DNA from: Bacillales bacterium
Lineage (GTDB): Bacteria > Bacillota > Bacilli > Paenibacillales > CANHCR01
Reading direction: 5' to 3'
Length of the DNA stretch: 64,000 nt
Assembly: GCA_947459205.1 (NCBI GenBank)
Contig: CANHCR010000009.1
Location: forward strand, 798 to 64,797
Part shown: in pieces, positions 1 through 64,000 of the stretch
Layout of the letters: the number at the start of each line of letters is the position of its first letter
How positions within the stretch are numbered: position 1 is the first letter of the stretch
Made by a program: the position numbers and the translations under genes
Notes under the pieces: generated by a model
Databases searched by the model: none
What the model was told of the DNA's origin: nothing
The model's input: only the letters and a program-made list of their open reading frames with translations

Positions 1-1
1 G

Positions 2-376
2 GCGGGGAAGCGCGAAAATGGAGCGTATGAGCGGCGGATGCTAGCGTTGTCGAACCGGTTGTCTGAGCGATTGGCGAATCGGTCGTTAGCGTCGATGAGA
101 CGCGTTACGGAAACTGAGGTTCGTGACTTGGTGTTGAATTTGCCGGCGAAAGGGATGGTCGGGGGGAACGATGCGACGTCGCTTGCATGGCCGGATTTTT
201 TCCTGCAACGTTTGAATAAAGCACATGGTGCGGCGGATTTTGTCGGCGGTAAGGGGTTGATGCGCTTCGAGTATTGGTTCGGCGAGACGCGAGAATCGTA
301 TGCGGTGGTGTTGCCGTCGCTTGGACAAATCTACATCGTGAAGGGCAAACGTACCCAACTGATTTTAGGCAAATAA
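2..376 (+). CDS. hypothetical protein, 5'-truncated by the window edge
   Basis: The reading frame is open from nt 2 to TAA at 374-376. Track ORF 38..376 is its Met-initiated part. A clean intrinsic terminator follows. No motif recognised. Confidence 0.5.
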   Translation, partial: AGKRENGAYERRMLALSNRLSERLANRSLASMRRVTETEVRDLVLNLPAKGMVGGNDATSLAWPDFFLQRLNKAHGAADFVGGKGLMRFEYWFGETRESYAVVLPSLGQIYIVKGKRTQLILGK

Positions 377-391
377 CGGATTGTTATCATG

Positions 392-420
392 AAAACCAGC
401 GAATGTTGCTGGTTTTTTGC
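392..420 (+). terminator. rho-independent terminator
   Basis: Stem aaaaccagc (392-400), loop gaatgtt, stem gctggtttt (408-416), running into a T-tract, directly after the stop at 376. Confidence 0.7.
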
Positions 421-444
421 ATGAGGGGCTGTGCATGGTAATAT
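417..444 (+). promoter_or_regulatory. putative sigma-A type promoter with extended -10
   Basis: TTGCAT (417-422), 16-nt spacer, TGgTAATAT (436-444). It lies upstream of the 522 start and would exclude the track start at 447. Confidence 0.5.
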
Positions 445-479
445 AGATGGAGCGTGTGCTGGAGCCTGAGCAGGAGCTT

Positions 480-511
480 GTACTGAAACATGTACTGAAA
501 CATGTACTGAG
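480..511 (+). repeat. 12-nt tandem repeat (gtactgaaacat, 2.7 copies) in the 5' leader
   Basis: gtactgaaacat at 480-491 and 492-503, then gtactgag at 504-511, read directly. It sits between the putative promoter and the RBS GAGGAG (509-514). Confidence 0.85.
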
Positions 512-521
512 GAGTTTACGA

Positions 522-2306
522 ATGAGACGATGGTTTGCAGTGATCAAAATCGCACTATGGATTTTCGTGCCAGTGACGCTCGTCACGAGTTTGCTGCCGT
601 TGCAACCGGCGAGCGGGCTATCGGTCAGCAGCGATTCGGCGCTCATTTATTTTGATACGACGGAAGCGTTTAACGGCGCGGGGAGTGTGCGCTTGCCGGT
701 GTTGCCACAAAAAATCGATAAGCAGATGTACATACCGGCGGTGGCGCTGCGCCAATTGTTCGGCTGGCGGGTGGAGGTGCTGAAAAATAATGAGCGCTTC
801 TTGGTGGCCTCGCCCGATCGGGTGATTATTTTCGACATAAAAAGAGGCTACTACTTGCTCGACGGGTTGGAGTCGCCGGTCGGCTGGCATGCGCGCTTCA
901 AGGATGGTACGTTATTTCTACGCGTCAAAGGGCTCGCGACGCTGTATGATTTGAATGTCAATCTCGATACGGCGCTGAAGCAGGTGTATTTGACGTATGT
1001 GCCGCCGGTTGTAGAAGATGTGCAGATGCCAGTTGCGCGTTTTTATACGCCGAAAAGTGAATATCGGATTGGTGAGCGCGTTCGTTACTTCGATGTCAGT
1101 TATTCGCCGACGGATGAGCATTTGGCGGATGCGGAGTGGACGGGCAAGCGCGATGTATTTTTCGAACCGGGCGAGAAAGTGGTGAAGCTGCGCGTGACGG
1201 ACAAGGCGGGTCGAGCGAGTCGCTGGTTCACGAAGGTGATTCGTGTCGTGCCGGAAGTATATCATAATGCGCTACAGTATCATGTGTTCAGTGAGGATGT
1301 GGGGCGCTCGATGGCGTTTCCGTCGGAGGAGTTGCGCCAACAGGTGGTGCGTTTGCCGAAGATGGAGGGGCTTACCGGTTCATCGTATGAGCGGAAGTTG
1401 TTGGTTAGCAATTCGCCGGAGACGGTGAAGGAGTTTGGCGTGCTTTATTCGGATAAGTTGGCAGGTAATGTACGGCTGTATGCGAGTCATGTGAATGGTA
1501 CGAATGAGCGGATGATTTTTGCTCTGATGGTGACGAATCCGGCGCCGTATGAGGTGAATGTGACGATGAGCCGGCGCGGCGAGATTGTGCCGACGCGGTT
1601 TGCCCAGTTGAACGGGCGTCAGGGGGCGCTCGAATATTTGATGGATCAGCAACCGCCGAAGCCGTTTTTGGTGCCGGCGCGCGGGACGACGCTGCTAGCG
1701 AAGTTGCCGACGTTACAGACGCAGCAGGGCGTTCATGTGATTTATGATTTTGACCCGCAAGAGTCGGTGGCGCTCCGCTATTCGGTGATTGCCGTGCCGG
1801 AGACGACGAACTTGCGTGAATTGATGGCGGAGAATTTGGCGTCGCTGGATCAGCTTCCGTTTCACAATCATGTGCGCGGGACGTTTGCGACGGCGGAGAA
1901 AGTGTTGCAGATTGAAGGGGAGCGGCTGGTCGGACCGCGGGTGCTGCAGGTGGCGGATGGCAAGCGCGATGAGGCGATTCGCGGCTATGATGTGACGCGC
2001 GGAGTCGAGGTGTTGAATCAGGGCAGTTACGGCGTTGTGTACAAGGTGCGGGTGCAGGCGCCGCCAGCGATGACGCTGATGATGCGTGCGAGTGGCGGTT
2101 CGTACAAGGGTCATTTTAAAATAAACGATGAGATTGTGCTTGTGCCGGGTTCGGGGACGCTGCAGCCGCAGGACGGTTTGTTCGTGCTTGCGCGTACGAC
2201 GGGGGAGGAAGAGATGCTCGACATCGAGTTCTCGCCGCCGGCGGGGTCGTCGTTGCCGATTGATCTGTTGTTTATGCCGCACGCTGATGGCGCGGGGCTG
2301 TACTGA
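522..2306 (+). CDS. secreted or membrane-anchored protein with copper-amine-oxidase N-terminal-like (stalk) and Ig/PKD-like regions
   Basis: ATG 522 sits 7 nt after GAGGAG and opens with a hydrophobic signal/anchor (MRRWFAVIKIALWIFVPVTLV). Track ORF 447..2306 is in the same frame. Segment YIPAVALRQLFGWRVEV..FLRVKGLATLY resembles the stalk domain, and RVTDKAGRASRW is PKD-like. Confidence 0.75.
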   Translation: MRRWFAVIKIALWIFVPVTLVTSLLPLQPASGLSVSSDSALIYFDTTEAFNGAGSVRLPVLPQKIDKQMYIPAVALRQLFGWRVEVLKNNERFLVASPDRVIIFDIKRGYYLLDGLESPVGWHARFKDGTLFLRVKGLATLYDLNVNLDTALKQVYLTYVPPVVEDVQMPVARFYTPKSEYRIGERVRYFDVSYSPTDEHLADAEWTGKRDVFFEPGEKVVKLRVTDKAGRASRWFTKVIRVVPEVYHNALQYHVFSEDVGRSMAFPSEELRQQVVRLPKMEGLTGSSYERKLLVSNSPETVKEFGVLYSDKLAGNVRLYASHVNGTNERMIFALMVTNPAPYEVNVTMSRRGEIVPTRFAQLNGRQGALEYLMDQQPPKPFLVPARGTTLLAKLPTLQTQQGVHVIYDFDPQESVALRYSVIAVPETTNLRELMAENLASLDQLPFHNHVRGTFATAEKVLQIEGERLVGPRVLQVADGKRDEAIRGYDVTRGVEVLNQGSYGVVYKVRVQAPPAMTLMMRASGGSYKGHFKINDEIVLVPGSGTLQPQDGLFVLARTTGEEEMLDIEFSPPAGSSLPIDLLFMPHADGAGLY

Positions 2307-2441
2307 ATATTTTGAAAAAGCGTACTTTGCAGTGGCGACGAATTGTCGTGCTGGGGTGCGTTTTTTTGTTGAGCTCAAAAATAAAAATTAGAGGTATATT
2401 AATACGTAAGAAAAATACAACACTATATTGGAGGAATCACT

Positions 2442-3002
2442 ATGGAACGAAAAACGACGAAATTGAAAACTAACAAGCTTCATCAAGGACACTACAAAAG
2501 TGAGTGTCAACTGCTAGGATTGCCATTATATGCTCTGACTTCTAAGCCAGGGAACAAAGTGACAATTACTACTGGTGAAGAAAAAGGTGAATGGTTAGTT
2601 GCGACACAAAATGAGGAATACACATTGTACGCCAAATATCGAACGAAGCAGGCTGGCTCAGAAATAGCTGGTGAGATTCGTTGGGATTTTCAATTTTTGA
2701 CTACAGATGAGCAAAGGTTGAAAAAGTTAATGGAAGAAGCAAAAGAAAGCGGTCGTAAGTTCCGCTTGGCGTTAGTATGCGGTGTGAAATCTAGTTTGAA
2801 AAATGCACTTGGTGCAGAATTGGTCGTGTTGGATGAAAATTTGGTGAATGAGTGCATAGGTTGGAACAAGAAAATGGAACGCGGCGAGAGTCGTCGCATC
2901 TCGGTGAGATATGAAAAACACCTTGGTTTGCATGTATATGGTACTGGTTTGACTGATTTGCAGGCTGTAAAAGTGCCTCGCAATGGGATTGAGTTGCTGT
3001 AG
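2442..3002 (+). CDS. hypothetical protein (AT-rich orphan between GC-rich genes)
   Basis: 186-aa ORF with RBS GGAGG 8 nt upstream. Composition is clearly lower in GC than both flanks. No motif recognised. Confidence 0.6.
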   Translation: MERKTTKLKTNKLHQGHYKSECQLLGLPLYALTSKPGNKVTITTGEEKGEWLVATQNEEYTLYAKYRTKQAGSEIAGEIRWDFQFLTTDEQRLKKLMEEAKESGRKFRLALVCGVKSSLKNALGAELVVLDENLVNECIGWNKKMERGESRRISVRYEKHLGLHVYGTGLTDLQAVKVPRNGIELL

Positions 3003-3016
3003 TATGGAACGCCCGT

Positions 3017-4393
3017 TCAGGTTCCTTCTGGAACTTGATCGGGCTTTTTTTCGATGGACATCGATTGTTTTTGCCAGACGCGCGAGCGCCAACGCATGAG
3101 CATCAGCAGTCCACGCAGCCATTCGTCGATGACGAATGCCAGGTAGATGCCGATAAGGCCCCAACCCATGGTAATGCCGAACAGGTAGGCGAGCGGCACG
3201 CTGATGCCCCACATCGAGAGGACGCCCATCACGACAGGGAATTTGGCGTCGCCGGTAGCACGTAGTGCGTTGATGATGACGAGGTTGAAGGTGCGGCCAG
3301 GTTCAAGGATGATGGTGATCAGCAGCAAGGTGGCACCTGCAGCGATGATGTTGCGGTCGTCGGTGAACAGGTCGTAGAGCGGTTCGCGCAGCAAGATGAA
3401 AAGCACGACCATCAGCGCTGTGATGACCAGACTCCACTTTAGACTGTCGAACATGCGGTGGTACGCTTCCTCTTTTTGACCTGCGCCAATCATTTGTCCG
3501 ATGACAATTTCTGTGCCTTGGCCGACCGCGATCGCAAACAACATGATGAACAACAACAACTGAAACGTGTAAATGTGCGTGGTGATGGCGGCCGTGCCGA
3601 GGAGGGCGATGAAGCCGAGAATCACCATTTGGCTCGTTTGCCAAGAGAGATGTTCGCCCGCGGCGGGGATGCCAATGCGCACGATACTGCGGATATTGTT
3701 CAGGCGCAGAAGCCAGTAATCGGCGGTGCGGATGCGGACGGGCAACCGTTTGTAAAGCATGACGATCATCACCACGAGCCCGATGCAGCGGCTGATGGCA
3801 GTCGAAATGGCAGCACCGGCGACGCCGAGTTCCGGGAAACCAAATGAGCCAAATATGAGCAGGTAGTTGCCAATGACGTTGAGCACGTTGACGCCGAGTG
3901 TGATGAACATTACGTCGCGCGTGAACCCATACGAGCGGATGGGTGCGGCGGCAGTGAGTAGGAGCGCCTCGATAAACAGTGCGCCACCGACGATGTTGAG
4001 ATACAGTTCGCCGTATGCGAGCAGCGATTCATCGAGCCGGAACAGCGAGAGGATGTAGGTGTCAAAAAAAATCAGGCTAAGGCTGACCAACAGTCCGAAG
4101 CCGAGGTTGAGTGTCAACGAGGTAGCCGCGACTTGACTCGCTTTGGCGTCCCGCTTGCCGCCCACGCATTGTGCGACCACCACCGTCGTCCCCATCGAGA
4201 CGAAGCCGAACAAGATGATGCACATGTAAAGAATCTGATTGGCGACACCGACGGCTGCGACCGCTTCGTCCGATACGCGGCTGAGCATGAACACGTCGAT
4301 GCTGCCGGTCGCAATGTGCAGGAACAGTTCGATGAAAATCGGCCAGGTGATGACGAACAGTGCAGCCGTGTGTTTGTTGAGTGGAAGTCGCAT
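3017..4393 (-). CDS. MATE family multidrug/toxin efflux transporter
   Basis: 458 aa, hydrophobic throughout (about 12 TM segments). The N-terminal signature (FIELFLHIATGSIDVFMLSRVSDEAVAAVGVANQI) and internal duplication are typical of MATE/NorM-like pumps. Confidence 0.9.
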   Translation of the reverse strand: MRLPLNKHTAALFVITWPIFIELFLHIATGSIDVFMLSRVSDEAVAAVGVANQILYMCIILFGFVSMGTTVVVAQCVGGKRDAKASQVAATSLTLNLGFGLLVSLSLIFFDTYILSLFRLDESLLAYGELYLNIVGGALFIEALLLTAAAPIRSYGFTRDVMFITLGVNVLNVIGNYLLIFGSFGFPELGVAGAAISTAISRCIGLVVMIVMLYKRLPVRIRTADYWLLRLNNIRSIVRIGIPAAGEHLSWQTSQMVILGFIALLGTAAITTHIYTFQLLLFIMLFAIAVGQGTEIVIGQMIGAGQKEEAYHRMFDSLKWSLVITALMVVLFILLREPLYDLFTDDRNIIAAGATLLLITIILEPGRTFNLVIINALRATGDAKFPVVMGVLSMWGISVPLAYLFGITMGWGLIGIYLAFVIDEWLRGLLMLMRWRSRVWQKQSMSIEKKPDQVPEGT

Positions 4394-4451
4394 CTGTCAG
4401 TCGATCCTTTGTCTTGGAGTATGTAGCGTCACTCCAAGTATACACGAACAA

Positions 4452-4479
4452 TTTGAATCTCAAAAATCGACGGTATAAT
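4452..4479 (+). promoter_or_regulatory. putative promoter for sbcDC
   Basis: TTTGAA (4452-4457), 16 nt, TATAAT (4474-4479), about 45 nt upstream of the sbcD ATG. An 8-bp inverted repeat cttggagt/actccaag lies about 25 nt further upstream. Confidence 0.45.
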
Positions 4480-4521
4480 AAGTTGTGAACAAACATTCGA
4501 AAGTGAAAAGGATGGCGGTAG

Positions 4522-5700
4522 ATGAAAATTTTTCATACGGCAGATTGGCATATCGGCAAAGTGGTCAACGGGATTTCGATGCTGGATGACCAGAAGTTTG
4601 TGCTTGATCAGTTCGTGGCGGATGTGAAGCGGGAGAAGCCGGATGTGGTGATTATTGCTGGCGATTTGTATGATACGGCTGTGCCGAGTGCGGCGGCGGT
4701 GGAGTTGCTCGATAATGTGCTGGTCGATCTCGTGATACGCAACTCAACGCCGGTGATCGCGATTGCCGGCAATCATGATAGTCCGAAGCGGATTGCGTAT
4801 GCGGCAGATATTGTAAAGGCGGCGGGTTTGCATATTGTCGGACCGCTGAGTGCGGAGATGAAGCCGGTAGTGCTGAACGATGAGCATGTCGAGGTGCATT
4901 TTCATTTGGTGCCGTACGCGGATCCTGTGGCGGTGCGCGAGTTGTTCGATGCGCCGGAGGTGAAGACGCATGATGAGGCGATGCAGGTGATTGTCGAGCG
5001 TTTGCGGGCGACGATGAAGCCTGGCGTGCGCCATGTGCTGATTGGGCATGCGTTTGTCACGCCGGACGGTAAGGCTGCGGACAATACGAGTGATTCGGAG
5101 AAGAAATTGTCGGTCGTTGGCGGTGCGGAGCATGTGAATGCGAGTCACTTTGCTGGTTTCGATTATGTCGCGCTTGGTCATTTGCATCGTGCACATGATG
5201 TCGGAAAAGCGCGCGAAGTGGGACAAGCACACGTTCGTTATTCGGGCTCGATTTTGAAATATTCGCTGTCTGAGGCGAATCACAAGAAGGGTTATTCGGT
5301 GGTTGAACTGCAGGCGGGTGGGTCGGTGCAGATTTCTGATGTGCCGCTGGTGCCGGTGCGCGATGTGAAGGTTGTGGAGGGAACGATTGCCGAGATTGAG
5401 CGGATGACGAAGTCGGACGATTATGTGTTTGTGACGCTATTGGACGAGGAGTATGTCGTTAATTTTGTCGAGCGGGTGCACAGTGTGTTTCCGAATGCGA
5501 TGAATGTCGAGCGCAAAAAGGCGCGCGAGCAGTTTTTGCTGACGCAGCACTCGAGTGGGCAGCGGACGAAGATGTCGACGATCGAGCTGTTCCATAGTTT
5601 TTTCGAGGAGATTATGGAGCAGAAGCCGAGCGATAAGATGGTGGAGATTTTTGAAGATGTGCTGCGTTCGCTGGAGCGTAAAGGGAGGGAAGACGAGTGA
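4522..5700 (+). CDS. sbcD: exonuclease SbcD (Mre11-like nuclease subunit)
   Basis: MKIFHTADWHIGK start, GDLYD, GNHD and GH..H phosphoesterase motifs. Overlaps sbcC by 4 nt. Confidence 0.95.
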   Translation: MKIFHTADWHIGKVVNGISMLDDQKFVLDQFVADVKREKPDVVIIAGDLYDTAVPSAAAVELLDNVLVDLVIRNSTPVIAIAGNHDSPKRIAYAADIVKAAGLHIVGPLSAEMKPVVLNDEHVEVHFHLVPYADPVAVRELFDAPEVKTHDEAMQVIVERLRATMKPGVRHVLIGHAFVTPDGKAADNTSDSEKKLSVVGGAEHVNASHFAGFDYVALGHLHRAHDVGKAREVGQAHVRYSGSILKYSLSEANHKKGYSVVELQAGGSVQISDVPLVPVRDVKVVEGTIAEIERMTKSDDYVFVTLLDEEYVVNFVERVHSVFPNAMNVERKKAREQFLLTQHSSGQRTKMSTIELFHSFFEEIMEQKPSDKMVEIFEDVLRSLERKGREDE

Positions 5701-8700
5701 AACCGATTCGTTTGACGATTGAGGCGTTTTTGGTGTTTAAGGATAAACAGGTGATTGATTTTACGAAATTGGACGATCACAATCTGTTCCTCATTCACGG
5801 CAAGACGGGTGCGGGCAAGACGACGATTCTCGATGCGATTTGTTTTGCGCTTTACAACAAGGCGAGCAATGATAAGCGACATGTAATCAATGGCTTCCGT
5901 TCGCCGCGGGCGAAGGATGATGTGCCGACGAGTGTGGAGTTGATTTTCGAACTGGGCGGGCAGACGTATCGCGTGTTCCGTCAGGCGCCGCATGTGCGTC
6001 AGGGGAATAAGAACGCGACGGGAGACCGCATGGAGTTCGGGCGGATGGTGGACGGCGTGTTTGAATCGCTCGCTGACCGAGCGAGGGCGACGGAGCAGAC
6101 GCGATTGGTTGAGGAAATGATTGGGCTGTCGTACAGCCAATTTTGCAAAATTGTGATGTTGCCGCAAGGCGAGTTTGCGGAGCTACTTGTGTCGAGTTCA
6201 GGTGAAAAGGAAGCGATTTTGCGCAAAATTTTCGACACGCATGAACTGAATTTGATATTGAAGGAACTGCAGGCGCGGCAAAAAAGCGAGGAAGCGAATT
6301 ACAAGATGACGCAGGGGTTGCTGAATGATCAGTTGAACAATGTGAAGCTGAACCTGAGTGACCGCGAAGGGTCGGCGCTGCAAACGCTGTTTCAGGCGGA
6401 AGCGGTCAATGTGCCGCAGGTGCTGGCGGCGCTCGAGGAGGAAGGGCAGTTTTTGCAAACGGAGGCGTCGGCGAAAAGTGCGGAGGCTGTGCAGGCGGAT
6501 GAGGCGCTCCAACAAGCGACGTTGGCGCTCAATCAAGCGGACGAGTTGGCGAACAGTTTTGCGAGGTTGGATGTGTTGCGGGAGCGGCTTGCGGAGTTGG
6601 CTGAGCAGGCGGAGGCGTTCGCCAAGCGTAAGGAGCGTTTGCAACTGGCGGACCGCGCGCAGGGGTGTCAGTCGGCGGAGGCGTTGTACGAGCAGGCGGC
6701 GACGGATGCGGCGGTGAAGGAGAAGTTGGTTGAGGAGCGTCGCGAGGCGTTGGCGGCGGCGAAGCAGGCGTCGCTGGATGCAAACGAGGCGTATAAAAAA
6801 GAAGAGGCGAAAGCGAGTCAGCGTCAAACGTGCGTGTCTGAGTTGGACCGGTTAGAGCGTTTACGTCCGGAAGTGGAGCGATTTGCAGAGGCGGAGCGGA
6901 CGCTGGAAGGATGGCAGAAGGATTTGCAAGCGACCATCCATCAACTTGCTCGAGCGGTTCAGACAGCGACGGAGCAAGAAACGGCTTGTGCACGGGTGCG
7001 GGCAGATGTGCTTGCTAAAGAGAAGGATGCCGATCAGTTGGGCGAGGTGATGAGTCGAGCGGCTGCGTTGCGTTCGGTGTGCACACTGTTGGCGAATACG
7101 ATTTCCGCTCAGGAAAAGGTGAGCGGGCATGATGCCGAGGTTGGACGTTTGCAGGCGAGGTATGACAAGTTGGCGGAAGCATGCAGCGAGCTCGAAGGGC
7201 GCTGGATTGCAGAGTATGCAGGGATGTTGGCGCAACATTTGCATGACGGCGATGCTTGCCCGGTTTGTGGCAACGCGCAACATCCGCAGAAAGCGCAGTT
7301 GTCTCCAGGCGCTCCATCTAGAGAAGAGGTCGATGCGAAGGCTTCCGAAAAAGCGGAGGCGCATGGCTTGTTGGTCGCTGAACGACGATTGCTGGAGGAT
7401 GCGCAAACATCTTTGACCGCGCTGATCGACGAGGTCGTTCAAGGTGGTTATGATGCGACGAATTTGGCTGAGGCGTTGCAAGAGATGACGCAAACACGAG
7501 CGGAGTGGGAAGCGAAAGAGAAGGTTTGCCGCGATGCTGCCGAGCAGTTGCAAACGCTCCGACAATCGTTGGTTGAGCACGAGCAGAAAAGCAAGGATTG
7601 CGAAAAGGCTGTTCGTGATCTGGAGAATGCGGCGGCTGATTGGCGAGTGAAAGTTGCCGGTGCGCAGAATACGGTCGATGAATTGAGCAAGCAGCTCAGC
7701 GAAGATTTGCGCACATTGGCGCAGCTGGAAGGGCGTATCGCTGAAGTAGAAGAGGAGAAGCGTGCGCTCGAGCAAGCGTGGAAAGCGGCACAAACGTTGC
7801 AACAAACGGCACAAGTGGCGCTCGCACAGGCAGAGACTGGTTATACAGAAGCGCAGACTCAGTTGAGCGAGGCACAAACGCGCAAAACAGAAACAGGGTC
7901 GGTGTTTGAAGCGGAGTTTCGTGCCGCCGGGTTCGAGACTGTGGCTGCCTACGGCGCTGCAAAATTGGACAAGGCTACGATGGACACCGAGCGCAAAGCA
8001 GTACAAGATTATGAAGGCGAATGTTCGAGCACGCAGGCTGTATTCGACTCGCTGAACGACTCGTTGGCGGAGAAACAGCGACCGGACGTCGAGGCTTTGG
8101 CTACCGAGGTGAAAGCGAAGAAAACGCTGGCCGATGAGATTGCCGAGCAAGTGGCTGCAATCCGTGACCGCATCAGCAAAGTGATAACGGCACAAACGGA
8201 GATTGCCAACAAACATCGTGCGGCAGAAGAGGCGGCGAGCAAGTACGGCGTCGTGTTCGAATTGTCCGAAGCGTTGAGCGGGAAGAACGAAGACAAAGTT
8301 GCGTTTGAGCGCTACTTGCAGATGGAATATTTGGACCGCATCGTGCATGCGGCAAACGATCGACTGCAGACGTTGTCGAACGGTCACTTTTTCCTCGTGC
8401 GCAGCGGCAAACGGGCGAGAGGCAATGCCAAAAGCGGTCTTGATTTCGATGTCTACGACACGTACACGGAGGAATATCGCCCCGTGCAGACGCTGTCCGG
8501 CGGTGAAAAATTCAATGCTTCGCTATGCCTTGCACTTGGGATGGCGGACATCATCCAGTCCCATGGCGGCGGCGTGTCAATCGACACGATGTTCATCGAC
8601 GAAGGGTTCGGTTCACTAGATGCTGACTCGGTGAACAAAGCGTATGAGACGCTGTACACTTTGCAAGAATCGGGACGCATGCTCGCAGTCATCTCTCACT

Positions 8701-8789
8701 TGAAAGAGATGCATGATTTGATCCCAGCCAAAATGAAGGTTCGCAAACGTTCCGACGGAACGAGCGAAGTGACAATCGATATTGAGTAG
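5697..8789 (+). CDS. sbcC: exonuclease SbcC (Rad50-like ATPase subunit)
   Basis: Walker A GKTGAGKTT, long coiled-coil, CxxC zinc hook (DACPVCG), signature LSGGE and Walker B MFIDEGFG at the C-terminus. Confidence 0.95.
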   Translation: MKPIRLTIEAFLVFKDKQVIDFTKLDDHNLFLIHGKTGAGKTTILDAICFALYNKASNDKRHVINGFRSPRAKDDVPTSVELIFELGGQTYRVFRQAPHVRQGNKNATGDRMEFGRMVDGVFESLADRARATEQTRLVEEMIGLSYSQFCKIVMLPQGEFAELLVSSSGEKEAILRKIFDTHELNLILKELQARQKSEEANYKMTQGLLNDQLNNVKLNLSDREGSALQTLFQAEAVNVPQVLAALEEEGQFLQTEASAKSAEAVQADEALQQATLALNQADELANSFARLDVLRERLAELAEQAEAFAKRKERLQLADRAQGCQSAEALYEQAATDAAVKEKLVEERREALAAAKQASLDANEAYKKEEAKASQRQTCVSELDRLERLRPEVERFAEAERTLEGWQKDLQATIHQLARAVQTATEQETACARVRADVLAKEKDADQLGEVMSRAAALRSVCTLLANTISAQEKVSGHDAEVGRLQARYDKLAEACSELEGRWIAEYAGMLAQHLHDGDACPVCGNAQHPQKAQLSPGAPSREEVDAKASEKAEAHGLLVAERRLLEDAQTSLTALIDEVVQGGYDATNLAEALQEMTQTRAEWEAKEKVCRDAAEQLQTLRQSLVEHEQKSKDCEKAVRDLENAAADWRVKVAGAQNTVDELSKQLSEDLRTLAQLEGRIAEVEEEKRALEQAWKAAQTLQQTAQVALAQAETGYTEAQTQLSEAQTRKTETGSVFEAEFRAAGFETVAAYGAAKLDKATMDTERKAVQDYEGECSSTQAVFDSLNDSLAEKQRPDVEALATEVKAKKTLADEIAEQVAAIRDRISKVITAQTEIANKHRAAEEAASKYGVVFELSEALSGKNEDKVAFERYLQMEYLDRIVHAANDRLQTLSNGHFFLVRSGKRARGNAKSGLDFDVYDTYTEEYRPVQTLSGGEKFNASLCLALGMADIIQSHGGGVSIDTMFIDEGFGSLDADSVNKAYETLYTLQESGRMLAVISHLKEMHDLIPAKMKVRKRSDGTSEVTIDIE

Positions 8790-8831
8790 TTTTTTGTTGT
8801 ATAATATCGATTGATGAGGAGGGAACACAAA

Positions 8832-9272
8832 ATGCTTAGTAAAATTGAAACGAATTCATTTGTGGGCGAGTTTGCGTTTTCGCTTGTCAACGAGCTCACC
8901 ACGCTGCATCCGATTCGGCCGAAGACGACCAAAACGAAATATAGTATCCAGCCGGTTGGTCTTGCTACATTCGGAGACAAAACAAAAAAAGTCGGCTATT
9001 TTTTGCCCGAACATGGCAGGTTGAGGATGGACATGGATTTTCCGTGCGGACGTTTTTCGCCAATTGAATTTTGCGCGCAATTCAACATTCCGTATCGCGG
9101 GGTATGCATGCCGCGAACAAAAACCGATTTTTCGAAGAGCGGCATCTATTACCGTTGTGACAGCACAAAATTCCACACATTCGTCTTTGTTTTCTACGAA
9201 GCAGATTTGCGCGGTGAAACGGGGAGCAGGATTCGAGAAATGCTTAGCACGATTTTGCGCGAAAGCGTATAG
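8832..9272 (+). CDS. hypothetical protein
   Basis: ATG 8832 lies 9 nt after AGGAGGG (8817-8823), within track ORF 8811..9272. No motif recognised. Confidence 0.55.
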   Translation: MLSKIETNSFVGEFAFSLVNELTTLHPIRPKTTKTKYSIQPVGLATFGDKTKKVGYFLPEHGRLRMDMDFPCGRFSPIEFCAQFNIPYRGVCMPRTKTDFSKSGIYYRCDSTKFHTFVFVFYEADLRGETGSRIREMLSTILRESV

Positions 9273-9292
9273 TGTAATCAGGTCATTGAGAA

Positions 9293-9330
9293 GTCCGATA
9301 TGCCATTTTGATGGTGTGTCGGATTTTTTG
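9293..9330 (+). terminator. putative rho-independent terminator
   Basis: Imperfect stem tccgatatgccat / atggtgtgtcgga (with G-U pairs) followed by tttttt. Confidence 0.55.
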
Positions 9331-9465
9331 TGCGTAACAGATTTTTGCCGGTGTGGGTACATTCGGAGGGCGGGCACGTGTATTTGGTGTTTCATCAGTG
9401 AAACTAAAAAACATAAGGTATATTATGTTTGGTCGTTAATATTAGAAAGTGAGGAGTGTTGCATT

Positions 9466-9879
9466 TTGACAGAGAGCGGATTGGATGACTGGGTTATCGA
9501 GTATGTTTTCCATAGTGATGAGCAGTTGCAGGTCATGTATGGCAAGTTTCGCAAAATCATAGACAATGAGGTGGATATCGATCAGGCTGATGAGTCTGAG
9601 TTCGTCAGCGATGATGAGATTGACCAGCACATCGCGCAATTGGTCGAAGCCGGCGCCAGCATCAAGTTGGACATCGGCTATGAGCAGATTGAGGCACTGT
9701 TGGAAAATCGAATCCAGATGGGTGAACATTTTGAAAATGATTCCCTGGAAGTCGGTGCATTCTTCAGCAAACTCGATGCGATGGTTGCTGCAGGGGCGAT
9801 TCGACCAGAGATTCACAATCTCTTCAATCGCAAGCAAGCGTTGACAAACAAGTATTTGACCATTTGGAATTTATATTAA
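9466..9879 (+). CDS. hypothetical acidic protein
   Basis: TTG 9466 lies 9 nt after GAGGAG (9451-9456). The long N-terminal extension of track ORF 9064..9879 crosses the terminator and overlaps the upstream gene. Product is Asp/Glu-rich with no recognised motif. Confidence 0.55.
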   Translation: MTESGLDDWVIEYVFHSDEQLQVMYGKFRKIIDNEVDIDQADESEFVSDDEIDQHIAQLVEAGASIKLDIGYEQIEALLENRIQMGEHFENDSLEVGAFFSKLDAMVAAGAIRPEIHNLFNRKQALTNKYLTIWNLY

Positions 9880-9892
9880 TGGAGAGGGAGTT

Positions 9893-10459
9893 GTGATTCG
9901 TCGTATGAATGTAACACAAATTCAGCAAGCGGATGTATTTTCGGTGAAAATGGAGTTGGCGGAGGCGCTCGAGTTGTTGACGTATTGCGCACAGCAAATA
10001 CCGACGCCGTGCCGGGCGAAGGTGACTGATGTGTTGGTCGATTTGCAGCATGTGACGCAACAGGCAGTCGAGTTTCGCTTTGAGCAACAGCAGGAGTCGG
10101 ACCTTTGGGCGGATTGGCTGGAGCAGAGCCATGTGCGCCATGTGCTACGAACGGGTTCCGATATCGAGGAACTCGAGGTGACGCGCGACGGACTTTCGGT
10201 ATATGTCCCGCTCAATGAGTTGGCGGTGATGGTCAGTCGCTTGTTGCGCGACGTGTACTTCGATGCGCAGATTTTGGATGTGCGCGAAGAGATGGTGCAC
10301 GGCGTCAGCGCTGGCGTGGAGTTGGACTTGGGCGTGACGTACCGCGGCGTGTTTGACCGAGCATTGTGGGAGCAAACGGCGGTATTTATCAGATTGGCAG
10401 TAGACGGTGCACGCTACGAGGAACGAATCGTAGAGGCGCCGACGGTGCAAGTAGTGTAA
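9893..10459 (+). CDS. hypothetical protein
   Basis: 188-aa ORF with a GTG start after GGAGAGGGAG. GC-rich codon usage matches its neighbours. Confidence 0.6.
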   Translation: MIRRMNVTQIQQADVFSVKMELAEALELLTYCAQQIPTPCRAKVTDVLVDLQHVTQQAVEFRFEQQQESDLWADWLEQSHVRHVLRTGSDIEELEVTRDGLSVYVPLNELAVMVSRLLRDVYFDAQILDVREEMVHGVSAGVELDLGVTYRGVFDRALWEQTAVFIRLAVDGARYEERIVEAPTVQVV

Positions 10460-10470
10460 TAAAGTTAAGG

Positions 10471-10518
10471 TGGCGCGATTTGGCTGTTTCATTTAGCCGA
10501 ACCGCGCCGTTTTTTTGT
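10471..10518 (+). terminator. rho-independent terminator
   Basis: ggcgcg (10472-10477) pairs with cgcgcc (10504-10509), with an inner stem (ttggct/agccga), followed by ttttttt. Confidence 0.6.
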
Positions 10519-10529
10519 TTCAGTACATA

Positions 10530-10781
10530 TTACTGCATCCAGGAACGAATTTCGTCTTCGCTTTCACCAGTTACTGTTGCGATCGTGTTGATGTCCGCAA
10601 GACCTAAACGTAAAATTTGAATTGAGAGTTTTTTTCTTCCTAGTTGGATTCCTTTTTGGTAGCCCTCTTGCATACCAGCAAGGCGTGCTTCTTCAAGTTG
10701 CTTTTGCCAAGCATTTTGCTCATTTTGAATCATAGCGGCATCCTCGCATTGTGGATTAGGATTTGACATTACTGTACCCAA
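10530..10781 (-). other. stand-alone copy of the Rpn C-terminal tail (83 aa): gene fragment or small partner protein
   Basis: AAMIQNEQNAWQKQLEEARLAGMQEGYQKGIQLGRKK..LGLADINTIATVTGESEDEIRSWMQ parallels the last about 85 aa of the upstream Rpn protein (AAMIENVQNAWQKKLEEIRLAGISEGEQKG..LGITDIPTISKLTGITEDEIRSWVQ). Overlaps its stop by 13 nt. Confidence 0.5.
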
Positions 10782-11842
10782 GATCGTATCTCATCCTCGG
10801 TAATACCTGTCAGTTTTGAAATGGTAGGGATATCCGTTATGCCTAAACTTAATAATTGTTTTGCGATTTCCTTTTTGCCTAGTTCAACTCCTTGTTGCAA
10901 TCCTTGTTGCAATCCTTGTTGCAATCCTTGTTCAACCCCTTTTTGTTCCCCTTCGCTGATACCAGCAAGACGGATTTCTTCGAGTTTTTTTTGCCAAGCA
11001 TTTTGCACGTTTTCAATCATAGCGGCTTCCTCTCCTCGTTCGGTTTGTTCGAATATGTCGTTGATTTCGTCACGGTGCGCACCGATGCGAGCGCCGAGCA
11101 TGACGCTGAGCCAAATCATAAATTGCCTGTACTGTTCGTCGCTGAACGTTTGCATTTGCTTCGCGATGAACCGCAAACGCCGAATGGTTTCCTCGGGATC
11201 GGTATCGATCGTTTGTTCGAGGTAGAAGGCGCTGCTGATGGTGTCGGATGCACGCGTCAGGATTCTTTCGCTGAGACGATGGACGTCGACCAAGACGTAC
11301 TCGATGGTTGCGGTTAGCGGTTTGGGACTGCTGACGCGAAACAAATCGAGGATGACGGTTTGCGGGTTGTGCCACTTCGGTTTACCGTTGTAGAGAATGA
11401 TGGGCACGATCATCGGCAGCGTGCAGACGCTTGCACTCGATTCGTCTTCAGACAGTTCGCGGATCGAACGGCGCCACTGTTCCATCGAACTTTCAAAGAT
11501 TCGCAGGCCCATTCGTGCATCGACTGTGGACTGCAACTCGAGCAGAATAAAGTAGAACGTTTGCTGTGCTCGATTACGGACGCGGTAGATGAGATCGCCG
11601 GTCGTTTTCGACAAATCCTTTTTGATAAACTCTGGGTTGACGGACAAGATCTCCAAATCGTCAATCTCGTCAATCTCGTCGATCTCGTCAATGAGCGGAT
11701 AGGGTACGAAACGGCGCATGAACTCGAGAAAAGTGCGCTTATCCGATAGTAGATGCTTGTAGCCGCTGTCGTGAATATGATAGGTAGTGAGGTTCGATAC
11801 GTACGGTGATGTCTCTTCGGATACTGCTGCAAGTTGCGGCAC
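10769..11842 (-). CDS. Rpn/YhgA-like recombination-promoting nuclease (PD-(D/E)XK, transposase_31-like)
   Basis: The N-terminus (HDSGYKHLLSDKRTFLEFMRRFVP), the IILYNG core and the helical tail are typical of this family. GTG start follows GAAGGAG. Confidence 0.85.
   Translation of the reverse strand: MPQLAAVSEETSPYVSNLTTYHIHDSGYKHLLSDKRTFLEFMRRFVPYPLIDEIDEIDEIDDLEILSVNPEFIKKDLSKTTGDLIYRVRNRAQQTFYFILLELQSTVDARMGLRIFESSMEQWRRSIRELSEDESSASVCTLPMIVPIILYNGKPKWHNPQTVILDLFRVSSPKPLTATIEYVLVDVHRLSERILTRASDTISSAFYLEQTIDTDPEETIRRLRFIAKQMQTFSDEQYRQFMIWLSVMLGARIGAHRDEINDIFEQTERGEEAAMIENVQNAWQKKLEEIRLAGISEGEQKGVEQGLQQGLQQGLQQGVELGKKEIAKQLLSLGITDIPTISKLTGITEDEIRSWVQ
10889..10936. repeat. 12-nt tandem repeat (tccttgttgcaa, about 4 copies) inside the rpn-like gene
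   Basis: Read directly. Encodes (QQGL)x3-4 on the minus strand. Confidence 0.85.
11658..11693. repeat. 9-nt tandem repeat (tcgtcaatc, 4 copies) inside the rpn-like gene
   Basis: Read directly. Encodes IDEIDEIDEIDD on the minus strand. Confidence 0.85.
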
Positions 11843-11900
11843 GGTGCGGACTCCTTCGCTCTATTTTCATTATACATCGCAAACCAAACTTCGATAACAA

Positions 11901-11912
11901 GAACATTTGTTC
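11901..11912. promoter_or_regulatory. candidate LexA (Cheo/SOS) box
   Basis: aGAACATTTGTTCt is a perfect GAAC-N4-GTTC core, 59 nt upstream of the rpn-like GTG start, with a TATAAT on the minus strand between box and start. Confidence 0.4.
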
Positions 11913-11973
11913 TTATATTACCAATAAATTTTATGATATGCAAATGTATATCTGAAATGGGCGGATTTAGCAT

Positions 11974-12372
11974 TTATCGGTTGGGAAGGTGATCTCCGCG
12001 CACGATGAACGTATGGCCGTCGGGGCTAATAAACAGTTCGTCTTTCTCCAAATCGAAGTAATCAGGTGAGATGTACAATTGATGCAACGCACTAAGGATG
12101 TCGTTATTGTACACGCTCCACAACGCCTCAAATTCGTTCGTTAGATGTTGAAGTTGGTGGTGCCGGATGTTGATTTCGGCGATCCGTGCGCGCATGTGTT
12201 CCGTTTTATCGACCGTAAGCCTGCCGATGTACTTTCCGTTCGCTCTGACCTTTTCGTCTCTGAGCGCCTTTTGTGCGTTCTCGATTTCTTCGAACGTACA
12301 CTTGGTAAATAGGTCGACAACGTTTTTATTTTTTTGACTCTGCGATTGCTTGTTCTTAGGCAAAAGATACAC
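11974..12372 (-). CDS. hypothetical protein
   Basis: 132-aa track ORF. A TTG at 12363 with GGAGG 7 nt upstream is the more likely start. No motif recognised. Confidence 0.55.
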   Translation of the reverse strand: MYLLPKNKQSQSQKNKNVVDLFTKCTFEEIENAQKALRDEKVRANGKYIGRLTVDKTEHMRARIAEINIRHHQLQHLTNEFEALWSVYNNDILSALHQLYISPDYFDLEKDELFISPDGHTFIVRGDHLPNR

Positions 12373-12394
12373 CTCCGGTTCGTTGGTCGAGCGA

Positions 12395-12731
12395 CTAGTT
12401 TTCTCTGACCAGTCGAATGCTCAAAATCTGATAGTCGGTACTGAGTTCAGCTGTCACACGCGACATGTTCATTCGACCGTCACTGCCAATGGGGATGTAG
12501 TATTGAAGGGTGAACATGTCACCGCTTTCATAGTGCATTACACGAACTTCGATCAGTCTGTCCATCTAAATCGCTACTTTGATTGTTGGTTGGGGCGACG
12601 TGCGATCGCCGCTCAAAGGGACTATACACCTGTTGAAATTTAAACTCTACGCGCTCAATCGACCGCTCGTAGGATGTCGGTTGATACCAGGATGACGGAC
12701 CGATCAAGCCGATCCGCGCCATTTGTTCCAT
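12395..12731 (-). pseudogene. possible frameshifted small gene, or two overlapping small ORFs
   Basis: Minus-strand ORF MEQMARIGLIGPSSWYQ..SSDL (part of track ORF 12528..12767) runs into a second frame, MDRLIEVRVMHYESGDMFTLQYYIPIGSDGR..LVREN (12395..12565, 56 aa). The two overlap near 12540-12565. Confidence 0.25.
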
Positions 12732-13309
12732 TTTTTCAACTTGCTGATTAAGGTAGCGCCGTGCCAATATTCGATTTTGAGTGACTCAGCTTCCGCTTTG
12801 GCAGGCGGCGTGAGGTCGGAGGTGGTGACGAGCAATGCGAGCACGCAACCGTGGTTCCGCTTGGCGCCGACCAATTCGCGAACGGTCATGACGCTTACTT
12901 TGTTGTTGTCGTTGTAACATTTGGCTTGGACGGCTGTTTTCTCGCCGCGTTTGTCGATGATGACGAGGTCGACCCCGCCGTCGTTGCCGCCGACGCCAAC
13001 TTCCTGCACTTGATAGCCGTGATCACGGAAATACAGAGCGAGCAAGCGCTCGAAATCGGTGCCGCTGATTTTGGACAACGAACTCGCGAGAATGACATCG
13101 TCGGGTTTGGCGGTTTTGCTGGTATCGCGAGTCGATTGACCGGTGCGACTGCTAGCGCTTGCTGATTGTGCGGATGAGCGTCGCGGTTTGCGGCGCTTTT
13201 TCTTTTTGAGCGATTGGTCGGCGATGTCTAGTAAAATTTTGAACACCGCAACTCCGGCTAGCATGAGGATAAATGTTGTCATGGGCATCGTTTCCTTTTT
13301 TTGTTTCAT
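12704..13309 (-). CDS. membrane-anchored Mrr-like (Mrr_cat) restriction endonuclease domain protein
   Basis: N-terminal TM helix, basic/Ser-rich linker, then FERLLALYFRDHGYQV..GGNDGGVDLVIID..AVQAKCY (the D..D/E-x-K core of the Mrr catalytic domain). Confidence 0.8.
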   Translation of the reverse strand: MKQKKETMPMTTFILMLAGVAVFKILLDIADQSLKKKKRRKPRRSSAQSASASSRTGQSTRDTSKTAKPDDVILASSLSKISGTDFERLLALYFRDHGYQVQEVGVGGNDGGVDLVIIDKRGEKTAVQAKCYNDNNKVSVMTVRELVGAKRNHGCVLALLVTTSDLTPPAKAEAESLKIEYWHGATLISKLKKWNKWRGSA

Positions 13310-13360
13310 AATATCATAAATAAAGAAGGAATTTTCAATTTTTTGTATAATATCTAATCC

Positions 13361-13843
13361 GTGGTCTATTATCTAATGTATGATAGAGAGGGTGGTGTTA
13401 TTCATCGATATGTTCAAAATACAATAGTATCTTTGGTAGCTTTGATGATTGGTGTGCTCATTTATTTTTTTGCTCGCAGCGAACAATTACTAGTTTACGA
13501 TTGGATTCCCGGCTTTTCTTTGATCGCAAACAGTATGAAAGGAGCTGCATCAGACTCAGGGTCATTGCAATTCTTGACGAACCAAACATGGTTCGTGTAT
13601 TCGCTCCCGGATGGTTTGTGGCTGTTCTCGTTTACATTAATAGCAATGACGATTTGGCAGAATGTTCGAAAACGAATCAAAGGAATTGTTGCGATCAGCG
13701 TTTTATTGTTTGCCCTCATACACGAAATCGGACAACTAGCAGATTGGTTTCGAGGGACCTTTGATCTCATCGATGTCATTACATACTTTATTTTTTGGTG
13801 TATCGCAACGATTTACATTAAAATTCAGGGGGATGTAAAATGA
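13361..13843 (+). CDS. hypothetical integral membrane protein
   Basis: 160 aa with about 4-5 hydrophobic helices. AT-rich. Start uncertain (GTG in track). Confidence 0.6.
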   Translation: MVYYLMYDREGGVIHRYVQNTIVSLVALMIGVLIYFFARSEQLLVYDWIPGFSLIANSMKGAASDSGSLQFLTNQTWFVYSLPDGLWLFSFTLIAMTIWQNVRKRIKGIVAISVLLFALIHEIGQLADWFRGTFDLIDVITYFIFWCIATIYIKIQGDVK

Positions 13844-14385
13844 AAAACAGTGTGAAAGTTTTGCTATCAATGTTTGCGGTTTTTGTGTTTTTAATGCTTT
13901 TGGCAGGAAGCAGCGAGTCTGATACATCTAGTTCAACAGACACCAATCAAGGAACTGAGAAAAAGTCTGCGTTCTCTATCGGAGATGACGTAACTGTGGG
14001 AGATTTGGCCTACCGAGTCGAAAGTTCTAAGGAAGCGTCTTCGATTCAAAGTGGTAATGAATTCATTGACGATCTCACGACGACAGGCAAATTTGTAATT
14101 ATTGACGTTACCGTGCAAAACAACGATAAAGAATCACGTTATGTGGACGGAGCAATGTTTAAACTTTTAGATAAAGACGGTGCGGAGTATAGTTCGACAA
14201 GTGAAGCGGACATGTTGATTAATGATGGAACTGGCTTTTTTCTGGAGAAAATCAATCCGAAAATGTCACGTAGAGGAAAGGTTGCATTCGAAGTTCCGGC
14301 CGATGCGACGAACTTGAAACTGCAAGTGTCGAGTGGACTTGGTTGGAGCGGAGGCGACTATGAGGAGATTTCGCTAGGCAACTAA
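13840..14385 (+). CDS. secreted DUF4352-like protein
   Basis: Signal peptide, Ser/Thr-rich linker, then a beta-rich domain (GKFVIIDVTVQNNDKES..GKVAFEVPADA) typical of DUF4352. 4-nt overlap with the upstream gene. Confidence 0.75.
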   Translation: MKNSVKVLLSMFAVFVFLMLLAGSSESDTSSSTDTNQGTEKKSAFSIGDDVTVGDLAYRVESSKEASSIQSGNEFIDDLTTTGKFVIIDVTVQNNDKESRYVDGAMFKLLDKDGAEYSSTSEADMLINDGTGFFLEKINPKMSRRGKVAFEVPADATNLKLQVSSGLGWSGGDYEEISLGN

Positions 14386-14414
14386 GGACAATTGCGATTT
14401 ATATTAGATTGCCT

Positions 14415-14445
14415 AAGAGCGCAGTGAAGTTGCGCTCTTTTTTGT
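14415..14445 (+). terminator. rho-independent terminator
   Basis: aagagcgca / tgcgctctt 9-bp stem, 7-nt loop, T-tract. Confidence 0.75.
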
Positions 14446-14534
14446 TTAAATCGAGAGGCAAGTGTAGTAGAATATATACATCTATGTTACAATTTTGGTA
14501 ACTGTATCTATTTTATTCGCAGCGAGGTGTCCCC

Positions 14535-17500
14535 ATGGACTTGATTAATAATATTGATCGATTACTCGGTGATGACTTGCGTCAAACCATTCGTCCGAAC
14601 GCAAAGGTATCGATAGCCGCTTCTTGTTTTTCTTTGTACGCCTATGAGGCGCTGAAGGAAGAGTTGGAGCAGATCGAGCATTTGCGTTTTATTTTTTCTT
14701 CCCCGACTTTCGTGACCGATCGGATTCCCCGAGAAAAACGCGAGTTTTACATACCGAAACTGACGCGTGAAATGAATTTGTTCGGTTCGCCATTTGAGAT
14801 TAAGTTGCGCAATGAGTTGACGCAAAAAGCGATTGCCCGCGAGTGTGCGGAATGGATTCGGCGCAAGGTGCAGTTTCGTTCGAATCGCACACAAGGGTAT
14901 ATGCAAGGCTCGCTGAATGTGCAAAACCCGTCGATCGATCCAACAGGAAACGTACATTATTTTCCGCTGAATGGATTCACGACTGTCGATCTCGGCTATG
15001 AGCAGGGCGATGTGATGATGAATTACAATAATAAATTTACAGACCCGTCGCAAACGCAAATGTTCCTCATGCAGTTCAATCAATTTTGGAATGATAAGGA
15101 GCGTCTTGAAGACGTTACGCAACAAGTGATTGAGCAGATTACAACGGTCTACAATGAGAACTCGCCGGAATTCATCTACTATGTGATTCTCTATAATATT
15201 TTCAGTTCGTTTCTCGATGATTTAAACGAAGATTTGATGCCGAACGATGCAACCGGTTTCAAAGATTCGGTGATTTGGAACAAGTTGTATCATTTTCAGC
15301 GTGATGCGGTCATCGGTGCGATCAATAAATTAGAAAAATATAACGGCTGCATTCTTGCAGATAGTGTCGGACTTGGTAAGACGTTCACGGCGCTCGGTGT
15401 CATCAAATATTATGAATTACGCAATAAGAGTGTGCTTGTCTTGTGTCCGAAAAAGTTGAACGATAACTGGCAGACGTATCGGCAAAATGTGACGAACAAT
15501 ATTCTTCACGCCGACCGACTACGCTACGATGTGCTCTATCATACCGATTTATCGCGCGACCGCGGTCAATCGAACGGGATTGCGCTCGATCGTATCAATT
15601 GGGGCAATTATGACTTGCTTGTGATTGACGAGTCACACAATTTCCGCAACAATGCCGTGCATAACAAAGATAAGGAGAATCGCTATCAACGGCTAATGCG
15701 CAAAGTGTTACAGAGCGGTGTGAAAACGAAAGTCCTGATGTTGTCGGCGACTCCGGTCAACAATCGCTTTAATGATTTGAAAAATCAGTTGGCACTTGCC
15801 TATGAGGGCAACGTAGAGGAAATCAACAAGCGACTCGACACCGACCGCGGTATTGAAGTGATTTTCAAACGAGCGCAGCAAGCGTTCAATGCGTGGTCCA
15901 AGTTGGTTGCGCACCAACGTACAACGGGCCGCTTACTTGAGATGCTCGATTTCGACTTTTTTGAACTGCTGGACAGTTTGACGATTGCCCGTTCACGCAA
16001 ACACATCCAAAAGTACTATAATGCCGCGGAGATCGGGCGCTTTCCGACACGGCTGACGCCGATTTCGAAGCAGTGCGCGTTGACAGAACGCAGCGACGAC
16101 CAAGATTATCAAGAACTCTTCATGAAGTTGAGTCATTTGAATCTCGGCGTCTATTCGCCGTTTCGCTATATTTTGCCGAGCCGGATTGCGAAGTATGAAG
16201 AGTTGTATAAAACGAGCGCGCAGGGTGGCAAAGTCAGTTTCAAGCAGTCAGATCGCGAACTCAGTTTGGTTACATTGATGCGCATCAATTTGCTCAAACG
16301 TTTGGAAAGTTCGGTGCATGCGTTTCGTTTGACGACGGGAAAAATCATCGCCCGTTTGGAGTCGACGTTGACGCAAATCGAAAACTACAAACAGCGCAAA
16401 CTTGAGCATACACTGACGCAATTTGAGCCGGACCAAGTGAACCTCGATGAAGATTGGCAGGACGAGTTGCCTGAGGATGCAGGCGCCGCGCAAGGTGATG
16501 CAATCGGCGGGAAAATCCAGATCAGCCTGTCCGATATGGACGTTCTGAGTTTGGAACAAGATTTACTGAACGATTTGCATCTGTTGCAAGATATTCAGAT
16601 CGTGATGCGCAAAATTACGCCCCCGCTCGATTTGAAATTGAACACATTGAAGGCTATGATCGATGAAAAAATCGCCCGCCCGATCAATGCAGGCAACCGA
16701 AAAATCATCGTGTTTACCGCATTCAGCGATACGGCAGAGTATTTGTATGAGCAGTTAGCCCCATACGCGTTGCAGCATCATCGTTTGCATACGGCAAAAA
16801 TTACGGGCTCGGATGAGAACAAAAATACGATGCGCGTGCACAACGACTTACATACGTTACTCACTTGTTTCTCGCCGCGCTCGAAAGAGAAGCAGTTGCT
16901 GATGCCGCACATCCAAGGCGAGATTGATTTGTTGATTGCCACCGACTGTATTTCTGAAGGGCAAAATTTGCAGGATTGCGACTTTCTCATCAACTACGAT
17001 ATTCACTGGAATCCGGTGCGCATCATTCAACGCTTTGGGCGGATCGATCGCATCGGTTCAACGAACGAGGTCATCCAGTTGGTCAATTTTTGGCCAAACA
17101 TTTCGCTCGATGAGTATATAGGACTGAAGGAGCGCGTCGAAAAACGGATGGTCATCATGGATATGACGGCGACCGGTGAGGATGATGTATTGACGAATAC
17201 TTCGAGTGATTTGGAGTATCGCAAGCAACAATTAGAACGCTTACAGAGCGAGGTCGTCGATCTCGAGGAAATGAACGCCGGGGTGTCGATAACCGACCTC
17301 GGTTTGAATGATTTTCGCATGGATCTGGCGAATTATGTGCAACGTGAAGGCGATTTGGATGGTACGCCGCTTGGTATTCATGCCGTTGTCCCGGCTGACC
17401 CGGAGAAGGGGCTCCACCCAGGTGTTGTGTTTGTGCTGCGCAATGTGAACAACGAGGTAAATCTCGATAATCAAAATCGTCTACATCCATACTACCTCGT

Positions 17501-17822
17501 CTCGATAGATAGGGAAGGCACAATCCTCACGACGCACCTTGAAGTCAAGCGCACGATGGATTTGTTGCGGGCTGCATGCAAAGACCAGTCGAGTCCGATT
17601 CGCGAGGTATATGAGGCGTTCAATCGTGAGACGACGGATGGCAAGAAAATGGATCGCTATTCGCAACTGTTGCAGGAAGCGATTCACTCGATCATTCATG
17701 TAAAGGAAGAGAGCGATCTCGATAGTTTGTTCCGCCCTGGTGGCACGGGCTTCTTGGTGAATCAGATTCAAGGATTGCAAGATTTTGAATTGATTGCGTT
17801 TCTCGTCATTCGGGAGGTGTGA
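14535..17822 (+). CDS. SNF2/SWI2-family helicase-related protein (R-M associated)
   Basis: Motif I ADSVGLGKT, motif II VIDESHNFRN, SATPVNN, and C-terminal HWNPVRIIQRFGRIDRIGS. 1095 aa. Confidence 0.9.
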   Translation: MDLINNIDRLLGDDLRQTIRPNAKVSIAASCFSLYAYEALKEELEQIEHLRFIFSSPTFVTDRIPREKREFYIPKLTREMNLFGSPFEIKLRNELTQKAIARECAEWIRRKVQFRSNRTQGYMQGSLNVQNPSIDPTGNVHYFPLNGFTTVDLGYEQGDVMMNYNNKFTDPSQTQMFLMQFNQFWNDKERLEDVTQQVIEQITTVYNENSPEFIYYVILYNIFSSFLDDLNEDLMPNDATGFKDSVIWNKLYHFQRDAVIGAINKLEKYNGCILADSVGLGKTFTALGVIKYYELRNKSVLVLCPKKLNDNWQTYRQNVTNNILHADRLRYDVLYHTDLSRDRGQSNGIALDRINWGNYDLLVIDESHNFRNNAVHNKDKENRYQRLMRKVLQSGVKTKVLMLSATPVNNRFNDLKNQLALAYEGNVEEINKRLDTDRGIEVIFKRAQQAFNAWSKLVAHQRTTGRLLEMLDFDFFELLDSLTIARSRKHIQKYYNAAEIGRFPTRLTPISKQCALTERSDDQDYQELFMKLSHLNLGVYSPFRYILPSRIAKYEELYKTSAQGGKVSFKQSDRELSLVTLMRINLLKRLESSVHAFRLTTGKIIARLESTLTQIENYKQRKLEHTLTQFEPDQVNLDEDWQDELPEDAGAAQGDAIGGKIQISLSDMDVLSLEQDLLNDLHLLQDIQIVMRKITPPLDLKLNTLKAMIDEKIARPINAGNRKIIVFTAFSDTAEYLYEQLAPYALQHHRLHTAKITGSDENKNTMRVHNDLHTLLTCFSPRSKEKQLLMPHIQGEIDLLIATDCISEGQNLQDCDFLINYDIHWNPVRIIQRFGRIDRIGSTNEVIQLVNFWPNISLDEYIGLKERVEKRMVIMDMTATGEDDVLTNTSSDLEYRKQQLERLQSEVVDLEEMNAGVSITDLGLNDFRMDLANYVQREGDLDGTPLGIHAVVPADPEKGLHPGVVFVLRNVNNEVNLDNQNRLHPYYLVSIDREGTILTTHLEVKRTMDLLRAACKDQSSPIREVYEAFNRETTDGKKMDRYSQLLQEAIHSIIHVKEESDLDSLFRPGGTGFLVNQIQGLQDFELIAFLVIREV

Positions 17823-17826
17823 TGCG

Positions 17827-18501
17827 GTGGATGCGATCTATCAGTTTCCGCGCACCGCATTTCTGGGGCGGACGATTCCGAAAAATAAGTTTTATCAAGT
17901 ATTGGAAGCCGACGAGCGGGTGAAACGATTTTTTATCGATTACATCGAGCGGATTGTGTTGCAGTTTAAACTTTCGCCGGACACGGTCAATCTGCAGTCG
18001 AGTCCAGATTTGGCGGAATTGAATGTATTCGAGATTCAATTGAAACGCGCAGACTACCCGCGCAAAGTGATTGAGTATATTGAAAAAGCGATTCCGTATC
18101 CGATGTTGCATGTGCTTCGCTTTGAGCGGCAGGTGCAACAAGTGATTGCTTACAAAGTGCCACATGCACAAAAACAGGGCGAGTGGGTCGTGCAGGCGCT
18201 GTATGCCTCTGAGTGGCAAGACGAGCGAGCGGTCATGATATCCTTGGACGGAGCGAGTTCGATGCGGGCACTATATGACGGTTATGTGAAAAAGTGGATG
18301 CCCGTGGCGAATCAAACGGAAGCAGTGGATACGGGACAATCGGTCGAACAGTTGTTTCACAAACAGCAAGAACTCGATCGCTTGAATAAGGAAATCGCGC
18401 GGTTGGAGACGAAATTGCGGAACGAGAAACAATTTCATAAAAAAGCACCAATTCTCATGGAGTTGCAGGCGCTGCGGAAACAAAGAGCGGAGCTGGGGTG
18501 A
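17827..18501 (+). CDS. DUF4391-like protein
   Basis: GTG 17827 lies 10 nt after GGGAGG (track start 17794 overlaps the helicase). Size, N-terminus (..YQFPRTAFLGRTIPKNKFY) and position between the SNF2 helicase and type III mod/res fit the DUF4391 context. Assigned from memory and context only. Confidence 0.65.
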   Translation: MDAIYQFPRTAFLGRTIPKNKFYQVLEADERVKRFFIDYIERIVLQFKLSPDTVNLQSSPDLAELNVFEIQLKRADYPRKVIEYIEKAIPYPMLHVLRFERQVQQVIAYKVPHAQKQGEWVVQALYASEWQDERAVMISLDGASSMRALYDGYVKKWMPVANQTEAVDTGQSVEQLFHKQQELDRLNKEIARLETKLRNEKQFHKKAPILMELQALRKQRAELG

Positions 18502-18632
18502 TCGGAACTGTATATGGGGAAAATTTACGCATGTTCAAAAAAATGTGTACAAAAAACGAAAAAAAATACTCATATAAAGGCTTTGCAATATTTTAAAGAT
18601 TGGACAGAGATCAATTTGGAGTGTGACCGAAC

Positions 18633-19562
18633 ATGAAGTTTATCGCGATAGATTTTGAGACTGCTAACCTGCGTGTTCGCTCTAGCGCCTGCGCATTGGG
18701 AATTGCAGTGGTAGAAAATAGTCGCATTGTTGAGCAAAAGTATTGGCTCATCAATCCTCAATGTGAGTTTGATGACTACTGTATCCGCGTACACGGTATC
18801 ACTCCGAAAATGGTGGCGAATCAGCCAACGTTTCGCGAACTGTGGCCAACCATCAAACATTATTTTGAGGGGACGAGCATGATTGCGCATAATGCCTCTT
18901 TTGATTTCAGTGTGTACAGGTATTGCCTTGCGGATGCAAACGAGACATCCCCTACTTTAAACTATTACTGTACCTATCGGCTGTCTAAAAAATGGCTAGA
19001 TGGTTTGCATGGATATTCGCTCGACGTCATCGCGGACCATCTGGGTATCGCGTTTCAACATCATCATGCACAGGAAGATGCGAGAGTAGCTGCGATGCTG
19101 ATGATTCACATGCAGAATGAACTGGGATTGACAGATTTAAATGCCTTGGCCGAACGCTTTGATTTCGTGCCAGGGACCGTACATGCTCACGGGTATCAAA
19201 GTTTCTCGGTGAAGAGCAACAAAACATCGAAATCGGGCTGGCAAAAGGTTCGAGCTAGTGATATAGTGTCGACTCATACTGAATTTGATGCTGAACATCC
19301 GCTATTTGGGAAAAAGGTTGTGTTCACTGGAACGCTGGAATCCATGACTAGAAAAGAGGCGATGCAGAAGGTCGTAGATGTTGGCGGGCACGTCCTGGAT
19401 AGCGTTAACAAAAATGTGAATGTTCTCGTGGTGGGTAGTTATGACTACCGGAAATTCCGGGAGGGGCATAAAAGTTCGAAACTAAACAAGGCAGAGTCAT
19501 TTATCTTGCGTGGAGCCGAACTGGAGATTGTCGATGAGCGTGATTTTTTAAGGTTTTTATGA
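18633..19562 (+). CDS. DEDDh (DnaQ-like) 3'-5' exonuclease fused to a C-terminal BRCT domain
   Basis: Exo motifs IAIDFETA, HNASFDFSV and HHAQEDA. C-terminal GKKVVFTGTLESMTRKEAMQKVVDVGGHV..VLVVG is BRCT-like. Confidence 0.85.
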   Translation: MKFIAIDFETANLRVRSSACALGIAVVENSRIVEQKYWLINPQCEFDDYCIRVHGITPKMVANQPTFRELWPTIKHYFEGTSMIAHNASFDFSVYRYCLADANETSPTLNYYCTYRLSKKWLDGLHGYSLDVIADHLGIAFQHHHAQEDARVAAMLMIHMQNELGLTDLNALAERFDFVPGTVHAHGYQSFSVKSNKTSKSGWQKVRASDIVSTHTEFDAEHPLFGKKVVFTGTLESMTRKEAMQKVVDVGGHVLDSVNKNVNVLVVGSYDYRKFREGHKSSKLNKAESFILRGAELEIVDERDFLRFL

Positions 19563-19667
19563 AGTGCAGTATCTCCATGATAATTAATTTTAATTGTTTT
19601 ATTCGAGATTTTTTCGCAAATATCGAGTATAATACATTTGTAAACGATATTTGTCGAGGTGAACATC

Positions 19668-20915
19668 ATGTTGATTGATTTCCGTTTTGCTAACTTTCGC
19701 TCGTTCAAAGACGAGCAGACGTTTAGTATGCAACCTGTGAAAGAAAAAAGCAAAGTGAACCAAATCTCAAATTTTTTTACCTATGCTCCAGATAAATCGT
19801 TGCTTTTGACTTGCGCCATTTATGGAGCCAATGCATCTGGCAAAACAAATGTCCTGCGTGCCATGGCGTTGATGGCAGAACTCGTCACGGAAGGGCATAA
19901 GTTGCAAAAAGGTGAATCGCTCCGTGTGGAACCGTTTCGCTTGGATGAACAGCGAGCAGCTGAACCGAGTTCGTTTGATGTGCAGTTTATTGTCGATGGT
20001 ATCAAATATGCATATGGTTTCGTCATTCAGCAGGATAAAGTGTTGGAAGAGTACTTGTATTCATGGCCGAACGAGCGACAAAAGATGATTTTTGAGCGAT
20101 TCGAGACGACGAAGTACCGCTTTGTAACGGAAAAAGCCAAGCAAAAGACAATCGCTGCATTGACCGCGGATAATATGCTGTATTTAGCCAATGCGAATCG
20201 GATGAATTTGTCGTTCGTCACGCAACCTTTCGAATGGTTTCGCCACCGCATGACAACGATGTTGGAGATTGAGACGTTATTCACGGATGCCTATGTACCG
20301 AAACTGATTGCAGAGTACCCTGATTTGATGTCCGAGCTAATCGATGCAATGAAAGTGGCTGACGTCGGTATCGAGAGCATTACCGTCAAACCACGTGCGA
20401 TTCAATATCGACAAAACATTTTTGCTGTTCGTGAACATGAGGAGTTGCTGCGAGACATCATGAGTCACGAAATCAAAGCGATACACCGACTTGCGAGTGG
20501 GAAAAACGTGGAATTTGAGTGGATGGATGAATCGCGCGGTACACGTAAATTTGTTTCGCTCATGTTGCAGGTGTTGCGCTCGCTAAAATACGGCAGAGTG
20601 ATGCTGGTCGATGAATTGGATGGGAGCCTACATCCTATGCTGACAGAATATATCATTGGACTATTTCATTCGATCGAAAGCAATCCGCATCATGCGCAAT
20701 TGATTTTCACGACACATGACACGAACTTACTTTCCTCAACAAAGTTCCGGCGAGACCAGATCTGGTTTACGGAAAAGGATCATGAAAGTGGTGCATCTAG
20801 CATCTACTCCTTAGCTGATTTGAAAATACGAAATGACGAGAATTACGAAAAAGGTTATTTGAGTGGACGATATGGTGCGATTCCGTTTGTTCATGAGGGG
20901 AATAAAAATGAGTAA
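19668..20915 (+). CDS. AAA_21/ABC-type ATPase (AbiLi/RloA-like)
   Basis: MLIDFRFANFRSFKD start, Walker A GANASGKTN, Walker B VMLVDELDGSLH, TTHD. ATG 19668 lies 8 nt after GAGG (track start is 19659). Confidence 0.85.
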   Translation: MLIDFRFANFRSFKDEQTFSMQPVKEKSKVNQISNFFTYAPDKSLLLTCAIYGANASGKTNVLRAMALMAELVTEGHKLQKGESLRVEPFRLDEQRAAEPSSFDVQFIVDGIKYAYGFVIQQDKVLEEYLYSWPNERQKMIFERFETTKYRFVTEKAKQKTIAALTADNMLYLANANRMNLSFVTQPFEWFRHRMTTMLEIETLFTDAYVPKLIAEYPDLMSELIDAMKVADVGIESITVKPRAIQYRQNIFAVREHEELLRDIMSHEIKAIHRLASGKNVEFEWMDESRGTRKFVSLMLQVLRSLKYGRVMLVDELDGSLHPMLTEYIIGLFHSIESNPHHAQLIFTTHDTNLLSSTKFRRDQIWFTEKDHESGASSIYSLADLKIRNDENYEKGYLSGRYGAIPFVHEGNKNE

Positions 20916-21525
20916 ACATTCGCGCCATTTTAACCATAGTCGCAAAATCAAAATGCGTGACCCGAGAAAACGGATCTATGTGCTCTGCGAGGGTAAGACG
21001 GAAGAAGGTTACTTTGAATCGTTCCGAAGACGAGGACTCAATTTAAGACTTGAAGTGCAGACCGCTAAACATACGGATCCTGACAGTATGTTACAAAGCG
21101 CAAAACAGATCATTAGCAAGGAAGAGTTGGAATCTGGTTTTGATGAGATGTGGTGTGTGTTCGATTTGGATGTACTGGCGACGGACGAGCAGTGGAGATT
21201 GATTTATTCGTCAGCATCGAAACATCATGTTCGACTGGCATATTCTAATCCGTGTTTTGAGTTGTGGTATTATCTTCATTTTACGTACGTAAGCAAAAAA
21301 CTAGATTCGAGAACGGTGCTGAGTATGTTGCGAACGTATCTTCCGGATTATGAAAAAAACAAAGATGTGGCGAAGGCGATTCGCCAACAGTTAAGTAAAG
21401 CAATCGCGAACGCTAAACAATTATCGGAGTACCATAATCAAAAGAAAATGGAGAGACGATGGACAAGAAGAAATCCTGAGACCGCAGTGCATGAGTTAGT
21501 GCAGCGATTATTACTGATGGACTGA
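20908..21525 (+). CDS. RloB-like (AbiLii-like) protein
   Basis: RIYVLCEGKTEEGYF..WCVFDLD..AYSNPCFELW is the RloB/Toprim-like signature. ATG 20908 follows GAGGGG and overlaps the ATPase stop by 8 nt. Confidence 0.8.
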   Translation: MSKHSRHFNHSRKIKMRDPRKRIYVLCEGKTEEGYFESFRRRGLNLRLEVQTAKHTDPDSMLQSAKQIISKEELESGFDEMWCVFDLDVLATDEQWRLIYSSASKHHVRLAYSNPCFELWYYLHFTYVSKKLDSRTVLSMLRTYLPDYEKNKDVAKAIRQQLSKAIANAKQLSEYHNQKKMERRWTRRNPETAVHELVQRLLLMD

Positions 21526-21623
21526 CGAAAAAAATGAACTGTATCGACAATAATCGGTATACTTTAAATATAAATGTGAGATTGAAGAATTGGGGGCTGT
21601 CAAACGTGTTTGAAAAACTGAAC

Positions 21624-23474
21624 ATGCAATCGAAAGCGTTAACACAACATCAGATAGAGCAATTGGCTACGTTGTTTCCGAATGTGATAACCGAAGTCGC
21701 GGATGGGCATGGAGGGCTGAAGAAAGCGGTTGATTTCACGCTGTTGCAGCAAGAATTGTCGGATGTGTTGGTTGATGGTGTGAAGGAACGCTATCAGTTG
21801 ATGTGGCCGGGCAAACGACAGGCAATTTTGACGGCGAACGAGCAAATCAATAAAACACTTCGTCCGGTGAAAGAAGATAGTGTCGATTGGGATACGACGA
21901 AAAACATCTATATCGAAGGCGACAATCTGGAGGCGTTGAAACTGTTGCAAGCTTCCTACATGAACAAAGTGAAGTGTATCTATATCGACCCGCCGTATAA
22001 TACAAGTAATAATTTCATATATTATGATACTTTCAAACAAGATGCAGAAGAGTATTTAGTGGAATCGGGTCAGAAAAGTGAATTAGGTGAAAAGTATCGC
22101 CCTAACTTAGAAACTAATGGTCGGTTTCATAGTGACTGGTTATCGATGATGTATCCGCGGTTAAAGTTGGCCCGGAATTTGCTAAGGGATGATGGGGTTA
22201 TTTTCATTAGTATTGACGACCATGAGGTTGATAATTTAACTAAAATGTGTAGTGAGATTTTTGGGGAACAGAATTTTGTTGGAAATGTGATTTGGCAACG
22301 AGCCTTTTCTCCAAAAAATGATGCGAAATATTTTTCTGCAAGTCATGATTTTATTCTAGTTTATGCTAAAGACATTGAAATGTTTAAAATTGGAAAATTA
22401 GAGAGAACTGAGGAGGCAAATAGTAGATATAAAAATCCTGACAATGATCCGCGGGGACCATGGGGTTCTGGAGACTTGTCGGTGAAAACGTATTCGGTAA
22501 AATATGATTACCCGATTTACACACCAAGCGGTAGGGTAGTAAATCCGCCACACGGATCTTGTTGGCGTGTATCAAAAGAAAAATTTAAAGAGTTAGTAGA
22601 AGATAATCGCATTTGGTTCGGAGAAGATGGCAGTAATGTGCCACGTTTGAAGCGCTTTTTGAGTGAAGTACAAGACAGAATAATACCAACAACGATTTGG
22701 TTTTATGATGAAGTAGGACATAACCAAGAAGGTCGTCAGGAAGTAAAAAAAATATTTGATGATAGAGGATACTTTGACGGTCCTAAACCAGTAAGGCTGA
22801 TATCTAAAATATTACGAATAGCAAATTGTAGTAATGAAGATGTTATCCTAGACTTCTTCTCAGGCTCCGCCACCACTGCCCACGCAGTGATGCAACTGAA
22901 CGCCGAAGACGGTGGCAACCGCCAATACATCATGGTACAACTCCCCGAAATCACCAAAAAGGAGTCCGAGGCCCACAAAGCCGGCTACAAAAACATCTGC
23001 GAAATTGGCAAAGAGCGCATCCGTCGCGCCGCAAAGAAGATCAAAGAAGAAACCAACGCAGAGATCGACTACGGCTTCCGCGTGTTTCGCGTCGACTCTT
23101 CCAACATGAAAGATGTTTTTTATACGCCGCAAGAACTAGTTCAGCGCGATTTGCTCGATTTAACCACGAACATCAAAGAAGACCGCACAGGCGACGATCT
23201 GCTCATTCAAGTATTACTCGATTGGGGCTTGGAACTATCCTTGCCACTATCGACAACCACTATCGACGGCTTTGAGATTCATACGGTAGCAGGAAATTTG
23301 TTGGTCGCTTGCTTTGATACCAATATCGCTGAATCCGTCATCGAAAAAATTGCTGCTCTGAAACCGGAACGAGCGTTATTTTGCGACAGTTCCTTTGCCA
23401 ACGATGCGGCGAAACTCAATGTCACGGAACTATTTAAACGAATTTCTCCAGATACAGAAATCAAGGTGATATAG
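21624..23474 (+). CDS. mod: type III-like (beta-class) DNA methyltransferase Mod
   Basis: Motif IV IYIDPPYNT lies N-terminal to motif I ILDFFSGSATTAHAV. Start uncertain: track 21534, ATG 21624 or GTG 21606. Confidence 0.85.
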   Translation: MQSKALTQHQIEQLATLFPNVITEVADGHGGLKKAVDFTLLQQELSDVLVDGVKERYQLMWPGKRQAILTANEQINKTLRPVKEDSVDWDTTKNIYIEGDNLEALKLLQASYMNKVKCIYIDPPYNTSNNFIYYDTFKQDAEEYLVESGQKSELGEKYRPNLETNGRFHSDWLSMMYPRLKLARNLLRDDGVIFISIDDHEVDNLTKMCSEIFGEQNFVGNVIWQRAFSPKNDAKYFSASHDFILVYAKDIEMFKIGKLERTEEANSRYKNPDNDPRGPWGSGDLSVKTYSVKYDYPIYTPSGRVVNPPHGSCWRVSKEKFKELVEDNRIWFGEDGSNVPRLKRFLSEVQDRIIPTTIWFYDEVGHNQEGRQEVKKIFDDRGYFDGPKPVRLISKILRIANCSNEDVILDFFSGSATTAHAVMQLNAEDGGNRQYIMVQLPEITKKESEAHKAGYKNICEIGKERIRRAAKKIKEETNAEIDYGFRVFRVDSSNMKDVFYTPQELVQRDLLDLTTNIKEDRTGDDLLIQVLLDWGLELSLPLSTTTIDGFEIHTVAGNLLVACFDTNIAESVIEKIAALKPERALFCDSSFANDAAKLNVTELFKRISPDTEIKVI

Positions 23475-23486
23475 GGGGCTACGTCC

Positions 23487-26400
23487 TTGAAGTTAAAATT
23501 CAAACACCAACGCTTTCAAGAACAAGCGGCAAAAGCCGTCGTTGATTGCTTTGTTGGTCAGCCACTCGGCGAGATCCGCTATACGATGGATCGCGGTGTC
23601 GTTAAGGACGAGTTGGTGCAAACGGCGCTGGGCATGGTCGCAGATAACGGTTCGGTGGCGCTTGCAACGCCGACCGAAGACGTCGAACTCGTCGGCTTTC
23701 GCAACAAGGAAATCGTCCTGACGGAGCGCCAAGTGCTGGCCAATATTCGTGCCGTTCAGCAACAGAACGGCCTGTTTCTTTCGGAAAGATGTGACGGCAA
23801 GTACAATTTGACGATCGAAATGGAAACCGGTACCGGCAAAACGTACACCTATATCAAAACGATTTATGAATTACACAAAAGCTACGGATGGAGCAAATTT
23901 ATCATCGTCGTGCCGTCCATCGCCATTCGTGAAGGCGTCTACAAATCGTTTGAAATCATGAAAGATCATTTCTTTCAAGAATACCAAAAGACGCTTACCT
24001 TCTTCATCTATAGTTCGAAACGACTGACGGAGATTGAACACTTCGCCAGTGACGGTAATATTCAAGTGATGATTATCAACTCACAGGCGTTTAACTCGCG
24101 GGATGCCGCCTCCCGGCGAATTCACATGGAACTTGATGAATTTCAGTCGCGCAGACCGATCGATGTGATCGCCAAAACGAACCCCATCCTGATCATCGAT
24201 GAACCGCAGTCTGTAGAGGGCGAACGCACCATCGCGGCACTGGCTGATTTTCACCCGTTGTTTACCTTGCGCTACTCGGCTACGCACAAGAAAGAGTTCA
24301 ACAAGGTGTTCCGCTTAGATGCGGTTGATGCTTACAATCGTAAATTGGTCAAAAAAATTCATGCCAAGGGGTTCACGGTCAAAGGTAGTGAAGGCATGGA
24401 CGGCTTTCTCTATCTTGAAAGCGTTGGCATCAGCAGCAAACATCCGCCGTTTGCCTATATGGAGTTTGCATATAAGACGAGCCATGGCGTTCGTCGCAAA
24501 AAGCGGAAGTTTGAGGCGAATGATGATTTGTTCGAACTGTCTGGCGGATTAGCACAGTACCGCGGATTCAAGATTGCAGACATTAACGGCTTGCACAAAA
24601 CCGTGACCTTTATGAACGGGAAAGAGGTAAAAGCTGGCGATGTGCATGGGGAGACGAACGAATTGTACTTTCGACGCGTGCAAATCCGCGAAACGATCAA
24701 GTCGCATTTGGATAAAGAAAGTCGTTTGTATAACGAGGGCATTAAAGTGTTGTCGCTGTTTTTCATCGATAAAGTCGATAAGTATCGACAGTACGATGCA
24801 GAGGGTCAGGAAGTCAATGGTGAGTATGCAGACATCTTCGTCGAGGAGTATGAATCGCTCGTTGAAGCGTATGCGAACATATTGGATGATGACGCTTACA
24901 GTCGATATTTGCAAGCAATCGCCGTGCATGAGACTCATAAAGGCTATTTTTCAATCGATAAACGGACGAAACGCGTCGTCGATTCCAAAGTGAGTGGGCG
25001 CGGTGAAAGCGATTCGGATGACGTTGATGCCTATGATTTGATTATGAAAGACAAAGAGCGGTTGCTCAGTTTTGCCGAACCGACTCGCTTCATATTCTCG
25101 CACTCTGCATTGAAAGAAGGATGGGACAATCCGAATGTGTTCCAGATTTGTACGCTGAAAATGAGCGACTCCAACGTGAAAAAACGCCAGGAAGTTGGAC
25201 GCGGGTTGCGTCTGTGCGTCAATCAACAGGGGGAGCGGATTGATGCGGATAAAGTCGGTACGGACAAAGTGCACGATATCAACTTGCTGACCGTCATTGC
25301 CAGTGAGTCGTATGAACAGTTTGCGCGCACGTTGCAAGGTGAGATTGCTGCGGCGCTGTCTGATCGACCGAAGAAAGTCGATACGGCGTTCTTCAAAGAC
25401 AAATATTTGCAAGACGGTCGCGGGCAGAAACTGAAAATTGATGCTGAGTTGGCGGAACACTTGCGCTTTGATTTGATTGCGCACGGTTATGTCGACCGAA
25501 ATGGCGTGCTGACTGACACATATTTCGCGGCTTTGGAGAACCACACATTACAAGTCGCGGAGGAGATGGTACCGTATAAGACATCGCTCATCCAATTGTT
25601 GGAGGCTGTCTACGTAGAAGGGCGTGCAAAACTGCTCGAGGACGGACGCAAATTCGATTTGGAACCGATGAAACCAAATCAAAATTTTTACAAAAAAGAG
25701 TTCCAAGATTTGTGGAAACGGATCAATCGCAAGACGTATTATACGGTATCGTTTGATAGCGACGAATTGATTCGTAATGCCGTGTTCGCGCTCGACCGTC
25801 AATTGGAAGTGCCGCAGTTGCGGATTGAAGTGGTGGAGGGCGAAATCAAAGAAATCAAATCGCGTGAACAATTGCAGGCGGGGCAGGCGGATCAGCGTTT
25901 GCACAGTCACAATGAGACGCTCGGTGCTCGGGTGGAACATTAACGCCGCTATGACTTGATCGGAAAACTTGTGGAAGAGACGCAACTGACGCGCAAGACG
26001 ATCGTCCGCATTTTGCAAGGCGTGTCGCAACCGACGCTGATGAAGTTTTCATTGAATCCGGAGGAATTCATCATTCGTGCCGGAAAAATCATCAACGAGC
26101 AGAAGGCGACGACGGTCATCGAGCAGATTATGTATGATTTGTTGAACGACACCTATGACAGCGATATTTTTACGAAAAACAACTTGGGTGTGAAATCGTC
26201 GGAAAACTCGATTGCGGTTGACAAGCATATCTTTGATATTGTCGTCACAGATTCGGAAATCGAGCGCAAATTTGCGCGGAACTTGGACATTAGCGGTGAA
26301 GTGTGCGTTTATGCTAAATTGCCGCCGGGCTTTACTATTCCGACGCCGCTGGGCAAATACAACCCGGATTGGGCGATTGCGTTCAACGAAGGGACGATGA

Positions 26401-26576
26401 AATACGTGTACTTTATCGCCGAGACAAAAGGGTCGATGTCTAGCTTGGATGTGCGTGAAGCGGAAGAGGCCAAAATCGAGTGTGCACGCAAGCATTTTGC
26501 GCGGCTGAGCGGAGACGGGATTCAGTATGATGTGGTCAGCAATTACGAAGAGTTGTTGGGGAAAGTGATGAAGTAG
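23487..26576 (+). pseudogene. res: type III restriction enzyme Res, interrupted by a single in-frame TAA (25941-25943)
   Basis: Helicase motifs ETGTGKTY and IIDEPQS are in 23487..25943. The PD..ExK nuclease region (NPDWAIAF..YFIAETKG) is in 25956..26576. Both track ORFs are in the same frame (coordinate mod 3 = 0) and are separated only by TAA: ..GARVEH*RRYDLIGKLVEETQLTRKTI. Confidence 0.8.
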
Positions 26577-26591
26577 AATGAGGGGAAATTT

Positions 26592-27722
26592 ATGATTCCA
26601 TCAAATATTTCAAGGAAACATGTTGAACAGGCAATCGAGGAAATTGACAAAACGGGCTATCCTGCAAAACGCGAATCAACTAAGTTTGATTTGATTCATC
26701 ATGGTAAGCGATATCCTCCTAAAGTAGTTGTTTCTAAGGCAAATCGATTTGCAAATGGAGAGGAATTGACACAATTCAGTGGCGGAGAGGAAACCAATCA
26801 GTTCCTAAGGAGACTTGGTTTTAAGATCGTGCTACGCGAATCTATCAAAACTGTGAGGAAAACATGGATTTTTCAAGGGAATCCAAGTCATTTTGAGATT
26901 GATCGTTACTTGTCGGAACAAACGAAAATGTATTGGAGTGTGACCAAAAACAAACATATAGAAGAGATTCAAGCTGGGGATATTGTTTATTTATGGCGCT
27001 CTCGTGGTAACCGATATCATTCTTACGGAATTGTAGCCAAAGGAATAATCAGCGCTAGTCCAGTGCCAAAGTCTGGCGTAAATAATCCCGAACTACTCGG
27101 TGATGATTTATGGCTTCAGACTGATGAAAAATATGACTCCTACAAAGCTGAAATGGTCATCGATGAAGTTCGTTTGAACGAACAGTCAGGGATGCTAACC
27201 GTCGATATGATTCGTTCGGATGAAATCTTGTCGGAGATGTCGATTGTCAAGTTGAAAGTAGGTACGAATTTTGAACTCACTGATGAGCAAGCGAAACATC
27301 TAGAAGCAATGTGGTCTGAATTTCGCCTCGATGAGAATTCAGAAGAAGACCGGCAAGAGGATTTGTTTCATATCTCTGGATACACCGTACAAGAAGGCAA
27401 GAGAAGAATGAAGATTCATAAGCGGCGTGAAAGAGATTCGAAATTGAGAGAGATGAAAATAAAGAGTTTCATGATTCAACACAAACGTCTATTTTGTGAG
27501 ATATGCAACTTTGATTTTGAAGCAGTATATGGCGAGATTGGCAAGGGCTTTATCGAGGTACATCATTACATTCCGCTCAATAAAATGGGTGAATACCGAA
27601 TGAACGCTAATGAGGCGTTGGATAATTTAAAAATTATATGTGCGAATTGCCATCGGATGGTTCATCGCGGTGACCCAGTGGAGATGTTTGAAACCATCAA
27701 GAAGTTATTTGATATTCCTTGA
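26592..27722 (+). CDS. type IV (modification-dependent) restriction enzyme candidate: N-terminal DNA-binding head, EVE/PUA-like reader, HNH nuclease
   Basis: EVE-like KTWIFQGNPSHFEIDRYL..AGDIVYLWRS..YGIVAKG. C-terminal HNH CEICNFDFE..IEVHHYIPL..NLKIICANCHRMVH. The N-terminus (..GKRYPPKVVVSKA..FSGGEETNQFLRRLGFKI) resembles heads of McrB/ScoMcrA-type enzymes. Confidence 0.8.
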   Translation: MIPSNISRKHVEQAIEEIDKTGYPAKRESTKFDLIHHGKRYPPKVVVSKANRFANGEELTQFSGGEETNQFLRRLGFKIVLRESIKTVRKTWIFQGNPSHFEIDRYLSEQTKMYWSVTKNKHIEEIQAGDIVYLWRSRGNRYHSYGIVAKGIISASPVPKSGVNNPELLGDDLWLQTDEKYDSYKAEMVIDEVRLNEQSGMLTVDMIRSDEILSEMSIVKLKVGTNFELTDEQAKHLEAMWSEFRLDENSEEDRQEDLFHISGYTVQEGKRRMKIHKRRERDSKLREMKIKSFMIQHKRLFCEICNFDFEAVYGEIGKGFIEVHHYIPLNKMGEYRMNANEALDNLKIICANCHRMVHRGDPVEMFETIKKLFDIP

Positions 27723-27872
27723 TTATGCAGTTATTGATGGTTGTGTGTTTCTATTATTTTGGTGCACGCGCATCTGATATTCTAGGTCCGCTATCAGATG
27801 TCGAGAGGTAGTAGGTGCAAGATTGCTTACACTTAAATTTAGTTTCGAGTAAAGGGGAAGAAGCATTGAAGG

Positions 27873-30800
27873 ATGAGTACAATGGATACGAACAAATCGA
27901 TTGATCACACAGAAAACCGCTCATTACTGAAACAAATCTATGAATTTTTACTGGAGATGTATAACCTTCAAAATCCTCCTGTTCTCCATTTAAGTAAACA
28001 TGATTGGAAATTAAGCTTACAACAATTTGCAGACAATCCCCACATTGATTATAAAATTTACATGAACCAAGATGACTTAGAATCGGATGCAGATAATTAT
28101 TTTTTTCGGGTGGTCAAGCCTCCGCTGAACGATTGTCCAGTCCCACCTTCCATTCTGAAATCATGGTTGAGGGAGGGTTGGGATCATCCGAATGTATCCC
28201 TTGATTCGGAAATTATCATTTTTCAACGTTCGTCATCAGAACTCGAAAAAGATAAAACTGTTAAGTTTACCGATTCTGATGATCGAGTATCGGCCTTTCG
28301 AGAATGGAAAATCAAACGCAACGCTTGGGCTACCAAAGAAAAACCAGCCAGAGAAGCAGACCTTATCTACAACAAGTTGTTTGGGTTGAAATCCAAATTA
28401 GATCGCGAATCTGATTCCATTGAAGCGGTTATCGGCGACGGCGTTTTACGTTGGAAATTCAACAAACAAGACTCGGATACAAATCACATCGTAGAATATC
28501 CATTGTTGACTCACAAAATCGAGTTGAACTTCGACCCTAATATCCCGTCTTTTCAGTTATCGCTAGCGGAAATTTCTCCTGAATTAAATCTTTCATTGCT
28601 AAGATTTATCGATGTCGTTGCAGAAGAGGCGATTGCGGAGTCTGCCAAAGATCTCGAGTTGAATGTAAGTTCCATTTTAAATCATTCTGAGACTTCGTCA
28701 TTTTTAAAGCGAGTCGCTTCAAGAATTTCATCACGTTCGCAATTTCTCGAATTCGAAGAATTCAAAAGCGATTACTTAGAGTTGCCACAAATTCGCCGCG
28801 AACCGATTTTGTATTTGCGCAAGGTAACCACAGGCATTCCGAAAGCACTTAGTGATATTATCATTGATATACAAAGTAATCCTGTTTTTTCAGAAGCGGT
28901 TGCCAAATTAATCGGGTTAGCACCATCCTTTCACATTAATCAAGAATCTTCCGAATTATCTCGGACTATCAATGTTCATGGAGAGGATTTTGAAATCTTA
29001 CTTCATAAGGATGCAAATGGTGATCAACTTGAAATTGCGAAGCAGTTGAATCGCTATGGAGCTGTTATTGTACAAGGGCCTCCTGGGACAGGGAAAACGC
29101 ATACAATTGCCAACTTGATTGGTCACTATATATCTGAGGGTAAGTCAATTCTTGTCACGAGTCATACGTCTCGGGCACTTAAAGTTTTGGTCGACAAAAT
29201 CGATGAGGATTTGCGCCACTTTTGCGTAAATTTGAGTGATGAAGGAACTGCTAAACAGAATATGGAATTTGCTGTTGAGCAAATCAAATCACGAATTACC
29301 AAACTGAATGAGACAGAGACTAATGATAGAATTGATGAATTGCTCCAGTCGAGACGAAGTATTTTACGCAAGATGGATTCACTAAGAGATTCGTTAAAAA
29401 ATGCTCGAAAACAGGCATTTACCTCGATCATTATAGATGGTCAATCATATATTCCCAATGAAATAGCTAAAACAATAGACCGACAAATTTCGGAACACGG
29501 TTGGATTCCTCTTCCGATTAACGAAAATGCTCAAATGCCGCTTTCACATGAGGAACTAACGAAACTATATTTCACGAACCAAGAAATAAGCACACAAGAT
29601 GAAATTGAACTTCGATTGTTGCCTTTGAAGACGAGTGAAATCGATGATCCGCTCACGTTTCAAAATTTTGTGGACGAGTGGAAGGTTTGTAAAAACACAA
29701 TACGAAGTGACGTAGAATCATGGTGGAAGCTTGACGTGCCGGGTGAACATCAACTGGAAAGTATCATCAAATCCGCAAAGAACGTTCAAAACATTTTTCA
29801 AAGTGAATTCCCGTGGCGTCAGCAAATTGTCAACCAGTTATTCACTGACAGTGAGCAAATACAAATTTGGGAAGAGTTCATTGATTCGATCAAAGAAGTG
29901 TATGAATTGCAAAAACGATGCTATCGTACCTCATTAGATCATGATATTGTCATAAATGATGAAGCGATGAACGAAGAAAATTATCAAAAACTCATACAGT
30001 TGTATCAGTCGCTCGGTGAGCATGATACGGTTAAACTTGGCTTTTTTCATTTTTTGAATCGAAGTAAATATGCGTTTCTGAAGAGTTGCTCATTCGATGG
30101 ACAGACCCCTACCAAACCCCAACAAATTAAAGCTGTTCTAGATCGGGTACAATTGGATTTATTGCGCACTAAATTACGAGCACGTTGGGCGAAACAAGTA
30201 GAACCAGTACTTGGTCCACGTTTGGATGATGGAGGGACACCTGCAGAACAAAAAGCGTATGATTGGATTGCTGAAATCCAATCTTGCTTAAAGTGGTCAG
30301 AGACAGTTTGGGAATCGCATTTGAATATTCTTGAGGGTAATGGGTTTCAAATCGAGCGATTGATGGAAGCAAGTAAATGCACAGACCTCGAACATATCAG
30401 AATGCATCATATCGAAAGGATTGTTCTCAAGGTCGTTGATATTTGCGAGCAAAGTCTTTTTCTACACCGTATCCGGAAAGCGCAGAAGGAAAGAGACCGG
30501 TGGCTTGAAAAATATCGAACGATTTCGCGGAAAGAGCCTGAATCGGAGTTGCGCAAAAAACTCCTTCGAGCCGTTGATGAAATTCAACCACAAATCTTTC
30601 GAGATGCCTACAATAAAGTCCAATATTACGAGAAGAAATACGTTTACTGGGTTGATCGTCTTGAATGGTTAAATAAGTTACGGTCAGTCGCACCGAACTG
30701 GGCTCGTGAAATTGAATTTCGTCTGCATCATCATGGTGCATCACAAGTCCCAGGTGACGCGAATCAAGCATGGTTGACGAGACGATTGGAAACCAAACTG

Positions 30801-32399
30801 AGAGAATTGGATGCGCTAGATGTAGATGTACTCAGTCGTGAATTGAAAAGTTTGCGTGCGCGGTTCAAGGAAGAGACAGTGCAATTGATTCAGTTACGAA
30901 GTTTGTTGAAATTAAAGGAGAAAACAACAGATGAACAACTACAAAGTTTGAGTAGTTGGCTGTCATATACGAAAAAAATCGGAAAAGGCACAGGTAAGAA
31001 AGCCCCAATCTACATTAAAAGTGCAAAGCAAGAGATGATTAAGTGTCAGCAAACAGTTCCTGTCTGGATTATGCCGATGGAAAAGGTAATGCAAAATTTT
31101 CATCCCGCATCAAATCGCTTTGATCTTGTGATTATCGATGAAGCAAGTCAGTCTAATTTAAATGCATTGGCGTGCGTCTATTTGGCTAAACAAGTAATTG
31201 TAGTTGGGGATGATCAACAGGTAAGTCCCGAAAGTATTGGTGAAAAAGCAGATGAAATTCGTAGGCTGCGTGAAACGATGCTGGTGGGTGTACCGCATAC
31301 GAATCATTACGAGGGAAGCAGTTCGGTTTATTCGATGGCAAAACTTTCATTTCCACTTGTCGTACTACATGAGCATTTCCGTTGTGTTGCTCCAATCATC
31401 TCGTTTTCCAACCGCTTGTGTTATTCAGGGAAAATCAAGCCGTTACGAAACGCTGGATTTGTGAAGAGGTTGCCACATACTGTCGCTTATCAAGTATCAG
31501 GTACGATTGATAGGAATACAAAAACAAATGTTGAAGAAGCGGAAACAATCGTTTCCTTAATTCTTGCCATGCGAGATTTTCCTGAATATGATCGTGCGAC
31601 GGTCGGTGTTATAACCTTGCTAGGTGACGAGCAGGCAAATTTGATCGATCAACGCCTACGCCAATGCATGGATCCTAGAGAGTACGAGTCTCGTCAAATC
31701 CGTTGCGGGAATTCGGCGCAGTTTCAGGGAGACGAACGTGATGTGATGTTTTTATCGATGGTCCATAGCAGCGACGCAGAAGAACCGCTATATTTACTGT
31801 CGGATGCTGGGGAAAAAATGACGAAGCGCTATAACGTGGCAGTCAGTCGTGCGCGCGATCAAGTTTGGGTCGTGCATTCATTGAATAAGGATGTACATCT
31901 TAAGCCAGGTGATTTGAGAAAGAAACTGCTCGATCATACGACCAATCCTCACGCGTATGATTTGATTTTTCAACAACATGCGCCACAAACCGACTCTGAA
32001 TTCGAAAAAATGGTACTTAAACGATTGATTGAATTGGATTATCGTGTGATCTGCCAATATCCTGTAGGGGGCTATCGAATCGATTTAGTTGTCGAGGGGA
32101 ATGGGAGACAACTCGCGGTTGAGTGTGATGGCGAACGGTTTCATGGCCCTGAAAAACTCGAAGAAGATATGAATAGACAAGCAATCTTGGAGCGATGTGG
32201 CTGGACTTTCCATCGCATTCGAGGGTCGAAATTTTTTCGTAATCAAGACGAAGAAATTAAATCGCTTGTGCGCAAATTAGATGAGATGGAAATTTATCCG
32301 CAGGCATTGTCGACAGAGAGCAAGGTGATGGATGGAGAGCAATTGAAAAATGAAGTGATTCTGAGGGCTTCTGAGATTCGGGCGAGTTGGGCGGAGTAG
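27873..32399 (+). CDS. 1508-aa SF1 (Upf1/AAA_11-AAA_12-like) helicase with C-terminal Vsr/DUF559-like endonuclease
   Basis: Motifs VQGPPGTGKTHT, LVIIDEASQ, VVGDDQQVSP, LHEHFRC, QGDERDVMFLS and YNVAVSRARDQVWVV. C-terminal YRIDLVVEG..AVECDGERFHGP..DMNRQAILERCGW is Vsr/MTES_1575-like. Confidence 0.85.
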   Translation: MSTMDTNKSIDHTENRSLLKQIYEFLLEMYNLQNPPVLHLSKHDWKLSLQQFADNPHIDYKIYMNQDDLESDADNYFFRVVKPPLNDCPVPPSILKSWLREGWDHPNVSLDSEIIIFQRSSSELEKDKTVKFTDSDDRVSAFREWKIKRNAWATKEKPAREADLIYNKLFGLKSKLDRESDSIEAVIGDGVLRWKFNKQDSDTNHIVEYPLLTHKIELNFDPNIPSFQLSLAEISPELNLSLLRFIDVVAEEAIAESAKDLELNVSSILNHSETSSFLKRVASRISSRSQFLEFEEFKSDYLELPQIRREPILYLRKVTTGIPKALSDIIIDIQSNPVFSEAVAKLIGLAPSFHINQESSELSRTINVHGEDFEILLHKDANGDQLEIAKQLNRYGAVIVQGPPGTGKTHTIANLIGHYISEGKSILVTSHTSRALKVLVDKIDEDLRHFCVNLSDEGTAKQNMEFAVEQIKSRITKLNETETNDRIDELLQSRRSILRKMDSLRDSLKNARKQAFTSIIIDGQSYIPNEIAKTIDRQISEHGWIPLPINENAQMPLSHEELTKLYFTNQEISTQDEIELRLLPLKTSEIDDPLTFQNFVDEWKVCKNTIRSDVESWWKLDVPGEHQLESIIKSAKNVQNIFQSEFPWRQQIVNQLFTDSEQIQIWEEFIDSIKEVYELQKRCYRTSLDHDIVINDEAMNEENYQKLIQLYQSLGEHDTVKLGFFHFLNRSKYAFLKSCSFDGQTPTKPQQIKAVLDRVQLDLLRTKLRARWAKQVEPVLGPRLDDGGTPAEQKAYDWIAEIQSCLKWSETVWESHLNILEGNGFQIERLMEASKCTDLEHIRMHHIERIVLKVVDICEQSLFLHRIRKAQKERDRWLEKYRTISRKEPESELRKKLLRAVDEIQPQIFRDAYNKVQYYEKKYVYWVDRLEWLNKLRSVAPNWAREIEFRLHHHGASQVPGDANQAWLTRRLETKLRELDALDVDVLSRELKSLRARFKEETVQLIQLRSLLKLKEKTTDEQLQSLSSWLSYTKKIGKGTGKKAPIYIKSAKQEMIKCQQTVPVWIMPMEKVMQNFHPASNRFDLVIIDEASQSNLNALACVYLAKQVIVVGDDQQVSPESIGEKADEIRRLRETMLVGVPHTNHYEGSSSVYSMAKLSFPLVVLHEHFRCVAPIISFSNRLCYSGKIKPLRNAGFVKRLPHTVAYQVSGTIDRNTKTNVEEAETIVSLILAMRDFPEYDRATVGVITLLGDEQANLIDQRLRQCMDPREYESRQIRCGNSAQFQGDERDVMFLSMVHSSDAEEPLYLLSDAGEKMTKRYNVAVSRARDQVWVVHSLNKDVHLKPGDLRKKLLDHTTNPHAYDLIFQQHAPQTDSEFEKMVLKRLIELDYRVICQYPVGGYRIDLVVEGNGRQLAVECDGERFHGPEKLEEDMNRQAILERCGWTFHRIRGSKFFRNQDEEIKSLVRKLDEMEIYPQALSTESKVMDGEQLKNEVILRASEIRASWAE

Positions 32400-32413
32400 A
32401 GTCTATATTATTT

Positions 32414-32441
32414 TGTAGAAAAAAGGAATTTCTACATTTTC
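32414..32441 (+). terminator. rho-independent terminator
   Basis: tgtagaaa / tttctaca 8-bp stem (32414-32421, 32429-32436) plus tttt, 15 nt after the helicase stop. Confidence 0.7.
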
Positions 32442-32595
32442 ATAGAATAATATCCTTGTCGGCATACTCGAGTCTTATTGGATCGGAGTGTGATTCAACA
32501 GTGGCACTCATCCTATGTCCTGAATGTGGAAAATCGATATCAGATTGACCTTCCCCCTCAAAACTGATCCACTTCAAAAGTTAGTTTATGAACGC

Positions 32596-32785
32596 GGTGA
32601 AACGGTTGTTTCTGATCTCATTCAGAGCGTCAAAATTACTATGGATGATATTTTTCATTTTCGTAGTAGCTGATTTGTAGCGTTAAGTGATTTTACCATG
32701 AGTATAACCATGTGGTGTGATGGTTGAGAATTCACCACATGGTTTTTCTTTTTTGGCAGGAAAATCATCACCTATGTGGAAATTG
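32596..32785 (+). promoter_or_regulatory. leader-like module, copy 1 (diverged homologue of 51389-51579)
   Basis: Aligns by eye with 51389-51579 over its full length: gaaacggttgtttctgat, tcaaaattac, ttttcgtagtagctgatt, catgagtataaccatgtgg, catggtttttc-ttttttggcaggaaaa. Contains a 9-codon mini-ORF (32698..32727, MSITMWCDG) and a terminator. Confidence 0.7.
32706..32754 (+). terminator. intrinsic terminator inside leader module copy 1
   Basis: Perfect 12-bp stem aaccatgtggtg (32706-32717) / caccacatggtt (32733-32744) followed by tttctttttt. Confidence 0.75.
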
Positions 32786-32804
32786 TTTAAGAGGTCCCAA
32801 TCGT

Positions 32805-33000
32805 TGTCAATCACCCGTTTTCCATTGCGAATCCGAATCGATATTTTCGTTGATGAACCGAATTCAGTTGCTCTTGGTTGTACGTTTTCAGTAAATGGGG
32901 ATTAAGTTTTAATTTCGCTTGCTATCTGCGACACTTCAAGGCGATGAGATGTTTTACAATTTGCTGATACGTTAATATGAGATTTCGTAAAACTCGATGA
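32805..33000 (+). repeat. about 195-bp direct repeat, copy A (near-identical to 61294-61490)
   Basis: Base-by-base comparison shows one 1-nt indel and four substitutions. It ends at the RBS GAAGGAG of a 17-codon mini-ORF (33014..33067). Confidence 0.9.
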
Positions 33001-33130
33001 AGGAGTGATTCTCATGAAAGACTTACCGAAGGTTTTGCAAAAGCAATTTTTATTTAAAAATGAAACATGAGCCGCATTAGATAGAGGAAAAAGTTATGTA
33101 AGTCAATCACCCGAAAAAGTATCAGAAGCG

Positions 33131-34255
33131 ATGCAAAACAGCGAATGTAACCTAGCGCAAATTTTGCCGATGATTTCTGCAAATTCTCCAGAACATCACA
33201 AAGCCATCATCCAGCAATGTCCATCCGCAATTCGTGAAATGGCTAACCCTGATGAGGCGCTCAAATCGATGGCTTTGCAGATTGCACCTTGGATGCGACA
33301 TGTTTTACATCTTCGTAATGATGACGAAGCCCTGCAAAAACTGATTGAGGCGACCGTGAATCATGGGTTTTTTATGGAACGAGAGGCCGAACAGCCATCT
33401 CTGCATTTAGGCGGGGTCCCGTTTCCAAAGAAAATCTATTATCCGCTTGATCGCTTTCCGAACGACCATTTTAAATTAGATATTCATGACGCGAAGCGTC
33501 AATCTCAACCGCTGTCCAGTTCGAGAATTAACGAGCATGATGACCGCGTTGATGTTTCGCCTGATTTTGAAAGTTGGGCATGGTATCAAACGTTTCATGC
33601 ATGGTCGGATGAGGAATACGGCATCTATATCACCACGTCTGGTTTAGCAAGATTTGCGGACCGTGCATTTTATCAAGCGCTTTTACGACATGAGCACCAA
33701 TCGAATCCGAACCCAAATAAGACAGAATTGAAAAAGATATGGTCTCAGTCTTTGCAAATGGCTTTTCAGACCGTGCTATTTCATGAATACTATCATTTCT
33801 TTAAGGATATTGCAGCTGCCACTTTAGAACAACTTTGGTTCGCATTGAACCCTGGGAACACACGCCAGTTTTTTCATGAGTACAGAAAGAACATCTATTT
33901 TCCTGGGCTACATAACCGACTTCGTGAAGAGCCATTGGAAGAGGCGTTGGCGAATGCTTTTTCTTGGCGAGCGTTCTGCGAAAGATACTCAGATTCATCT
34001 TTGTATGATCAACAAGCGATCGAACTTGTAAAACAAGATTTGGCGAAATATATGACTAATCAACCAAGCGGGTACTGTCATTATGATCAATTTATTGAAG
34101 ACGCGGAGTATGTGAAAGGGAATCAACAACTGATCTCTTTGCTGTTGACTCAGCAGGCGAGTGTGATTCCAGGCAGCGAGCGTCTCTTGCAACCGACTTT
34201 CGCTGACATGTACAAGTATAACGTGCCCGTTTATGTGATTGATGATCGAGACTAG
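33131..34255 (+). CDS. hypothetical protein with HExxH motif (putative zinc metallopeptidase-like)
   Basis: 374-aa ORF with VLFHEYYHFF (HExxH) and a downstream acidic EEPLEEALANAF segment. Weak RBS. No family recognised. Confidence 0.6.
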   Translation: MQNSECNLAQILPMISANSPEHHKAIIQQCPSAIREMANPDEALKSMALQIAPWMRHVLHLRNDDEALQKLIEATVNHGFFMEREAEQPSLHLGGVPFPKKIYYPLDRFPNDHFKLDIHDAKRQSQPLSSSRINEHDDRVDVSPDFESWAWYQTFHAWSDEEYGIYITTSGLARFADRAFYQALLRHEHQSNPNPNKTELKKIWSQSLQMAFQTVLFHEYYHFFKDIAAATLEQLWFALNPGNTRQFFHEYRKNIYFPGLHNRLREEPLEEALANAFSWRAFCERYSDSSLYDQQAIELVKQDLAKYMTNQPSGYCHYDQFIEDAEYVKGNQQLISLLLTQQASVIPGSERLLQPTFADMYKYNVPVYVIDDRD

Positions 34256-34499
34256 AATCATAAAACGAATAAAAATTTTATTGAAAAAGATGGTCACTTC
34301 ACATAATCCTGAAGTTAAATGATAAATTTTATGATTTACATCACCAAACGGGTGAAAACATATTGGATTCGAGGTGATGAATTGACGGATTGCCAGGCAT
34401 TTTTTCATTGGTATAAAACGGATTTTTAAATATGCTACAAGAGAATGATGTGATAAAATTTGTATGGTATCGTTTTCAATCGTCTTAAATTTTTGGTTT

Positions 34500-34528
34500 T
34501 TGACGCTAGTAGTTTGAAGAAATATATT
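34500..34528 (+). promoter_or_regulatory. putative sigma-A promoter for the dynamin genes
   Basis: TTGACG (34500-34505), 17 nt, TATATT (34523-34528), within the 382-nt AT-rich gap upstream of 34638. Confidence 0.45.
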
Positions 34529-34637
34529 TTACATAATTGAGGATTTTAAATGAAATTATTGAATTATAACGATGCTGGTAAATTCTGTACGCATCAGGAA
34601 AATACTTTATCTTTCAATTCAAGGTGGTCTGATATCT

Positions 34638-36479
34638 ATGATTCAAACTAATCCATTTGTCGAGAAAAAAGACGTTCTAAGTGAGTGTAATCGAGAATTG
34701 CTTACCATCATTTCTGATGAGTATATGGCAAGTCGGGTTGAAGCTGCCCAGAAGCGCCTGACAAATGAGAAAATGAAAGTTTTAGTTGTGGGTGAATTCA
34801 GTCGAGGAAAGTCAACGTTCATCAATTCGATTTTGGGCAGACCGATTTTACCTTCAAAAGTAAATCCGACTACAACGACGATTAATATTATCGAAGGTGC
34901 CCTAGAACAGAAAATCATGATTGAGTATACTGACAAATCAACGGAACAGTTGGAGTTTCCGACTGATAAAGTGAATAAGTTTCTCGAAGGCTACGTTACC
35001 GTAGCAAATCAGCAGTGGAACAGAATTACTAAAGTAAATATTTATGTCGACAACAAGCTGAAAGATTGGAATTGTGTGTTGGTGGACACTCCGGGTGTCA
35101 ATGATCTTGACGCTTCTCGTGAAGACATTACATTTAAGTATTTATCGGAAGCAGATGCCTGCATTGTATTGTTGGACTCTCAACAGCCTTTATCTGAAAG
35201 TGAACGTGATTTCATAAAAAACAGAGTGCTAAAAAATGATGTGAATCGCTTACTGTTTGTTATTAATCGATTTGATGAGGCAGAGTCCTTTCCGAATGGA
35301 CCTCAATCGGAACGCATTATCAAACATGTTCAAAAGCTGATTGTAGAGTGTATACCAGAAATAAGCGACCCTGTTGTATACACTGTTTCCTCTAAAGAAG
35401 CGCTAAAAGGTAGATTTAAAAATGAGTCGAACGAATGGGAAACACATTTTAACGAATTCGAACGTCACTTGGTCAAATTTATTGCCGATAATGCCATTGA
35501 TAATAAGTTAAGTGTTCATGCAGAGCGTACCATTGGAATCTGTCGCGACTTAATGGATGATCTCAAATCTTCTAACTCTATGCTTTCTGTTTCACAGACG
35601 GATTTAGAGTCGATTAAGCAAAAACTCTTGAAAGAAAAAGAAATTGTGAACAACGAATTAAAGCTTCTCGATACAACCAGCTCAACGGCCGTTTTTACGA
35701 TGAAACAAGAAAACGTAAAGTTGGTCAATGGACATCTGCAGACACTTCGAACAAATTTGCTGAACATGGCGACATCCATTTCGAGTGAAGATGAGTACGG
35801 CGAGTTAAAAGTATACTTATCAAATGGTATCCGCGATTTAGTTGAATTATTGAGAGAGTCAATTGAGAAGATGAAAACACAATTTGAAAAAGATATCAAA
35901 GATAAGTGTACTTTTATCGGTTCGTCAACAACAGATATCGTTCTTAAATCGTTAGGACGGCAATTAAGTCCGGATCGCATCACGGATGTCGAGTTGATGA
36001 CAGATGTAAAAGAAACATCGAGTGCAGCTGAAGACGCGGTCGCGATTGGGGCAGGTCTAGGCATAGGAATATTGGGAGGCATGTTATTTGGTCCGGTTGG
36101 CATTGCTGCAACCATTCTTATCGGAAGGATTGTGGGCAAACATTTGCAAAGTCAACAGGAACAGCGGGAACTAGAAGCGTTGAAGCAAAATGTCATTGAT
36201 AATATCAATATTCAAATTTCGAATGTGCTTCAACATTTTTTAGAAAACAACGAAGATAGGTGCCGGGAAATCATTGATGAGGTAAAAGCGAAGTATGTGG
36301 AGATGGCCAACAGTAAACTTCGTTCGATGGAAAAAATCACGACGACACAGTTTACAGATATTGCCACTAAACAAAGGGATATTTCATCTGAGCAGGCATC
36401 TATCGCTTCCAAAATGGAAATCATGAAGAAAATTACTAGCATCTCTTTATCACTATTAGACAAAGGAGACATTACATGA
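34638..36479 (+). CDS. bacterial dynamin-like GTPase 1
   Basis: G1 GEFSRGKST, G3 VDTPGVND, G4-like INRFD. C-proximal Gly/Ala-rich hydrophobic paddle (AIGAGLGIGILGGMLFGPVGIAATILIG). ATG 34638 follows AAGGTGG (track start 34572). Confidence 0.9.
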   Translation: MIQTNPFVEKKDVLSECNRELLTIISDEYMASRVEAAQKRLTNEKMKVLVVGEFSRGKSTFINSILGRPILPSKVNPTTTTINIIEGALEQKIMIEYTDKSTEQLEFPTDKVNKFLEGYVTVANQQWNRITKVNIYVDNKLKDWNCVLVDTPGVNDLDASREDITFKYLSEADACIVLLDSQQPLSESERDFIKNRVLKNDVNRLLFVINRFDEAESFPNGPQSERIIKHVQKLIVECIPEISDPVVYTVSSKEALKGRFKNESNEWETHFNEFERHLVKFIADNAIDNKLSVHAERTIGICRDLMDDLKSSNSMLSVSQTDLESIKQKLLKEKEIVNNELKLLDTTSSTAVFTMKQENVKLVNGHLQTLRTNLLNMATSISSEDEYGELKVYLSNGIRDLVELLRESIEKMKTQFEKDIKDKCTFIGSSTTDIVLKSLGRQLSPDRITDVELMTDVKETSSAAEDAVAIGAGLGIGILGGMLFGPVGIAATILIGRIVGKHLQSQQEQRELEALKQNVIDNINIQISNVLQHFLENNEDRCREIIDEVKAKYVEMANSKLRSMEKITTTQFTDIATKQRDISSEQASIASKMEIMKKITSISLSLLDKGDIT

Positions 36480-38197
36480 ATATACCATACGGGAAAGTCG
36501 CAGACGAACTTCTCGAAATATCGAATGTACTGCAGGAACGCAGGGCTAACTTGCTTTTGCAACAGATTAAAGAAAATGAGCAACGAAATTCGTTCCATGT
36601 TGCAGTCCTCGGTGAGTTTAAACGCGGGAAATCTTCGTTAATCAATTCTCTGATTGGAGAAGAATTGTTACCAAGTGATTTATTGCCTGCTACCGCGGTT
36701 TTAAATGTGCTGGAATATGCTGAACAGCCTGAGTTGGTCATTAAGTGGAGAGACGGAAATTCTGAAACGGTCGAATTGACGAGAGAACAATTAAATAGAT
36801 TTACTGTGGAAGGTTCTGCGGACTCTGAGCAGGTTCAGTTTCTCGTTTTAAGGTGTAATTCACCTATCCTTAGGGAAGGTTTGGTGATTATTGATACACC
36901 TGGAGTAAATGATATTTCAGAATCGAGAATTGAAGTGACAAAAAACATTATTCCAAATTGTGATGCTGCCCTTTTTTTACTGGACGCTGCTGCACCAGTC
37001 ACCAGAAGTGAAGCTGAATTTCTTCAAACTCAGGTTCTTTCATTCAGCCTACATTCATTACTGTTCGTCATCTCTAAGGCCGATCGATTGGATGAGGAGG
37101 AATTGGAGGAATCCTTGCAAGGCGCAGAACAGAGATTGAAGCAGTTGCTATCAGTAGAACCTAACATCATTGCTTATTCGGCACGCGAAGTGATGCGTTC
37201 TATTCAGTCCAATGGATATTCAGAACAACAAACAGAACTGCTTCGACATGTTCAAAAGCTGAAGGAGAAAGCAAATAGTGAAAAAGTATTGCGTCAGTCC
37301 AGCAAACTGAAAGCTACCATCGCGATATTAGAAGACCATTTAGACAACGCTGAACAGATACTATGTCTTGATGAAACGAAATCACAAGAACTGATGATGA
37401 ATATTGAACAGCGATTGCGCTCGGACAAAGCGAAGTTTCACCAGTTCATAGATAGTATGAACATCGTGGGTCGATCAACCTTGGTGCGAATGTTCGAAAC
37501 ATCCTTTGATAAGTTCATTAAAGACTTAACGACTCAAATTCTTGATCAAATCCGAGTCGTTGATGATGTTGAAAAATATCTAACTAAGGCATTGCCAGTT
37601 GAAATCGAACGCTCTGTCCGGCTTTATACAGAGCGAAAAAGCAAGGAGATTTATGATTATTTGAAGAATTTCACGAATCATGTATGCAGTGAATACAATC
37701 GACAATTTCACTATGTGTTAAATTTGGATACGATGAACATTCATCTTCCTGAGTTGCAGCAAACTCAAAACGAAAACTCTCAAATGATGTCTATGATTGG
37801 CAGTTACTTGCCGATGACCGCATTGATGATTGCGGGGAGCATTATTATGCCTGGCATTGGCTCGGCAATTGGGATGGCTGCTGGACATTTATTACAAAAA
37901 CATTTGAATGATAAGAAGCAAAGTGAACTGCGAGAAAAGTATTTGGGTGCCATGCCAGATTTGGTGAAATCAGAATTACAGGGCTACAGACAAAATGTTG
38001 TGGAAACGATCAACGGACACTTCGATATGTTGATTCAAAAAGTACAATCTTTTCATCAGTTGCGTGAGGACGAATGGCTAGCGCTATCGGAAGGGACTTC
38101 GTCTGAAGTGAAATCTGATGAGTTAGAAAATCGACGAACAGAATATGAGATGCTAAAAGTTAAGTTGTTGACAATTAAAAAGGAGAGTGTTGGCTAA
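36476..38197 (+). CDS. bacterial dynamin-like GTPase 2
   Basis: G1 GEFKRGKSS, G3 IDTPGVND, ISKAD. Paddle MIGSYLPMTALMIAGSIIMPGIGSAIGMAAG. ATGA overlap with the upstream gene. Confidence 0.9.
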   Translation: MNIPYGKVADELLEISNVLQERRANLLLQQIKENEQRNSFHVAVLGEFKRGKSSLINSLIGEELLPSDLLPATAVLNVLEYAEQPELVIKWRDGNSETVELTREQLNRFTVEGSADSEQVQFLVLRCNSPILREGLVIIDTPGVNDISESRIEVTKNIIPNCDAALFLLDAAAPVTRSEAEFLQTQVLSFSLHSLLFVISKADRLDEEELEESLQGAEQRLKQLLSVEPNIIAYSAREVMRSIQSNGYSEQQTELLRHVQKLKEKANSEKVLRQSSKLKATIAILEDHLDNAEQILCLDETKSQELMMNIEQRLRSDKAKFHQFIDSMNIVGRSTLVRMFETSFDKFIKDLTTQILDQIRVVDDVEKYLTKALPVEIERSVRLYTERKSKEIYDYLKNFTNHVCSEYNRQFHYVLNLDTMNIHLPELQQTQNENSQMMSMIGSYLPMTALMIAGSIIMPGIGSAIGMAAGHLLQKHLNDKKQSELREKYLGAMPDLVKSELQGYRQNVVETINGHFDMLIQKVQSFHQLREDEWLALSEGTSSEVKSDELENRRTEYEMLKVKLLTIKKESVG

Positions 38198-38616
38198 TGT
38201 CTGATTTTTTGGATTCGATGTTTCATCAAAGCACGAGTAATGTATTCGGTGGCGAAAATATGTATAGTCAGAATGGAAGTCTAATAGGAAGTACGCAACC
38301 GAATGTATTTGGCGGTGAAAATTTATACGATGCCAATCATCAAATGATAGGGCACACAACGGATAATGTGTTTGGTGGTGAAAACATGTTCGACAACAGT
38401 CATCAGTTGGTTGGAAGCACCCAACCAGGTGTGATGGGGACAAATGTTTTTGACGGTCATCACCAGCAGATAGGACACGTTCAGTATGATGCTACAGGTG
38501 GAAGTTTCCATGATTTGCACGGACAACAAATGAGTTGGCAAAACAACATGTTTGGTGGCGTCACCATGGACCCGCTACAAAATACTGCAAGTTTGAGTTT
38601 TCCAAATTTGATTTAA
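38197..38616 (+). CDS. small protein built from 21-aa NVFGGEN-type repeats
   Basis: 139 aa. Repeats: NVFGGENMYSQNGSLIGSTQP / NVFGGENLYDANHQMIGHTTD / NVFGGENMFDNSHQLVGSTQP / GVMGTNVFDGHHQQIGHVQYD, plus degenerate copies. TAATG overlap with dynamin 2. Confidence 0.75.
   Translation: MSDFLDSMFHQSTSNVFGGENMYSQNGSLIGSTQPNVFGGENLYDANHQMIGHTTDNVFGGENMFDNSHQLVGSTQPGVMGTNVFDGHHQQIGHVQYDATGGSFHDLHGQQMSWQNNMFGGVTMDPLQNTASLSFPNLI
38239..38490 (+). repeat. 63-nt in-frame tandem repeat (4 clear copies) within 38197..38616
   Basis: Copies at 38239-38301, 38302-38364, 38365-38427 and 38428-38490, read from the DNA and translation. Confidence 0.8.
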
Positions 38617-38632
38617 AACAGGTGGTGAAGAG

Positions 38633-41600
38633 ATGTCGAATATCGGAAAACAATTAGTTGAAAAAGTTCTAAAAGGTAATCCGCTTCAAAATGAAACATT
38701 TCATTTTTTGAAAGATTCTCAAATATTTTGTCAAGTGAACAATTTTCAAGAGGAGCATTCTGGATATTTCTTTATTTCGAATCAGAGACTCGGATATGTA
38801 CTGAACGACGGAGAATGTTTTTACTATTTCCCTTATTCAACAGTATATCGATATGAATCTCAATATACTGATGAAACCGAGCAGTATGTATATATATCTA
38901 TTTTGACAATTCACGATAATCAATGGAAGTGGACACGTTTTCACGTACTTGTAGATGATAAGGTTTTTTCGAGTATTCAGTTTGTACTCGACTACAAGTA
39001 TTTTTATCCTGCAGAGACATCTAAAGGGGACATTAAGAAAATAGCAAGTTTGATTAATGAATCAAGATTCCAAGACGCGATCGATGTACTCAATGAGTTA
39101 GGGCAAAACGATCCGCTATGTGGAATCTACCATGCATTGCGATTTCAAGTCAACTCAATCCAAGGAAAAAGTGAATTCGCACAGTTTAATTTGATACAAA
39201 TGTTTGATACTCTGTCTATCTTGGATCCGGAACCGTTGATTTATGCCATTGACTCTCTTGAGTGGGATAGTCGTATCATTCAATGGATGAATCAATATCA
39301 AGAAAACACACTGGAATTTAGAATAAAAGAATATATGATGGCAAAGTCAAGAAAGAACCCAGTCGAGATTTTTCATGCGATGAACCAGATGTTTGCTCAA
39401 CTGGAAGGTGAATATTCTGATTTCGGCGACATTTTATCATTAAAGTCATCATTATTGATCAACTACTTCGTCGGATGGAGTCATCTATTAGATGAGAACA
39501 TGGTAAAGCGTACTCATCAACTCATAGTGGATACGGAAAAAAAATATATTCAATCGAATGATTTTGCTCATCTATCAGATGCTGAAGCGAACATGGTTGT
39601 CCGTAGAGGAGCTACGCTTAACAGTTATCCTCAATCAGGGTTGTTCGAATGTGTGCGAACCATGTATTCTACAATAAATGGATACCCTCAAATAAGTGAG
39701 ATGTTTAATCATCATCAGTTTGTCTCACTAGCGAACCATTCATTTGATCTTGTGTCTCTCTATGATGTTGACCAGAGTGACACATGTTCTTTCCTTTACA
39801 ATGAGTTGCCGGCGAAAGAAAAAAGCAGACTTATCAACAATATTTATTGCTTATTTGCGCTTTTGCGAACGGAGGGAATAACGGAAAAAACCAAGCAAGT
39901 CTTTAACTCCATGCGTACAAAAGAGGGTATCGACATCAATATTGTTTTGTCGAAACCACAGTTGATTTTGGAAACTAGTATCTACTTTTTTTCCTGCATT
40001 GAATATTTCATCTTAACGTCTCAGAAAAAACTCGCTAATGAATATATTCTTCACTATCGATTTAAATACGGTGAGGCACTCGGTTCGAACATTCATCATA
40101 TATTAAAATTTGGGAAAGATATTTTAGATGTTTATGAGGCTTGGGCCAACAGTGACATTCCATTATTAATGTCCGCCAAGAATTTTGAAGTTTTTCTTGA
40201 GATTGATTGGCTACCATCGCTATACATAAAATATATACAACCAATGATAGAGAAGCACTTAAAGCGACTCAATGAGAACCCTCAACAGTCCATGCATGTA
40301 GTGCGAAATAGTATATTAGAAATCACATCAGGTTTTCAAAGTCTTGCACAATCCAATGAATTGTTGCAAGCGAAAAAAACGAAAATCAATGAATATGTGA
40401 ACCAAATAAAGAATCGGTTGCATTCCGACGAATTACGGATTGCGGTCATTGGGGAAACAAGTGCTGGAAAGACATCGTTGCTTAATCGGATGTTCGCTAC
40501 AGATTTATTTTATGTGACCCAAGAAGAGGCAACAGGAGTACCGACAGAAATACGTAACGGGATTGAAGCGGATGCACAAGTGTTGGACCGGCACGGAAAT
40601 GTTGTGATTAGGCTGAATGACACACAAAAATTCGAACTAAATCAAATGATTAAACGTACCGTTTCGAATTCAAATGACACTAGTCTAAATTCTCAATTAC
40701 ATGCATTTATCAAACAACACACAAAAGTAGACGAAGAGCGTTCTGTGAATGTAGACAGAGTGGTTGTTACTTTACCGATTCATGATCTGCCGAAAAATGT
40801 AGTGATTATTGATACCCCAGGTTTTAATGCAAATCAAAAGAGAAGTGACATTGCCTTAAATGTGATTAATCAAGCACACGTTTGTATATTTATCATCGAT
40901 GCACGAAACGCCTTGAAAAGTAAAGAGATGAACATTTTGAGAACGGTTCGTGAGCAAACGGGTAAATTGTTCTTGGTGTTGAATAAGATGGATTTAATCA
41001 TGGGTGATGATGAATTAGATTGTGATGACGGTGATTCTATTAAGCAGACGTTGGATCGAGTGAATGGTGATTTAGTCCGTTTTTTTGATAGTGATAAATT
41101 CCAAGTGTGTCCAGTCACTTGTATGCCTGCGGATAGAGTGCCTGCGGAAATTGTGGAGTATGTCAATAATTTATCTAGTTTAAAAACGAGAGTAATTGAA
41201 CATGCAACAACCAATGAGTTGGAACTGATTACCGATATGGCGGTGAAAGAATCTGTCGATTTGATAGAAGAAGTTCAAACAATTATGTATCAAACAAACA
41301 CTCAGAAGATAAACAAAACCTACGAATCGATCGACAAGTTACCCATGGATCCTCACATACACGCTAGTTTTTTATATGAACAGATAAACGATTGGTTGTT
41401 TTCACTCGAGCAAAGTTATAAATCGAAGATGTATGCTTTTAATCTTGCAAAAATACAAGATGCAATCGATACTTTTGCCGCATGGGTCTCCAATCAAACG
41501 AGTAGTGATCATTTGACGACTGGCGCACAAGCGAAAGCGGAAAGTATACTGACGATTGCTGTCAATGAAATTAACCGAAATCGTAAGCAAGAACTGAACA

Positions 41601-42184
41601 AGTTTTTAACGGCTCTATCCAAGAATATCGGTGATTATTTTGTCGAACTATACAAAGGATACGACATTAAAATTCAAGTGAATAAAACTGAGATTGATAA
41701 TTTGTTAGAAAAAATACAACGTGTCACATCAACCGAGGTTAGTGCTATTGGAAACATTGATGATGGTGTAAAAGATCAACTTTCCGGAGCGGCAATCGGT
41801 GCAGCAATTGGATTGATTTTGGGACCGCTTGGTGCGCTCGTCGGAGGATTCTTAGGAGGTTTGTTTTTTTCGAAATCAATTGAAGAAATTCAATATGAAG
41901 TGAACCAGGCCTTTTATAACGTGGCTAACGATACGCATATGAAATCTAATCAAATGGTAGAGAATGAAATAAGTCTTCAGAACGATCAAACCATTATGGC
42001 GAAAATCGATGAGGTTTGTGAATCGATTATGACGAAATACATTCAAGCAGTAGATCGTGTGCGTGGTTCATACCGTAACGAGATTAATGAATCTTTGGAA
42101 CGAATTATTCAAACTAAACATCATATCACCGATATTGCTAATAAGAATGTTCTCCTTGAAACTTGGCGCTCGTCGCGAAGGTAG
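38633..42184 (+). CDS. large dynamin-like GTPase 3 with about 560-aa N-terminal extension
   Basis: Central G1 GETSAGKTS, G3 IDTPGFNA, G4 LNKMD. C-proximal paddle LSGAAIGAAIGLILGPLGALVGGFLGGLFF. RBS AGGTGG. Confidence 0.85.
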   Translation: MSNIGKQLVEKVLKGNPLQNETFHFLKDSQIFCQVNNFQEEHSGYFFISNQRLGYVLNDGECFYYFPYSTVYRYESQYTDETEQYVYISILTIHDNQWKWTRFHVLVDDKVFSSIQFVLDYKYFYPAETSKGDIKKIASLINESRFQDAIDVLNELGQNDPLCGIYHALRFQVNSIQGKSEFAQFNLIQMFDTLSILDPEPLIYAIDSLEWDSRIIQWMNQYQENTLEFRIKEYMMAKSRKNPVEIFHAMNQMFAQLEGEYSDFGDILSLKSSLLINYFVGWSHLLDENMVKRTHQLIVDTEKKYIQSNDFAHLSDAEANMVVRRGATLNSYPQSGLFECVRTMYSTINGYPQISEMFNHHQFVSLANHSFDLVSLYDVDQSDTCSFLYNELPAKEKSRLINNIYCLFALLRTEGITEKTKQVFNSMRTKEGIDINIVLSKPQLILETSIYFFSCIEYFILTSQKKLANEYILHYRFKYGEALGSNIHHILKFGKDILDVYEAWANSDIPLLMSAKNFEVFLEIDWLPSLYIKYIQPMIEKHLKRLNENPQQSMHVVRNSILEITSGFQSLAQSNELLQAKKTKINEYVNQIKNRLHSDELRIAVIGETSAGKTSLLNRMFATDLFYVTQEEATGVPTEIRNGIEADAQVLDRHGNVVIRLNDTQKFELNQMIKRTVSNSNDTSLNSQLHAFIKQHTKVDEERSVNVDRVVVTLPIHDLPKNVVIIDTPGFNANQKRSDIALNVINQAHVCIFIIDARNALKSKEMNILRTVREQTGKLFLVLNKMDLIMGDDELDCDDGDSIKQTLDRVNGDLVRFFDSDKFQVCPVTCMPADRVPAEIVEYVNNLSSLKTRVIEHATTNELELITDMAVKESVDLIEEVQTIMYQTNTQKINKTYESIDKLPMDPHIHASFLYEQINDWLFSLEQSYKSKMYAFNLAKIQDAIDTFAAWVSNQTSSDHLTTGAQAKAESILTIAVNEINRNRKQELNKFLTALSKNIGDYFVELYKGYDIKIQVNKTEIDNLLEKIQRVTSTEVSAIGNIDDGVKDQLSGAAIGAAIGLILGPLGALVGGFLGGLFFSKSIEEIQYEVNQAFYNVANDTHMKSNQMVENEISLQNDQTIMAKIDEVCESIMTKYIQAVDRVRGSYRNEINESLERIIQTKHHITDIANKNVLLETWRSSRR

Positions 42185-42305
42185 TTTGTAACCTAGAAGA
42201 TGGTTATAATTATACTCGCTTGGTTGACGAATAGGCTGTAGTGATACTCAGTAGCGTAGCCAATAAATTGGGGTTAAAAGATTCTACTGTTAAGGAGATC
42301 GAATA

Positions 42306-43943
42306 ATGAAAAAAATGAAGATTATCTTTGTTGTTTTGGTTGTATCTTTGGCATTTAATTTGCTGCCAACAATTTCATGGTCTCAAAGCCCGATTCAAAT
42401 TTATATCAATGGGGTAAAAAAGATTTATGAACAACCGCCTATTGTTCAATATAGCACCACTTTAGTTCCAATGAGAGGCATTTTTGAATCGCTTGGCGCC
42501 AAAGTGGTTTTTAATTCAAGCACTAGACAAATCACAGGTGTAACACCAACTGTTGAAGTGAAATTAACAATAGGTCAGAAAATTGCATCTGTTAATCAAA
42601 ATGGAAAGATTAAAAAATTATTGCTTGGTGTTCCCGCTCAATCATTAAAGGGAAATACGATGGTTCCTTTGAGGTTTATTAGTGAAGTACTCGGAAGCAA
42701 TGTTTCATGGAATCCGCAACAGAGAATTATTAATATTAACCAAGCGAAACCCAAATTACTGTTTAGTGTATCTAAAAAAACTTTGTTGATTGGCGAGACG
42801 ATTCAGTCAAATGTTACACTGCTTAATTTCTCTAAGAAATCACCTTTCGTACAGTATTTCAGCAATCGACCAGATATTTTACATGTTGATGATTTTGGAA
42901 GAATGACTGGTAAATCACTTGGGGTCGCAACGATAACAGCAACGACAGAGAATGTAGAATCTTCAATTAAGGTTGAAGTTACGAATATCATCTGGATCAA
43001 TGATGAAATTGTTCATTCTGCAAGTTCCGGAAACTACGGAAGTGTAGGTGTTTCGTACAATAAAAATCAATTCATGGTTAGAAACTCAATTTATGATTTG
43101 AACTCCGGTAAATTTTTAAAAAAGTTTGCTAATGATACTCAATTTTATAAAAGTGGAATCGTGGAATATAAGTCTGAATGGAATGCGTCGCCCAAAATAA
43201 ATTTTTACAGCGATTCTTTTAAAGCGGAAGGTCAAGCAGAAAGTGCGCTTTTCCCATCAACTATCATTGGTTCTCCATTCACTTCGGTTTTCGGAGATAA
43301 ACTGTTTTATATGGGAGGACAAAAAAAATATTATTTATATGATACATCTTTTCACGAAATTCTTACTTCATACCATTCAACTGAAGAAACCGGAGATTAT
43401 TTTTTCACTTCCAACGTAGCGAGTAATTATGACGAAAGTATCGTGGCAATAGATTCTACAGAAGGAAAGATTCACCTATACGATATGAAAAATGGACAAT
43501 TCATTAATAAATTAAATGCATATAATTATGCTGAGTCAACGAATGATTATAGTTTCGCGTTTAATCCCGGAGATTATCATTTTGGTTTACTTATCGATGA
43601 TCGTGCAAATGGTGTATTAAGTATAATAAATCCTTTGAATCAATCTCTAGAACACAGAATATCGTTCGTGAACAAAAAAATTCGAAGTTTTGCTTTTAGT
43701 CCTAGTGGTAAATTTGTTGTTGTAGGTGACAATAAAGGCACAATCACAATATTTAATTTGTCGGATTATTCGGTAGAAAAAACTTTGAGTACCAAACTTA
43801 ACATTTCAAAAAATAAATTGAACGAGGGAGCAAGTTCTGTTGAAAAGTTATCTTTTGCCAAAGGGGATAAAAAGATACTCGCTTTCTATTCGAGTAACTA
43901 TGACCCAAATGTGATTTGTTGGGATACCAACTTACCGAATTGA
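42306..43943 (+). CDS. secreted protein: stalk (copper amine oxidase N-like), Big_2-like Ig and beta-propeller/WD40-like regions
   Basis: Signal peptide MKKMKIIFVVLVVSLAF. Stalk-type LVPMRGIFESLGAKV and MVPLRFISEVLGSNVSW. Big_2-like GVATITATTENVESSIKVEV. C-terminal FAFSPSGKFVVVGDNKGTITIFNL. Confidence 0.8.
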   Translation: MKKMKIIFVVLVVSLAFNLLPTISWSQSPIQIYINGVKKIYEQPPIVQYSTTLVPMRGIFESLGAKVVFNSSTRQITGVTPTVEVKLTIGQKIASVNQNGKIKKLLLGVPAQSLKGNTMVPLRFISEVLGSNVSWNPQQRIININQAKPKLLFSVSKKTLLIGETIQSNVTLLNFSKKSPFVQYFSNRPDILHVDDFGRMTGKSLGVATITATTENVESSIKVEVTNIIWINDEIVHSASSGNYGSVGVSYNKNQFMVRNSIYDLNSGKFLKKFANDTQFYKSGIVEYKSEWNASPKINFYSDSFKAEGQAESALFPSTIIGSPFTSVFGDKLFYMGGQKKYYLYDTSFHEILTSYHSTEETGDYFFTSNVASNYDESIVAIDSTEGKIHLYDMKNGQFINKLNAYNYAESTNDYSFAFNPGDYHFGLLIDDRANGVLSIINPLNQSLEHRISFVNKKIRSFAFSPSGKFVVVGDNKGTITIFNLSDYSVEKTLSTKLNISKNKLNEGASSVEKLSFAKGDKKILAFYSSNYDPNVICWDTNLPN

Positions 43944-44187
43944 GAGAGAATCGATTACACATGCGTTCACAAACCTCGTCATGAATAAGTTGGCTGTGGA
44001 GAATCGTGACTAAGATGAATTGATATGGCGGATTCAGTCTGACCTATTGGGGAAAGACTTCCGTTTGGAGTGTTTTTCCTTTCAAGTAGCACTTTGTCAT
44101 ATTCGCAGGAAATTGAAGGAGATTCTAGAAAATTAGCGAATTAAATCATAAAGCAATTGAAAAATGATAATTTTAAGGAGCACAGAC

Positions 44188-46665
44188 ATGACTTCGACCG
44201 AAATTCATTACCAATGGATTGCTTTTTATATGGAATTGGCCAATAAACTTCTTCAATATAAGCAGAATCGAAGCGAACTTCTTCAACTTTTGGACAAGGC
44301 ATACCAGGAATCATTCGCAGAAACTGGTCTAAACAATCCGTTGAGGAAGAATCAAGAGGACTTGGAAGATGTGTGTCCATTCACATTTTTTGCGTGTTTC
44401 AATCGCGGCATCAAAGATGAAAATCGCACCGCACTATTGCGAGAACTGGGGAGATTGTTTCAAATATCGGCAGAAGCCCCTACATTATTTGACGGGATTC
44501 CCCTAGCTGACAACCGGAGCATGTGGTTTTTTGCCGGCAAAAGAAAGCGTAATCCCGATGACATTCAAAAATTGTGGGATATGTTTGAGGTCGCAATTCA
44601 CTATGCAGAGCAATCGAGGGATCAACATGTGGAAGAACGTTTTGTTGATTTGTTCGACCGTGTTTTAACGCAACATCAGGTGAAATGGAATTTGACAATG
44701 GGTCTATATTGGATTCGACCAAACTTCTATTTAAATTTGGAAGAAACGAACCGCAAATTCCTAACAGAATTGAGAGAATTTCAACAATCGGAAATTGGTG
44801 GTCAAACAAAATTTGCGGATATGCCGGACGGAACTACTTACTTGAAATTGTTAGCATGGTTCGAATTGTATTTTCAACAATCCGATGCGAATGAACAAGA
44901 TAAAGCCGGCAACTTTTTTGAATTGTCGCGAAATGCTTATGAAACTGCAAAATTAGCGAAATCTGATCGGATAAGATATATGGTTCCTGTTGTCACTGCA
45001 TTACGAGAGTTGGGCGGCTCAGCTAAACCTGATCAAGTCCGAAAGGAATTGATCCGTAATTTGCAACTAAGTAACGACGTGTTAAATGAGCTTCGCGGAG
45101 AGAATAAAGTATCTAAATTTGAACACGAAGTTGCGTTTGCCAGAGAGGCATTGGTATTTGCTGAAATGATCGAAAAAGGCAATCACGGAACTTGGAAATT
45201 GACTGAGAAAGGTCTTGCGCTTCAGTTTACAAATCGGATTGCAATTCAAATGTATGCAAAATATGAAAAAAATACAAAAACGAAAAAAGAACACGTTCCT
45301 AACACTGGCGCTCAACAGTATTGGATCATCGCTCCCGGTCAAAACGCCGAATATTGGGGGGACTTTCAGGACTCCGAAATTATCGGTATCGGATGGTTTG
45401 AAGTGGGGGATTTACAGCAATATGCCAATAAGAATGAAGTTACGGATGTGATGAAGAAACATTATGGCGAGGACAAAGATTATAGAAACGACTCGCTTGC
45501 AATTTGGGAATTCGTCAATCAGGTGAAACCGGGAGATATCATCTATGCCAAGAAAGGTACGCGATTGATAGTCGGTCGCGGTATCGTTCAGGACGATTAC
45601 GAGTTTGAAGTTAGCGATCGGGTGATTCCCCATAGACGAAAAATCGTGTGGACACACACAGGGGAATGGAATTATCCGTTTGATAAAGATATTCCGAGAA
45701 AGACTTTAACGAGAATAAAAAATCAAGCGTCGTGCGCTGCTTTGGAAAGTCTGTTTGGTGAAACTCAAGTGAAACCGCCTGCTACGGATGCCGCTTTTTC
45801 CGAGCAGGACTTTTTGACGCAAGTGTTTATGGGATCAAAAGATTTGACTCATTTGATAGGTATTTTAAAAAATAAGCGGAATTTGATCTTGCTGGGTCCG
45901 CCCGGAGTAGGGAAGACATATGTCGCTGAACTGTTGGCGTATGCGTATATGAATGTGATAGATAAAAAACGCATAACATTCGTTCAATTTCATCAAAGTT
46001 ACAGTTACGAGGATTTCATGTTGGGCTATCGTCCAAACCTTGACGGATTTGAAATGGGGTATGGCCCGTTTTATAAAGCGTGTAAAGAGGCCGAAAAAGA
46101 TCCCAGTCAATCGTACTTCTTCATCATGGATGAAATTAATCGTGGCAATATCAGCAAAATTTTCGGCGAGTTATTGATGCTGATTGAGGCTGACAAGCGC
46201 GGTAAGAAGATTCAATTGCTGTATGGAGATGAGTCATTTTATGTTCCTGATAATCTTTATTTGATCGGCATGATGAATACTGCAGACCGAAGTTTGGCAT
46301 TGATTGATTATGCTCTCCGTCGTCGATTTTCGTTTTTCGAATTGGAACCTGCATTTGAGAAATCGGGATTTAAAGAAATCTCGAAAACGGCGAACAATGT
46401 GAAATTTGATTTGCTTGTAGAAAAAGTGAAGCAATTAAATCGACATATTCGTGAAGACCAATCACTGGGAAGCGGTTTTTGCATCGGTCATAGTTATTTC
46501 TGTGTGACAGATTCTGTCGATGAAATGTGGCTGGAGCGAGTCATCAAATATGAGATTTTGCCATTGGTACAAGAGTATTGGTTCGATGACAAAAAGAGCT
46601 ATGACCATTGGCACAAGGAACTTATGCAGATCTTGGATGGACGGGAAAGCGAGCAATTGCAATGA
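44188..46665 (+). CDS. mcrB: McrB-family AAA+ GTPase with N-terminal winged-helix and EVE-like reader regions
   Basis: LLGPPGVGKTY, FVQFHQSYSYEDF, FFIMDEINRGNISKIFGEL and IGMMNTADRSLALIDYALRRRF are McrB signatures. Upstream QQYWIIAPGQNAEYW..PGDIIYAKKG is EVE/PUA-like. ATG 44188 follows TAAGGAG. Confidence 0.9.
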   Translation: MTSTEIHYQWIAFYMELANKLLQYKQNRSELLQLLDKAYQESFAETGLNNPLRKNQEDLEDVCPFTFFACFNRGIKDENRTALLRELGRLFQISAEAPTLFDGIPLADNRSMWFFAGKRKRNPDDIQKLWDMFEVAIHYAEQSRDQHVEERFVDLFDRVLTQHQVKWNLTMGLYWIRPNFYLNLEETNRKFLTELREFQQSEIGGQTKFADMPDGTTYLKLLAWFELYFQQSDANEQDKAGNFFELSRNAYETAKLAKSDRIRYMVPVVTALRELGGSAKPDQVRKELIRNLQLSNDVLNELRGENKVSKFEHEVAFAREALVFAEMIEKGNHGTWKLTEKGLALQFTNRIAIQMYAKYEKNTKTKKEHVPNTGAQQYWIIAPGQNAEYWGDFQDSEIIGIGWFEVGDLQQYANKNEVTDVMKKHYGEDKDYRNDSLAIWEFVNQVKPGDIIYAKKGTRLIVGRGIVQDDYEFEVSDRVIPHRRKIVWTHTGEWNYPFDKDIPRKTLTRIKNQASCAALESLFGETQVKPPATDAAFSEQDFLTQVFMGSKDLTHLIGILKNKRNLILLGPPGVGKTYVAELLAYAYMNVIDKKRITFVQFHQSYSYEDFMLGYRPNLDGFEMGYGPFYKACKEAEKDPSQSYFFIMDEINRGNISKIFGELLMLIEADKRGKKIQLLYGDESFYVPDNLYLIGMMNTADRSLALIDYALRRRFSFFELEPAFEKSGFKEISKTANNVKFDLLVEKVKQLNRHIREDQSLGSGFCIGHSYFCVTDSVDEMWLERVIKYEILPLVQEYWFDDKKSYDHWHKELMQILDGRESEQLQ

Positions 46666-47723
46666 GCAGCATCCGAATCCGCAACATCTATCACATGCTT
46701 TCTTATGCATACAAATCACTGCGACAGACCTCGTATCAGAATTTGGCAAACGAGCCATTTGAACATGTGGCTGACCTGTTCGCTGCGATTTTGGCGATGG
46801 GTATGGCTGATCAGGTTCGCCGTGGCATCACAAAAGATTATCGTGAGCACACCGAGTCTTTGCCGATGATACGGGGCAAAATAGAATGGGGTACGACTTT
46901 GAACAGCAGATCGGTGCTGACCAAGAAATTGGTTTGCCGATATGACGTTTATGACGAAAATATATACTTGAATCAGATTCTTTATACGACAGCACATGTA
47001 TTACTTCGCAATCAAGAGGTATGTGAAGAGCGGAAGCGAAAACTGAAAAAAACGATGATGTTTTTCGCAGGTTGTGACTTGCTCGATCATTCCTCAATTC
47101 AGTGGAATCGAATTCAGTACCATCGGAACAATGTCGTGTATAAGATGTTGATCAACGTCTGCTATCTGGTGCTGCACGGATTATTGTTGCGGCAAGAGAG
47201 CGGGGCGTATCGGCTCGCAAACTTTATAGATGACCAAAAACGATATCAACTCTTCCAACGGTTTGTTCTTTGCTACTATCAGCATCATTACCCGCACTAT
47301 CATCCTCGCGCCCAAGTGATTAAGTGGCAACTGGATGACTCGTTCATCGATTTTTTGCCCAATATGGTAAGTGATGTACTGATGGAGTATGGTGGACGAA
47401 CGGTGATATTGGATACCAAATATTATAGGAAAATTATGAGCAAACGGTATTACTCAAATCCGGGCGCCGAGAACGATGAAGACAAAGTCAAAGTGAACTC
47501 GGCAAACTTGTATCAGATGTTTTCTTATGTGAAGAACTATGCCGCACATTCAGTTAATCAAGTATCGGGCTTATTGTTATATGCCAATACGAATGAACAG
47601 ATTACGCCGGATGTAGAGTACAGGATGGGTGGCAATGTGATACGCATCAAAACTGTCGATTTAGATCAGGAATTTTCATTGATTGAAACACAGTTGCATG
47701 ATATTTTGAAAGAGTTGATTTGA
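46662..47723 (+). CDS. mcrC: McrC nuclease subunit
   Basis: ATG 46662 overlaps the mcrB TGA (ATGA). N-terminal IRNIYHMLSYAY and the PD-(D/E)xK-type VILDTKYY motif fit McrC. Confidence 0.8.
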   Translation: MSSIRIRNIYHMLSYAYKSLRQTSYQNLANEPFEHVADLFAAILAMGMADQVRRGITKDYREHTESLPMIRGKIEWGTTLNSRSVLTKKLVCRYDVYDENIYLNQILYTTAHVLLRNQEVCEERKRKLKKTMMFFAGCDLLDHSSIQWNRIQYHRNNVVYKMLINVCYLVLHGLLLRQESGAYRLANFIDDQKRYQLFQRFVLCYYQHHYPHYHPRAQVIKWQLDDSFIDFLPNMVSDVLMEYGGRTVILDTKYYRKIMSKRYYSNPGAENDEDKVKVNSANLYQMFSYVKNYAAHSVNQVSGLLLYANTNEQITPDVEYRMGGNVIRIKTVDLDQEFSLIETQLHDILKELI

Positions 47724-47751
47724 TAAAAAAATGAATGAAGGAGTGTTTTAC

Positions 47752-48213
47752 ATGAATCGAAAAGGTATTCCGTATGGCATGACGATTGCGATGTTTATGA
47801 ATGCATTTTCCATCACCAGTTTCTTCGTGATTGGATTCTTGCTCGTTTGGAAATCCGAGTTGCCAAGTGATTTTTGGGGCTGGTTGCAAATAGGACTATC
47901 CTCCATAATCTATTTAATAGGTGGAGCAGCCTTTATTGTTGTTATCTTCTTGGCTTCGATTGTTGTGTTTTTTCGCGACAGTTATCTTAAGTACATTGGT
48001 GTTCCGATTCTGGTGACATTAGCATACTCAGGAATTATGTTTTTTTTGCCATTCAAAATTCCTGGACCCATCGATGAAGCGATTGTATTCGGGATATCGC
48101 AATGGATTCGTGTTGCGGCACTCAAATCTCAGGAAAGTGATGAGAAAGAATTAGAGGAACTCCGAAGATACAAGGAAATAAAGGAACAAGAAAACCAAAA
48201 AGAATTAAATTGA
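47752..48213 (+). CDS. hypothetical 4-TM membrane protein with acidic coiled tail
   Basis: ATG 47752 lies 8 nt after GAAGGAG. Four hydrophobic helices, then ESDEKELEELRRYKEIKEQENQKE. Confidence 0.6.
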   Translation: MNRKGIPYGMTIAMFMNAFSITSFFVIGFLLVWKSELPSDFWGWLQIGLSSIIYLIGGAAFIVVIFLASIVVFFRDSYLKYIGVPILVTLAYSGIMFFLPFKIPGPIDEAIVFGISQWIRVAALKSQESDEKELEELRRYKEIKEQENQKELN

Positions 48214-48353
48214 TTTGATTTAGACCACTTAGATTTGAGAAAAGACGAAAACGGTGAGCATGTATATCGTTAGTAACGTAATGGTTAGTTCACATGGCGT
48301 TTGTTTTTGATGAAAGCTACTTTGAATTTTTGTATTTACGGAGGTGTGTTATA

Positions 48354-49838
48354 GTGGGAATGCCGATGAATGCGCATCTGATGCTGAGTTTATTAGGTGA
48401 GACCGAATTGGAGCAGTCAGTAATTGCAAAAGTCCATGGAATGCTGAAATCATTCGATTTATTTGCATTTGTCTTGCATGACAAAATTGAGCATCGACAG
48501 TTTGATTTGAAGTTCGAAGAAATTTATCATGATTTGCATCGTGAGACTAATAAGCATGTATTATTCTTTTCGTTTGTAAATCCTAAAGTTGGATGGGACG
48601 ATTATTTAAAAAATACCGCTTATTTTTCTGAACTTTTATCAACAGATTTTTATAAATTTTTATCTGTTATGGAGACATATTTTTCGCATGACTCCGTTTG
48701 TTCAGTGAACCAAATCGCGCGAGCACTTCGCATTGATTCGGAACAGCTTCCTGTCATTATCCTAACACAAGATTTCAGTTTACAAAGTTTTAAGGTTATC
48801 GAAACGAACGAGAATATTTTTGTTTCTCAATTTAAAGCGATAGAGAAAGCAGTCAAGGATTTTGAAGTCGAGCGCCACCATTACTCGAATGAACAGGGGC
48901 AAGAGCGACTATTTAAGGACATTGATAAATATCTTGCATTGCTTAAATCAGATTCGCTCGACTACAACTCAGAAGTTGTTGGATTTTCCGTCGCAAATGC
49001 TCTTCAACCATTATTCCGCATCATTCGCATGATATGGGATTGTCCATTCGAACAACTTTCTCACGTTGACAAACAAAAAATTATTGAGATTTTTGAGTCG
49101 ATGCGCATTGATTTAGAGCGAATGAAGGTTTTGTTTCTAAAATCGGAAGAGGAGAATATTATCAACGAGTACGAACAAATGTGTAAACAGTTGTCGGATT
49201 GTTTGGCACTTGTAGATAAGCCTGTTCAGCAAATTGTGCCTGAAGAGTTCGCTGATGTGAGCCGATTTATGGAGCGTAACTCTCATGAATGGTTCATCAG
49301 CGGGTTACGCATTTCTAAATATTTAGAAACGGGAATCAACCGAAATACGAATAAGAATACGATTGATTATTCTCCGGCGGCCATTTGCATCGGAAAATCG
49401 TTTGAGAATGAAATAAATTTATCGATTTATCAATGGTTACGGAAAATTGCTGGTGTTAATTTGCCTGATTACTATGATAAGCCTCAACCGAATTTGGGAG
49501 TAGAAGAGACGCAGTTTCAGTTACCATACGGCAACACTTATCAAATTAATGTTAATAGGTCAAGCAAAAATAATCAGAAATTAATTTACCCAGGTCTAGG
49601 AACTATCTATCATTTCGTGAAAGATGATTATTGTCCTGATCAATTTACAGAAAACGATTGGCGCTCATTTCTTCAGGAGTGGGAAACAATTTTTCGTGTT
49701 CGAAATCAAGCAGCCCACACAAAAACTGTGAATAAGTCTGAATTTAACAAACTCGTTCGATCCTTTGAAAGAATTATTGTCCCGAGACTTTACTCCCAGA
49801 TTGTCGCTATGAAAAAAACGTTGCGCGGAGAAACATAA
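48354..49838 (+). CDS. hypothetical protein with C-terminal HEPN-type RNxxAH motif
   Basis: GTG 48354 lies 9 nt after GGAGG (track start 48294). The C-terminus WETIFRVRNQAAHTKTV matches the Rx4-6H (RN..AH) HEPN signature seen in Abi_2-like proteins. Confidence 0.6.
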   Translation: MGMPMNAHLMLSLLGETELEQSVIAKVHGMLKSFDLFAFVLHDKIEHRQFDLKFEEIYHDLHRETNKHVLFFSFVNPKVGWDDYLKNTAYFSELLSTDFYKFLSVMETYFSHDSVCSVNQIARALRIDSEQLPVIILTQDFSLQSFKVIETNENIFVSQFKAIEKAVKDFEVERHHYSNEQGQERLFKDIDKYLALLKSDSLDYNSEVVGFSVANALQPLFRIIRMIWDCPFEQLSHVDKQKIIEIFESMRIDLERMKVLFLKSEEENIINEYEQMCKQLSDCLALVDKPVQQIVPEEFADVSRFMERNSHEWFISGLRISKYLETGINRNTNKNTIDYSPAAICIGKSFENEINLSIYQWLRKIAGVNLPDYYDKPQPNLGVEETQFQLPYGNTYQINVNRSSKNNQKLIYPGLGTIYHFVKDDYCPDQFTENDWRSFLQEWETIFRVRNQAAHTKTVNKSEFNKLVRSFERIIVPRLYSQIVAMKKTLRGET

Positions 49839-50039
49839 AGAGATTTGGATTGACTGTTCTTGCGACCCGTTGAAACATCAAGAAAAAATGTGACGCATGT
49901 CATCAAATTGGAGAAGTGTATGTTAGGGCATTCAATTTTTTCTGGTTTTTACTTTTAAAAATAAGTAGTTTCAAATTAAAAGATTTATAAAAAATTGAGT
50001 GTGGAATTCCTTTGAGATTATGAATTTGGAGGAGATTAA

Positions 50040-50999
50040 TTGAAAATTAATACTGATTGGAAACTGAAAGTTTTGCTGACGTTCGGTATTATATTGACTG
50101 TGCTCATAATAGCGGTTCCACTTATTTTTTCAATAATTTCATACGACCCTTATAATACATTGAGGAACGCTGATGCACCTTCTTATTTGGATTATTTAAT
50201 GTTTGTTGGTTCGATAATTGCTGGTTTAGTGGGTCTATTAGGGGTGTTCTCTACGTTATATGTGAGTTACAAACTTTATAAAGTATCCGAAAAAGCTGTT
50301 GAAATTGCAGACCAGGCAACTAATATAGCAGACGACACTCGTAATGCTCAAGTATCGGACAATAAACTCAACTTAGTTAGAGAATATATAACGATGATTA
50401 GAGAACTCGAATCTACAGACAGTCAAATTACAGAAGCTCGTGCATTTCAAGATAAATTGAGTGGAATTATTAACCGTCGATACGAGCACATCTACAGGCA
50501 GGTCAATTCCTTTTTTAACCATGTCATTGATCAGGTTGAAAAGGGGAGTAAATTTCATCATTCAACGACTATTAGAACCAACAAATTTCCAGATGATTTG
50601 TTTGACACTTTTTTAAATAATTCCTTATTGGATAGAAATCAAATTCGACTAATAAATTATTTTTTTCAATTTGAATGGATAAATCCTGCAATACGAACTA
50701 ATCCAGTAATTGATATTGTGAGAATTTCTTCAGAGCACCACCAAATCGAATTTGTAATTAGTTTTTCTAACTTATCAGTTTCCTTCACAGAGAATGAAGT
50801 GAGAAAGGATGTTATTCAAATCAATGAATTTTATGAAAATGACATAATGAGAGATAAAATTGAATTTGTAATGGATTCAATTTCGAATAGAATAAAAAAC
50901 ATAGAGCGAATAAAAGAATTTTACGTAGAAAACTGCAAGGAGCTTCAGAAAATTACTGGTTATAAATTGATTGAATTTACACAAGATGAAAAGGCATAA
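50040..50999 (+). CDS. hypothetical membrane protein (2 N-terminal TM helices, cytoplasmic alpha/beta region)
   Basis: TTG start after GGAGGAG. 319 aa. No motif recognised. Confidence 0.6.
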   Translation: MKINTDWKLKVLLTFGIILTVLIIAVPLIFSIISYDPYNTLRNADAPSYLDYLMFVGSIIAGLVGLLGVFSTLYVSYKLYKVSEKAVEIADQATNIADDTRNAQVSDNKLNLVREYITMIRELESTDSQITEARAFQDKLSGIINRRYEHIYRQVNSFFNHVIDQVEKGSKFHHSTTIRTNKFPDDLFDTFLNNSLLDRNQIRLINYFFQFEWINPAIRTNPVIDIVRISSEHHQIEFVISFSNLSVSFTENEVRKDVIQINEFYENDIMRDKIEFVMDSISNRIKNIERIKEFYVENCKELQKITGYKLIEFTQDEKA

Positions 51000-51388
51000 A
51001 CACAAATGTATTTTATACAATCTCTGCGGAATGGGATTCTGCAAGCATTCAAAATTGTTAGGAAATCAAATTCATGGGAACATGAGATCATATCATTCGA
51101 TTGGAGAAGTGTATGTCAGGACATCAAAGATAGCAGCTTTATCGTCGGGATGTTGTCGAGCATGTCTTGAGAAGGGTGAAGAACCCTACAGCATCTGTTG
51201 GCTCGCTCAACTGAGTTGAGTAATCACTCGTTTTTTTGCCAGTGGGCATTGAGGGCATTTTGTATCAAATTCTCTAAACTGCTGATGTCCGACATCAAGT
51301 GATTTTAGGGGAATTCACGAGTGCATGAAATCAAGCATCCAATCAAGACGGTATGTTATTAATGGCACCAATTAAGGTGTATTAAATT

Positions 51389-51579
51389 GGAGAAACGGTT
51401 GTTTCTGATTATATACAGCGTGTCAAAATTACAATTGATGATATTATCCATTTTCGCAGTAGCTGATTCATAGTAAAAAATGGCATTATCATGAGTATAA
51501 CCATGTGGAAAGATTTTTGAAAATCTGCCGCATGGTTTTTCTTTTTTTGGCAGGAAAACCATCAAATATGTAGAATTTA
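51389..51579 (+). promoter_or_regulatory. leader-like module, copy 2, directly upstream of the 51619 operon
   Basis: Homologous to 32596-32785. Contains mini-ORF 51491..51520 (MSITMWKDF) overlapping the 5' arm of a terminator. It ends about 40 nt before the RBS GGAGGG of the 51619 gene. Confidence 0.7.
51499..51548 (+). terminator. intrinsic terminator/attenuator inside leader module copy 2
   Basis: Stem aaccatgtgg (51499-51508) / ccgcatggtt (51528-51537, one G-U), inner stem agatttt/aaaatct, then tttttcttttttt. The stem is conserved with copy 1 while the loops differ. Confidence 0.7.
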
Positions 51580-51618
51580 TAAAATAGAATTCTAAATAAT
51601 CGGAGGGTTTGATTTCAT

Positions 51619-52653
51619 ATGTTAAATAAACTACTAGAAAACAAAGAATTAATCAATTATTTAGAAAGTGCAGCATGTCGATTGAAAGTAATCGAATTCG
51701 ACGAAAGTTTTAAGTCAATTTCAGAGGCGGAATTAAATCATTTATTGCAGTTTTTACACCGTTTTTGTCACGAAAGACAGTGGGTGTATGCGATTCGAGA
51801 TGCATCAAAGACGCCGGAGAATGCGATTTCACACTATGTCGATCGTTTAATCGAGCAGTCGAAATCTAGGGATGCAGAAGACAAAATTTTTAAACGATTG
51901 GTTGTTATTACGAATATACCTGACGAGCCTTCAGAAGCACTTGTATCGGCTTTAGATCGTCTATTGGAATCTAGTGATGATATGTATTTGATCGTTTCTT
52001 TCGGCAGATCGATCTATAAGCAAGTCTATAAGATGAGTAAATTCAGGATGTTCCTAGATAAATTGCTTTTGATTTCGAATGCAACAAAAAATACGGAAAT
52101 CAGGAGTGTTGCGTCATCAAACATATTGATAACAAATGTACCGACAACAAACGTGGCATTTCCGCGATATCGTCCGTCAGATGATTTGAAAGCATTTCTG
52201 TACGCAAATTTCCCGCTGATTCATAATGCGAATTTTGACTTGTCTGAAATCAATCATGAGTCAACGATAGTGAAAGCAAAATTAACGGATCACCTTAATC
52301 ATCATCACACAGCGTTCGGTGGCAGCATTGCTCTTAGTTTGTTATTGTCGGCGATGTGCCATTTGGTCAAGATTGTCGATACGTTCCCTGAAGAGTTGTC
52401 ATTTGTTATCGGCAAACAGGAAGTCACATATTACGAAAAAATAAACGAAGACTTTGTTGTTAGAAGTCTTGAGGTTTCCGACCAGGAAAAACGCGATTAT
52501 TTTGCACGCGTAATGGAGCGCGGAAGAGGTGCCATTGTGATTAAATCGCAAATTCGCGACGAAGCCACTGATAAACTGCTGGCAGAGTTTATTGGGAAGT
52601 TCGTATGTATCAAGTGTATGGATGTTGAACCTTCCGACTATGCAATAAGCTAA
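51619..52653 (+). CDS. hypothetical protein, C-terminal hotdog-fold (PaaI/4HBT thioesterase-like) region
   Basis: 344 aa, RBS GGAGGG. C-terminal KAKLTDHLNHHHTAFGGSIALSLLLSAMCH..GAIVIKSQIRDEATDKLLAEFIGKFVCI resembles the N..G.(H/F)GG..a.L.D hotdog pattern. The N-terminal half is unknown. Confidence 0.65.
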   Translation: MLNKLLENKELINYLESAACRLKVIEFDESFKSISEAELNHLLQFLHRFCHERQWVYAIRDASKTPENAISHYVDRLIEQSKSRDAEDKIFKRLVVITNIPDEPSEALVSALDRLLESSDDMYLIVSFGRSIYKQVYKMSKFRMFLDKLLLISNATKNTEIRSVASSNILITNVPTTNVAFPRYRPSDDLKAFLYANFPLIHNANFDLSEINHESTIVKAKLTDHLNHHHTAFGGSIALSLLLSAMCHLVKIVDTFPEELSFVIGKQEVTYYEKINEDFVVRSLEVSDQEKRDYFARVMERGRGAIVIKSQIRDEATDKLLAEFIGKFVCIKCMDVEPSDYAIS

Positions 52654-52676
52654 ATTGAATTGAGGAGTGGTAGAAG

Positions 52677-53294
52677 TTGCGCATATGTGATGTACAAGCG
52701 TTAGTTTTGAATGGGACGTTTATTGTTTGTTGGGATGAGACATTGCTGCGAAACAGTCCGCCACGAGGCAGGCTTACTATTGATGCGAATGCCCTTGTGT
52801 TGCGAGCATACATTGACAATGAGTTTGGTTTAAGTTTTAAGTTTGCGTGTTATGCGATGCTCCAAGATGAACAGGTGACATTGTTTGCCGACGACAGCGG
52901 ACTGGGTTCGTTTACCATTCGTATAGACGAATCGACCGACTATTCTTTTATTTGGCTGCCACATGGTGTTTATAATGAGGATACTTTGAATCTCGATCGG
53001 ATGGTTCGCGAATGTTATCAAGTGAATGATTTTGTTCAATATAGTAGAACGATGGACGTTTTGCATCCGTTGCGAGACAGGATTCAGCCGGATGTGATTC
53101 GTGTTCTACTATCTGCTAAAGATGGTGAGATGGAAGGGGTATGGTGTCGAATTCATGACTACATCAATGAACGAATGGTTGTTAAATTGTTGCATGACAC
53201 GAAGAGAGATTTTGGTCTACGGACAAATGCCCTGTTAAATGTGGATATCGTACAACATGAGGGTCAAGCATATGTTGTTTGGGAACAGGAGTGA
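52677..53294 (+). CDS. hypothetical protein (decayed paralogous fragments lie at 32805-33000 and 61294-61490)
   Basis: 205 aa, TTG start after GAGGAGTGG. The segment RLTIDANALVLRAYIDNEFGLSFKFACY parallels RIRID..NSVALGLYVFSKWGLSFNFACY encoded by the repeat copies. Confidence 0.65.
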   Translation: MRICDVQALVLNGTFIVCWDETLLRNSPPRGRLTIDANALVLRAYIDNEFGLSFKFACYAMLQDEQVTLFADDSGLGSFTIRIDESTDYSFIWLPHGVYNEDTLNLDRMVRECYQVNDFVQYSRTMDVLHPLRDRIQPDVIRVLLSAKDGEMEGVWCRIHDYINERMVVKLLHDTKRDFGLRTNALLNVDIVQHEGQAYVVWEQE

Positions 53295-53398
53295 GCAATA
53301 CAATTTCGGATTTCTGCAGTAGCTGCGATGCAGTAGAGTAATAGGCTAATTATTTTATTTTGGTCAAGAGGAACATGTGACGCGAGAGGAGTGTTCTG

Positions 53399-54673
53399 AT
53401 GAAGTTACAGGAGCAGTATCAAAAGTGGTTGAATGAATTTACTGAGGCGCACGGCAGACCGAGCCCGTATGAATCGGTTGCGACATTTGAATCATTTGAG
53501 GCGCGCTTGAAATTTGCTGATTTGTTGCGCATGTTTGACGAAAGTGGTGAGCAGGATTTTGCGAAAATCGAACAAATTTACTTGTCAATTATTCACGATG
53601 CGGTTGCAAGACAATGTGCAGGTGTAACTTTTACACATGCAGAGATGCATTTGTTGGCGCGCTTGTATATCAAATATGGGCAGTTGTACTGGGAGTGCCG
53701 CAAAGATGAGTCGTTTTTGCTCGATATGTTGGATCGCGCGACTACGTTCATCAAACTCGATAAACGCTTGAATGGGCTTGAAGCGACGGTCGAATATTTT
53801 CGTTTGAAGTTGTTGGCGGATCAGGGACAGCAATTGAGAGCGCTACAGGAAGCAAAGTCGCATCTGACGCTCGTCGGGAAAAAGAGGAAGTCGTTGTGGA
53901 ATCGGGAAAAATACATGTTTCATTTGTTTCTATTTGAATTGTATAGCGACAATCAATGTTATGAGGATGCGGAAGAACATTTGCAGGAAGCGTGCCTTGC
54001 TCTGAACTTGTTGAAAAAAGCGAATGTTGATGACTTTATGCCAGTAGAGCTCATGGGCGTCGTGTCACGCTACATTTTTGAAGTAGAAGATCAAGGGATG
54101 ATGTTTGTACCTGGGGAGGATGGTCCGGAGCGCGACCGCAAAGCAAACTATGCAGCGAACGTGAAGATTCAGGTGGAGAATGCGGCTTACTATGGGGAAG
54201 CGCATTTTGATGAGAAGTACCAGCGTGACGAGCAGATTTTGCTATTGAAAGGCTTTTTGCCGAAGAAGGTTGAAGGCAATGAACTAATTGAAGAAGAGTG
54301 TGCGACGATTGTCGCGGGTGCGCTGAAGGCAGGCGCATTGATTGAGACGGAGTTCGGACTCGAAGTCGTGAATCCGATTGCCGGAAATGTGATGGATATC
54401 GCGGCGTTGATTAGCGGACAAGCAGGCCTAAAGCGACGAGAATATTACAAAATGTGGCGCGATAAGGTGGATGGAGCGAGTCTGTACGAGGACCATTATT
54501 ATGTACGAGGTGAAGGTGAGGATGACCACCTCGATGATGGCAATGATTATGAAGGCATGTCGGCTAAGCAGAAAGAATTATTGGAATATAAATGGAGTAA
54601 ACAGTTTAATCGATCGCGGCGCTTAAACCGAAATATTGCGAAGCGATTGCGCGATTTGTTGGAGTGGAATTGA
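53399..54673 (+). CDS. hypothetical alpha-helical protein
   Basis: 424 aa, RBS GAGAGGAG. Predicted helical/TPR-like N-terminal half. No catalytic motif recognised. Confidence 0.65.
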   Translation: MKLQEQYQKWLNEFTEAHGRPSPYESVATFESFEARLKFADLLRMFDESGEQDFAKIEQIYLSIIHDAVARQCAGVTFTHAEMHLLARLYIKYGQLYWECRKDESFLLDMLDRATTFIKLDKRLNGLEATVEYFRLKLLADQGQQLRALQEAKSHLTLVGKKRKSLWNREKYMFHLFLFELYSDNQCYEDAEEHLQEACLALNLLKKANVDDFMPVELMGVVSRYIFEVEDQGMMFVPGEDGPERDRKANYAANVKIQVENAAYYGEAHFDEKYQRDEQILLLKGFLPKKVEGNELIEEECATIVAGALKAGALIETEFGLEVVNPIAGNVMDIAALISGQAGLKRREYYKMWRDKVDGASLYEDHYYVRGEGEDDHLDDGNDYEGMSAKQKELLEYKWSKQFNRSRRLNRNIAKRLRDLLEWN

Positions 54674-54817
54674 GGTTTCTTTAGAATCAACACGATAAAG
54701 CTAGTGCCTCGTGCCGGTGCGCTTCTACTCATCAAGCGAATGTTTTTCTTTTTTCTAAAATAAAGGAATTAACGCTGTTTTTATTGAATTTATATAACGA
54801 CTAATGGGGGTGAGCAT

Positions 54818-55672
54818 TTGTTGATTGATCAGCTACGCCAAAGTTTTCAAACCAATGGAGCAACTCACCCGCAAACGATGTGCTTCGTTACTCAGTACAT
54901 CTCGCGCATCATGAATGTCGCGCCGAAACAAAAAGACTTTCGTAACCATAATAAATTTCACGACGCGCAATTGATTGCAGATGACCGTCAATTATGTCTG
55001 ATGGTGATTGAAGCCTATATTTGCGATCCGAAATACATTCGAATTTATGAAAATCTCGACCAATATGACGACGAACAGTGGATTCACATGAAACCAAGTG
55101 AGCAGGATCCACACGGAACATTTTATGTGGAGGAGTTACGTGGATGGATTTGGGACTTTGGTCCAGATGATCCGCATGATACAGAAGACATTTTATCCGA
55201 TAATGAAGATTTGGAGGAGTGGATGGACTTTGACACCCTCGTCCACCAACGCATTTCTTACGTTTTGCTGAAACTTACGTTTCATGCGTTTATGGGAAGC
55301 GCAGAACAACCTGCGTTTTTCGAAATGTTGTGGCGAATTATTGCGCGCGCGTTTCAAAAACAAACCGTCTTTGGAGAAGGTACGTGGTCTCTCGAGGGCA
55401 TTATGGAGGAACTTGTTCATTACAAAGCGTTCACATTTATGAGCAATGTGTTATTGCATTTTCGCACAAATAAACTTTTCCCCTACAACTCTTGGATGCG
55501 TTTTGCTGGCATGTTGATACGTGGACAATTTGAAGCATTATCCAAGATGGGCTATCACTCCAAAATTAGTGCGAATGTATTGATCAGAAATGAACTCGAG
55601 CGTGTGGCAAACGAAGAAAACTGGCCGGCGTTGAAGAAGAAATATTTGCTAGCACGAGTTGGTCTGCTGTAG
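54818..55672 (+). CDS. hypothetical protein
   Basis: 284 aa, TTG start after GGGGGTGAG. No motif recognised. Confidence 0.6.
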   Translation: MLIDQLRQSFQTNGATHPQTMCFVTQYISRIMNVAPKQKDFRNHNKFHDAQLIADDRQLCLMVIEAYICDPKYIRIYENLDQYDDEQWIHMKPSEQDPHGTFYVEELRGWIWDFGPDDPHDTEDILSDNEDLEEWMDFDTLVHQRISYVLLKLTFHAFMGSAEQPAFFEMLWRIIARAFQKQTVFGEGTWSLEGIMEELVHYKAFTFMSNVLLHFRTNKLFPYNSWMRFAGMLIRGQFEALSKMGYHSKISANVLIRNELERVANEENWPALKKKYLLARVGLL

Positions 55673-55701
55673 CTGCAATCACGAAAAGGAGTCACACGTC
55701 A

Positions 55702-58137
55702 ATGATGATTCGCATCGATCTAGAGCGAGCTCGCACGGCACGCACGATTGTCGCGCGTTTGCAGCTAGCCATGAAAGAGCACTGGCAAGTCGCCTTTCCT
55801 TTATATGAAGATGCGGAACGGGCACGCCTGCTTTGTTTGCAAAACGGCGGCGGAAACCGTAATTTCACTCACCCGCGTTTGCTCCAGATGTGGCGAGATC
55901 TTCAAAAGGAATCGCAAATGAACGTCACGATTACGTTTTTCGACCTCAATCGGCATTATGCAAAGTTGGTGGAGGCCGCGTTTCGTGCTGATCTAGCAGA
56001 TTTTTTTGCCACGTGTACAGCAGATGAGCGAACTGCGCTTCCTGTTCTGAATGTGTTCAATTACATTTGTCCTAAACATTGGCAGTTGCAAATCGATGGC
56101 GTCCAGTGGGGCTCCGTTTATGCTCGGACCGAGGTGCCTGAGCTGCCGGTGGATGCTTTATTTGCGTGCAATCGTGAAGCGACGATGGAACCGGTGTGGG
56201 CAGATCAGGCGATTGCATGGTTGGAGTATCGTCTGCATCACTGCAACCAGTTGTCTGAAGTTTCGAAAGTCATCAAGTCTACGTTTAGCAAAATCAAGAA
56301 GCGCCTCTATTTGACGTATCAATTGACGGAACTTTATGAGGCGTATCGCGTCATCCTTGACGCTTTGCCAAAGCTTGCACGCGCCGAACGATTGCTGAAG
56401 ATGTATCGCCTCGAATTCGCACAGCTACTCGCCATCCATTTTGAGGAAGAGTGTGCGCAACCGTTAGCAAATTTCAATCAATCCATCGAGACGAATATTT
56501 TAGACATTCAAGTTCTGACTGCGCTACATGAAGAAATTGCGTTTGATGGCTTTGCTTGGCTTGGACGTTGGCGACAAGAAACGCGCACTTCTTCTGTCAT
56601 CCACCAACGAAAATGCAAGTGGTTCGATCAATGCAACGAATTGTTTCAAGCACATGATGGTCAATACAAGCCTTGGATGCGCGAAATCTTCTGTAAATTA
56701 GCGATTGAGTTCCATGCGCGTATGCAACATCGACAAATGGAGCAACTTTTCGAATGGAACAAATCGGTGCGCTATTGGAACGTAATGGACCGCTTAATTG
56801 TGTTTTATGACTGGCATGAACTCGTGACGAGAGATACAAGTTATCTATTCGATGTGGCGGAACGAATGACTTTCATCGGTCGTTTCGAACGTGTCGTGCG
56901 CAACTATTTCCGCCATTTGCGAGAGGATGATATAAGTGAGCAAGATATGGTAGAGCGGTTCCAAAATCAATATATCGTGCCGCGACAGTTCATGCGTTAT
57001 GATACTTGGATTCGCGAAGTCGATAAGCTAATTGGCAACGAGCGTTGGATGAGTCGCTTTTCCGAAGCAACGCAATTGGATTTGCGTTTTGCGGTGCTGA
57101 AGTCACACACTCTATTGTCGTTTTTTCAAACACCACTCGACGAACGTTTTGCAGAATTACAGCAACAAATTGAGCAACGTTACGGAAGAATGGATCGACG
57201 TTGGATTGAATTGATGACAGATATTTATCCGAAGATCGCTGATCGGCTGAAAAGAGCCGATCAATACGGTCTCTTAATATTGAATTCGATTGAAGAGGAT
57301 AATCACGACAATTTGGGTGATCGACTACAAGTTATCGCAACGTTGTTGGAGCGAAAAACTATTTTGCTGAATCAGTCAACAATCCTCAGTTTGGCTCACG
57401 AATATGTAGAAATTGTGGCATTAACGAAAAAGAAAGATTTGACTGGATTATGCAAATTAATCTGGTCGCGCGGCGCCCGAACATTGTACTTTTATTTAAT
57501 GCAACGGCAACTCGAAACATATGCAGCAATGGATAACAAAAATGTTTTGGATGCTATGCGTTTTTATGGAAACTGCATCTTATTAAATGAGGATATTTTC
57601 AGAACCGCAACTCTTTTTACAAAAGCTTCAGATTATTCTTTTGCTTGTTTCCGCATGGTAGAGCAAATTGTAATCCAAAAAGCTACATTTGATATGAGTC
57701 ACTTATCTTTTTTAGCAAAGTTGTTGGTGATGTGTTCACAGTCGAACGATTCACGGACTCCGTCCATTATGCAAAACTTATATGAGTATGTGTTGAACGG
57801 CATCGAAGAGGTACAAAAACAAGATAAATCTTTATCAGAGAAATGGAGAAATCGTTTTTTTAAAATACTCCGCAATAAAGATTGGCACATTTGGGTGGAA
57901 AAACATGGGGGTGAGCAAATGTGGTGGGATTGGTTGGAGTTTTCTTGGTCAGAAACGAAAAATTGGTATTTGAAGACCTTGAAAGATGTGATGATCGTCT
58001 CACGGTTGAACACGCTCAAAAAATTCGAAACACGTTTTTCCTTGGACGCAGGTCGACTTGCCGCTGTCGCCGAGATGCGAGCAAGATGTTATGATCTGCT
58101 CGGTCCGCATCATCCGAAGGTGAAAGGTGGGATGTGA
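55702..58137 (+). CDS. large hypothetical alpha-helical protein (811 aa)
   Basis: RBS AAAGGAG. Trp/Arg-rich and helical. Its size and position upstream of MoxR/vWA recall the large uncharacterised partners (YehM/DUF4132-like) of other MoxR-vWA loci, but no homology could be verified. Confidence 0.7.
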   Translation: MMIRIDLERARTARTIVARLQLAMKEHWQVAFPLYEDAERARLLCLQNGGGNRNFTHPRLLQMWRDLQKESQMNVTITFFDLNRHYAKLVEAAFRADLADFFATCTADERTALPVLNVFNYICPKHWQLQIDGVQWGSVYARTEVPELPVDALFACNREATMEPVWADQAIAWLEYRLHHCNQLSEVSKVIKSTFSKIKKRLYLTYQLTELYEAYRVILDALPKLARAERLLKMYRLEFAQLLAIHFEEECAQPLANFNQSIETNILDIQVLTALHEEIAFDGFAWLGRWRQETRTSSVIHQRKCKWFDQCNELFQAHDGQYKPWMREIFCKLAIEFHARMQHRQMEQLFEWNKSVRYWNVMDRLIVFYDWHELVTRDTSYLFDVAERMTFIGRFERVVRNYFRHLREDDISEQDMVERFQNQYIVPRQFMRYDTWIREVDKLIGNERWMSRFSEATQLDLRFAVLKSHTLLSFFQTPLDERFAELQQQIEQRYGRMDRRWIELMTDIYPKIADRLKRADQYGLLILNSIEEDNHDNLGDRLQVIATLLERKTILLNQSTILSLAHEYVEIVALTKKKDLTGLCKLIWSRGARTLYFYLMQRQLETYAAMDNKNVLDAMRFYGNCILLNEDIFRTATLFTKASDYSFACFRMVEQIVIQKATFDMSHLSFLAKLLVMCSQSNDSRTPSIMQNLYEYVLNGIEEVQKQDKSLSEKWRNRFFKILRNKDWHIWVEKHGGEQMWWDWLEFSWSETKNWYLKTLKDVMIVSRLNTLKKFETRFSLDAGRLAAVAEMRARCYDLLGPHHPKVKGGM

Positions 58138-58744
58138 TTTGAATCGTCAAACGAAAAAGAAATATCGCCTGCGCAATTGGGATGACGTACAAGAGTTTGA
58201 AAAATATGCGCGACTCATCACCGAACTGATGATTTCCTGTTTGCCTCGCGAACAGGTGGAACGTTTGATGCTGGCGCGTCTAAATGAGCGAGATTTTTCG
58301 ACATTGCAATGTTGGTTCAATCACGATAAAGATTTTACGGCGACCGTCGCGGCGTTGCAAACGCAAGATTTCTCGCGCTTTGTGGAACTTACTTTGTTTA
58401 ACGTATTCAGTGAACTAGAGCGGGCACTTGTCGAGTATTTAGATTCGCTCGATTTCACGCCGGAAGTAGAGGTTCAGAACGCGGAAATTGTGGTGCGCAA
58501 TCCGCTTCCGTTTTTGCAATATACGACGTGGCCGATGGAAGATTACTCGTATCTAGTCGTAAAGACAAGCATCGACAAACAGAAGTTTTGGGCAGAGAAA
58601 TGGAGCCGTTCGGAGCAAAAGATTTTACAAAAGGTATATGCGTACAAGAAAAACCGCAGCGGGCGCTATGTGATTGCAAAAGACGAGTTCGCCAAGGCGT
58701 TGATTGAAATGAACGAGTTGTTAGGCAACCCGACTGATCGTTAA
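58127..58744 (+). CDS. hypothetical protein
   Basis: 205 aa. GTG 58127 or TTG 58139 start, overlapping or abutting the stop of the 811-aa gene (translational coupling). Confidence 0.6.
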   Translation: MGCDLNRQTKKKYRLRNWDDVQEFEKYARLITELMISCLPREQVERLMLARLNERDFSTLQCWFNHDKDFTATVAALQTQDFSRFVELTLFNVFSELERALVEYLDSLDFTPEVEVQNAEIVVRNPLPFLQYTTWPMEDYSYLVVKTSIDKQKFWAEKWSRSEQKILQKVYAYKKNRSGRYVIAKDEFAKALIEMNELLGNPTDR

Positions 58745-58756
58745 GGAGGTACCACC

Positions 58757-59827
58757 ATGCATCATGTGACACCAGGAAAATTGTTGGAAATTTTGCTACC
58801 GCTGTATACGAACGCTGCGAAAATGAGTGAAGTGCCGAGCATCATGCTGTGGGGCGAGCCAGGCATCGGCAAGTCGCAGACGATTCGTAAACTGAAAGAT
58901 GAGTTGCATCGTTTGACGGGCAAGGAGGGATTGTTGCGCGACGTGCGCCTCTTGCTCTACAATCCTGTCGATTTGAAAGGCATTCCCGTGCCTGACGAGG
59001 AGCGAGTGCGCTCGAAGTGGTTGCGACCGACGCTGTTTGATTTCGCGGAGGGTGATGAGTTTCTGCATGTGCTCATGCTCGATGAAATATCGGCAGCTCC
59101 GCCATCCGTGCAGGCAGCAGCATATCAGCTGATTTTGGATCGGCAAATCGGCGATCACAAACTGCCAGACAATGTCGTCGTTATCGCAGCGGGCAACCGC
59201 ATCGGTGATGGCGGTGTTGCGTTTCGTATGCCGACGCCCCTTCGCAATCGCATGACCCATTTTAAAATTGAGCAGGATTTAGACGATTGGCTTTCCTACG
59301 CCGAACGCGATCAGCTGCACGAAGCGGTGCGTGGCTTTATTCGTTTCGCAGGTATTAAGATGCTGCTTGATTTCCGCGCCGACAGCGACGAGGAAGCGTT
59401 TCCGACACCGCGCAGCTGGGAGTTCGTCTCGCGCTATTTGAAGTTGTACGGCGATTCACAACTCGCTGAACCTGCGATTGTTGGAACGGTAGGCAAAGGA
59501 GCAGCAGCTTCCTTTATTGAGTATACGAAAGTGTTCGAGGAATTGCCGGATCTCGAGGCGATTATGGCGGGTCAGCAGGTCGAATTGAAATCGACACGCT
59601 TTGACGTGATTTGTGCGCTGTCCATTCGTATCGCTGGCGTGATTCCGACGATGACGAGTGAGCAAGCCCATCATCTCGTCGATTTTTTACTTAAGTCGGC
59701 GATAAAAATCGAACATATTTTCATGTTGATCAGTGATTTGTGGCGCATATCGAGAACACACGAGATGATACGCGGCATGAGCAGTTTGGTGCAATGGCAA
59801 ATGTCACACAAACGATTTTTTAAGTAG
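58757..59827 (+). CDS. MoxR-like AAA+ ATPase (AAA_5)
   Basis: Walker A GEPGIGKSQ, Walker B LMLDEISAA, sensor VIAAGNR and PTPLRNRM. RBS AAGGAGG. Confidence 0.9.
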   Translation: MHHVTPGKLLEILLPLYTNAAKMSEVPSIMLWGEPGIGKSQTIRKLKDELHRLTGKEGLLRDVRLLLYNPVDLKGIPVPDEERVRSKWLRPTLFDFAEGDEFLHVLMLDEISAAPPSVQAAAYQLILDRQIGDHKLPDNVVVIAAGNRIGDGGVAFRMPTPLRNRMTHFKIEQDLDDWLSYAERDQLHEAVRGFIRFAGIKMLLDFRADSDEEAFPTPRSWEFVSRYLKLYGDSQLAEPAIVGTVGKGAAASFIEYTKVFEELPDLEAIMAGQQVELKSTRFDVICALSIRIAGVIPTMTSEQAHHLVDFLLKSAIKIEHIFMLISDLWRISRTHEMIRGMSSLVQWQMSHKRFFK

Positions 59828-59830
59828 GCG

Positions 59831-61081
59831 ATGCGGATGAACGAAGAACAAGAAGCATTAAAGAAATTGGAAAACTCATTGACCGTACTGATTGTCAAGT
59901 TTCCGTTCTTAGGCAGGTTGGCATTGCACTTGCAATTGCGTGCGCGGCCCGATGTGAAGACCGCGGCGACAGATGGGATTCATTATTTCTATGCGCCGCA
60001 GTTTTTTGCCCGACTGAAGCAAACCGAGGTTAATTTTGTCACGATCCATGAAGTGATGCATGTCGTATTCAAACATATTGAACGTTGCCGTGATCGGGAT
60101 TTGGATTTTGTCACGTACAATTTTGCCTCGGATTATGTGATTAATGCCGCCATCCGTGAACTCGATCCGACGCAAGAGATTTTTAAAATGCCGAAACAAG
60201 GCTTGTACAAAAAGAAATATGAGGGTCTGTATACGGAAGAAGTGTACGCGCTTTTGCAGAACAGCGACTCGGGGCAAGAGTTGATTGATCGTTACAAAAA
60301 GCAAAAAGAAGCGCAAGAACGGGGTGTAGGAGAGGGTACGCATCCGATTAAGGGACACGATGTGTGGCGCGAATTGTACGATCGCTTGTCTCCTTCGGAT
60401 ATTGAGCAGTATGAAAGGGAATGGCAGCGTAGAATCGATAGCGAAATCCGACATTTTCCGGAGCGATTTGCGGGTAGCAGTGCGGGGTCGATGTTTCGCC
60501 GGTTTGTGCTTGAGCGTGCGGTGCCGAAAAAAAACTGGCGCCGGTTGCTGCACGAGTTCTTGGCATTTGAAAGCAACGATTTCGGCTTCAATCCGCCGAA
60601 TCCCAATATGATGCACTTATCGCAATTTGGCTACGATGTGATCATGCCGGATTGGAGCGAGCAAGAGCCTGTTTTGCGCAACATCGTGTTCGCCGTCGAT
60701 ACGTCGGGGTCGGTTGATGGCGCACAGTTTCAACTTGTACACAATGAGATCATTGCCTGCCTGCAAATGTTTGGCGGGCGCGTGGATGGCAAGTTGATTT
60801 ACTGTGACGCTCATATTCCTGATGATGGTGTGTACGACATTGTGAACGTGAAAAACGCGCTGCCGGTCGGCGGTGGTGGCACGAGTTTCATCCCCGTATT
60901 CGAGTGGATCGCAGCTAATTGGCAAAATCAGTGTGCGGGCCTCGTGTATTTGACCGATGGGTATGGTGAATTTCCCGATTTTGCTCCGCCGTATCCCGTA
61001 CTTTGGGTGCTGTTGCGAAAGAAGCATGAATGTGAGGTCGAAGTGCCGTTCGGCAGTCGAACCGAGTTAATTATGGATTGA
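59831..61081 (+). CDS. vWA domain protein with N-terminal HExxH metallopeptidase-like domain (DUF2201-type)
   Basis: IHEVMHVVFKH (HExxH) in the N-terminal half. MIDAS VFAVDTSGSVDG and a YLTDGYG-type strand in the C-terminal half. Starts 3 nt after the MoxR stop. Confidence 0.85.
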   Translation: MRMNEEQEALKKLENSLTVLIVKFPFLGRLALHLQLRARPDVKTAATDGIHYFYAPQFFARLKQTEVNFVTIHEVMHVVFKHIERCRDRDLDFVTYNFASDYVINAAIRELDPTQEIFKMPKQGLYKKKYEGLYTEEVYALLQNSDSGQELIDRYKKQKEAQERGVGEGTHPIKGHDVWRELYDRLSPSDIEQYEREWQRRIDSEIRHFPERFAGSSAGSMFRRFVLERAVPKKNWRRLLHEFLAFESNDFGFNPPNPNMMHLSQFGYDVIMPDWSEQEPVLRNIVFAVDTSGSVDGAQFQLVHNEIIACLQMFGGRVDGKLIYCDAHIPDDGVYDIVNVKNALPVGGGGTSFIPVFEWIAANWQNQCAGLVYLTDGYGEFPDFAPPYPVLWVLLRKKHECEVEVPFGSRTELIMD

Positions 61082-61293
61082 CACGATTCTCTTGAATAAC
61101 TTCATAATTGCTGATTTCAAAAGATTAAAAATACAACCTTCTAGGGTGAAGTCGGATTTTTCAATTTTCGAAAATTTTAGCGTCCTTTGTGCCCGTTGCT
61201 CGTTGTACGATGAAACGTTGTCGAATGCTATGCTTTACCTTTGATTCAAATAATCTTTAGCCGATTTCTACGGATTGTATACGATTACAGCAA

Positions 61294-61490
61294 TGTCAAT
61301 CACCCGTTTTCCATTGCGAATCCGAATCGATATTTTCGTTGATGAACCGAATTCAGTTGCTCTTGGGTTATACGTTTTCAGTAAATGGGGATTAAGTTTT
61401 AATTTCGCTTGCTATCTGCGACACTTCAAGGCGATGAGATGTTTTACAATTTGCTGATACGTTAATATGAGATTTCGTCAAACTTGACGA
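61294..61490 (+). repeat. about 195-bp direct repeat, copy B (near-identical to 32805-33000)
   Basis: See copy A. Carries an open 54-codon frame (MSITRFPLRIRID..GLSFNFACY..) that is frameshifted in copy A. It ends at the start region of the 61484 gene. Confidence 0.9.
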
Positions 61491-63133
61491 TGGGGGTGGA
61501 GGTAATAAAAAACATTTCTATGCAAGACTTCAGCGTTGATGATGTTCCGAATCTAATTCGCTCCGCTGTCGATGAGATTAATTCTACACATAACAGTTTT
61601 GGGCCATACAACCGAGAATCTCTTGTCAAAGTGAAAGGTTGGCTTGAAACCGCATGGCAACTGATGGTTGACAAGGAGTTCTGTGAGACTCATCTGCAAA
61701 TCGCTTGGCCGTTAACGGTTGTATATATTAGGCTGAATTTGCCTCATAGCATTGATGAACTCATACAATACTTGAAAAAACATGATCGTGAAGGTTTGTC
61801 CGAATCTCTGTTAAGCTTGATGAAAACCTCGCAAGCTCTATCAAATTACACTTCAATCTATAAAACATATCATAACGGCTCAGTGGTGTATGAGTTGTCA
61901 AATCCAAAAGCTGTGGCACAACTTATTGCATTGTGTAGTGAACATCGGTATTGGGTGTTAGATATGAGAATTAAGGAACAACCTGTTTTACATGGTCACT
62001 CAATCGTCAAAGGTTTAACTGAGGCAGATGGAGCGATTTTGCTTGAATTAATGACGAATCGACGAGGAGCATCTTCGCAACTCATCATAGAGAGGTTGAA
62101 CGAAGTGCTTGATTCGGTTGTTGAAGCGGAACAGTTTGATCTCCGGATGTCACGACTACGCACACAATTAAGAGATCAATTTTCCGAACTAATCCCTCGA
62201 GATACCTTGTTTATCAATGAGTCTGAACGATATGAATGGAACGTGCCTGGTACGTTCTATGTAGTTGAAACAATTGATTATAAATCTATCAGTACCTCGG
62301 ACTTTTTGAATATCGGGCTAACACCGTATCATGTTTGCGACTTGTCAGATATGACGGAAATGAGTGATTTTGAAGCGTTTGAAAAATTTTGTTTGGCGGT
62401 CGCAGTGGAATACGGTTTATTTGTTGAAAAAGAACCTTACTCGCTTGATCAAGTATTACAACATCTAACGGAGTCGGCAGATGATAAAAAAATTCTTTCA
62501 CTATCTGGGGAGTTAATTAAAGGATTAGTAGTCTGTCAAATCCATCTGAAACATTCTGGTGAGATTGATAAAGTATGGGGTGAAATTGAAGCGATTTTGA
62601 AAAAAAACAAATTGTACAATTTCTATGAAAGGTATAATTATCTTTATCGTGCGTTAGATGAAAGTAGGTCACCGCATCTTTTGTATATAAATGGTGAGCA
62701 ATTTCGTGATGTGACCCTAGATCGTGTATATCGCACAATTGAGGATGCTCATGATCGTGAGGATATGTTAGTCTTGGACTATCGTGTTGCCATTCGACCC
62801 CGAATCCATGCTGCGGGAATAACTTGGGAAGTAACGCCGCTTCAAGGGAAATTATTGTTCGCGCTTATGACAACAACTCGCCCTGTGACAAAGGAGCAAA
62901 TTATCGCTTACGTAGGTGAATCCTTTTCATTCGATCGAATGCTCCAAAATTTAAGACAAAGATTTGAAGACAAGTATCCTAACCATTACAACACTAAGTT
63001 TCTTCGCAGTCCAGATAAAAAAGGATATCGCATTGGACTGGATTGTGAATTTGCTGTCATTGATAGAAAAACATACGAACCTTACACTGGGATCATTAAA
63101 CCATCACCTATAATTCAATTCACTAACATCTAG
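61484..63133 (+). CDS. putative transcriptional regulator with two OmpR/PhoB-type winged-helix (Trans_reg_C-like) domains and no receiver domain
   Basis: Two matching segments: LTEADGAILLELMTNRRGASSQLIIERL..FDLRMSRLRTQLRDQF and VTPLQGKLLFALMTTTRPVTKEQIIAYV..DRMLQNLRQRFEDKY. Start ambiguous (TTG 61484, ATG 61490 or ATG 61520). Confidence 0.65.
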   Translation: MTMGVEVIKNISMQDFSVDDVPNLIRSAVDEINSTHNSFGPYNRESLVKVKGWLETAWQLMVDKEFCETHLQIAWPLTVVYIRLNLPHSIDELIQYLKKHDREGLSESLLSLMKTSQALSNYTSIYKTYHNGSVVYELSNPKAVAQLIALCSEHRYWVLDMRIKEQPVLHGHSIVKGLTEADGAILLELMTNRRGASSQLIIERLNEVLDSVVEAEQFDLRMSRLRTQLRDQFSELIPRDTLFINESERYEWNVPGTFYVVETIDYKSISTSDFLNIGLTPYHVCDLSDMTEMSDFEAFEKFCLAVAVEYGLFVEKEPYSLDQVLQHLTESADDKKILSLSGELIKGLVVCQIHLKHSGEIDKVWGEIEAILKKNKLYNFYERYNYLYRALDESRSPHLLYINGEQFRDVTLDRVYRTIEDAHDREDMLVLDYRVAIRPRIHAAGITWEVTPLQGKLLFALMTTTRPVTKEQIIAYVGESFSFDRMLQNLRQRFEDKYPNHYNTKFLRSPDKKGYRIGLDCEFAVIDRKTYEPYTGIIKPSPIIQFTNI

Positions 63134-63198
63134 TGAAAGCCTGCTCACTTAGGATAAAGATAAGTAATAAACACACTTATTATAAGGGAGCGATTAAG

Positions 63199-63942
63199 AT
63201 GTCGAAAAACAACGATCAGATTAGAGAATTGCTAGCTTTTTATCAAAACAATGGTGACCGTCATGCACTGGAACAAATCATGATGGAACATATGAAACTG
63301 GTTTGTTTTATCGTGAACCAATTTTTGTCCGACAAAGAGACATATGCGAGAACATGGTTTGATGATTTATGCTCGGAAGGAAATCTTGGTTTGATGCATG
63401 CCGCAAATGAATATGATTTGTCTCGTAACACTAAATTCTCTCATTATGCTTATATGAAAATTTTTCGCAATGTGAGTCGAGCGTATCATGAGTGTATAAA
63501 ACAAATGAAAGTCCCGTATTCACATGTGACTCGTCTGAAGCGATACATTGAAGCGGATAGCATGTTTAAGAACGCACTTAATTTGGAAGTATCACATCGT
63601 GAGTTTATAAAATCAGAGATGGGGATTTCGGAATGCCAATACTGGAATCTCAAGCATGCCGCAGCTGCTAGTGACGTTGATTTTTTAGATGACGATTCCT
63701 TTGAAACATCAGCCATAACTCCAACAATTCGTTTAGAAGACGAGGTGATTTATGGAGAGTTTGAAACTTTTTTAAACCATATCTTGTCTCAATTAGATGT
63801 GGAAGTGGGGCAACTGGTCGTACAAAGAATGAACATCGATTTTTCGCGTAAATCGCAACAAAAAGTATTAAGTAGAAAGGAAAAACAAGTCCTTCAACCG
63901 GTGCAGTCACTTATCGGCGAGTGGTTTAACGAATCAAATTAA
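63199..63942 (+). CDS. sigma-70 family RNA polymerase sigma factor (divergent; region 4 not obvious)
   Basis: Region 2 DLCSEGNLGLMHAANEYDLSRNTKFSHYAYMKIFRNVSRA, then MKVPYSHVTRLKRY, then a region-3-like HTH. ATG 63199 follows AAGGGAG (track start 63133). Confidence 0.8.
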   Translation: MSKNNDQIRELLAFYQNNGDRHALEQIMMEHMKLVCFIVNQFLSDKETYARTWFDDLCSEGNLGLMHAANEYDLSRNTKFSHYAYMKIFRNVSRAYHECIKQMKVPYSHVTRLKRYIEADSMFKNALNLEVSHREFIKSEMGISECQYWNLKHAAAASDVDFLDDDSFETSAITPTIRLEDEVIYGEFETFLNHILSQLDVEVGQLVVQRMNIDFSRKSQQKVLSRKEKQVLQPVQSLIGEWFNESN

Positions 63943-63959
63943 TTCATTAGGAGGCACTT

Positions 63960-64000
63960 ATGAAAACATTCGATTTTGAACAATTCGTACAAGCGTTATC
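63960..64000 (+). CDS. hypothetical protein, 3'-truncated by the window edge
   Basis: ATG 63960 lies 6 nt after AGGAGG. Only 13 codons are visible. Confidence 0.4.
   Translation, partial: MKTFDFEQFVQAL

Follow-up and report, generated by a model that had tools for sequence, protein, structure and literature searches.

The HEPN domain is a four-helix up-and-down bundle defined by an Rx4–6H motif in which N, D or H follows the arginine immediately as a polar residue. The motif occupies the end of core helix 3 and the start of the loop leading to helix 4, helix 2 carries an acidic residue, usually within Ex3[K/R], and helices 2 and 3 are separated by a variable insert (PMC3710099). Metal-independent endoribonuclease activity that relies on the R and the H also belongs to the definition. 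At least 16 HEPN clades are linked to restriction–modification (R-M) operons, and the precedent of PrrC has been described (PMC3710099). Here we analyse a gene, hereafter X, that lies downstream of the McrBC restriction genes in a Bacillales genome. The window considered is the whole 64,000-nucleotide stretch of contig CANHCR010000009.1 that was analysed. We assign a probability of about 0.55 to the reading that X is a stand-alone immune effector of an undescribed family, which combines a HEPN-type domain with a thioredoxin fold devoid of CxxC and backs up restriction systems.

Among described proteins, the anticodon nucleases PrrC and RloC resemble X in having a C-terminal Rx4H domain and, by prediction for X, the role of a second-line suicidal RNase. 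The association with restriction is also shared: the PrrC gene is located within type Ic hsd genes (PMC3710099), and X in or near restriction operons. However, PrrC and RloC possess an N-terminal ABC-ATPase, whereas X has thioredoxin-like and helical domains without NTPase motifs, and there is no detectable sequence similarity between them. The domain scans matched no P-loop or ABC domain in X. AbiD/AbiF (Pfam Abi_2), AbiU2, AbiV and ApeA also resemble X in their organization, each being a solo defence-island gene whose product has a C-terminal HEPN domain with RNxxxH. The Abi_2, AbiU2, AbiD and ApeA profiles do match single members of the X family, but weakly and far below family thresholds. 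The N-terminus of ApeA is β-rich and Abi_2 is all-helical, both unlike the N-terminal architecture of X, and X differs from these single-gene Abi proteins also by a conserved β-hairpin insert of about 65 residues in its HEPN-like domain.

The CARF-HEPN proteins Csm6 and Csx1, ancillary RNases of CRISPR systems, show the same general order as X: an α/β domain at the N-terminus and, at the C-terminus, a HEPN domain bearing inserts. Moreover, 6 of 76 X family members weakly match CARF_HEPN and one member is encoded between CRISPR arrays. On the other hand, the CARF domain has a Rossmann-like fold, whereas the order of secondary structure elements in X is thioredoxin-like; X shows no sign of cyclic-oligoadenylate signalling partners, and most members are not linked to CRISPR. 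Finally, X is found inside operons whose genes resemble those of class 1 DISARM (DrmD, DrmMI, DrmA, DrmB and DrmC). In Brevibacillus fulvus it follows DrmB, the usual position of DrmC. X is nevertheless not homologous to any Drm protein, and it also occurs with unrelated systems or alone. A literature search for proteins joining a thioredoxin-like domain to HEPN, and for HEPN genes located inside DISARM, returned no description of either.

Gene X and its protein family

In the window, mcrC is followed by three plus-strand ORFs at positions 47752–48213, 48354–49838 and 50040–50999, all real and in the order given by an earlier sequence-only reading of this DNA. Upstream lies the type IV restriction system (McrB and McrC, 44164–47723, plus strand) that this reading had also named: AAA_5 (GTPase) and Mrr_N are among the domains of McrB, which has additional ones at its N-terminus, and McrC matches PF10117 (E 4e-30). 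The mcrBC genes and the three downstream genes are all on one strand. X is the second of the three, one gene downstream of mcrBC with a gene for a protein with three to four transmembrane (TM) helices in between. A DISARM core beside X is absent from the window, and an Rfam scan of the window detected no RNA family. Scans of all three proteins with Pfam, NCBIfam and PHROGs models gave no match. The sole PADLOC match of X was to Cas12f (E 7e-4); it is weak, falls on the helical middle region and was judged spurious.

X (48354–49838, plus strand) is best started at the GTG at 48354. We prefer this start because it is preceded by GGAGG 9 nt upstream, because the resulting N-terminus, VGMPMNAH, agrees with the family consensus MGMPI, and because both NCBI and Logan give 494 residues. 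An alternative gene call starts at 48366 and yields 490 residues. The 495 residues first attributed to this protein were essentially right. The AlphaFold model of full-length X (pLDDT 86.7, pTM 0.87) contains three domains. The N-terminal α/β domain, delimited by DSSP of the model and by conserved columns, spans approximately residues 1–176 (48354–48881, plus strand). It is followed by an all-helical, poorly conserved middle domain in both model and alignment (residues ~177–300; 48882–49253, plus strand). The C-terminal HEPN-like domain (residues ~301–494; 49254–49835, plus strand) was delineated from a separate domain model, Foldseek and sub-threshold profile matches.

According to DSSP, the secondary structure elements of the N-terminal domain are arranged in the order β-α-β-α-β-β-α, which is thioredoxin-like. 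The invariant P133 just before strand 3 occupies the cis-Pro position. Where thioredoxins have the CxxC redox motif, at the N-terminus of helix 1, X has H42 and D43, belonging to a near-invariant H-D-P in the family that reads H-D-K in the window protein. No redox activity is predicted for this domain. The top-probability Foldseek matches of the full-length model were to thioredoxin-fold proteins, both in PDB (PDILT b′, probability 0.47) and in BFVD (probability 0.57), all with E-values of at least 1. A thioredoxin fold in which His-Asp replaces CxxC would represent a regulatory architecture undescribed for HEPN enzymes.

A word-indexed homology search, even with a 76-sequence profile, returned two to three relatives of X, and the family became visible only by exhaustive HMMER profile search. 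The latter identified 639 cluster representatives with E≤1e-3, 205 of them reaching E≤1e-30; most representatives are 470–510 residues long and matched over their full length. The family is real, yet it has neither a model nor a name and its members are annotated only as 'hypothetical protein'. One homologue from a named species is WP_204519536.1 of Brevibacillus fulvus, from a deposited NCBI genome assembly. Some members are fused to sensor-type domains, namely LRR (E 5e-53) and FGE-sulfatase (E 1e-16). In P0129 and P0130, an N-terminal extension was considered as a Phd/YefM-type antitoxin domain, an assignment that found no support from PDB sequences.

The FRVRNQAAHTK stretch reported earlier near the C-terminus is present, with RNQAAH at residues 450–455 (49701–49718, plus strand). 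R450, N451 and H455 (in the numbering of the 494-residue product) are invariant in all 76 aligned members. Since identity between these members and the window protein is only about 23%, RNxxxH cannot be considered a chance match. E351, E353, S357 and R363 are likewise invariant in the 76 members. They are located in a single helix, within FENEINLSIYQWLR (49401–49442, plus strand), which is predicted to be the second half of the active site.

Genomic context and proposed role of X

We next considered the neighbourhoods of X homologues, sampling 27 further loci that represent about 20 distinct contexts; many of the contigs are short. A locus search with a 12-sequence alignment retrieved 5 loci from genomes and 15 from metagenomes, with none from viral contigs. 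As a single gene, X sits within or next to operons of the DISARM-like kind, R-M genes of types I, IIG and IIL, BREX and CRISPR arrays, restriction systems being the neighbours that recur. In L029, L031, L035 and the P0021 locus, X lies between a DrmD-type SNF2 helicase and a type IIG/DrmMI methylase, separated by 10–57 bp. In Brevibacillus fulvus (L033) the gene order is DrmA-DrmB-X, and in L032 X is located between SduA_C and HsdR. The Drm-like genes around X are matched by DrmD, DrmMI, DrmA and DrmB models with E-values of 1e-61 to 1e-171. Further neighbours include an MmeI-family enzyme (L004), BrxL, and GmrSD_N together with Eco57I, and one member sits between two CRISPR arrays. Thus, X is embedded in or adjacent to R-M genes in L004, L029, L031, L032, L033 and L035. 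In L005, L008, L027 and L034 it has no defence neighbour. A tblastn search of the proteins of the window's island against a set of 27 loci not containing L033–L035 revealed no shared partner gene and only generic SNF2 similarity.

Because X is a single gene that has repeatedly been inserted inside or beside restriction systems, it may serve as their back-up. We infer the following course of events. The HEPN-like domain would be a metal-independent endoribonuclease with R450, N451 and H455 in the active site together with E351 and E353, and X, as other HEPN enzymes, would probably be dimeric. The N-terminal and middle domains are expected to keep the protein inactive until an infection cue is received. 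Once activated, X would cut cellular or phage RNA and halt phage production, in an abortive-infection or second-line response. It would in this way back up restriction systems that distinguish self from non-self by sensing modification, here McrBC, much as PrrC does for the type I system EcoprrI. If the prediction holds, a new family of several hundred clusters would join the HEPN RNases carried as a back-up to restriction.

A bolder version of this proposal, which we hold only tentatively, concerns the family as a whole. The family may be an unrecognised and widespread effector that combines a HEPN RNase with a helical domain and a sensor of thioredoxin fold, and that acts as a portable second-line module firing when DISARM, type I, IIG or IIL R-M, BREX or McrBC is bypassed or inhibited; in the variants, LRR or FGE-sulfatase sensors would have been swapped in. 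If true, both a single-gene defence system and a type of HEPN regulatory domain would be new. The repeated insertion between DISARM genes and the LRR and FGE-sulfatase variants offer handles on how such effectors may sense infection.

A different view of the same contexts would deny X autonomy and cast it as a guard or accessory subunit of the restriction complex next to it, kept silent by binding to that complex and freed when a phage anti-restriction factor disables the latter, as in the case of PrrC with EcoprrI; the DrmC nuclease may even be replaced by X in some operons. This arrangement would fit the tight operonic placement of X between DrmD and DrmMI, after DrmA-DrmB, and between SduA_C and HsdR, and it has parallels in the R-M-linked HEPN clades and in PrrC itself (PMC3710099). 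However, the partners are heterogeneous, ranging from DISARM-like and type I, IIG and IIL systems to BREX, CRISPR and McrBC, and a specific interface of X with all of them is therefore unlikely. Some members have no restriction neighbour, the LRR and FGE-sulfatase domains of others suggest self-contained sensing, and the embedded positions may be mere insertion hotspots. We regard a guard role as unlikely, with a chance of the order of one in five, and favour a stand-alone effector.

The C-terminal domain of X

The role proposed above depends on whether the C-terminal domain is indeed of the HEPN type. The separate model of this domain is confident (pLDDT 91.2) and consists of helices 308–326, 340–365, 433–456, 461–475 and 479–490. 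The sequence R450-N451-Q-A-A-H455 conforms to Rx4–6H with a polar residue after the arginine. In the predicted structure the motif closes the third core helix: helix 433–456 ends just past H455 and is followed by a loop (457–460) and by helix 461–475. The invariant E351 and E353 provide the acidic residues of the second helix (340–365), after which comes a 66-residue insert (366–432), conserved in the family and containing a β-hairpin. Motif position and helix order thus agree with what has been published for HEPN domains (PMC3710099). The literal Ex3[K/R] spacing is absent, as E353 is followed at that distance by S357, and the invariant R363 is found further along the same helix.

In similarity searches, the weak matches fall mainly on HEPN families. 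When the C-terminal model was compared by Foldseek, the full-length alignments that scored best were to 2hsb, 5yep_B and 7ae6_A, all HEPN structures, with target-normalised TM-scores of 0.43–0.49 and E-values of 0.85–5, which are not significant. Among sub-threshold Pfam matches, HEPN_Swt1 was detected in 7 of 40 members (best E 0.0046, in one member), and others were to RiboL-PSP, Abi_2, DUF4145 and AbiU2. In PADLOC, the sub-threshold matches to CARF_HEPN mentioned above reached a best E-value of 8e-5, accompanied by weak matches to Csx1/Csm6, AbiD and ApeA. For X, no model of Pfam, NCBIfam or PADLOC scores above its threshold, and PDB sequence searches with X profiles A1, A2 and A4 gave no meaningful match.

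These results bear on the possibility that the domain is no HEPN nuclease at all, either because RNxxxH resides in an unrelated helical domain, for example one binding a ligand or nucleic acid, or because the activity belongs to the His-Asp of the thioredoxin-like domain. The lack of a significant HEPN match by sequence or Foldseek and the missing Ex3[K/R] form would agree with it, as would an N-terminal domain with its own conserved H42, D43 and P133 at the thioredoxin active-site position. Against it, the arginine, the next polar residue and the histidine are all invariant, the adjacent helix contributes invariant glutamates, and the motif is at the expected place on the expected helix. Moreover, the sub-threshold matches are spread over many HEPN families and not over random ones. 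We therefore consider such an alternative improbable. The HEPN assignment made by the sequence-only reading is supported by the invariant RNxxxH, the helix 2 glutamates and the helix order, although with homology below threshold and non-significant Foldseek scores it is not proven. On the strength of sequence and model, we treat the C-terminal domain of X as HEPN-type and as a probable RNase.

Flanking membrane-protein genes

The genes on either side of X encode putative membrane proteins. The upstream gene (47752–48213, plus strand; 153 residues) starts 28 bp past mcrC and is preceded by an AAGGAG ribosome-binding site. Hydropathy analysis of its product indicated hydrophobic segments 9–33, 44–80 and 81–104; as segment 44–80 could hold two helices, there may be three or four TM helices in total, in line with the four counted originally. 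The charged C-terminal tail, which had been called acidic, is only roughly so: its charges are mixed, with acidic residues slightly in excess (10 D/E versus 7 K/R). The downstream gene (50040–50999, plus strand) encodes a 319-residue protein, correctly recognised before as a 2-TM protein with a large domain: hydrophobic segments 6–38 and 49–77 precede a soluble domain of about 240 residues. Judging by the positive-inside rule, a cytoplasmic location of this domain is plausible.

The sequence-only reading had tentatively joined the two membrane proteins and X into an abortive-infection module, in which a HEPN RNase would work with its membrane partners or be under their control. Pairings of HEPN enzymes with membrane proteins do occur elsewhere. 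In addition, the three genes lie side by side on one strand, all lack annotation, and the search for a plus-strand terminator or clear intergenic promoter among them revealed none. Conservation argues otherwise. We searched for homologues of the 3–4-TM protein in the 27 other X-family loci and in plasmid and phage collections. In tblastn against those loci, with their roughly 20 contexts, neither membrane protein produced anything better than E 0.8, and neither had a match in the plasmid and phage collections or among the system component models of PADLOC-DB v2.0. The 2-TM protein has no homologue outside its own genome among 5.8 billion clusters searched. In none of these searches were the three genes found to be co-conserved, which is a refuting condition that the sequence-only reading had itself set, and in most genomes X stands alone. 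The flanking membrane genes are thus not conserved partners of X and a three-gene module is not supported. The gaps and base composition also argue against a single cassette: the intergenic distances are 140 bp (3–4-TM gene to X) and 201 bp (X to 2-TM gene), compared with 7–57 bp between X and its operon partners elsewhere, and GC3 differs among the 3–4-TM gene (0.40), X (0.36) and the 2-TM gene (0.28, the lowest in the neighbourhood).

A joint module of the three genes is therefore very improbable, being largely refuted by the missing co-conservation. As a separate lead we considered the '4 TM domain' gene named in the legend of the CoCoNuT superoperon figure (PMC11090510); the legend itself provided no usable link. 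Since no plus-strand terminator or clear promoter separates the genes, X may still be co-expressed with the membrane proteins or functionally linked to them in this lineage. The two membrane genes are best read as lineage-specific neighbours within a mosaic defence island and not as subunits of X. The annotation of the locus is corrected in that the unit of interest becomes one gene instead of three.

Genes downstream of mcrC

Protein X, encoded by the middle one of three genes downstream of mcrC, belongs to a HEPN-like family of defence genes that lacks annotation, and two non-conserved membrane-protein genes flank it. The window, contained in a 227-kb metagenome scaffold (ENA ERZ28613002), does carry the three plus-strand ORFs that the sequence-only reading placed after mcrC. 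Gene 1 (47752–48213, plus strand; 153 aa) begins 28 bp after mcrC and is preceded by an AAGGAG site. Its product had been described as a 4-TM protein with an acidic tail; it has three hydrophobic segments, one of which fits two helices, giving 3–4 TM helices, and the charged tail turned out to be mixed (10 D/E and 7 K/R). For gene 2 (plus strand), which encodes X, GTG at 48354 is the best start, because GGAGG lies 9 nt upstream, the resulting VGMPMNAH matches the family consensus MGMPI, and both NCBI and Logan call a protein of 494 aa. The proposed C-terminal HEPN-type motif is present as RNQAAH at residues 450–455 (bases 49701–49718). Gene 3 (50040–50999, plus strand; 319 aa) encodes, as anticipated, two TM segments and a large soluble domain (~240 aa). 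None of the three proteins matched Pfam, PADLOC, NCBIfam or PHROGs.

A domain scan identified the upstream genes as McrB (AAA_5, Mrr_N) and McrC (PF10117). The N-terminal region of McrB (44164–46665) is unusually long; it is annotated with DUF8425, Mrr_N and DUF8426, and residues 385–498 match the PADLOC candidate PDC-S02. This make-up suggests that a composite reader of modified DNA precedes the AAA_5 GTPase.

The possibility that the three genes form one module did not survive the co-conservation check. At 27 other loci with a family X member, representing ~20 distinct contexts, tblastn searches with the two membrane proteins returned nothing better than E 0.8, so a trio with these proteins as partners of X is not supported. 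The 2-TM protein had no relative beyond its own genome among 5.8 billion clusters, and neither membrane protein matched plasmid or phage collections. Moreover, X is flanked by gaps of 140 and 201 bp, and GC3 changes stepwise from 0.51 in mcrC to 0.40, 0.36, 0.28 and then 0.39. The gaps and the GC3 steps therefore suggest a mosaic of separately acquired cassettes. In consensus scans, neither a plus-strand terminator nor a clear promoter turned up between the three genes, so they may nonetheless be co-transcribed in this genome. Beyond the 2-TM gene, 619 bp (51000–51618) without a convincing ORF or an Rfam match precede a YiiD_C-like gene; this stretch includes one plus-strand promoter-like site (51547–51576).

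Family X and its domain architecture

A word-indexed search detected a single true relative of X, P0002, at 24% identity. An exhaustive HMMER profile search against 1.84 billion cluster representatives found 639 proteins at E<=1e-3, including 205 at E<=1e-30. Family members are mostly 470–510 aa long and align end to end. All those named in their source are annotated as 'hypothetical protein'; among them is a protein of a named species, Brevibacillus fulvus (WP_204519536.1 / A0A938Y209). The family has no entry in PADLOC v2.0, Pfam (2025) or NCBIfam (2026), and none of 76 members scanned singly had an above-threshold Pfam match.

Across 76 aligned full-length members, which share ~23% identity with the window protein, the invariant columns (numbered as in the 494-aa X) are P133, E351, E353, S357, R363, P371, N401, R450, N451 and H455, and near-invariant positions include H42, D43 and P44. 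The AlphaFold2 model built from this alignment (pLDDT 86.7, pTM 0.87) has three parts. The N-terminal domain follows the order beta-alpha-beta-alpha-beta-beta-alpha, with H-D-P after strand 1, where thioredoxins have CxxC, and the invariant proline just before strand 3, at the cis-Pro position. In Foldseek searches of the X model against PDB and BFVD, the highest-probability matches were thioredoxin-fold proteins. Since their E values were 1 or higher, we assign a thioredoxin fold to the modelled domain only tentatively. The middle domain is helical and weakly conserved, and the C-terminal domain, also helical, reached pLDDT 91.2 when modelled separately.

By the published definition (PMC3710099), a HEPN domain is a four-helix bundle in which an Rx4-6H motif closes helix 3, a polar residue follows the R, helix 2 carries a conserved acidic residue, and an insert of variable size separates helix 2 from helix 3. 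In the model of X, invariant E351 and E353 sit on helix 340–365, which is followed by a 66-residue insert with a beta-hairpin; R450-N451-x3-H455 closes helix 433–456, and a four-residue loop leads to helix 461–475. As modelled, the C-terminal domain thus fits the published definition in motif, acidic residues, helix order and insert. Profile matches were weak, none above threshold, but they cluster on HEPN families: in Pfam, HEPN_Swt1 matched 7 of the 40 C-terminal domains, with further matches to RiboL-PSP, Abi_2, DUF4145 and AbiU2, and in PADLOC, CARF_HEPN matched 6 of 76 members, with further matches to Csx1/Csm6, AbiD and ApeA. When the C-terminal domain model was compared with PDB using Foldseek, the HEPN structures 2hsb, 5yep_B and 7ae6_A were among the best full-length alignments (target-normalised TM 0.43–0.49), although their E values were not significant. 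The HEPN assignment made from the motif is probably right.

Eight of the top 150 family members exceed 600 aa. P0062 has a C-terminal internalin-type LRR (E 5e-53), also recognized by eye in P0030, P0081, P0129 and P0130. P0146 carries IPT-like repeats and an FGE-sulfatase domain (E 1e-16), P0030 starts with an FtsZ GTPase domain (E 9e-42), and P0129 and P0130 have an unassigned, duplicated N-terminal extension of ~100 aa. In immune proteins of prokaryotes, LRR and FGE-sulfatase domains typically sense ligands, so these fusions fit X being an effector core onto which sensors can be attached.

Genomic neighborhoods of family X

X is usually the lone gene of its kind, and restriction or other defence genes are strikingly frequent neighbors: ~12 of ~21 distinct contexts (~20 plus the window) are defence-linked. 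Several neighbors are DISARM-like, their best PADLOC matches being DrmD (E 1e-98 to 1e-167), type IIG/DrmMI, DrmA (E 4e-171) and DrmB (E 1e-60). Locus L029 has the order SNF2, Eco57I methylase, X and DEAD/MZB helicase, with gaps to X of 24 and 57 bp. In L031, a 131-aa ORF and SNF2 precede X and a type IIG methylase follows it (gaps of 10 and 16 bp); the P0021 locus likewise has a 131-aa ORF, SNF2 and X, with a 7-bp gap to X and a 10-bp overlap. L035 reads SNF2, PDDEXK_13, DUF932, RNase_T, X and a 1060-aa ORF. In B. fulvus (L033), N6_Mtase, a sigma70-like gene, DrmA and DrmB precede X, which follows at ~60 bp. Elsewhere, X lies between SduA_C and HsdR, before an MmeI-family enzyme, downstream of BrxL, between an integrase and GmrSD_N with Eco57I, or, by eye, downstream of a C5-methyltransferase-like ORF. 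In L012, X (3223–4683) lies downstream of a Cas2-like ORF and between two CRISPR arrays (1055–2925 and 5088–5709) sharing one 37-nt repeat, GTGGAAATGACCGCCCCGACTAATAGGGGATTGTCAC, present at least 25 times in the first array. L005, L008, L027 and L034 show no obvious defence neighbor, and searches of viral contigs, phage genomes and plasmids turned up no family member.

An ORF of 131–134 aa, without a family match, directly precedes the DrmD-like SNF2 gene in three X-bearing operons (L031, 210–605; L035, 1929–2333; P0021 locus, 4693–5088) and may be a conserved component of the SNF2 plus type IIG methylase system. In L035, PDDEXK_13/REase-ARP, DUF932 and RNase_T genes (5239–7805) separate the DrmD-like helicase from X, and the DrmD-to-methylase interval resembles a slot for variable cargo. 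The window island offers a parallel in its RNase_T gene (18633–19562), shortly after the SNF2 helicase.

Possible mechanism and relation to known systems

X is a conserved protein of three domains whose HEPN-type catalytic constellation is intact and whose genes reside in defence islands and restriction operons. It would act as an endoribonuclease, probably dimeric and kept autoinhibited by its own N-terminal domains, until infection activates it to shut down translation or degrade phage RNA. Such activation may come from sensing the failure of the neighboring restriction system or from sensing phage independently. The tight operonic spacing around X speaks for coupling to the restriction system, whereas its heterogeneous partner systems and the sensor fusions favor autonomy.

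Its recurrent association with modification-based restriction systems resembles that of PrrC within EcoprrI and recalls the 'multi-pronged' strategy combining R-M with HEPN, described for at least 16 HEPN clades (PMC3710099). By analogy, X may work like the abortive-infection HEPN proteins encoded by single genes (AbiD/F, AbiU2, ApeA) and like PrrC/RloC, but it belongs to none of them, because no profile scores above threshold, an ABC-ATPase domain is absent and the N-terminal fold differs. Nor does homology make X part of DISARM. In literature searches, neither an architecture joining a thioredoxin-like domain to HEPN nor a HEPN gene within DISARM was found described. Among restriction-linked HEPN effectors, a well-known class, X would represent a new family and a new architecture. 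Of the many candidates of this kind for a new single-gene defence system, X is a good one, with testable residues and a homolog in a named species, though it does not overturn current understanding.

The surrounding defence island

The locus belongs to a very large island of defence genes that run in one direction. Just downstream of sbcD (4522–5700) and sbcC (5697–8789), nearly 50 kb (12704–61081) consist almost entirely of plus-strand defence genes and look like one 'superoperon'. A minus-strand Mrr_cat gene comes first, followed by an SNF2 helicase (14535–17822), RNase_T-BRCT (18633–19562), AAA_21 with RloB (19659–21525), type III mod/res (21534–25943), EVE-HNH (26592–27722), a 1508-aa SF1 helicase with an MTES_1575 nuclease (27873–32399), three dynamin-like GTPases (34572–42184) and McrBC; a MoxR AAA_3 and DUF2201 VWA pair (58757–61081) ends the island. 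The third dynamin-like GTPase matches PADLOC LeoA/LeoBC, the other two having been scanned against Pfam only. GC content drops from 0.51–0.58 in the sbcCD region (1–9000) to 0.32–0.45 across the island (13000–58000), consistent with horizontal acquisition.

Seven consecutive plus-strand ORFs (51619–58744; 344, 205, 424, 284, 811, 205 aa and others) separate gene 3 from the MoxR/VWA pair. Only the first has a family match, to a YiiD_C thioesterase-like domain; the seven ORFs and the MoxR-VWA genes could make up a multi-gene system of an uncharacterised kind. The Cu_amine_oxidN1 domain (copper amine oxidase N-terminal) occurs in two secreted-looking proteins (42306–43943 and 447–2306). One of them, which also contains Big_2 and a WD40 propeller, lies mid-island, flanked by the dynamin-like genes and McrBC.

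Follow-up and report, generated by a model that had tools for sequence, protein, structure and literature searches.

A rare four-gene module with a MoxR ATPase and a metallopeptidase-vWA protein, a candidate conflict system in a Bacillales defence island

The window analysed here, 64,000 nucleotides of contig CANHCR010000009.1 of a Bacillales bacterium, carries a run of eight genes (g1-g8), most of which resist assignment, and raises the question of whether these genes form one system and what that system would do. All eight lie on the forward strand between 51619 and 61081, with the coordinates and lengths given to them by a first-pass annotation made from the letters alone (Table 1). The distal junctions are as tight as described there, with g5 and g6 overlapping by 11 nt (58127-58137) and gaps of 12 nt and 3 nt separating g6 from g7 and g7 from g8; the proximal gaps measure 23 nt (g1-g2), 104 nt (g2-g3), 144 nt (g3-g4) and 29 nt (g4-g5). 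Pfam profiles matched the three proteins that had been named, namely g7 as a MoxR-family protein (AAA_3, 32.3 bits; cut-off 27), g8 as a putative metallopeptidase (DUF2201_N, 5.7e-29) with a VWA-like domain (DUF2201, 6e-16), and residues 189-331 of g1 as a YiiD_C hotdog domain (1e-14; PDB 8ayv, 2.9e-5). The five genes in which no motif had been nameable, g2-g6, likewise gave no match at E <= 0.01 in Pfam, NCBIfam, PADLOC or PHROGs, nor did g3 among PDB sequences. At 90% clustering g3 is a singleton.

Table 1. Coordinates of the genes and intergenic features of the cluster and its downstream flank, in window positions.
Feature	Positions	Strand	Length	Description
Repeat X	51389-51578	+	190 nt	intergenic block upstream of g1; holds the hairpin and the promoter-like site
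Terminator-like element	51499-51548	+		intrinsic-terminator-like hairpin (51499-51537) and U-tract
Promoter-like site	51547-51576	+		TTGGCA-18 nt-TAGAAT; 10/12 consensus matches; consensus match only
g1	51619-52653	+	344 aa	N-terminal half without assignment; C-terminal YiiD_C hotdog (thioesterase-like) domain; accessory
g2	52677-53294	+	205 aa	small uncharacterised family, possibly DUF2314-related; accessory
g3	53399-54673	+	424 aa	no family match; accessory
g4	54818-55672	+	284 aa	no family match
g5	55702-58137	+	811 aa	mostly alpha-helical, solenoid-like
g5 hypervariable cassette	57226-58011	+		residues 509-770
g6	58127-58744	+	205 aa	small module-specific partner
g7	58757-59827	+	356 aa	MoxR-type AAA+ ATPase
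g8	59831-61081	+	416 aa	N-terminal HExxH metallopeptidase; C-terminal vWA with complete MIDAS
Repeat Y	61294-61493	+	200 nt	block upstream of g9; carries a decayed g2-like fragment
g9	61484-63133	+	549 aa	no family match; downstream of the module
Sigma-70-family protein	63133-63942	+	269 aa (ORF) or 247 aa (gene calls)	

Judged from sequence and gene order, the evolutionarily coherent unit is g5-g8 (55702-61081), four genes rather than the eight first put forward. The closest related locus keeps only g5, g6, MoxR and vWA, with MoxR 97% and g6 88% identical, and has a different 696-aa gene in place of g1-g4. The order of large protein, g6 family, MoxR and metallopeptidase-vWA recurs in the window, on JGI contig 18725 and in L006, a paralogous module that lies on the window's own 226.9-kb contig and shares only g6, MoxR and vWA; on JGI contig 7986 the gene order is the same by length only, a 200-aa gene being the candidate counterpart of g6. 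The position that we assign to a sensor seems interchangeable among sister modules, where putatively DNA-recognising proteins occupy it: in L006 g5 is replaced by a Type I methylase-specificity-like fusion (Type I MTase-like plus TRD), and at three gut loci an SNF2 helicase lies upstream of MoxR-vWA. The four-gene module is very rare. Its instances are few, stem mostly from two samples and are in several cases known from gene tables alone; partial versions occur on short contigs, at least two paralogous modules share one contig, and one metagenome holds at least six distinct MoxRs of the module clade. The L006 module adjoins an alpha-amylase and ordinary metabolic genes, with no clear defence island.

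The largest protein of the module, g5, is close to an orphan, with just three relatives in a search of 1.84e9 cluster representatives. Aligned with its closest relative, P0002, g5 is 87% identical in residues 217-508, 32% in residues 509-770 and 63% in residues 771-811, and the divergence after residue 508 contrasts with the flanking g6 (88%) and MoxR (97%). This mosaic pattern comes from one pairwise comparison and could reflect a single recombination event instead of sustained diversifying selection. An 841-aa protein of another module shares with g5 the first ~335 aa and the 'LGPHHP' tail at the C-terminus, whereas the middle is not conserved. The AlphaFold2 model of g5 (pLDDT 60.5) has helices throughout after residue ~165, and a fold search returned only generic HEAT/ARM-type matches (TM <= 0.29). 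The g6 family, of which five clusters were found, includes the 189-aa gene that precedes the paralogous MoxR in L006 (E = 1e-16). In the AlphaFold2 model of g6 (pLDDT 66.8 overall; 77-90 in most 10-residue blocks of residues 111-200) a helical N-terminal half is followed by an alpha/beta domain, without a significant fold match in the PDB (best E = 0.097). Both structure models are of low to moderate confidence, and the fold matches are uninformative.

The two remaining proteins have apparently intact catalytic motifs. Walker A (G33..G38-K39-S40) and Walker B (D109-E110) of MoxR are invariant in the module-clade alignment, and the HExxH (H73-E74-x-x-H77) and MIDAS (D290/S292/S294/T351/D376) of g8, both already named in the first-pass annotation, are conserved in 64 homologues. 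Sequence comparison assigns g7 and g8 to a phage-typical pair (PHROG 1297/1314; phage G gp566/gp576; N4 gp24/gp25), instead of the kind described for the published vWA-MoxR ternary systems (PMC7159879). The PHROG matches reach 2.7e-84 for g7 and 1.7e-70 for g8, the latter is 39% identical to phage G gp576, and the pair as a whole shows 39-45% identity with phage G. Outside the module clade, the nearest relatives lie on phage-G-like jumbo-phage contigs (MoxR 42-46%, vWA 34-41%), and MoxR is followed by vWA in ~60 related loci. Since gp24/gp25 are core genes in N4-like phages and the pair is common in jumbo phages, where it has already been noted and a virion-assembly role proposed (PMC7824862), it is not intrinsically a defence device. 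MoxR-vWA pairs have been described before as switches in conflict systems (PMC7159879).

The surroundings of the cluster bear on its role. Directly upstream lie ~40 kb of defence genes, in agreement with the defence island claimed from the first reading: Mrr, HKD+Snf2/DUF4391, AbiLi+RloB and Type III R-M, then EVE-HNH, a PDC-S37 helicase-nuclease, three Eleos-like dynamins and McrBC, with McrB (AAA_5 + Mrr_N) and McrC adjacent to the cluster; an MkoB-like PLD lies downstream. The same reading had placed the cluster after McrBC and a HEPN gene; McrBC was recovered, whereas the supposed HEPN gene (48294-49838) has no family match and displays only an R-x4-H motif (RNQAAH). PADLOC, which the first-pass annotation had suggested running, has no model that matches the cluster. 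Given the defence island, the lack of a PADLOC model and of a client enzyme, and the near-orphan g5, a candidate undescribed NTP-dependent conflict system stays the best reading, although not with the eight-gene scope originally given to it. We infer that g5-g8 are probably a conflict system of the MoxR-vWA type, and a new one. The fuller version, in which they form a self-contained module, most probably anti-phage and a bacterial derivative of the phage-typical chaperone/protease pair, is advanced tentatively, with somewhat less than even confidence.

We propose g5 as the sensor or scaffold of this core module. As a scaffold it would be the sensor or target-binding subunit, its cassette (residues 509-770) evolving much faster than the remaining locus, and g6 would act as a small clade-specific adaptor. 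It can be hypothesised that g8 uses the MIDAS of its vWA domain to hold a peptide, either from g5 or from the target bound to it, that an ATP-driven g7 MoxR ring remodels the complex of g5 and target, and that the HExxH domain of g8 would then cleave an invader protein, or a host or effector protein.

It is fairly unlikely that the beneficiary of the module is instead a mobile element or a former phage. In that case a captured or resident phage pair would lie in the island as mobile cargo and would assemble or process the element's own proteins, or act in counter-defence, with proteins of the host's defences as what it remodels or cleaves. Such a role would be consistent with the very strong PHROG matches, the jumbo-phage relatives, the core status in N4 and the proposed virion-assembly function. 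According to a preprint, the Bas54 'MoxR ATPase', a candidate family member, is needed against a predicted defence system, and rV5-like phages carry ~30%-identical homologues annotated as MoxR ATPase, although the rV5 MoxR has no adjacent vWA gene. The gut SNF2-MoxR-vWA loci adjoin a large serine recombinase and a sigma factor, and the GC3 of g7-g8 (0.56-0.59) lies above that of their neighbours (0.35-0.47). However, the module is surrounded by host-type defence systems, and a scan of ~40 window proteins detected no integrase, terminase, capsid, portal or tail gene. Searches of phage records, of 2.9 million viral contigs and of 80 other MoxR loci recovered neither g5 nor g6, and a rough NJ tree places the six module-linked MoxRs in one group, separate from the phage-G-like sequences. 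The window pair shares with the phage pair the same two proteins and the same domain order (HExxH, then vWA with MIDAS), but differs from it in standing in a chromosomal defence island without phage structural genes, in being coupled to g5 and g6 and in having its MoxR on a separate branch.

Returning to the extent of the conflict module, we consider it unlikely that g1-g8 make up one obligate eight-component system under one regulated leader, as the first-pass annotation had it. The genes share one strand with gaps of 3-144 nt, no convincing internal terminator interrupts them, and a single promoter-like site lies ahead of g1; the g3-g4 gap, which holds just a weak hairpin and a T-tract and folds no better than shuffles (z = 0.7), could nevertheless accommodate an internal promoter. 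Against such a unit, neither the closest related locus nor the paralogous modules contain g1-g4, and GC3 climbs from 0.39 in g1 to 0.59 in g7. The sole g2 homologue (L013 2797-3420(-); 30% identity; tblastn 2e-9, phmmer 9.5e-14), whose similarity to DUF2314 (E = 0.0014) falls under the cut-off, sits in an unrelated neighbourhood without a MoxR or vWA gene. The genes g1-g4 look like accessory cargo, which would be lineage-specific and might comprise effectors or a separate cassette.

The intergenic repeats also touch on this question. Repeat X has a second copy at 32596-32784 (79% over 190 nt), in which the hairpin stem is kept near 32.7 kb, and Repeat Y corresponds to 32805-33003 (97% over 200 nt), its g2-like fragment being recognised by GLSF[K/N]FACY (tblastn E = 0.002) and by a nucleotide alignment. 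Decayed paralogous pieces of the leader and of g2 are thus present elsewhere in the island, as had been noticed, and their side-by-side position at 32596-33003, which favours the eight-component view, suggests that the leader and g2 used to move as one. The terminator within the proposed leader is sustained by its fold (-23.1 kcal/mol, z = -2.9, with an equally good fold in 1/200 shuffles) and its kept stem; the leader is not, the promoter-like site lying directly after the hairpin, with a GGAGGG ribosome-binding site (51603-51608) further on. The hairpin is more simply read as a terminator ahead of the promoter-like site, and would insulate the operon's own promoter. Promoter-like sites are not in excess in the region (40 observed, 37.6 expected), and no Rfam family matches the hairpin and Repeat X region.

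A housekeeping MoxR-vWA chaperone that matures a cellular enzyme or inserts its metal cofactor is highly improbable: such pairs are best known in that role (PMC7159879) and both enzymes look catalytically intact, but none of the neighbourhoods examined holds a candidate client enzyme, contrary to the housekeeping setting that the first reading had named as its alternative, and the partners are orphan fast-diverging or DNA-recognition/helicase proteins, there are several paralogues per genome, the vWA protein bears a peptidase domain and the family is phage-typical. What the module shares with CoxD/E, NorQ/D, CbbQ/O, RavA/ViaA and the chelatases is a MoxR-clade ATPase encoded beside a vWA protein; it departs from them in its defence-island context, peptidase, partners and lack of a nearby client.

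The conflict module that we favour matches in its logic the vWA-MoxR ternary systems (Kaur et al, 2020; PMC7159879), which likewise combine MoxR with a peptidase-bearing vWA co-chaperone and a third component that is large, diversifies rapidly and has been proposed to be the sensor, with multiple paralogues per genome and extra alpha-helical proteins. Profile searches detected no VMAP, iSTAND, FtsH or beta-propeller component in the cluster. The peptidase of g8 is an N-terminal HExxH domain, whereas in the ternary systems a C-terminal effector, joined to the vWA, has that role; the window pair is phage-type, whereas theirs is proposed to derive from CoxD/CoxE (PMC7159879); and g6 is a fourth conserved small component that they lack. 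An analogy may also be drawn with IetAS and BrxL (BREX), which share the theme of an AAA+-type ATPase and a protease with specificity/methylase-like and helicase partners; their protease and ATPase families differ from those of the module, and the matches to IetA (E = 0.028) and IteA (E = 0.0094), each over ~30 residues, reflect similarity at the level of the P-loop only.

Downstream of the module, g9 gave no match in Pfam, NCBIfam, PADLOC or PHROGs, and its GC3 of 0.35, against 0.56-0.59 in g7-g8, accompanies an uncertain linkage to the module. The Sigma-70-family protein encoded after it, which matches Sigma70_r2 (2.7e-7), an MzaA-like profile (3.7e-9) and phrog_351 (7e-20), is a possible local regulator.

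What appears to be new in this locus is a host-encoded architecture of four genes, in which a MoxR ATPase (g7) and a metallopeptidase-vWA protein (g8) are joined by a putative clade-specific adaptor (g6) and by a near-orphan protein whose modelled solenoid is probably hypervariable internally (g5), together with sequence indications that the recognition subunit has been swapped among paralogous modules. What was known already is that the two enzymes are a phage-typical, functionally uncharacterised pair and that MoxR-vWA conflict systems are predicted as a class; we know of no function for the metallopeptidase-vWA/MoxR pair in N4-like and many jumbo phages. We predict, with a confidence just short of even, that the module is a host conflict system of the design proposed here. 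The ORF listing agrees exactly with the first-pass annotation on the positions and lengths of eight forward-strand ORFs and on their tight distal junctions: g5 and g6 overlap by 11 nt, and gaps of 12 nt and 3 nt precede g7 and g8, respectively. Its domain calls were all upheld by profile searches, g7 being a MoxR-family AAA+ protein (Pfam AAA_3 above cut-off), g8 combining DUF2201_N, a putative metallopeptidase (5.7e-29), with the VWA-like DUF2201 (6e-16), and the C-terminus of g1 being a YiiD_C hotdog domain (Pfam, 1e-14; PDB 8ayv also matched). The proteins g2-g6, in which no motif could be named, indeed matched nothing in Pfam, NCBIfam, PADLOC or PHROGs, and a PDB sequence search with g3, g4, g7, g8 and the downstream ORF g9 gave no significant match. 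Both motifs claimed for g8, an HExxH (H73/E74/H77) and a complete MIDAS (D290/S292/S294/T351/D376), were found and are conserved across an alignment of 64 g8 homologues (loci L004-L093), and the Walker A and Walker B residues of g7 are invariant within the MoxR clade. The catalytic glutamate of HExxH is Q or L in 10 of the 64 homologues, with both histidines and the MIDAS kept, and therefore the vWA protein of some pairs may be non-proteolytic.

Genes of the operon (from the ORF listing), related modules and defence genes of the window
Feature	Position	Strand	Length or content
g1	51619-52653	+	344 aa
g2	52677-53294	+	205 aa
g3	53399-54673	+	424 aa
g4	54818-55672	+	284 aa
g5	55702-58137	+	811 aa
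g6	58127-58744	+	205 aa
g7	58757-59827	+	356 aa
g8	59831-61081	+	416 aa
JGI contig 18725 (metagenomic)			212+595 / 205 / MoxR 356 / vWA 416 aa; 696-aa gene in place of g1-g4
JGI contig 7986 (metagenomic)			LRAT / 841 / 200 / MoxR 362 / vWA 392 / Peptidase_M28 (sizes in aa)
L006, module on the window's own 226.9-kb contig, ~35 kb beyond	L006:5517-12248 (record coordinates about 82-88.7 kb)		537 (TPR) / 711 / 189 / MoxR 353 / vWA 400 aa, vWA convergent; then septin/MMR_HSR1-type GTPase and MazE genes
Short contigs			gene of 187-190 aa, then MoxR
Defence island			Mrr-type nuclease
Defence island			HKD+Snf2 candidate system with DUF4391
Defence island			AbiLi with RloB
Defence island			Type III R-M system (methylase 7e-244, restriction enzyme 1e-242)
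Defence island			RE_endonuc protein and EVE-HNH protein
Defence island			PDC-S37/Mokosh-like helicase-nuclease
Defence island			three Eleos-like dynamin GTPases
Defence island			McrBC

The kinship of the enzymatic pair lies with phages. g7 matched phrog_1297 over residues 27-332 (2.7e-84) and g8 matched phrog_1314 (1.7e-70), and homologues were found in 851 phage records for g7 and 570 for g8, including N4-like phages (one g7 match annotated gp24) and rV5-like phages (annotated 'MoxR ATPase'); in rV5, no vWA gene adjoins MoxR. Identity to phage G is 45% for g7 (gp566) and 39% for g8, and the closest relatives outside the module clade are on phage-G-like jumbo-phage contigs, laid out as MoxR ... 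vWA ... ~400-aa gene ... NusG ... glucosaminidase. The metallopeptidase-vWA and MoxR pair has been described in jumbo phages, where a role in virion assembly was proposed (Iyer et al. 2021; PMC7824862), and N4 gp24 and gp25 (vWFA) belong to the core gene set of N4-like phages (PMC4193335). According to a preprint of 2025, phage Bas54 requires a MoxR ATPase gene to overcome a predicted defence system; this ATPase may be a member of the g7 family. Like the phage-type pair, g7 is a phrog_1297-type MoxR-clade AAA+ ATPase and g8 unites an N-terminal HExxH and a C-terminal vWA/MIDAS in a single protein, but the two do not belong to a phage genome: at its start the window has the chromosomal genes MatE, SbcD and SbcC, and from about 12.7 kb on it carries defence genes, nearly all on one strand, whose many profile matches confirm the defence-island setting after McrBC. 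We conclude that g7/g8 is a homologue of the phage-type pair and not a phage gene pair. The module could instead be cargo of a mobile element or phage, serving that element in assembly or counter-defence, as its nearest relatives outside the clade would suggest; we consider this unlikely, with no integrase and no capsid, portal, terminase, tail or other phage structural gene among about 40 scanned window proteins. A prophage remnant was rejected for the window on the same absence of structural and integration genes.

The extent of the predicted host conflict system is best seen from the related loci, the closest of which keeps four genes (g5-g8). When all proteins of the window locus and L006 were compared, counterparts were found for g6, g7 and g8 only, and among 69 MoxR sequences in a rough neighbour-joining tree, the six that are linked to modules form one clade and the phage-G-like sequences another. 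Strain comparison gave loci L001-L003 as 99.99-100% identical to the window and was therefore uninformative. JGI sample 3300059473 holds at least six different module-clade MoxRs (P0134, P0004, P0024, P0005, P0020, P0022), two modules on one contig and a g5 orthologue split into 212-aa and 595-aa ORFs; these instances, on contigs of 2.8-18.7 kb, were read from gene tables alone. None of g1-g4 recurs with the core in related loci, and when these four were compared by tblastn with plasmids and phages, the YiiD_C domain and a single g2 homologue (30% identity) were all that matched; no other relative of the four was found. The homologue lies beside GNAT, NUDIX and PLD-helicase-DUF3427 genes on a gut contig (L013; MT837245.1, 'UNVERIFIED Bacteriophage sp.', 7.3 kb). 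This contig encodes ADP-ribosylglycohydrolase-like, GNAT-like and NUDIX-like proteins (all three read from translations), the PLD-helicase-DUF3427 protein being called by Pfam; it holds no evident phage genes and therefore looks bacterial rather than viral. GC3 is 0.39 in g1, reaches 0.59 in g7 and falls to 0.35 in g9, a course consistent with mosaic assembly. The first-pass annotation had taken the eight genes as one obligate system, a view that these comparisons go against and that we judge improbable, this estimate not being exclusive of the host conflict-system reading: no convincing terminator was found in the internal gaps, so that co-transcription of g1-g8 is possible, whereas the failure of g1-g4 to recur with the core and the GC3 mosaic argue against a single unit.

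Within the four-gene core, g5 has hardly any relatives. Among 5.8e9 proteins, a word-indexed search brought up, apart from g5 itself, a single relative (61% identical), and three relatives emerged when 1.84e9 cluster representatives were scanned exhaustively with HMMER; P0002 (595 aa) and P0138 (212 aa), on one JGI contig, together make up a split g5 orthologue, and P0139 (841 aa) is 25% identical over residues 1-334 and has a common C-terminal 'LGPHHP' tail. Nothing was found by a metagenome scan with the g5 alignment, nor by a scan of viral contigs with that of g6, and scanning the genome contigs of GTDB representatives with g7 yielded one irrelevant match at 25% identity. At the JGI orthologue locus, MoxR is 97% and g6 88% identical to its window counterpart; g5 is 87% identical over residues 217-508, 32% over 509-770 and 63% over the last 40 residues, and against the 841-aa relative both its ends can be aligned and the middle cannot. 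This divergence, seen in a single pairwise comparison, is the pattern that would be expected of a scaffold with an exchanged or change-selected binding surface. The AlphaFold2 model of g5 (pLDDT 60.5, pTM 0.35) is helical throughout beyond residue ~165, contains no P-loop fold and gave generic HEAT/ARM alpha-solenoid matches only; that of g6 (pLDDT 66.8) had no PDB fold match. A homologue of g6 is present in L006 as the 189-aa protein (E = 1e-16). The 711-aa partner in that module has no similarity to g5, and therefore the large partners are not one family. The 711-aa protein contains a Type I methyltransferase-like region (residues 163-360, 5e-8) and a Type I specificity (TRD) domain (residues 529-697, ~1e-10; PDB 8vsr, 7e-4), and at the motif IV position its sequence reads SVVPDEY instead of NPPF/Y, which suggests a non-catalytic recogniser. 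In another 80 metagenomic loci, whose MoxRs are 38-49% identical, no g5- or g6-like ORF was present, MoxR-then-vWA adjacency was found in about 60, and in three of the four inspected (L043, L028, L058) a SNF2 helicase of 1080-1169 aa overlaps the MoxR start. The large partner appears to be interchangeable and often DNA-recognising.

The SNF2 helicase-MoxR-vWA triplets, with overlapping genes (L043:6444-12281, L028:6700-12347, L058:6485-12372), come from gut metagenomes and lie on large contigs of 98-565 kb. In their vicinity are genes for a large serine recombinase, SpoVK-like AAA proteins, a sigma-70 factor, a calcineurin-like phosphoesterase and a proteasome-subunit-like protein, and the triplet looks like another uncharacterised ternary module.

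Published vWA-MoxR conflict systems have VMAP, iSTAND, FtsH or beta-propeller third components, and a CoxD/CoxE origin was proposed for them (PMC7159879; PMC12839542). The linked MoxR and vWA core of the ternary systems of Kaur et al. (2020) is found here too, g7 and g8 being 3 nt apart. Unlike those systems, the locus has no detectable VMAP, inactive STAND, double FtsH or vWA-fused beta-propeller: g1-g6 gave no Pfam or NCBIfam match at E <= 0.1 except YiiD_C in g1, the absence of VMAP resting on a 2025 Pfam copy assumed to hold the VMAP models, and g8 has no propeller. Theirs is a pair of proposed CoxD/CoxE descent, with variable effectors C-terminal to the vWA, whereas the only extra domain of g8 is the N-terminal DUF2201_N; g7/g8 was set apart from the CoxD/CoxE lineage by domain layout and best PHROG matches. 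Of the conflict-system core proposed earlier, the linkage of MoxR and vWA stood, but no published third component is detectable and the pair matches phage PHROGs. The suggestion that the system is undescribed agrees with PADLOC-DB v2 (v2.0.0), which gave no system-model match, weak P-loop matches for g7 (DolB 0.0012, IetA 0.028) and nothing for g1-g6 or g8. CoxD/E, NorQ/D, CbbQ/O and RavA/ViaA differ in having a client enzyme or operon as neighbour; none is present in the window or the related loci, which makes a housekeeping chaperone very improbable and led to the rejection of chelatase or cofactor maturation.

For the host conflict system, we propose that the variable cassette of g5 would bind an invader-derived or invader-modified target, with g6 bridging g5 to the enzymatic pair. 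The vWA MIDAS of g8 would then capture a peptide, the g7 MoxR hexamer would carry out ATP-driven remodelling, and the HExxH domain of g8 would cleave the captured protein or the precursor of an effector. In sister modules, DNA would be recognised instead, by the methylase-specificity-like fusion or the SNF2 helicase. More speculatively, the role of variable effectors may fall to g1 (hotdog), g2 (possibly DUF2314-like), g3 and g4, as well as to the M28 peptidase and LRAT genes that recur. The weak points of this computationally built case are the very few module instances and the low-confidence structure models. At the evolutionary level, we put forward as a rather doubtful conjecture that bacteria domesticated the phage pair (of the type of N4 gp24/gp25 and phage G) and made of it a modular immune device with interchangeable recognition subunits (hypervariable alpha-solenoid, apparently inactivated Type I methylase-specificity fusion or SNF2 helicase) and, in the present clade, g6 as adaptor, possibly mimicking or intercepting phage MoxR/vWA machinery or its substrates. 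If so, the apparatus that phages use for assembly or counter-defence would have supplied the parts of this defence and would also be its target. MoxR-vWA pairs are predicted switches of bacterial immune systems that have hardly been tested, and a compact host-encoded version among classical defence systems offers a tractable handle on the targets of the pair and on a second question, namely whether host and phage copies oppose each other. Should the module prove protective, it would represent a defence family absent from PADLOC-DB v2.0.0 and would exemplify how a chaperone and protease machine can pass from phage to host, or from host to phage.

Several neighbouring genes deserve mention. Just past the right end of the window (L001:18258-20865), a Peptidase_M28 gene, starting at about window position 63959, and then a DUF697 and PLD gene (MkoB-like, 1.4e-22) follow the sigma factor on its strand. 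A Peptidase_M28 gene also comes directly after the vWA gene on JGI contig 7986, which makes M28 a possible recurring companion of the module. Genes connected with transcription are found repeatedly next to MoxR/vWA pairs: sigma-70-like genes in the window (63133-63942) and a gut locus (L058:5670-6293), Sigma70_r4 and NusG in phage-G-like loci (L008:15307-16498), a faint RNA_pol_Rpb1_1 match in the gene table of JGI contig 18725, and, again in L058, an AAA protein that has an RNAP alpha-CTD domain; the pair may be linked to transcription. Between McrC and the operon lie ORFs 48294-49838 (514 aa) and 50040-50999 (319 aa), neither with a Pfam match. The former had been called a HEPN gene, which an R-x4-H motif (RNQAAH) near its C-terminus fits, but PADLOC gave no match either; the latter has hydrophobic N-terminal segments and a very low GC (0.32).

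Upstream of g1, the terminator of the leader described in the first-pass annotation is borne out by a hairpin (51499-51537) followed by a U-tract (-23.1 kcal/mol, z = -2.9). A promoter-like site, TTGGCA-18-TAGAAT (51547-51576), comes directly after it, followed by a ribosome-binding site (GGAGGG) and the start codon (ATG) of g1, and neither the leader nor the window as a whole matched any Rfam family; the riboswitch or attenuator reading is therefore without support, and a regulated leader was set aside. The 190-nt repeat X (51389-51578) has a copy at 32596-32784 (79% identity) in which the stem is kept, and the 200-nt repeat Y occurs at 32805-33003 and, just upstream of g9, at 61294-61493 (97% identity). 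X and Y adjoin each other before ORF 33131, whereas X stands alone before g1 and Y alone before g9; with a decayed g2-like fragment inside Y, they account for the decayed paralogous pieces of leader and second gene noted earlier. Most simply, these features would be read as a cassette of terminator and promoter together with the remains of an earlier copy of the operon 5' end. More generally, X and Y may serve as common promoter or terminator cassettes, which the sigma factor encoded in the island might recognise; alternatively, they may be relics of a duplicated operon 5' end. The ORF that follows the adjoining repeats (33131-34255, 374 aa) has a HEYYH motif and no family match. In the stretch 33131-42184 it precedes three dynamin-family GTPases (Eleos LeoA/LeoBC models, 1e-15 to 4e-30), the third of which, of 1183 aa, carries a long N-terminal extension.

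Follow-up and report, generated by a model that had tools for sequence, protein, structure and literature searches.

The last two genes of a small operon raise the question of whether an ATPase and the vWA protein encoded beside it, which carries a peptidase-like motif, work together and, if so, on which proteins. The operon lies in the window, by which we mean the whole 64,000-nt stretch of Bacillota DNA that was analysed. The original prediction took the pair to be a MoxR AAA+ ATPase translationally coupled to a vWA protein with its own HExxH domain, forming an ATPase-driven, possibly proteolytic switch that could activate or mature an upstream protein. The account that we arrive at is that of a phage N4-type module with chaperone and protease action, with the two orphan proteins of the operon as candidate clients and the whole as a conflict cassette; we give this account, taken together, an even chance of being right. 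The features of the pair are as follows.

58757–59827, + strand: ORF A, MoxR-type AAA+ ATPase, 356 aa (Pfam, phrog_1297, motifs)
ORF A aa 33–40: Walker A, GEPGIGKS (read from the translation)
ORF A aa 106–110: Walker B, LMLDE
ORF A N147, R165 and R219: sensor 1, arginine finger (LRNRM) and sensor 2 (TPRSW)
59825–59839, + strand: ORF A/ORF B junction, with TAG at 59825–59827, gcg, ATG at 59831 and a second in-frame ATG at 59837
59831–61081, + strand: ORF B, vWA-metallopeptidase protein, 416 aa (Pfam, phrog_1314, model)
60044–60076, + strand: IHEVMHVVFKH, ORF B aa 72–82, HExxH plus candidate third zinc ligand (H73, E74, H77, H82)
60698–60712, + strand: MIDAS DxSxS as DTSGS, ORF B aa 290–294 (sequence)
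60881–60883, + strand: MIDAS Thr, T351 (in GGGGT)
60956–60958, + strand: MIDAS Asp, D376 (in LTDG)

ORF A has a strong SD sequence (AAGGAGG at 58743–58749) 7 nt ahead of its ATG. By Pfam, the protein passes as a divergent but above-threshold member of the AAA_3/AAA_5 group, with 32.3 bits for AAA_3, the MoxR family (cut-off 27, E 1.1e-7), and 22.8 bits for AAA_5 (cut-off 22), while a PHROGs profile search matched phrog_1297, labelled "ATPase", at E 2.7e-84. Walker A, Walker B, sensor 1, the arginine finger and sensor 2 are all intact and at least 95% conserved in 22 homologues, and the assignment as a MoxR AAA+ ATPase is upheld by these matches and motifs. Bacillus phage G gp566 is 45% identical to ORF A. 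No PDB sequence match to the ATPase was found at E ≤ 0.01, and a search against PADLOC-DB v2 gave only a negligible match (DolB, E 0.0012).

For ORF B, two public gene calls (P0001 and P0002) use the in-frame ATG at 59837, which gives 414 aa, and JGI uses the 416-aa start; H73, E74, H77 and H82 in the 416-aa numbering used here correspond to H71, E72, H75 and H80 in the shorter protein. An N-terminal zincin-like domain (~aa 1–165) is followed by a variable linker modelled with low confidence (~aa 165–280) and a C-terminal vWA domain (~aa 280–416). Both Pfam domains are above threshold and in this order, namely PF13203 (DUF2201_N, "putative metallopeptidase"; aa 12–257, E 5.7e-29, 102 bits, cut-off 23.2) and PF09967 (DUF2201, "VWA-like"; aa 285–412, E 6e-16, 59.1 bits, cut-off 26.4), so that reading the gene as a vWA protein with an HExxH domain of its own was correct. 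With phrog_1314 matching ORF B at E 1.7e-70, the Pfam and PHROGs matches of both predicted proteins are far above chance level. The label "HNH endonuclease", which RefSeq and PHROGs attach to the phage homologues, is an annotation error, as neither Pfam nor the structure search gave an HNH or nuclease signal.

Both motifs named in the original prediction are present, and the residues around them are conserved across the family. In 28 homologues of 27–88% identity, E74, H77 and H82 are invariant and H73 is found in 27, the exception being P0103, in which the first His of HExxH is missing; R85 and D101 of the N-domain are also invariant. The role of H82 as third zinc ligand is a guess from its position in the motif. 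The DTSGS sequence is part of a MIDAS that is completed by T351 and D376, and every one of the 28 homologues has all five residues (D290, S292, S294, T351 and D376); in a profile alignment, the DTSGS segment falls on the MIDAS of the integrin alpha-X and alpha-M I-domains. The near-invariance of the catalytic Glu and the three His argues for retained chemistry. This bears on the reading that the pair is a non-proteolytic chaperone or metal-handling couple, in which the HExxH domain would bind metal or a peptide while the couple assembles a complex or inserts a cofactor, as NorQ–NorD, CoxD–CoxE and CobS–CobT do. To our knowledge, every well-studied MoxR–vWA couple is an assembly or cofactor-insertion chaperone, as are the well-studied couples listed in PMC7159879, where many of the peptidase domains joined to vWA proteins in conflict systems are also reported to be catalytically dead. 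The P0103 sequence and a viral relative labelled "cobalamin biosynthesis protein" point the same way. However, in addition to the conserved catalytic residues, no metalloenzyme genes lie nearby, and the pair gave no Pfam or NCBIfam match to the CobS/CobT or BchI/BchD chelatase models and no Pfam match to the NorD or CoxE models. We consider a non-proteolytic couple quite unlikely.

The predicted fold of the N-domain bears a weak likeness to metallopeptidases. An AlphaFold model of whole ORF B (pLDDT 80) matched only vWA domains in the PDB, integrin I-domains included, and the N-domain was therefore modelled by itself (pLDDT 94.7). In that model, a three-stranded sheet (strands 33–52) is followed by a helix (62–77) that bears the HExxH. 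Its PDB matches were metallopeptidases only, and those with a probability >0.5 were the minigluzincins selecase and jannalysin alone, both weak (prob 0.85–1.0, E 0.025–0.7, TM ~0.5 on the target, 10–19% identity), with SPRTN and ArdC as weak, distant matches. By sequence, the family profile of ORF B touches selecase and M48 peptidases at E ~0.01. The expectation that the HExxH region folds as a metallopeptidase is thus not contradicted, zinc metallopeptidases being the only matches, with similarity that is weak (best E 0.025).

The 3-nt spacing reported for the two genes is true from ATG 59831 and becomes 9 nt from ATG 59837. Read directly, the sequence has no canonical SD ahead of ORF B, only AAGTAGG at 59822–59828. 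Given this and the 3-nt gap, coupling of ORF B to ORF A through termination-reinitiation is plausible. Of 80 cellular loci (Proteobacteria, Bacillota, Verrucomicrobia, archaea), 72 (~90%) have a MoxR homologue immediately ahead of the vWA gene and on its strand, and the gap is ≤21 nt, or the genes overlap, in 28 of the 49 loci scored. There are exceptions to this tight pairing, as the two genes of the second, paralogous pair of this genome converge and the phage G genes are 4.4 kb apart, and translational coupling of the MoxR/vWA pair is not conserved.

Judged by sequence, the pair is almost certainly an example of an already catalogued and widespread two-gene module, MoxR(AAA+)/DUF2201 of the phage N4 gp24/gp25 type, with the zincin-like domain N-terminal to the vWA domain. 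PHROGs 1297 and 1314 correspond to N4 gp24 (AAA+ ATPase) and gp25 (vWFA), which belong to the 14-gene core of N4-like phages and lie among the middle genes, amid replication genes. The architecture is carried by 570 phage records and by conjugative plasmids; in Thermus phage phiFa its neighbours are genes for RNase H and recombination, on conjugative plasmids of Burkholderia the pair adjoins T4SS genes, and in many Proteobacteria it is a stable chromosomal module with conserved synteny. Outside a few Bacillota modules, the nearest relatives of the window pair come from contigs that resemble jumbo phages and from Bacillus phage G (39–45% identity), and a neighbour-joining tree places the Bacillota-module clade as sister group of the versions in phage-G-like jumbo phages.

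These relationships suggest that the pair might serve the establishment of a mobile element or phage by acting on host proteins, for example in counter-defence or as a takeover protease-chaperone, with the region being, or deriving from, an element related to phage-G-like jumbo phages. The replication, recombination and T4SS neighbours described above would fit such a role, as would the fold matches to ArdC and SPRTN and the G+C content of the pair, which is 0.49–0.51 compared with 0.37–0.46 for its neighbours. Integrase, tRNA, structural, replication and conjugation genes are, however, absent from the window and from the 40 kb read downstream, no DNA match to phage records was obtained, no phage homologues were found for the neighbouring 811-, 205- and 549-aa proteins, and many Proteobacteria have the pair in their chromosomes as a stable module. 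An establishment function is therefore unlikely in our view. The simpler possibility of a prophage or jumbo-phage fragment was rejected because there is no phage DNA match, because ~100 kb contain no tRNA and no structural or replication genes, and because the neighbours have no phage homologues.

A role in virion assembly has been put forward for the homologues in group 2.2 jumbo phages, which encode a MoxR protein and a vWA protein with an N-terminal metallopeptidase (Iyer, Anantharaman, Krishnan, Burroughs and Aravind, 2021; PMC7824862), and the tail development of ATV provides a precedent (PMC7824862); ATV ORF892 is among our structural matches. Against such a role for the window pair, as a chaperone-protease in the virion assembly of a prophage, stands the absence of genes for capsid, portal, terminase or tail from the window and flanking loci (~100 kb inspected), and the genes around the pair encode 200–900-aa orphans, unlike phage morphogenesis modules. 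We regard this role as very improbable here.

What sets the window pair apart is its genetic company. The pair forms the 3´ end of a tightly packed operon in the order 811 aa, 205 aa, MoxR, vWA-peptidase, with intergenic gaps of −11, 12 and 3 nt. Its first two genes are:

55702–58137, + strand: first gene of the four-gene core, soluble 811-aa orphan, candidate client or partner
58127–58744, + strand: second gene of the four-gene core, 205-aa orphan (alternative start at 58139)

The 205-aa gene begins inside the last codons of the 811-aa gene or right behind them, and its own end lies 12 nt ahead of the ATPase gene. Scans of the locus for terminators and promoters gave results at or below the shuffled expectation; one promoter-like site of note lies at 51547–51576, ahead of a 344-aa gene. 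Pfam, PHROG and PADLOC searches with the 811-aa protein were without match, and a search of 5.8 billion proteins gave a single homologue, which has 595 aa and occupies the equivalent position in GCA_041443065.1. The 205-aa family likewise had no match in Pfam, PHROG, PADLOC or the PDB, was not found in phage records or the sampled jumbo-phage contigs and amounts to just 10 cluster representatives in a set of 1.84 billion proteins, with paralogues of 191, 177 and 190 aa in the downstream module and the island.

The four-gene core is present in the window and, ~28 kb farther downstream on this scaffold, again as a paralogous module, in which the MoxR and vWA proteins are 44% and 46% identical to the window pair and the partners have 191 and 908 aa. 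GCA_041443065.1 carries both modules again, and a further contig has the order LRAT-841-200-MoxR-vWA-M28; a scan of the genome collection turned up no close relative (best 32% identity). A protein of the 811-aa class and a ~200-aa protein thus accompany the pair in four independent instances, on few Bacillota contigs. In the other three modules, the slot of the 811-aa protein is occupied by proteins of 841, 859 and 908 aa. A BLAST comparison of the 811- and 908-aa proteins was negative, and what the two have in common is confined to a short LLGP(H/N)HP motif at the C-terminus (10% probability in hhalign), so that being in the same position is not proof of being the same protein. Because the four genes stay together in these few Bacillota, the 811- and 205-aa orphans are the best candidates for clients or partners. 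On the other hand, phages, plasmids and proteobacterial chromosomes have the pair without the two orphans, and a client need not be encoded alongside. That the orphans are the clients is a tentative proposal, with the balance somewhat against it.

If the pair does act on a client, a mechanism can be sketched from the MoxR–vWA couples RavA–ViaA, CbbQ–CbbO, Midasin and ATV p618/ORF892 (PMC7159879 and general knowledge). From these we infer that the ORF A ATPase would form a hexameric ring, that the MIDAS of the ORF B vWA domain would grip an acidic residue of the client protein, that ATP hydrolysis would remodel the bound client, and that the attached Zn-peptidase domain would then either cut the client or become switched on itself. 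We see the arguments for and against such a chaperone-plus-protease mechanism as evenly balanced. A proteolytic switch that is powered by ATP and directed at upstream proteins, as in the original prediction, is plausible in that it fits the conserved neighbourhood.

The surroundings of the operon point to a biological role in conflict. Directly upstream are AbiL, Type III RM, Eleos-like dynamins, McrBC, PDC-S37 and HKD-Snf2, and the four-gene unit occurs twice in this island, alongside sigma factor, Macro, PLD, LRAT and M28 genes. In conflict systems, MoxR–vWA couples have been described as threshold switches that use peptidase effectors (PMC7159879), and the four-gene module is probably a conflict (phage-defence-type) cassette at the edge of the defence island. 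A known anti-phage defence system was rejected, as neither the pair nor any neighbour, the operon partners included, matches a PADLOC-DB v2 model, with zero matches for the vWA protein and for the orphans. It is conceivable, though unlikely, that the arrangement of a 600–900-aa orphan, a ~200-aa orphan, MoxR and the vWA-Zn-peptidase constitutes an undescribed anti-phage system of spore-forming Bacillota, in which the couple, common to these bacteria and phage-G-like jumbo phages and perhaps acquired from the latter, would be a switch that senses infection, whereupon the peptidase would release or activate an orphan effector.

We know of no experiment on any MoxR/DUF2201 family member, and no functional study of a member (COG3864, N4 gp24/gp25) was found in the searchable literature. 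Few phage and mobile-element gene pairs that lack a known function are as widespread as this module, which is core in all N4-like phages and present in many jumbo phages, conjugative plasmids and the chromosomes of many Proteobacteria. The architecture is already known as a named Pfam pair, as a core pair of N4-like phages and from a publication on jumbo phages (PMC7824862), and ORF A and ORF B in themselves do not reveal a new architecture or mechanism. The four-gene core is a rare unit, and the placing of the pair within it, next to a bacterial anti-phage defence island, is the sole fresh point relative to the catalogued pair. A bacterial pair in a small operon with two candidate clients is a compact genetic handle, as the four genes can be cloned as a unit, which lets one ask what the couple binds and cuts; the answer might extend to the phage proteins.

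Several known systems resemble ORF A and ORF B. RavA–ViaA, CbbQ–CbbO, NorQ–NorD, CoxD–CoxE, BchI–BchD, CobS–CobT and Midasin likewise combine a MoxR/helix-2-insert AAA+ protein with a co-encoded MIDAS vWA protein but, unlike ORF B, have no peptidase domain, and Pfam matched the window pair to none of the families particular to these couples. The minigluzincins selecase and projannalysin and the M48 and M56 zinc peptidases share with the modelled N-domain the three-stranded sheet followed by the HExxH helix, at weak scores, whereas the N-domain has a long extra N-terminal helix pair and is fused to a vWA domain. The MoxR–vWA ternary conflict systems (Kaur et al., 2020; PMC7159879) are alike in the MoxR and vWA core, in having peptidase domains fused to the vWA component, in extra linked proteins, in a defence-island-like setting and in the proposed logic of an ATP-dependent threshold switch that frees an effector. 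They differ in that an N-terminal vWA domain is followed by variable C-terminal effector domains, the reverse of the order in ORF B, in that ORF A and ORF B belong to the DUF2201/N4-type clade, and in the emphasis of that study on multicellular lineages rather than Bacillota such as the host here; for the VMAP, iSTAND, FtsH-type double AAA+ and beta-propeller domains of their partners, Pfam gave no hit in the eight neighbouring proteins (E ≤ 0.01). N4 gp24/gp25 and phage G gp566/gp576 share with our pair the families, the domain order of the vWA protein and the upstream position of the ATPase gene. In N4-like phages a small ORF lies between the two genes, and in phage G the distance is 4.4 kb, whereas ORF A and ORF B are adjacent and, unlike those pairs, lie on a bacterial contig free of phage genes in an operon with two orphans. 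Finally, while Iyer et al. (2021) propose virion assembly with proteolytic processing and ORF A and ORF B are away from any virion genes, the jumbo-phage pair that they describe is identical to ORF A and ORF B in domain architecture and partnership.

The original prediction placed two same-strand ORFs, an ATPase gene and a vWA gene, 3 nt apart, and both are present exactly there, preceded by two orphan genes:

55702-58137: 811-aa orphan, opening the packed four-gene run
58127-58744: 205-aa orphan, second gene of the packed run
58757-59827, + strand: ORF A, 356 aa, MoxR-type AAA+ ATPase
59831-61081, + strand: ORF B, 416 aa, metallopeptidase-like and vWA domains

The pair forms the 3´ end of this run, with gaps of -11, 12 and 3 nt between successive genes, and 402 nt separate the vWA gene from the next gene. 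ORF A has a strong Shine-Dalgarno sequence (AAGGAGG, 58743-58749) 7 nt ahead of its ATG. At the junction, ORF A ends in TAG (59825-59827), and gcg alone separates this stop from the ORF B ATG at 59831, in agreement with the 3-nt spacing. An alternative in-frame ATG at 59837 gives a 414-aa protein (the start chosen in two public gene calls; JGI gives 416 aa), and the two candidate starts put the spacing at 3 or 9 nt. No canonical Shine-Dalgarno sequence was seen before ORF B on reading the sequence, and coupling of the two ORFs by termination-reinitiation can reasonably be inferred. Of the promoter-like sites in the region, the best (TTGGCA-18-TAGAAT, 51547-51576) follows a 619-nt gap and sits ahead of a gene encoding a 344-aa protein that ends in a YiiD_C (hotdog thioesterase) domain (site and gene, 51547-52653). 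This gene may be the start of the long same-strand run ending with the pair.

The identity of both proteins is secure. ORF A matched AAA_3 (MoxR family) above the Pfam threshold, AAA_5 as well, and phrog_1297 ´ATPase´ (E 2.7e-84). An alignment with 21 phage and cellular homologues shows at least 95% conservation of Walker A (GEPGIGKS), Walker B (LMLDE), sensor 1 (N147), the arginine finger (R165) and sensor 2 (R219), none of which is missing from ORF A. ORF B matched the Pfam families PF13203 (DUF2201_N, ´putative metallopeptidase domain´; E 5.7e-29) and PF09967 (DUF2201, ´VWA-like domain´; E 6e-16), as well as phrog_1314 (E 1.7e-70). The label ´HNH endonuclease´ carried by phrog_1314 and several RefSeq phage records found no support in any of our analyses. 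Across 28 homologues with 27-88% identity, E74, H77, H82, R85 and D101 (416-aa numbering) of ORF B are invariant and H73, the first histidine of HExxH, is kept in all except one (27/28), giving the layout H73-E74-x-x-H77-x4-H82. The MIDAS motif (D290-x-S292-x-S294, T351, D376) is complete and invariant in the same set.

The full-length AlphaFold model of ORF B (pLDDT 80) has two confident domains joined by a poorly defined linker of ~110 residues, and a PDB search with it returned vWA/integrin I-domains only. Modelled alone, residues 1-162 (pLDDT 94.7, pTM 0.89) fold into a pair of N-terminal helices followed by a three-stranded sheet and the HExxH helix. This model had few PDB matches, and the credible ones were all zinc peptidases: the minigluzincins selecase and projannalysin at the top (probability 0.85-1.0, best E 0.025, TM ~0.5 on target), SPRTN and the ArdC metalloprotease domain more weakly. 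By sequence, the family profile gave a borderline match to selecase and an M48 peptidase (E ~0.01) and matched integrin I-domains at E 4e-4. A metallopeptidase fold for the HExxH region had been set beforehand as a point on which the original prediction could fail. The model does not refute the prediction there, and the structural matches are supportive rather than strong for such a predicted zinc-peptidase fold.

The MoxR/DUF2201 pair is widespread. Relatives of ORF B were detected by tblastn in 570 phage records, the best being Bacillus phage G gp576 (39%) and most others belonging to N4-like Schitoviridae, where ORF B corresponds to N4 gp25 and the ATPase to gp24. These two uncharacterised middle genes belong to the 14-gene core set of N4-like phages (PMC4193335, PMC2784036). 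A BFVD structure search added cyanophage S-TIM5, Bacillus phage PBS1, roseophages and others. The ORF B gene is also on 76 plasmids, many of them conjugative Burkholderia replicons in which it adjoins T4SS genes. Among 80 cellular loci drawn from Proteobacteria, Bacillota, Verrucomicrobia and archaea, 72 have a MoxR homologue just upstream on the same strand, and the two genes overlap or lie ≤21 nt apart in 28 of 49 scorable loci.

What is rarer is the four-gene core. A paralogous module lies ~28 kb downstream on the same metagenomic scaffold (L003:10001-16330; ATPase 44%, vWA 46% identical), with a 354-aa MoxR and a 400-aa vWA-peptidase in convergent orientation, preceded by a sigma-70-like gene, a 272-aa protein (faint RNA_pol_Rpb1_1 match; phrog_25354, E 5e-10), a 191-aa protein paralogous to the 205-aa one and a 908-aa orphan. 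Two more ~200-aa paralogues are nearby. GCA_041443065.1 has both modules only ~7 kb apart, with a 595-aa orthologue in the place of the 811-aa protein, and a third contig has the order LRAT-841-200-MoxR-vWA-M28 peptidase. In a neighbour-joining tree, the Bacillota-module proteins form one clade, whose sister clade holds phage G together with jumbo-phage contigs resembling it (41-44% identity), and both clades stand well apart from N4-like, plasmid and proteobacterial versions. The phage-G-like contigs carry many small same-strand orphans plus NusG, SASP and glucosaminidase genes; the ~200-aa family was not found on the phage contigs. One phage-G-like contig has two MoxR/vWA-peptidase pairs ~8 kb apart (L090:7793-19721), and duplication is therefore not unique to the bacterial island.

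Neither upstream orphan matched Pfam, PHROG, PADLOC or PDB. Among 5.8 billion proteins there is just one homologue of the 811-aa protein, and the 205-aa family has ten cluster representatives among 1.84 billion. The four ~200-aa paralogues in the island (window 58127-58744; L003:14953-15528, 17912-18445 and 18466-19038) share few invariant residues (L77, P112, F129, T147), and no catalytic-looking motif was seen in the family. The sole similarity between the 811-aa and 908-aa proteins is a motif at their C-termini, LLGP(H/N)HP (window 58090-58137 in the 811-aa gene; hhalign probability ~10%), which could mark a site of docking or cleavage common to both, or be due to chance. Beyond the 3´ end of the pair (61484-63942, continuing past the window end as L007:13362-16730), a 549-aa orphan has a stop overlapping the start of a sigma-70-like gene, which contains region 2 only and has a weak MzaA-like match; M28 peptidase and PLDc_2 genes follow just beyond the window end.

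The window is a co-directional defence island, with a dense defence block at 13361-49838 and orphan genes from ~50 kb on. Its order is SbcC-like, Mrr, HKD-Snf2, DEDDh-BRCT, AbiL, Type III RM, EVE-HNH, PDC-S37-like, dynamins and McrBC:

14535-17822: HKD+Snf2
18633-19562: DEDDh-BRCT / PDC-S48
19659-21525: AbiLi/AbiLii
21534-23474: Type III RM Mod gene, intact
23487-25943: Type III Res, first ORF (REase_III profile positions 1-756)
25956-26576: Type III Res, second ORF (REase_III profile positions 779-987)
26592-27722: EVE-HNH
27873-32399: PDC-S37-like helicase with MTES_1575 nuclease
34572-42184: three successive Eleos-like dynamin-family GTPases (635, 573, 1183 aa), matching LeoA/LeoBC of Eleos
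44164-47723: Mrr_N-AAA_5 McrB-like and McrC
48294-49838: 514-aa ORF, weak Cas12f/TnpB-like matches

The split of Res across two ORFs points to a frameshift, a stop or phase variation, and a 139-aa ORF lies between the second and third dynamin genes. G+C falls from ~0.55 at 1-8 kb (MatE and SbcCD-like genes) to 0.34 at 50-52 kb; both genes of the pair (0.49-0.51) lie above the orphans next to them (0.37-0.46). The GC skew stays positive over the whole window (1-64000).

This setting and the additional genes that go with it (sigma factors, Macro, PLD, LRAT, M28) suggest a conflict cassette, but the module matched none of the known defence models. A rival reading is a function in mobile-element establishment or counter-defence, acting on host proteins. 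A prophage virion-assembly role is unlikely here because the ~100 kb covered has no virion genes. By analogy with characterised MoxR-vWA couples, we infer that a hexameric ATPase would remodel a client gripped via the vWA MIDAS site, with the putative zinc peptidase on the same adaptor available to cut it; an assembly chaperone without proteolysis would be a rival version. Since their linkage to the pair is conserved, the 811-aa and 205-aa orphans are the best client or partner candidates. To this extent the proposed ATPase-driven proteolytic switch on upstream proteins is supported in part, and the four-gene module gives a tractable setting in which to look for the substrate of this ATPase-vWA couple.

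The architecture itself is already catalogued and published, including by Iyer et al. (PMC7824862) for jumbo phages, and the pair is an ordinary member of this functionally uncharacterised family. The added value is modest: a rare four-gene bacterial module that is duplicated in this defence island and has the jumbo-phage versions as its sister group.

Follow-up and report, generated by a model that had tools for sequence, protein, structure and literature searches.

Two near-identical copies of a direct repeat of about 200 nt, hereafter R, frame a block of genes within a mosaic defence island. We consider it probable, at roughly three chances in four, that R is a relic without function, left by a second gene from the family to which gene 2, an intact gene located between the two copies, belongs. 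Coordinates are given on the window, i.e. the whole 64,000-nt stretch of Bacillales DNA analysed here, in which R, the conserved segment L, gene 1 and gene 2 all lie on the + strand.

The repeat and its homology to gene 2

Copy B of the repeat, R(B) (61294..61493, 200 nt), lies after the last gene of an operon encoding MoxR and DUF2201 proteins (stop at 61081) and before a gene encoding a 549-aa protein, confirming the repeat that a first-pass annotation of the window had reported there. Its partner, R(A) (32805..33003, 199 nt), is found in direct orientation 28,489 bp away. The two copies are 97–98% identical over 200 nt (97% for R(B) aligned to R(A)): the first 73 nt show no difference, an extra G in R(B) (61367) and a single G/A mismatch (32880/61370) follow, about 110 nt are identical past this variable site, and the terminal ~15 nt fray. 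No homology was detected past either border, whether between the copies or against the module formed by L, gene 1 and gene 2, and R is present in two copies only in the window extended by the 9 kb beyond it (~73 kb). The intact gene 2 belongs to an 8-gene MoxR/DUF2201 operon located between the copies, where McrBC and three genes for dynamin-like GTPases are also found.

All the sequence data come from metagenome assemblies, and the same layout of R was recovered from two ENA assemblies as well as from Logan contigs of other runs. One Logan contig (L003) stops 30 nt into R(B); in R(A), near the 3′ end, another (L008) has its first base 30 nt ahead of the first A/B difference. Such breaks of short-k contigs at the borders of R are those expected of a true two-copy repeat. 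All the recovered contigs represent the same strain, with 100% identity over 11–21 kb, the single exception being L001 (ERZ28613002), which over 20.6 kb differs from the window solely at the variable site of R(B). There, the copy B of L001 (18618–18816 of that contig) carries the frameshift allele of copy A, which results either from gene conversion involving the two R copies or from a mix-up in assembly.

Gene 2 (52677..53294, 205 aa) is intact and belongs to an uncharacterised family; the C-terminal half of these proteins resembles DUF2314, listed by Zhang et al. as the immunity family Imm34 (PMC3482391). Its structure model reached a pLDDT of 92, and a fold search of this model against the PDB returned no meaningful match (TM ≤0.22). 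In a collection of 5.8 billion proteins, neither gene 2 nor the preceding gene 1 (51619..52653, 344 aa, with a YiiD_C thioesterase-like C-terminal domain) had close homologues other than themselves, and no match to the gene 2 protein was found on plasmids. An exhaustive HMMER search nonetheless recovered 75 remote relatives of gene 2 (gene 2 excluded), sharing 19–31% identity and mostly about 205–215 aa long. The alignment of this family reveals an N-terminal motif, YGYIDxEAGxSFExLC, with three invariant residues (Y45, D47 and G51), and a C-terminal half marked by ExxW…LLNEP that weakly matches DUF2314; some of the relatives bear an additional SseB N-terminal domain. Their contigs are mostly about 1 kb long, and the only relative with a long context (L010) has neither gene-1 nor MoxR neighbours. 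No related genome and no intact paralogous module were found in the protein collection, the genomes, the metagenome matches listed, the viral contigs, the plasmids or the phages.

The resemblance of R to the 205-aa gene 2 protein, initially noticed by eye, exceeds chance in formal alignments against shuffled sequences. At the protein level, the frame of copy B aligned to gene 2 with a Smith–Waterman score (BLOSUM62) of 68, against 24.2 ± 4.0 for shuffles (maximum 52; 0/2000 reaching the score), its residues 7–41 (counted from ATG 61293) pairing with gene-2 residues 28–59, and gene 2 was the top match to R among the window's 136 long reading frames (runner-up 41). At the DNA level, a permissive alignment of 61339–61458 with 52780–52891 scored 30.5, against 12.6 ± 1.9 for shuffles (maximum 22.5; 0/1000). 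A tblastx comparison of R with gene 2 gave E = 5e-4 for a search space comprising the whole window, and BLASTN alone was marginal (42 nt, 76% identity, E ~0.1). Within R, a likeness to gene 2 is detectable over a central core of ~120 nt only, and neither the 45 nt preceding it nor the ~35 nt following it resemble gene 2. As delimited by the DNA alignment and the codon-position pattern, this core spans 61339..61458 in R(B); the alignment between copies places it at 32850..32968 in R(A), for which tblastx to 52809–52853 gave E = 0.023. The part of gene 2 that is matched (52780..52891, codons ~35–72) corresponds to the strands of a predicted β-hairpin (39–47, 51–63 and 66–70).

The pattern of differences within this core reveals a coding past. 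Nucleotide identity between R and gene 2 is ~64% in an in-frame block of 72 nt, and past the ...FACY codons the frame is broken relative to gene 2 by gaps of 2, 4 and 2 nt. Over the nine codons GLSF[N/K]FACY, all five base differences (5/5) fall at third positions and 4/5 are synonymous, indicating that the ancestor of R was once coding and under protein-level selection, rather than R and gene 2 sharing a DNA motif. Moreover, the R peptide (…GLYVFSKWGLSFNFACY) falls exactly on the N-terminal motif of the family, among whose 76 representatives gene 2 is its best match (68 vs 49 for the next). Two of the invariant residues, Y and G, are kept, and D47 is replaced by Phe (LYVFSKWG vs AYIDNEFG). 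When gene 2 was left out of the family profile, R aligned at profile positions 41–70 with a weak score of 6 bits (per-sequence E 3e-4), and in a six-frame scan with the family profile the R segments are the top non-gene matches at E 1.5, a family-profile support that is weak when taken alone. The degenerate DNA pattern for GLSF[KN]FACY had 19 matches in 596 Gb of genomes, none in family members and all attributable to chance, and at least 120 in metagenomes, where no family member or window-like locus was seen among the matches listed; it was absent from the viral contigs. At the sequence level, these comparisons support the descent of R from a protein-coding gene related to gene 2. The first-pass annotation had described decayed 5′ fragments of a gene-2 paralogue: the relic of a paralogue stands, but as the match begins near codon 28–35, R is an internal, N-proximal fragment rather than a true 5′ end.

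Segment L and the history of the repeat

A second conserved segment, L, is found as L1 (32584..32793) ahead of R(A) and as L2 (51377..51587) upstream of gene 1. Its parts are the terminal ~27 codons of an ORF frame (ending in …ETVVSDLIQSVKITMDDIFHFRSS and a stop codon), a hairpin (32706–32744 in L1, 51499–51537 in L2) followed by a T-run, and TTGGCA…TGGAAA in L1 or the promoter-like TTGGCA-18-TAGAAT in L2 (51547–51576). L1 and L2 are 79% identical, and the distance from the end of L1 to R(A) is 11 nt, compared with 31 nt from the end of L2 to gene 1, so the reported presence of a leader homologue directly 5′ of copy A holds. Read in one frame (32584–32673 and 51377–51466), both encode ETVVSD[L/Y]IQ[S/R]VKIT[M/I]DDI[F/I]HFRSS followed by a stop. 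Differences between them are distributed 5/2/11 by codon position, and 6/12 changed codons are synonymous, a bias that is only modestly significant; the L2 frame meets a TAA at its third codon, where the L homology begins. The hairpin and T-run form an intrinsic terminator in both copies (ΔG −24.4 and −22.6 kcal/mol; z −4.1 and −3.7), with conserved stems and loops that differ between L1 and L2. What had been called a leader is indeed a conserved segment present in both places, but it reads as the 3′ tail of an upstream gene with its terminator and the next promoter-like site, as we infer from its composition. A hydrophobic frame of 28–30 aa in L was also considered as a small toxin or leader peptide, and was rejected because its differences fall mostly at second codon positions and make 15/16 changed codons non-synonymous.

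The order and orientation of L1 and R are the same as those of L2, gene 1 and gene 2. This colinearity of an L-like segment with a gene-2 relic favours a decayed second module, in line with the second copy of the module postulated by the first-pass annotation. Gene 1 has no counterpart beside L1 and R(A); its deletion from there and an exchange of downstream cassettes at the module, both suggested by the same annotation, are conjectural. From this one genome, we infer the order of events, the mode of R duplication and any recombination at R as follows. An older duplication or acquisition would have put in the island a second unit, composed of an upstream-gene 3′ end, a terminator, a promoter and, further on, a gene-2-like gene. 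This second gene would have evolved for a time under purifying selection, before being truncated and eroded until ~120 recognisable nt (codons ~35–72) remained. Much later, the relic-bearing piece of ~200 nt may have been doubled by copying, or older copies may have been homogenised by gene conversion; the high identity between R copies, compared with ~64% to gene 2, indicates that this happened long after R had become a relic. The values of 79% for L and ~64% for R and gene 2 add a caveat, as a single simultaneous duplication would need either a constrained L or a fast-evolving R or gene 2. If R is such a relic, the first genes of the MoxR/DUF2201 operon once had a second relative in the island.

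Long identical runs are substrates for RecA-dependent recombination, and R(A) and R(B) share perfect runs of 73 nt and about 110 nt. Direct repeats of 200 nt imply that a 28.5-kb deletion or circle may arise: a crossover between the copies would loop out the 28.5-kb block, joining L1 and R to the genes of the 549-aa protein and the sigma factor. Alternatively, the repeats could be the scar left by the entry of this block via a single crossover at R. None of the other contigs recovered showed an “empty-site” arrangement in which the 549-aa gene would follow L1–R directly; they all share the layout of the window. By extension, L and R could together act as portable junctions for the insertion, excision or swap of blocks of defence genes by homologous recombination, which we regard as distinctly unlikely. 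The junction between L1 and R(A) would then be “empty”, and L2 followed by the MoxR/DUF2201 operon and R(B) would be “filled”, since the operon lies exactly between L and R in the same order. If portable junctions did exist, recombination between R copies would also be a reversible way of losing 28.5 kb of defence genes, and would connect the 549-aa/sigma-factor genes to the promoter of L1.

Coding state and alternative readings of R

Today copy A of R is non-coding, and the same very probably holds for copy B. The frameshift reported in copy A is real (32878, relative to B), and so is the open frame reported in copy B, which counts 60 codons from TTG 61275 or 54 from ATG 61293 and stops at 61457. 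That this frame would encode a genuine small protein of 54–60 aa, kept from the N-terminal part of the paralogue, could be argued from its openness and from the family residues Y, G and LSFxFxC that it retains. It is nonetheless extremely improbable: no Shine–Dalgarno sequence was seen by inspection before ATG 61293, copy A is frameshifted, copy B is frameshifted too in one assembly (L001), and the protein of the R frame had no match in the collection of 5.8 billion proteins. In addition, R matches only the strands listed above, approximately one β-hairpin of a 205-aa two-part fold, and such a fragment could not fold alone. It lacks a start, the full C-terminal ExxW/LLNEP half and the invariant Asp, and neither copy is flanked by sequence similar to the remainder of gene 2. 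With a frame of 54 codons and flanks unlike gene 2, R is the relic of a family member rather than a member. In genome annotation, the 60-codon frame at 61275–61457 should therefore not count as a gene.

Having lost its coding role, R might have been co-opted as a cis-regulatory segment (promoter, operator or 5′ UTR) whose near-identity is kept by selection. It would then provide a common control to the operon starting at 33131 and to the 549-aa gene with its sigma factor, with the 549-aa protein or the sigma-like factor encoded in the island as possible factors acting on R. In this sense, a translation start follows closely after each of the two like-oriented copies (AAGGAG-8-ATG after R(A); GGAGG and the 549-aa ORF after R(B)), they are 97–98% identical vs 79% for the L copies, and a sigma70_r2 protein is encoded two genes downstream. 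Furthermore, the 12-mer GTCAATCACCCG found at the left end of R (32806–32817 and 61295–61306) recurs just 5′ of ATG 33131, in a third exact copy (33102..33113, + strand) placed 99 nt past R(A) and 18 nt before this ATG. These three matches compare with 0.21 expected at ≤1 mismatch, and 0/100 shuffles reach three. We nevertheless judge this regulatory role unlikely, as no sigma-70-like site was found on the + strand of either copy by a scan that is blind to alternative-sigma promoters, and R folds no better than shuffled sequences (z = +1.16 on the + strand and +0.57 on the − strand). Likewise, R has no Rfam match at the gathering score, only chance-level ones appearing at E ≤1, the start after R(A) opens a 17-codon ORF only, the gene at 33131 lying 128 nt further, and a recent copy or gene conversion explains the high identity equally well. 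The near-identity of the copies and their sites just 5′ of gene starts could reflect selection for function, and R by itself probably does nothing. The strong Shine–Dalgarno sequence and ATG right after R(A) occupy 33000–33017, and the short ORF that they open (MKDLPKVLQKQFLFKNET, 33000–33070; 21 aa from a GTG start) could be a gene-start relic or a small upstream ORF. Its first codons are loosely like the MQDF… of the 549-aa protein, a likeness that is not significant.

A mobile origin, in which the R copies would either delimit a 28.5-kb integrated or mobile element in the manner of attL and attR or form the termini of a small non-autonomous repeat element, is very unlikely. It would account for direct repeats around a 28.5-kb block and for the lower, mosaic GC content of the island (34–49% vs ~55% in the first 8 kb). 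The third copy of GTCAATCACCCG also makes 32806–33101 a segment flanked by a 12-nt direct repeat, which may represent a scar of microhomology or serve as a binding site. However, Pfam revealed no integrase, recombinase, transposase or resolvase domain in the bracketed proteins that were scanned (33131–61081, McrBC being covered from precomputed hits only), no tRNA gene was found, and the low-GC island runs well past both repeats. The copies have no terminal inverted repeats in common, they are the only two in ~73 kb, and their homology to an internal gene indicates a gene relic, not an att core. The DNA of L1 and R had no match to plasmids and phages, and the exact cores of R and L and the L peptide pattern were absent from the viral contigs. 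As for the possibility that the likeness of R to gene 2 is due to chance or low complexity, or that the repeat is an assembly artefact, it finds some ground in the BLASTN result (E≈0.1 alone), in the 6 bits of the family HMM and in data drawn entirely from metagenome assemblies. It is scarcely credible and already largely refuted, since shuffles never reach the observed protein or DNA scores, the match is in frame on the key motif of the family with third-position-only differences, and independent assemblies agree, with contigs breaking exactly at the borders of the repeat.

Island context and comparison with known systems

The GC content is ~52–57% in the first ~8 kb of the window and 34–49% from about 8–10 kb onward, a drop by which most of the window is recognised as a mosaic island gained through horizontal transfer. 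Its low-GC defence-type genes include a type III restriction-modification system, an EVE-HNH protein and an SF1 helicase with an MTES_1575 nuclease domain, in addition to the three dynamin-like GTPases, McrBC and the MoxR AAA+/DUF2201 operon. The eight-gene operon (51619–61081) encodes a YiiD_C-like protein, the Imm34-like gene 2, a MoxR-type AAA+ ATPase, a DUF2201 metallopeptidase/VWA protein and four proteins without family match (424, 284, 811 and 205 aa). Searching its proteins against PADLOC and NCBIfam returned nothing but the YiiD_C domain, and this operon may be an undescribed system. The dynamin-like GTPase genes (635, 573 and 1183 aa) occupy 34572–42184, and a “beta-flower”-like protein of 139 aa, below the Pfam cut-off, is encoded between the second and the third.

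Other repeats were observed in the window. A 36-nt repeat with GGAGAAGTGTATG occurs at 49896–49931 and 51089–51124 (83% identity, E 6e-5), in the neighbouring intergenic regions that flank the gene at 50040–50999. A 115-nt direct repeat (10638–10752 and 10925–11039; 77% identical, 287 nt apart) surrounds a short tandem run of CAATCCTTGTTG, within or near an ORF on the − strand (10769–11842).

Several known systems share part of this organisation. In polymorphic toxin–immunity loci such as Rhs and CDI, orphan or displaced cassettes with homology to the main gene permit recombinational switching. R is likewise a gene fragment placed ahead of different downstream genes, and the C-terminal half of gene 2 resembles DUF2314 (Imm34). 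Unlike these cassettes, however, R is too diverged from gene 2 (~64%) for homologous exchange, so that only recombination between the R copies is plausible, and no toxin gene, array of alternative cassettes or population evidence of switching was found. As with att sites, two direct repeats surround a block of accessory genes, but no recombinase or tRNA target was found, the repeats are 200 nt long and gene-derived, and the island continues on both sides. R also differs from MITE and IS-like elements, having no shared terminal inverted repeats and two copies in the window and the 9 kb beyond it. Compared with the DUF2314/Imm34-like proteins themselves, R aligns correctly on the N-terminal motif of the family, but without a start, the C-terminal half and the invariant Asp it is a relic without product. 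The closest likeness is with the gene relics of acquired defence islands: R is a short remnant of a gene once under selection, since truncated and frameshifted, it lies amid mosaic low-GC defence genes with an intact relative nearby, and it is explicable without a function. It departs from them by its two near-identical direct copies 28.5 kb apart and its link to the duplicated L, which together call for at least two separate rearrangement events. We thus read R as a familiar case, namely a gene relic that was recently duplicated inside a mosaic defence island, produced by ordinary erosion and rearrangement and not constituting a new functional element.
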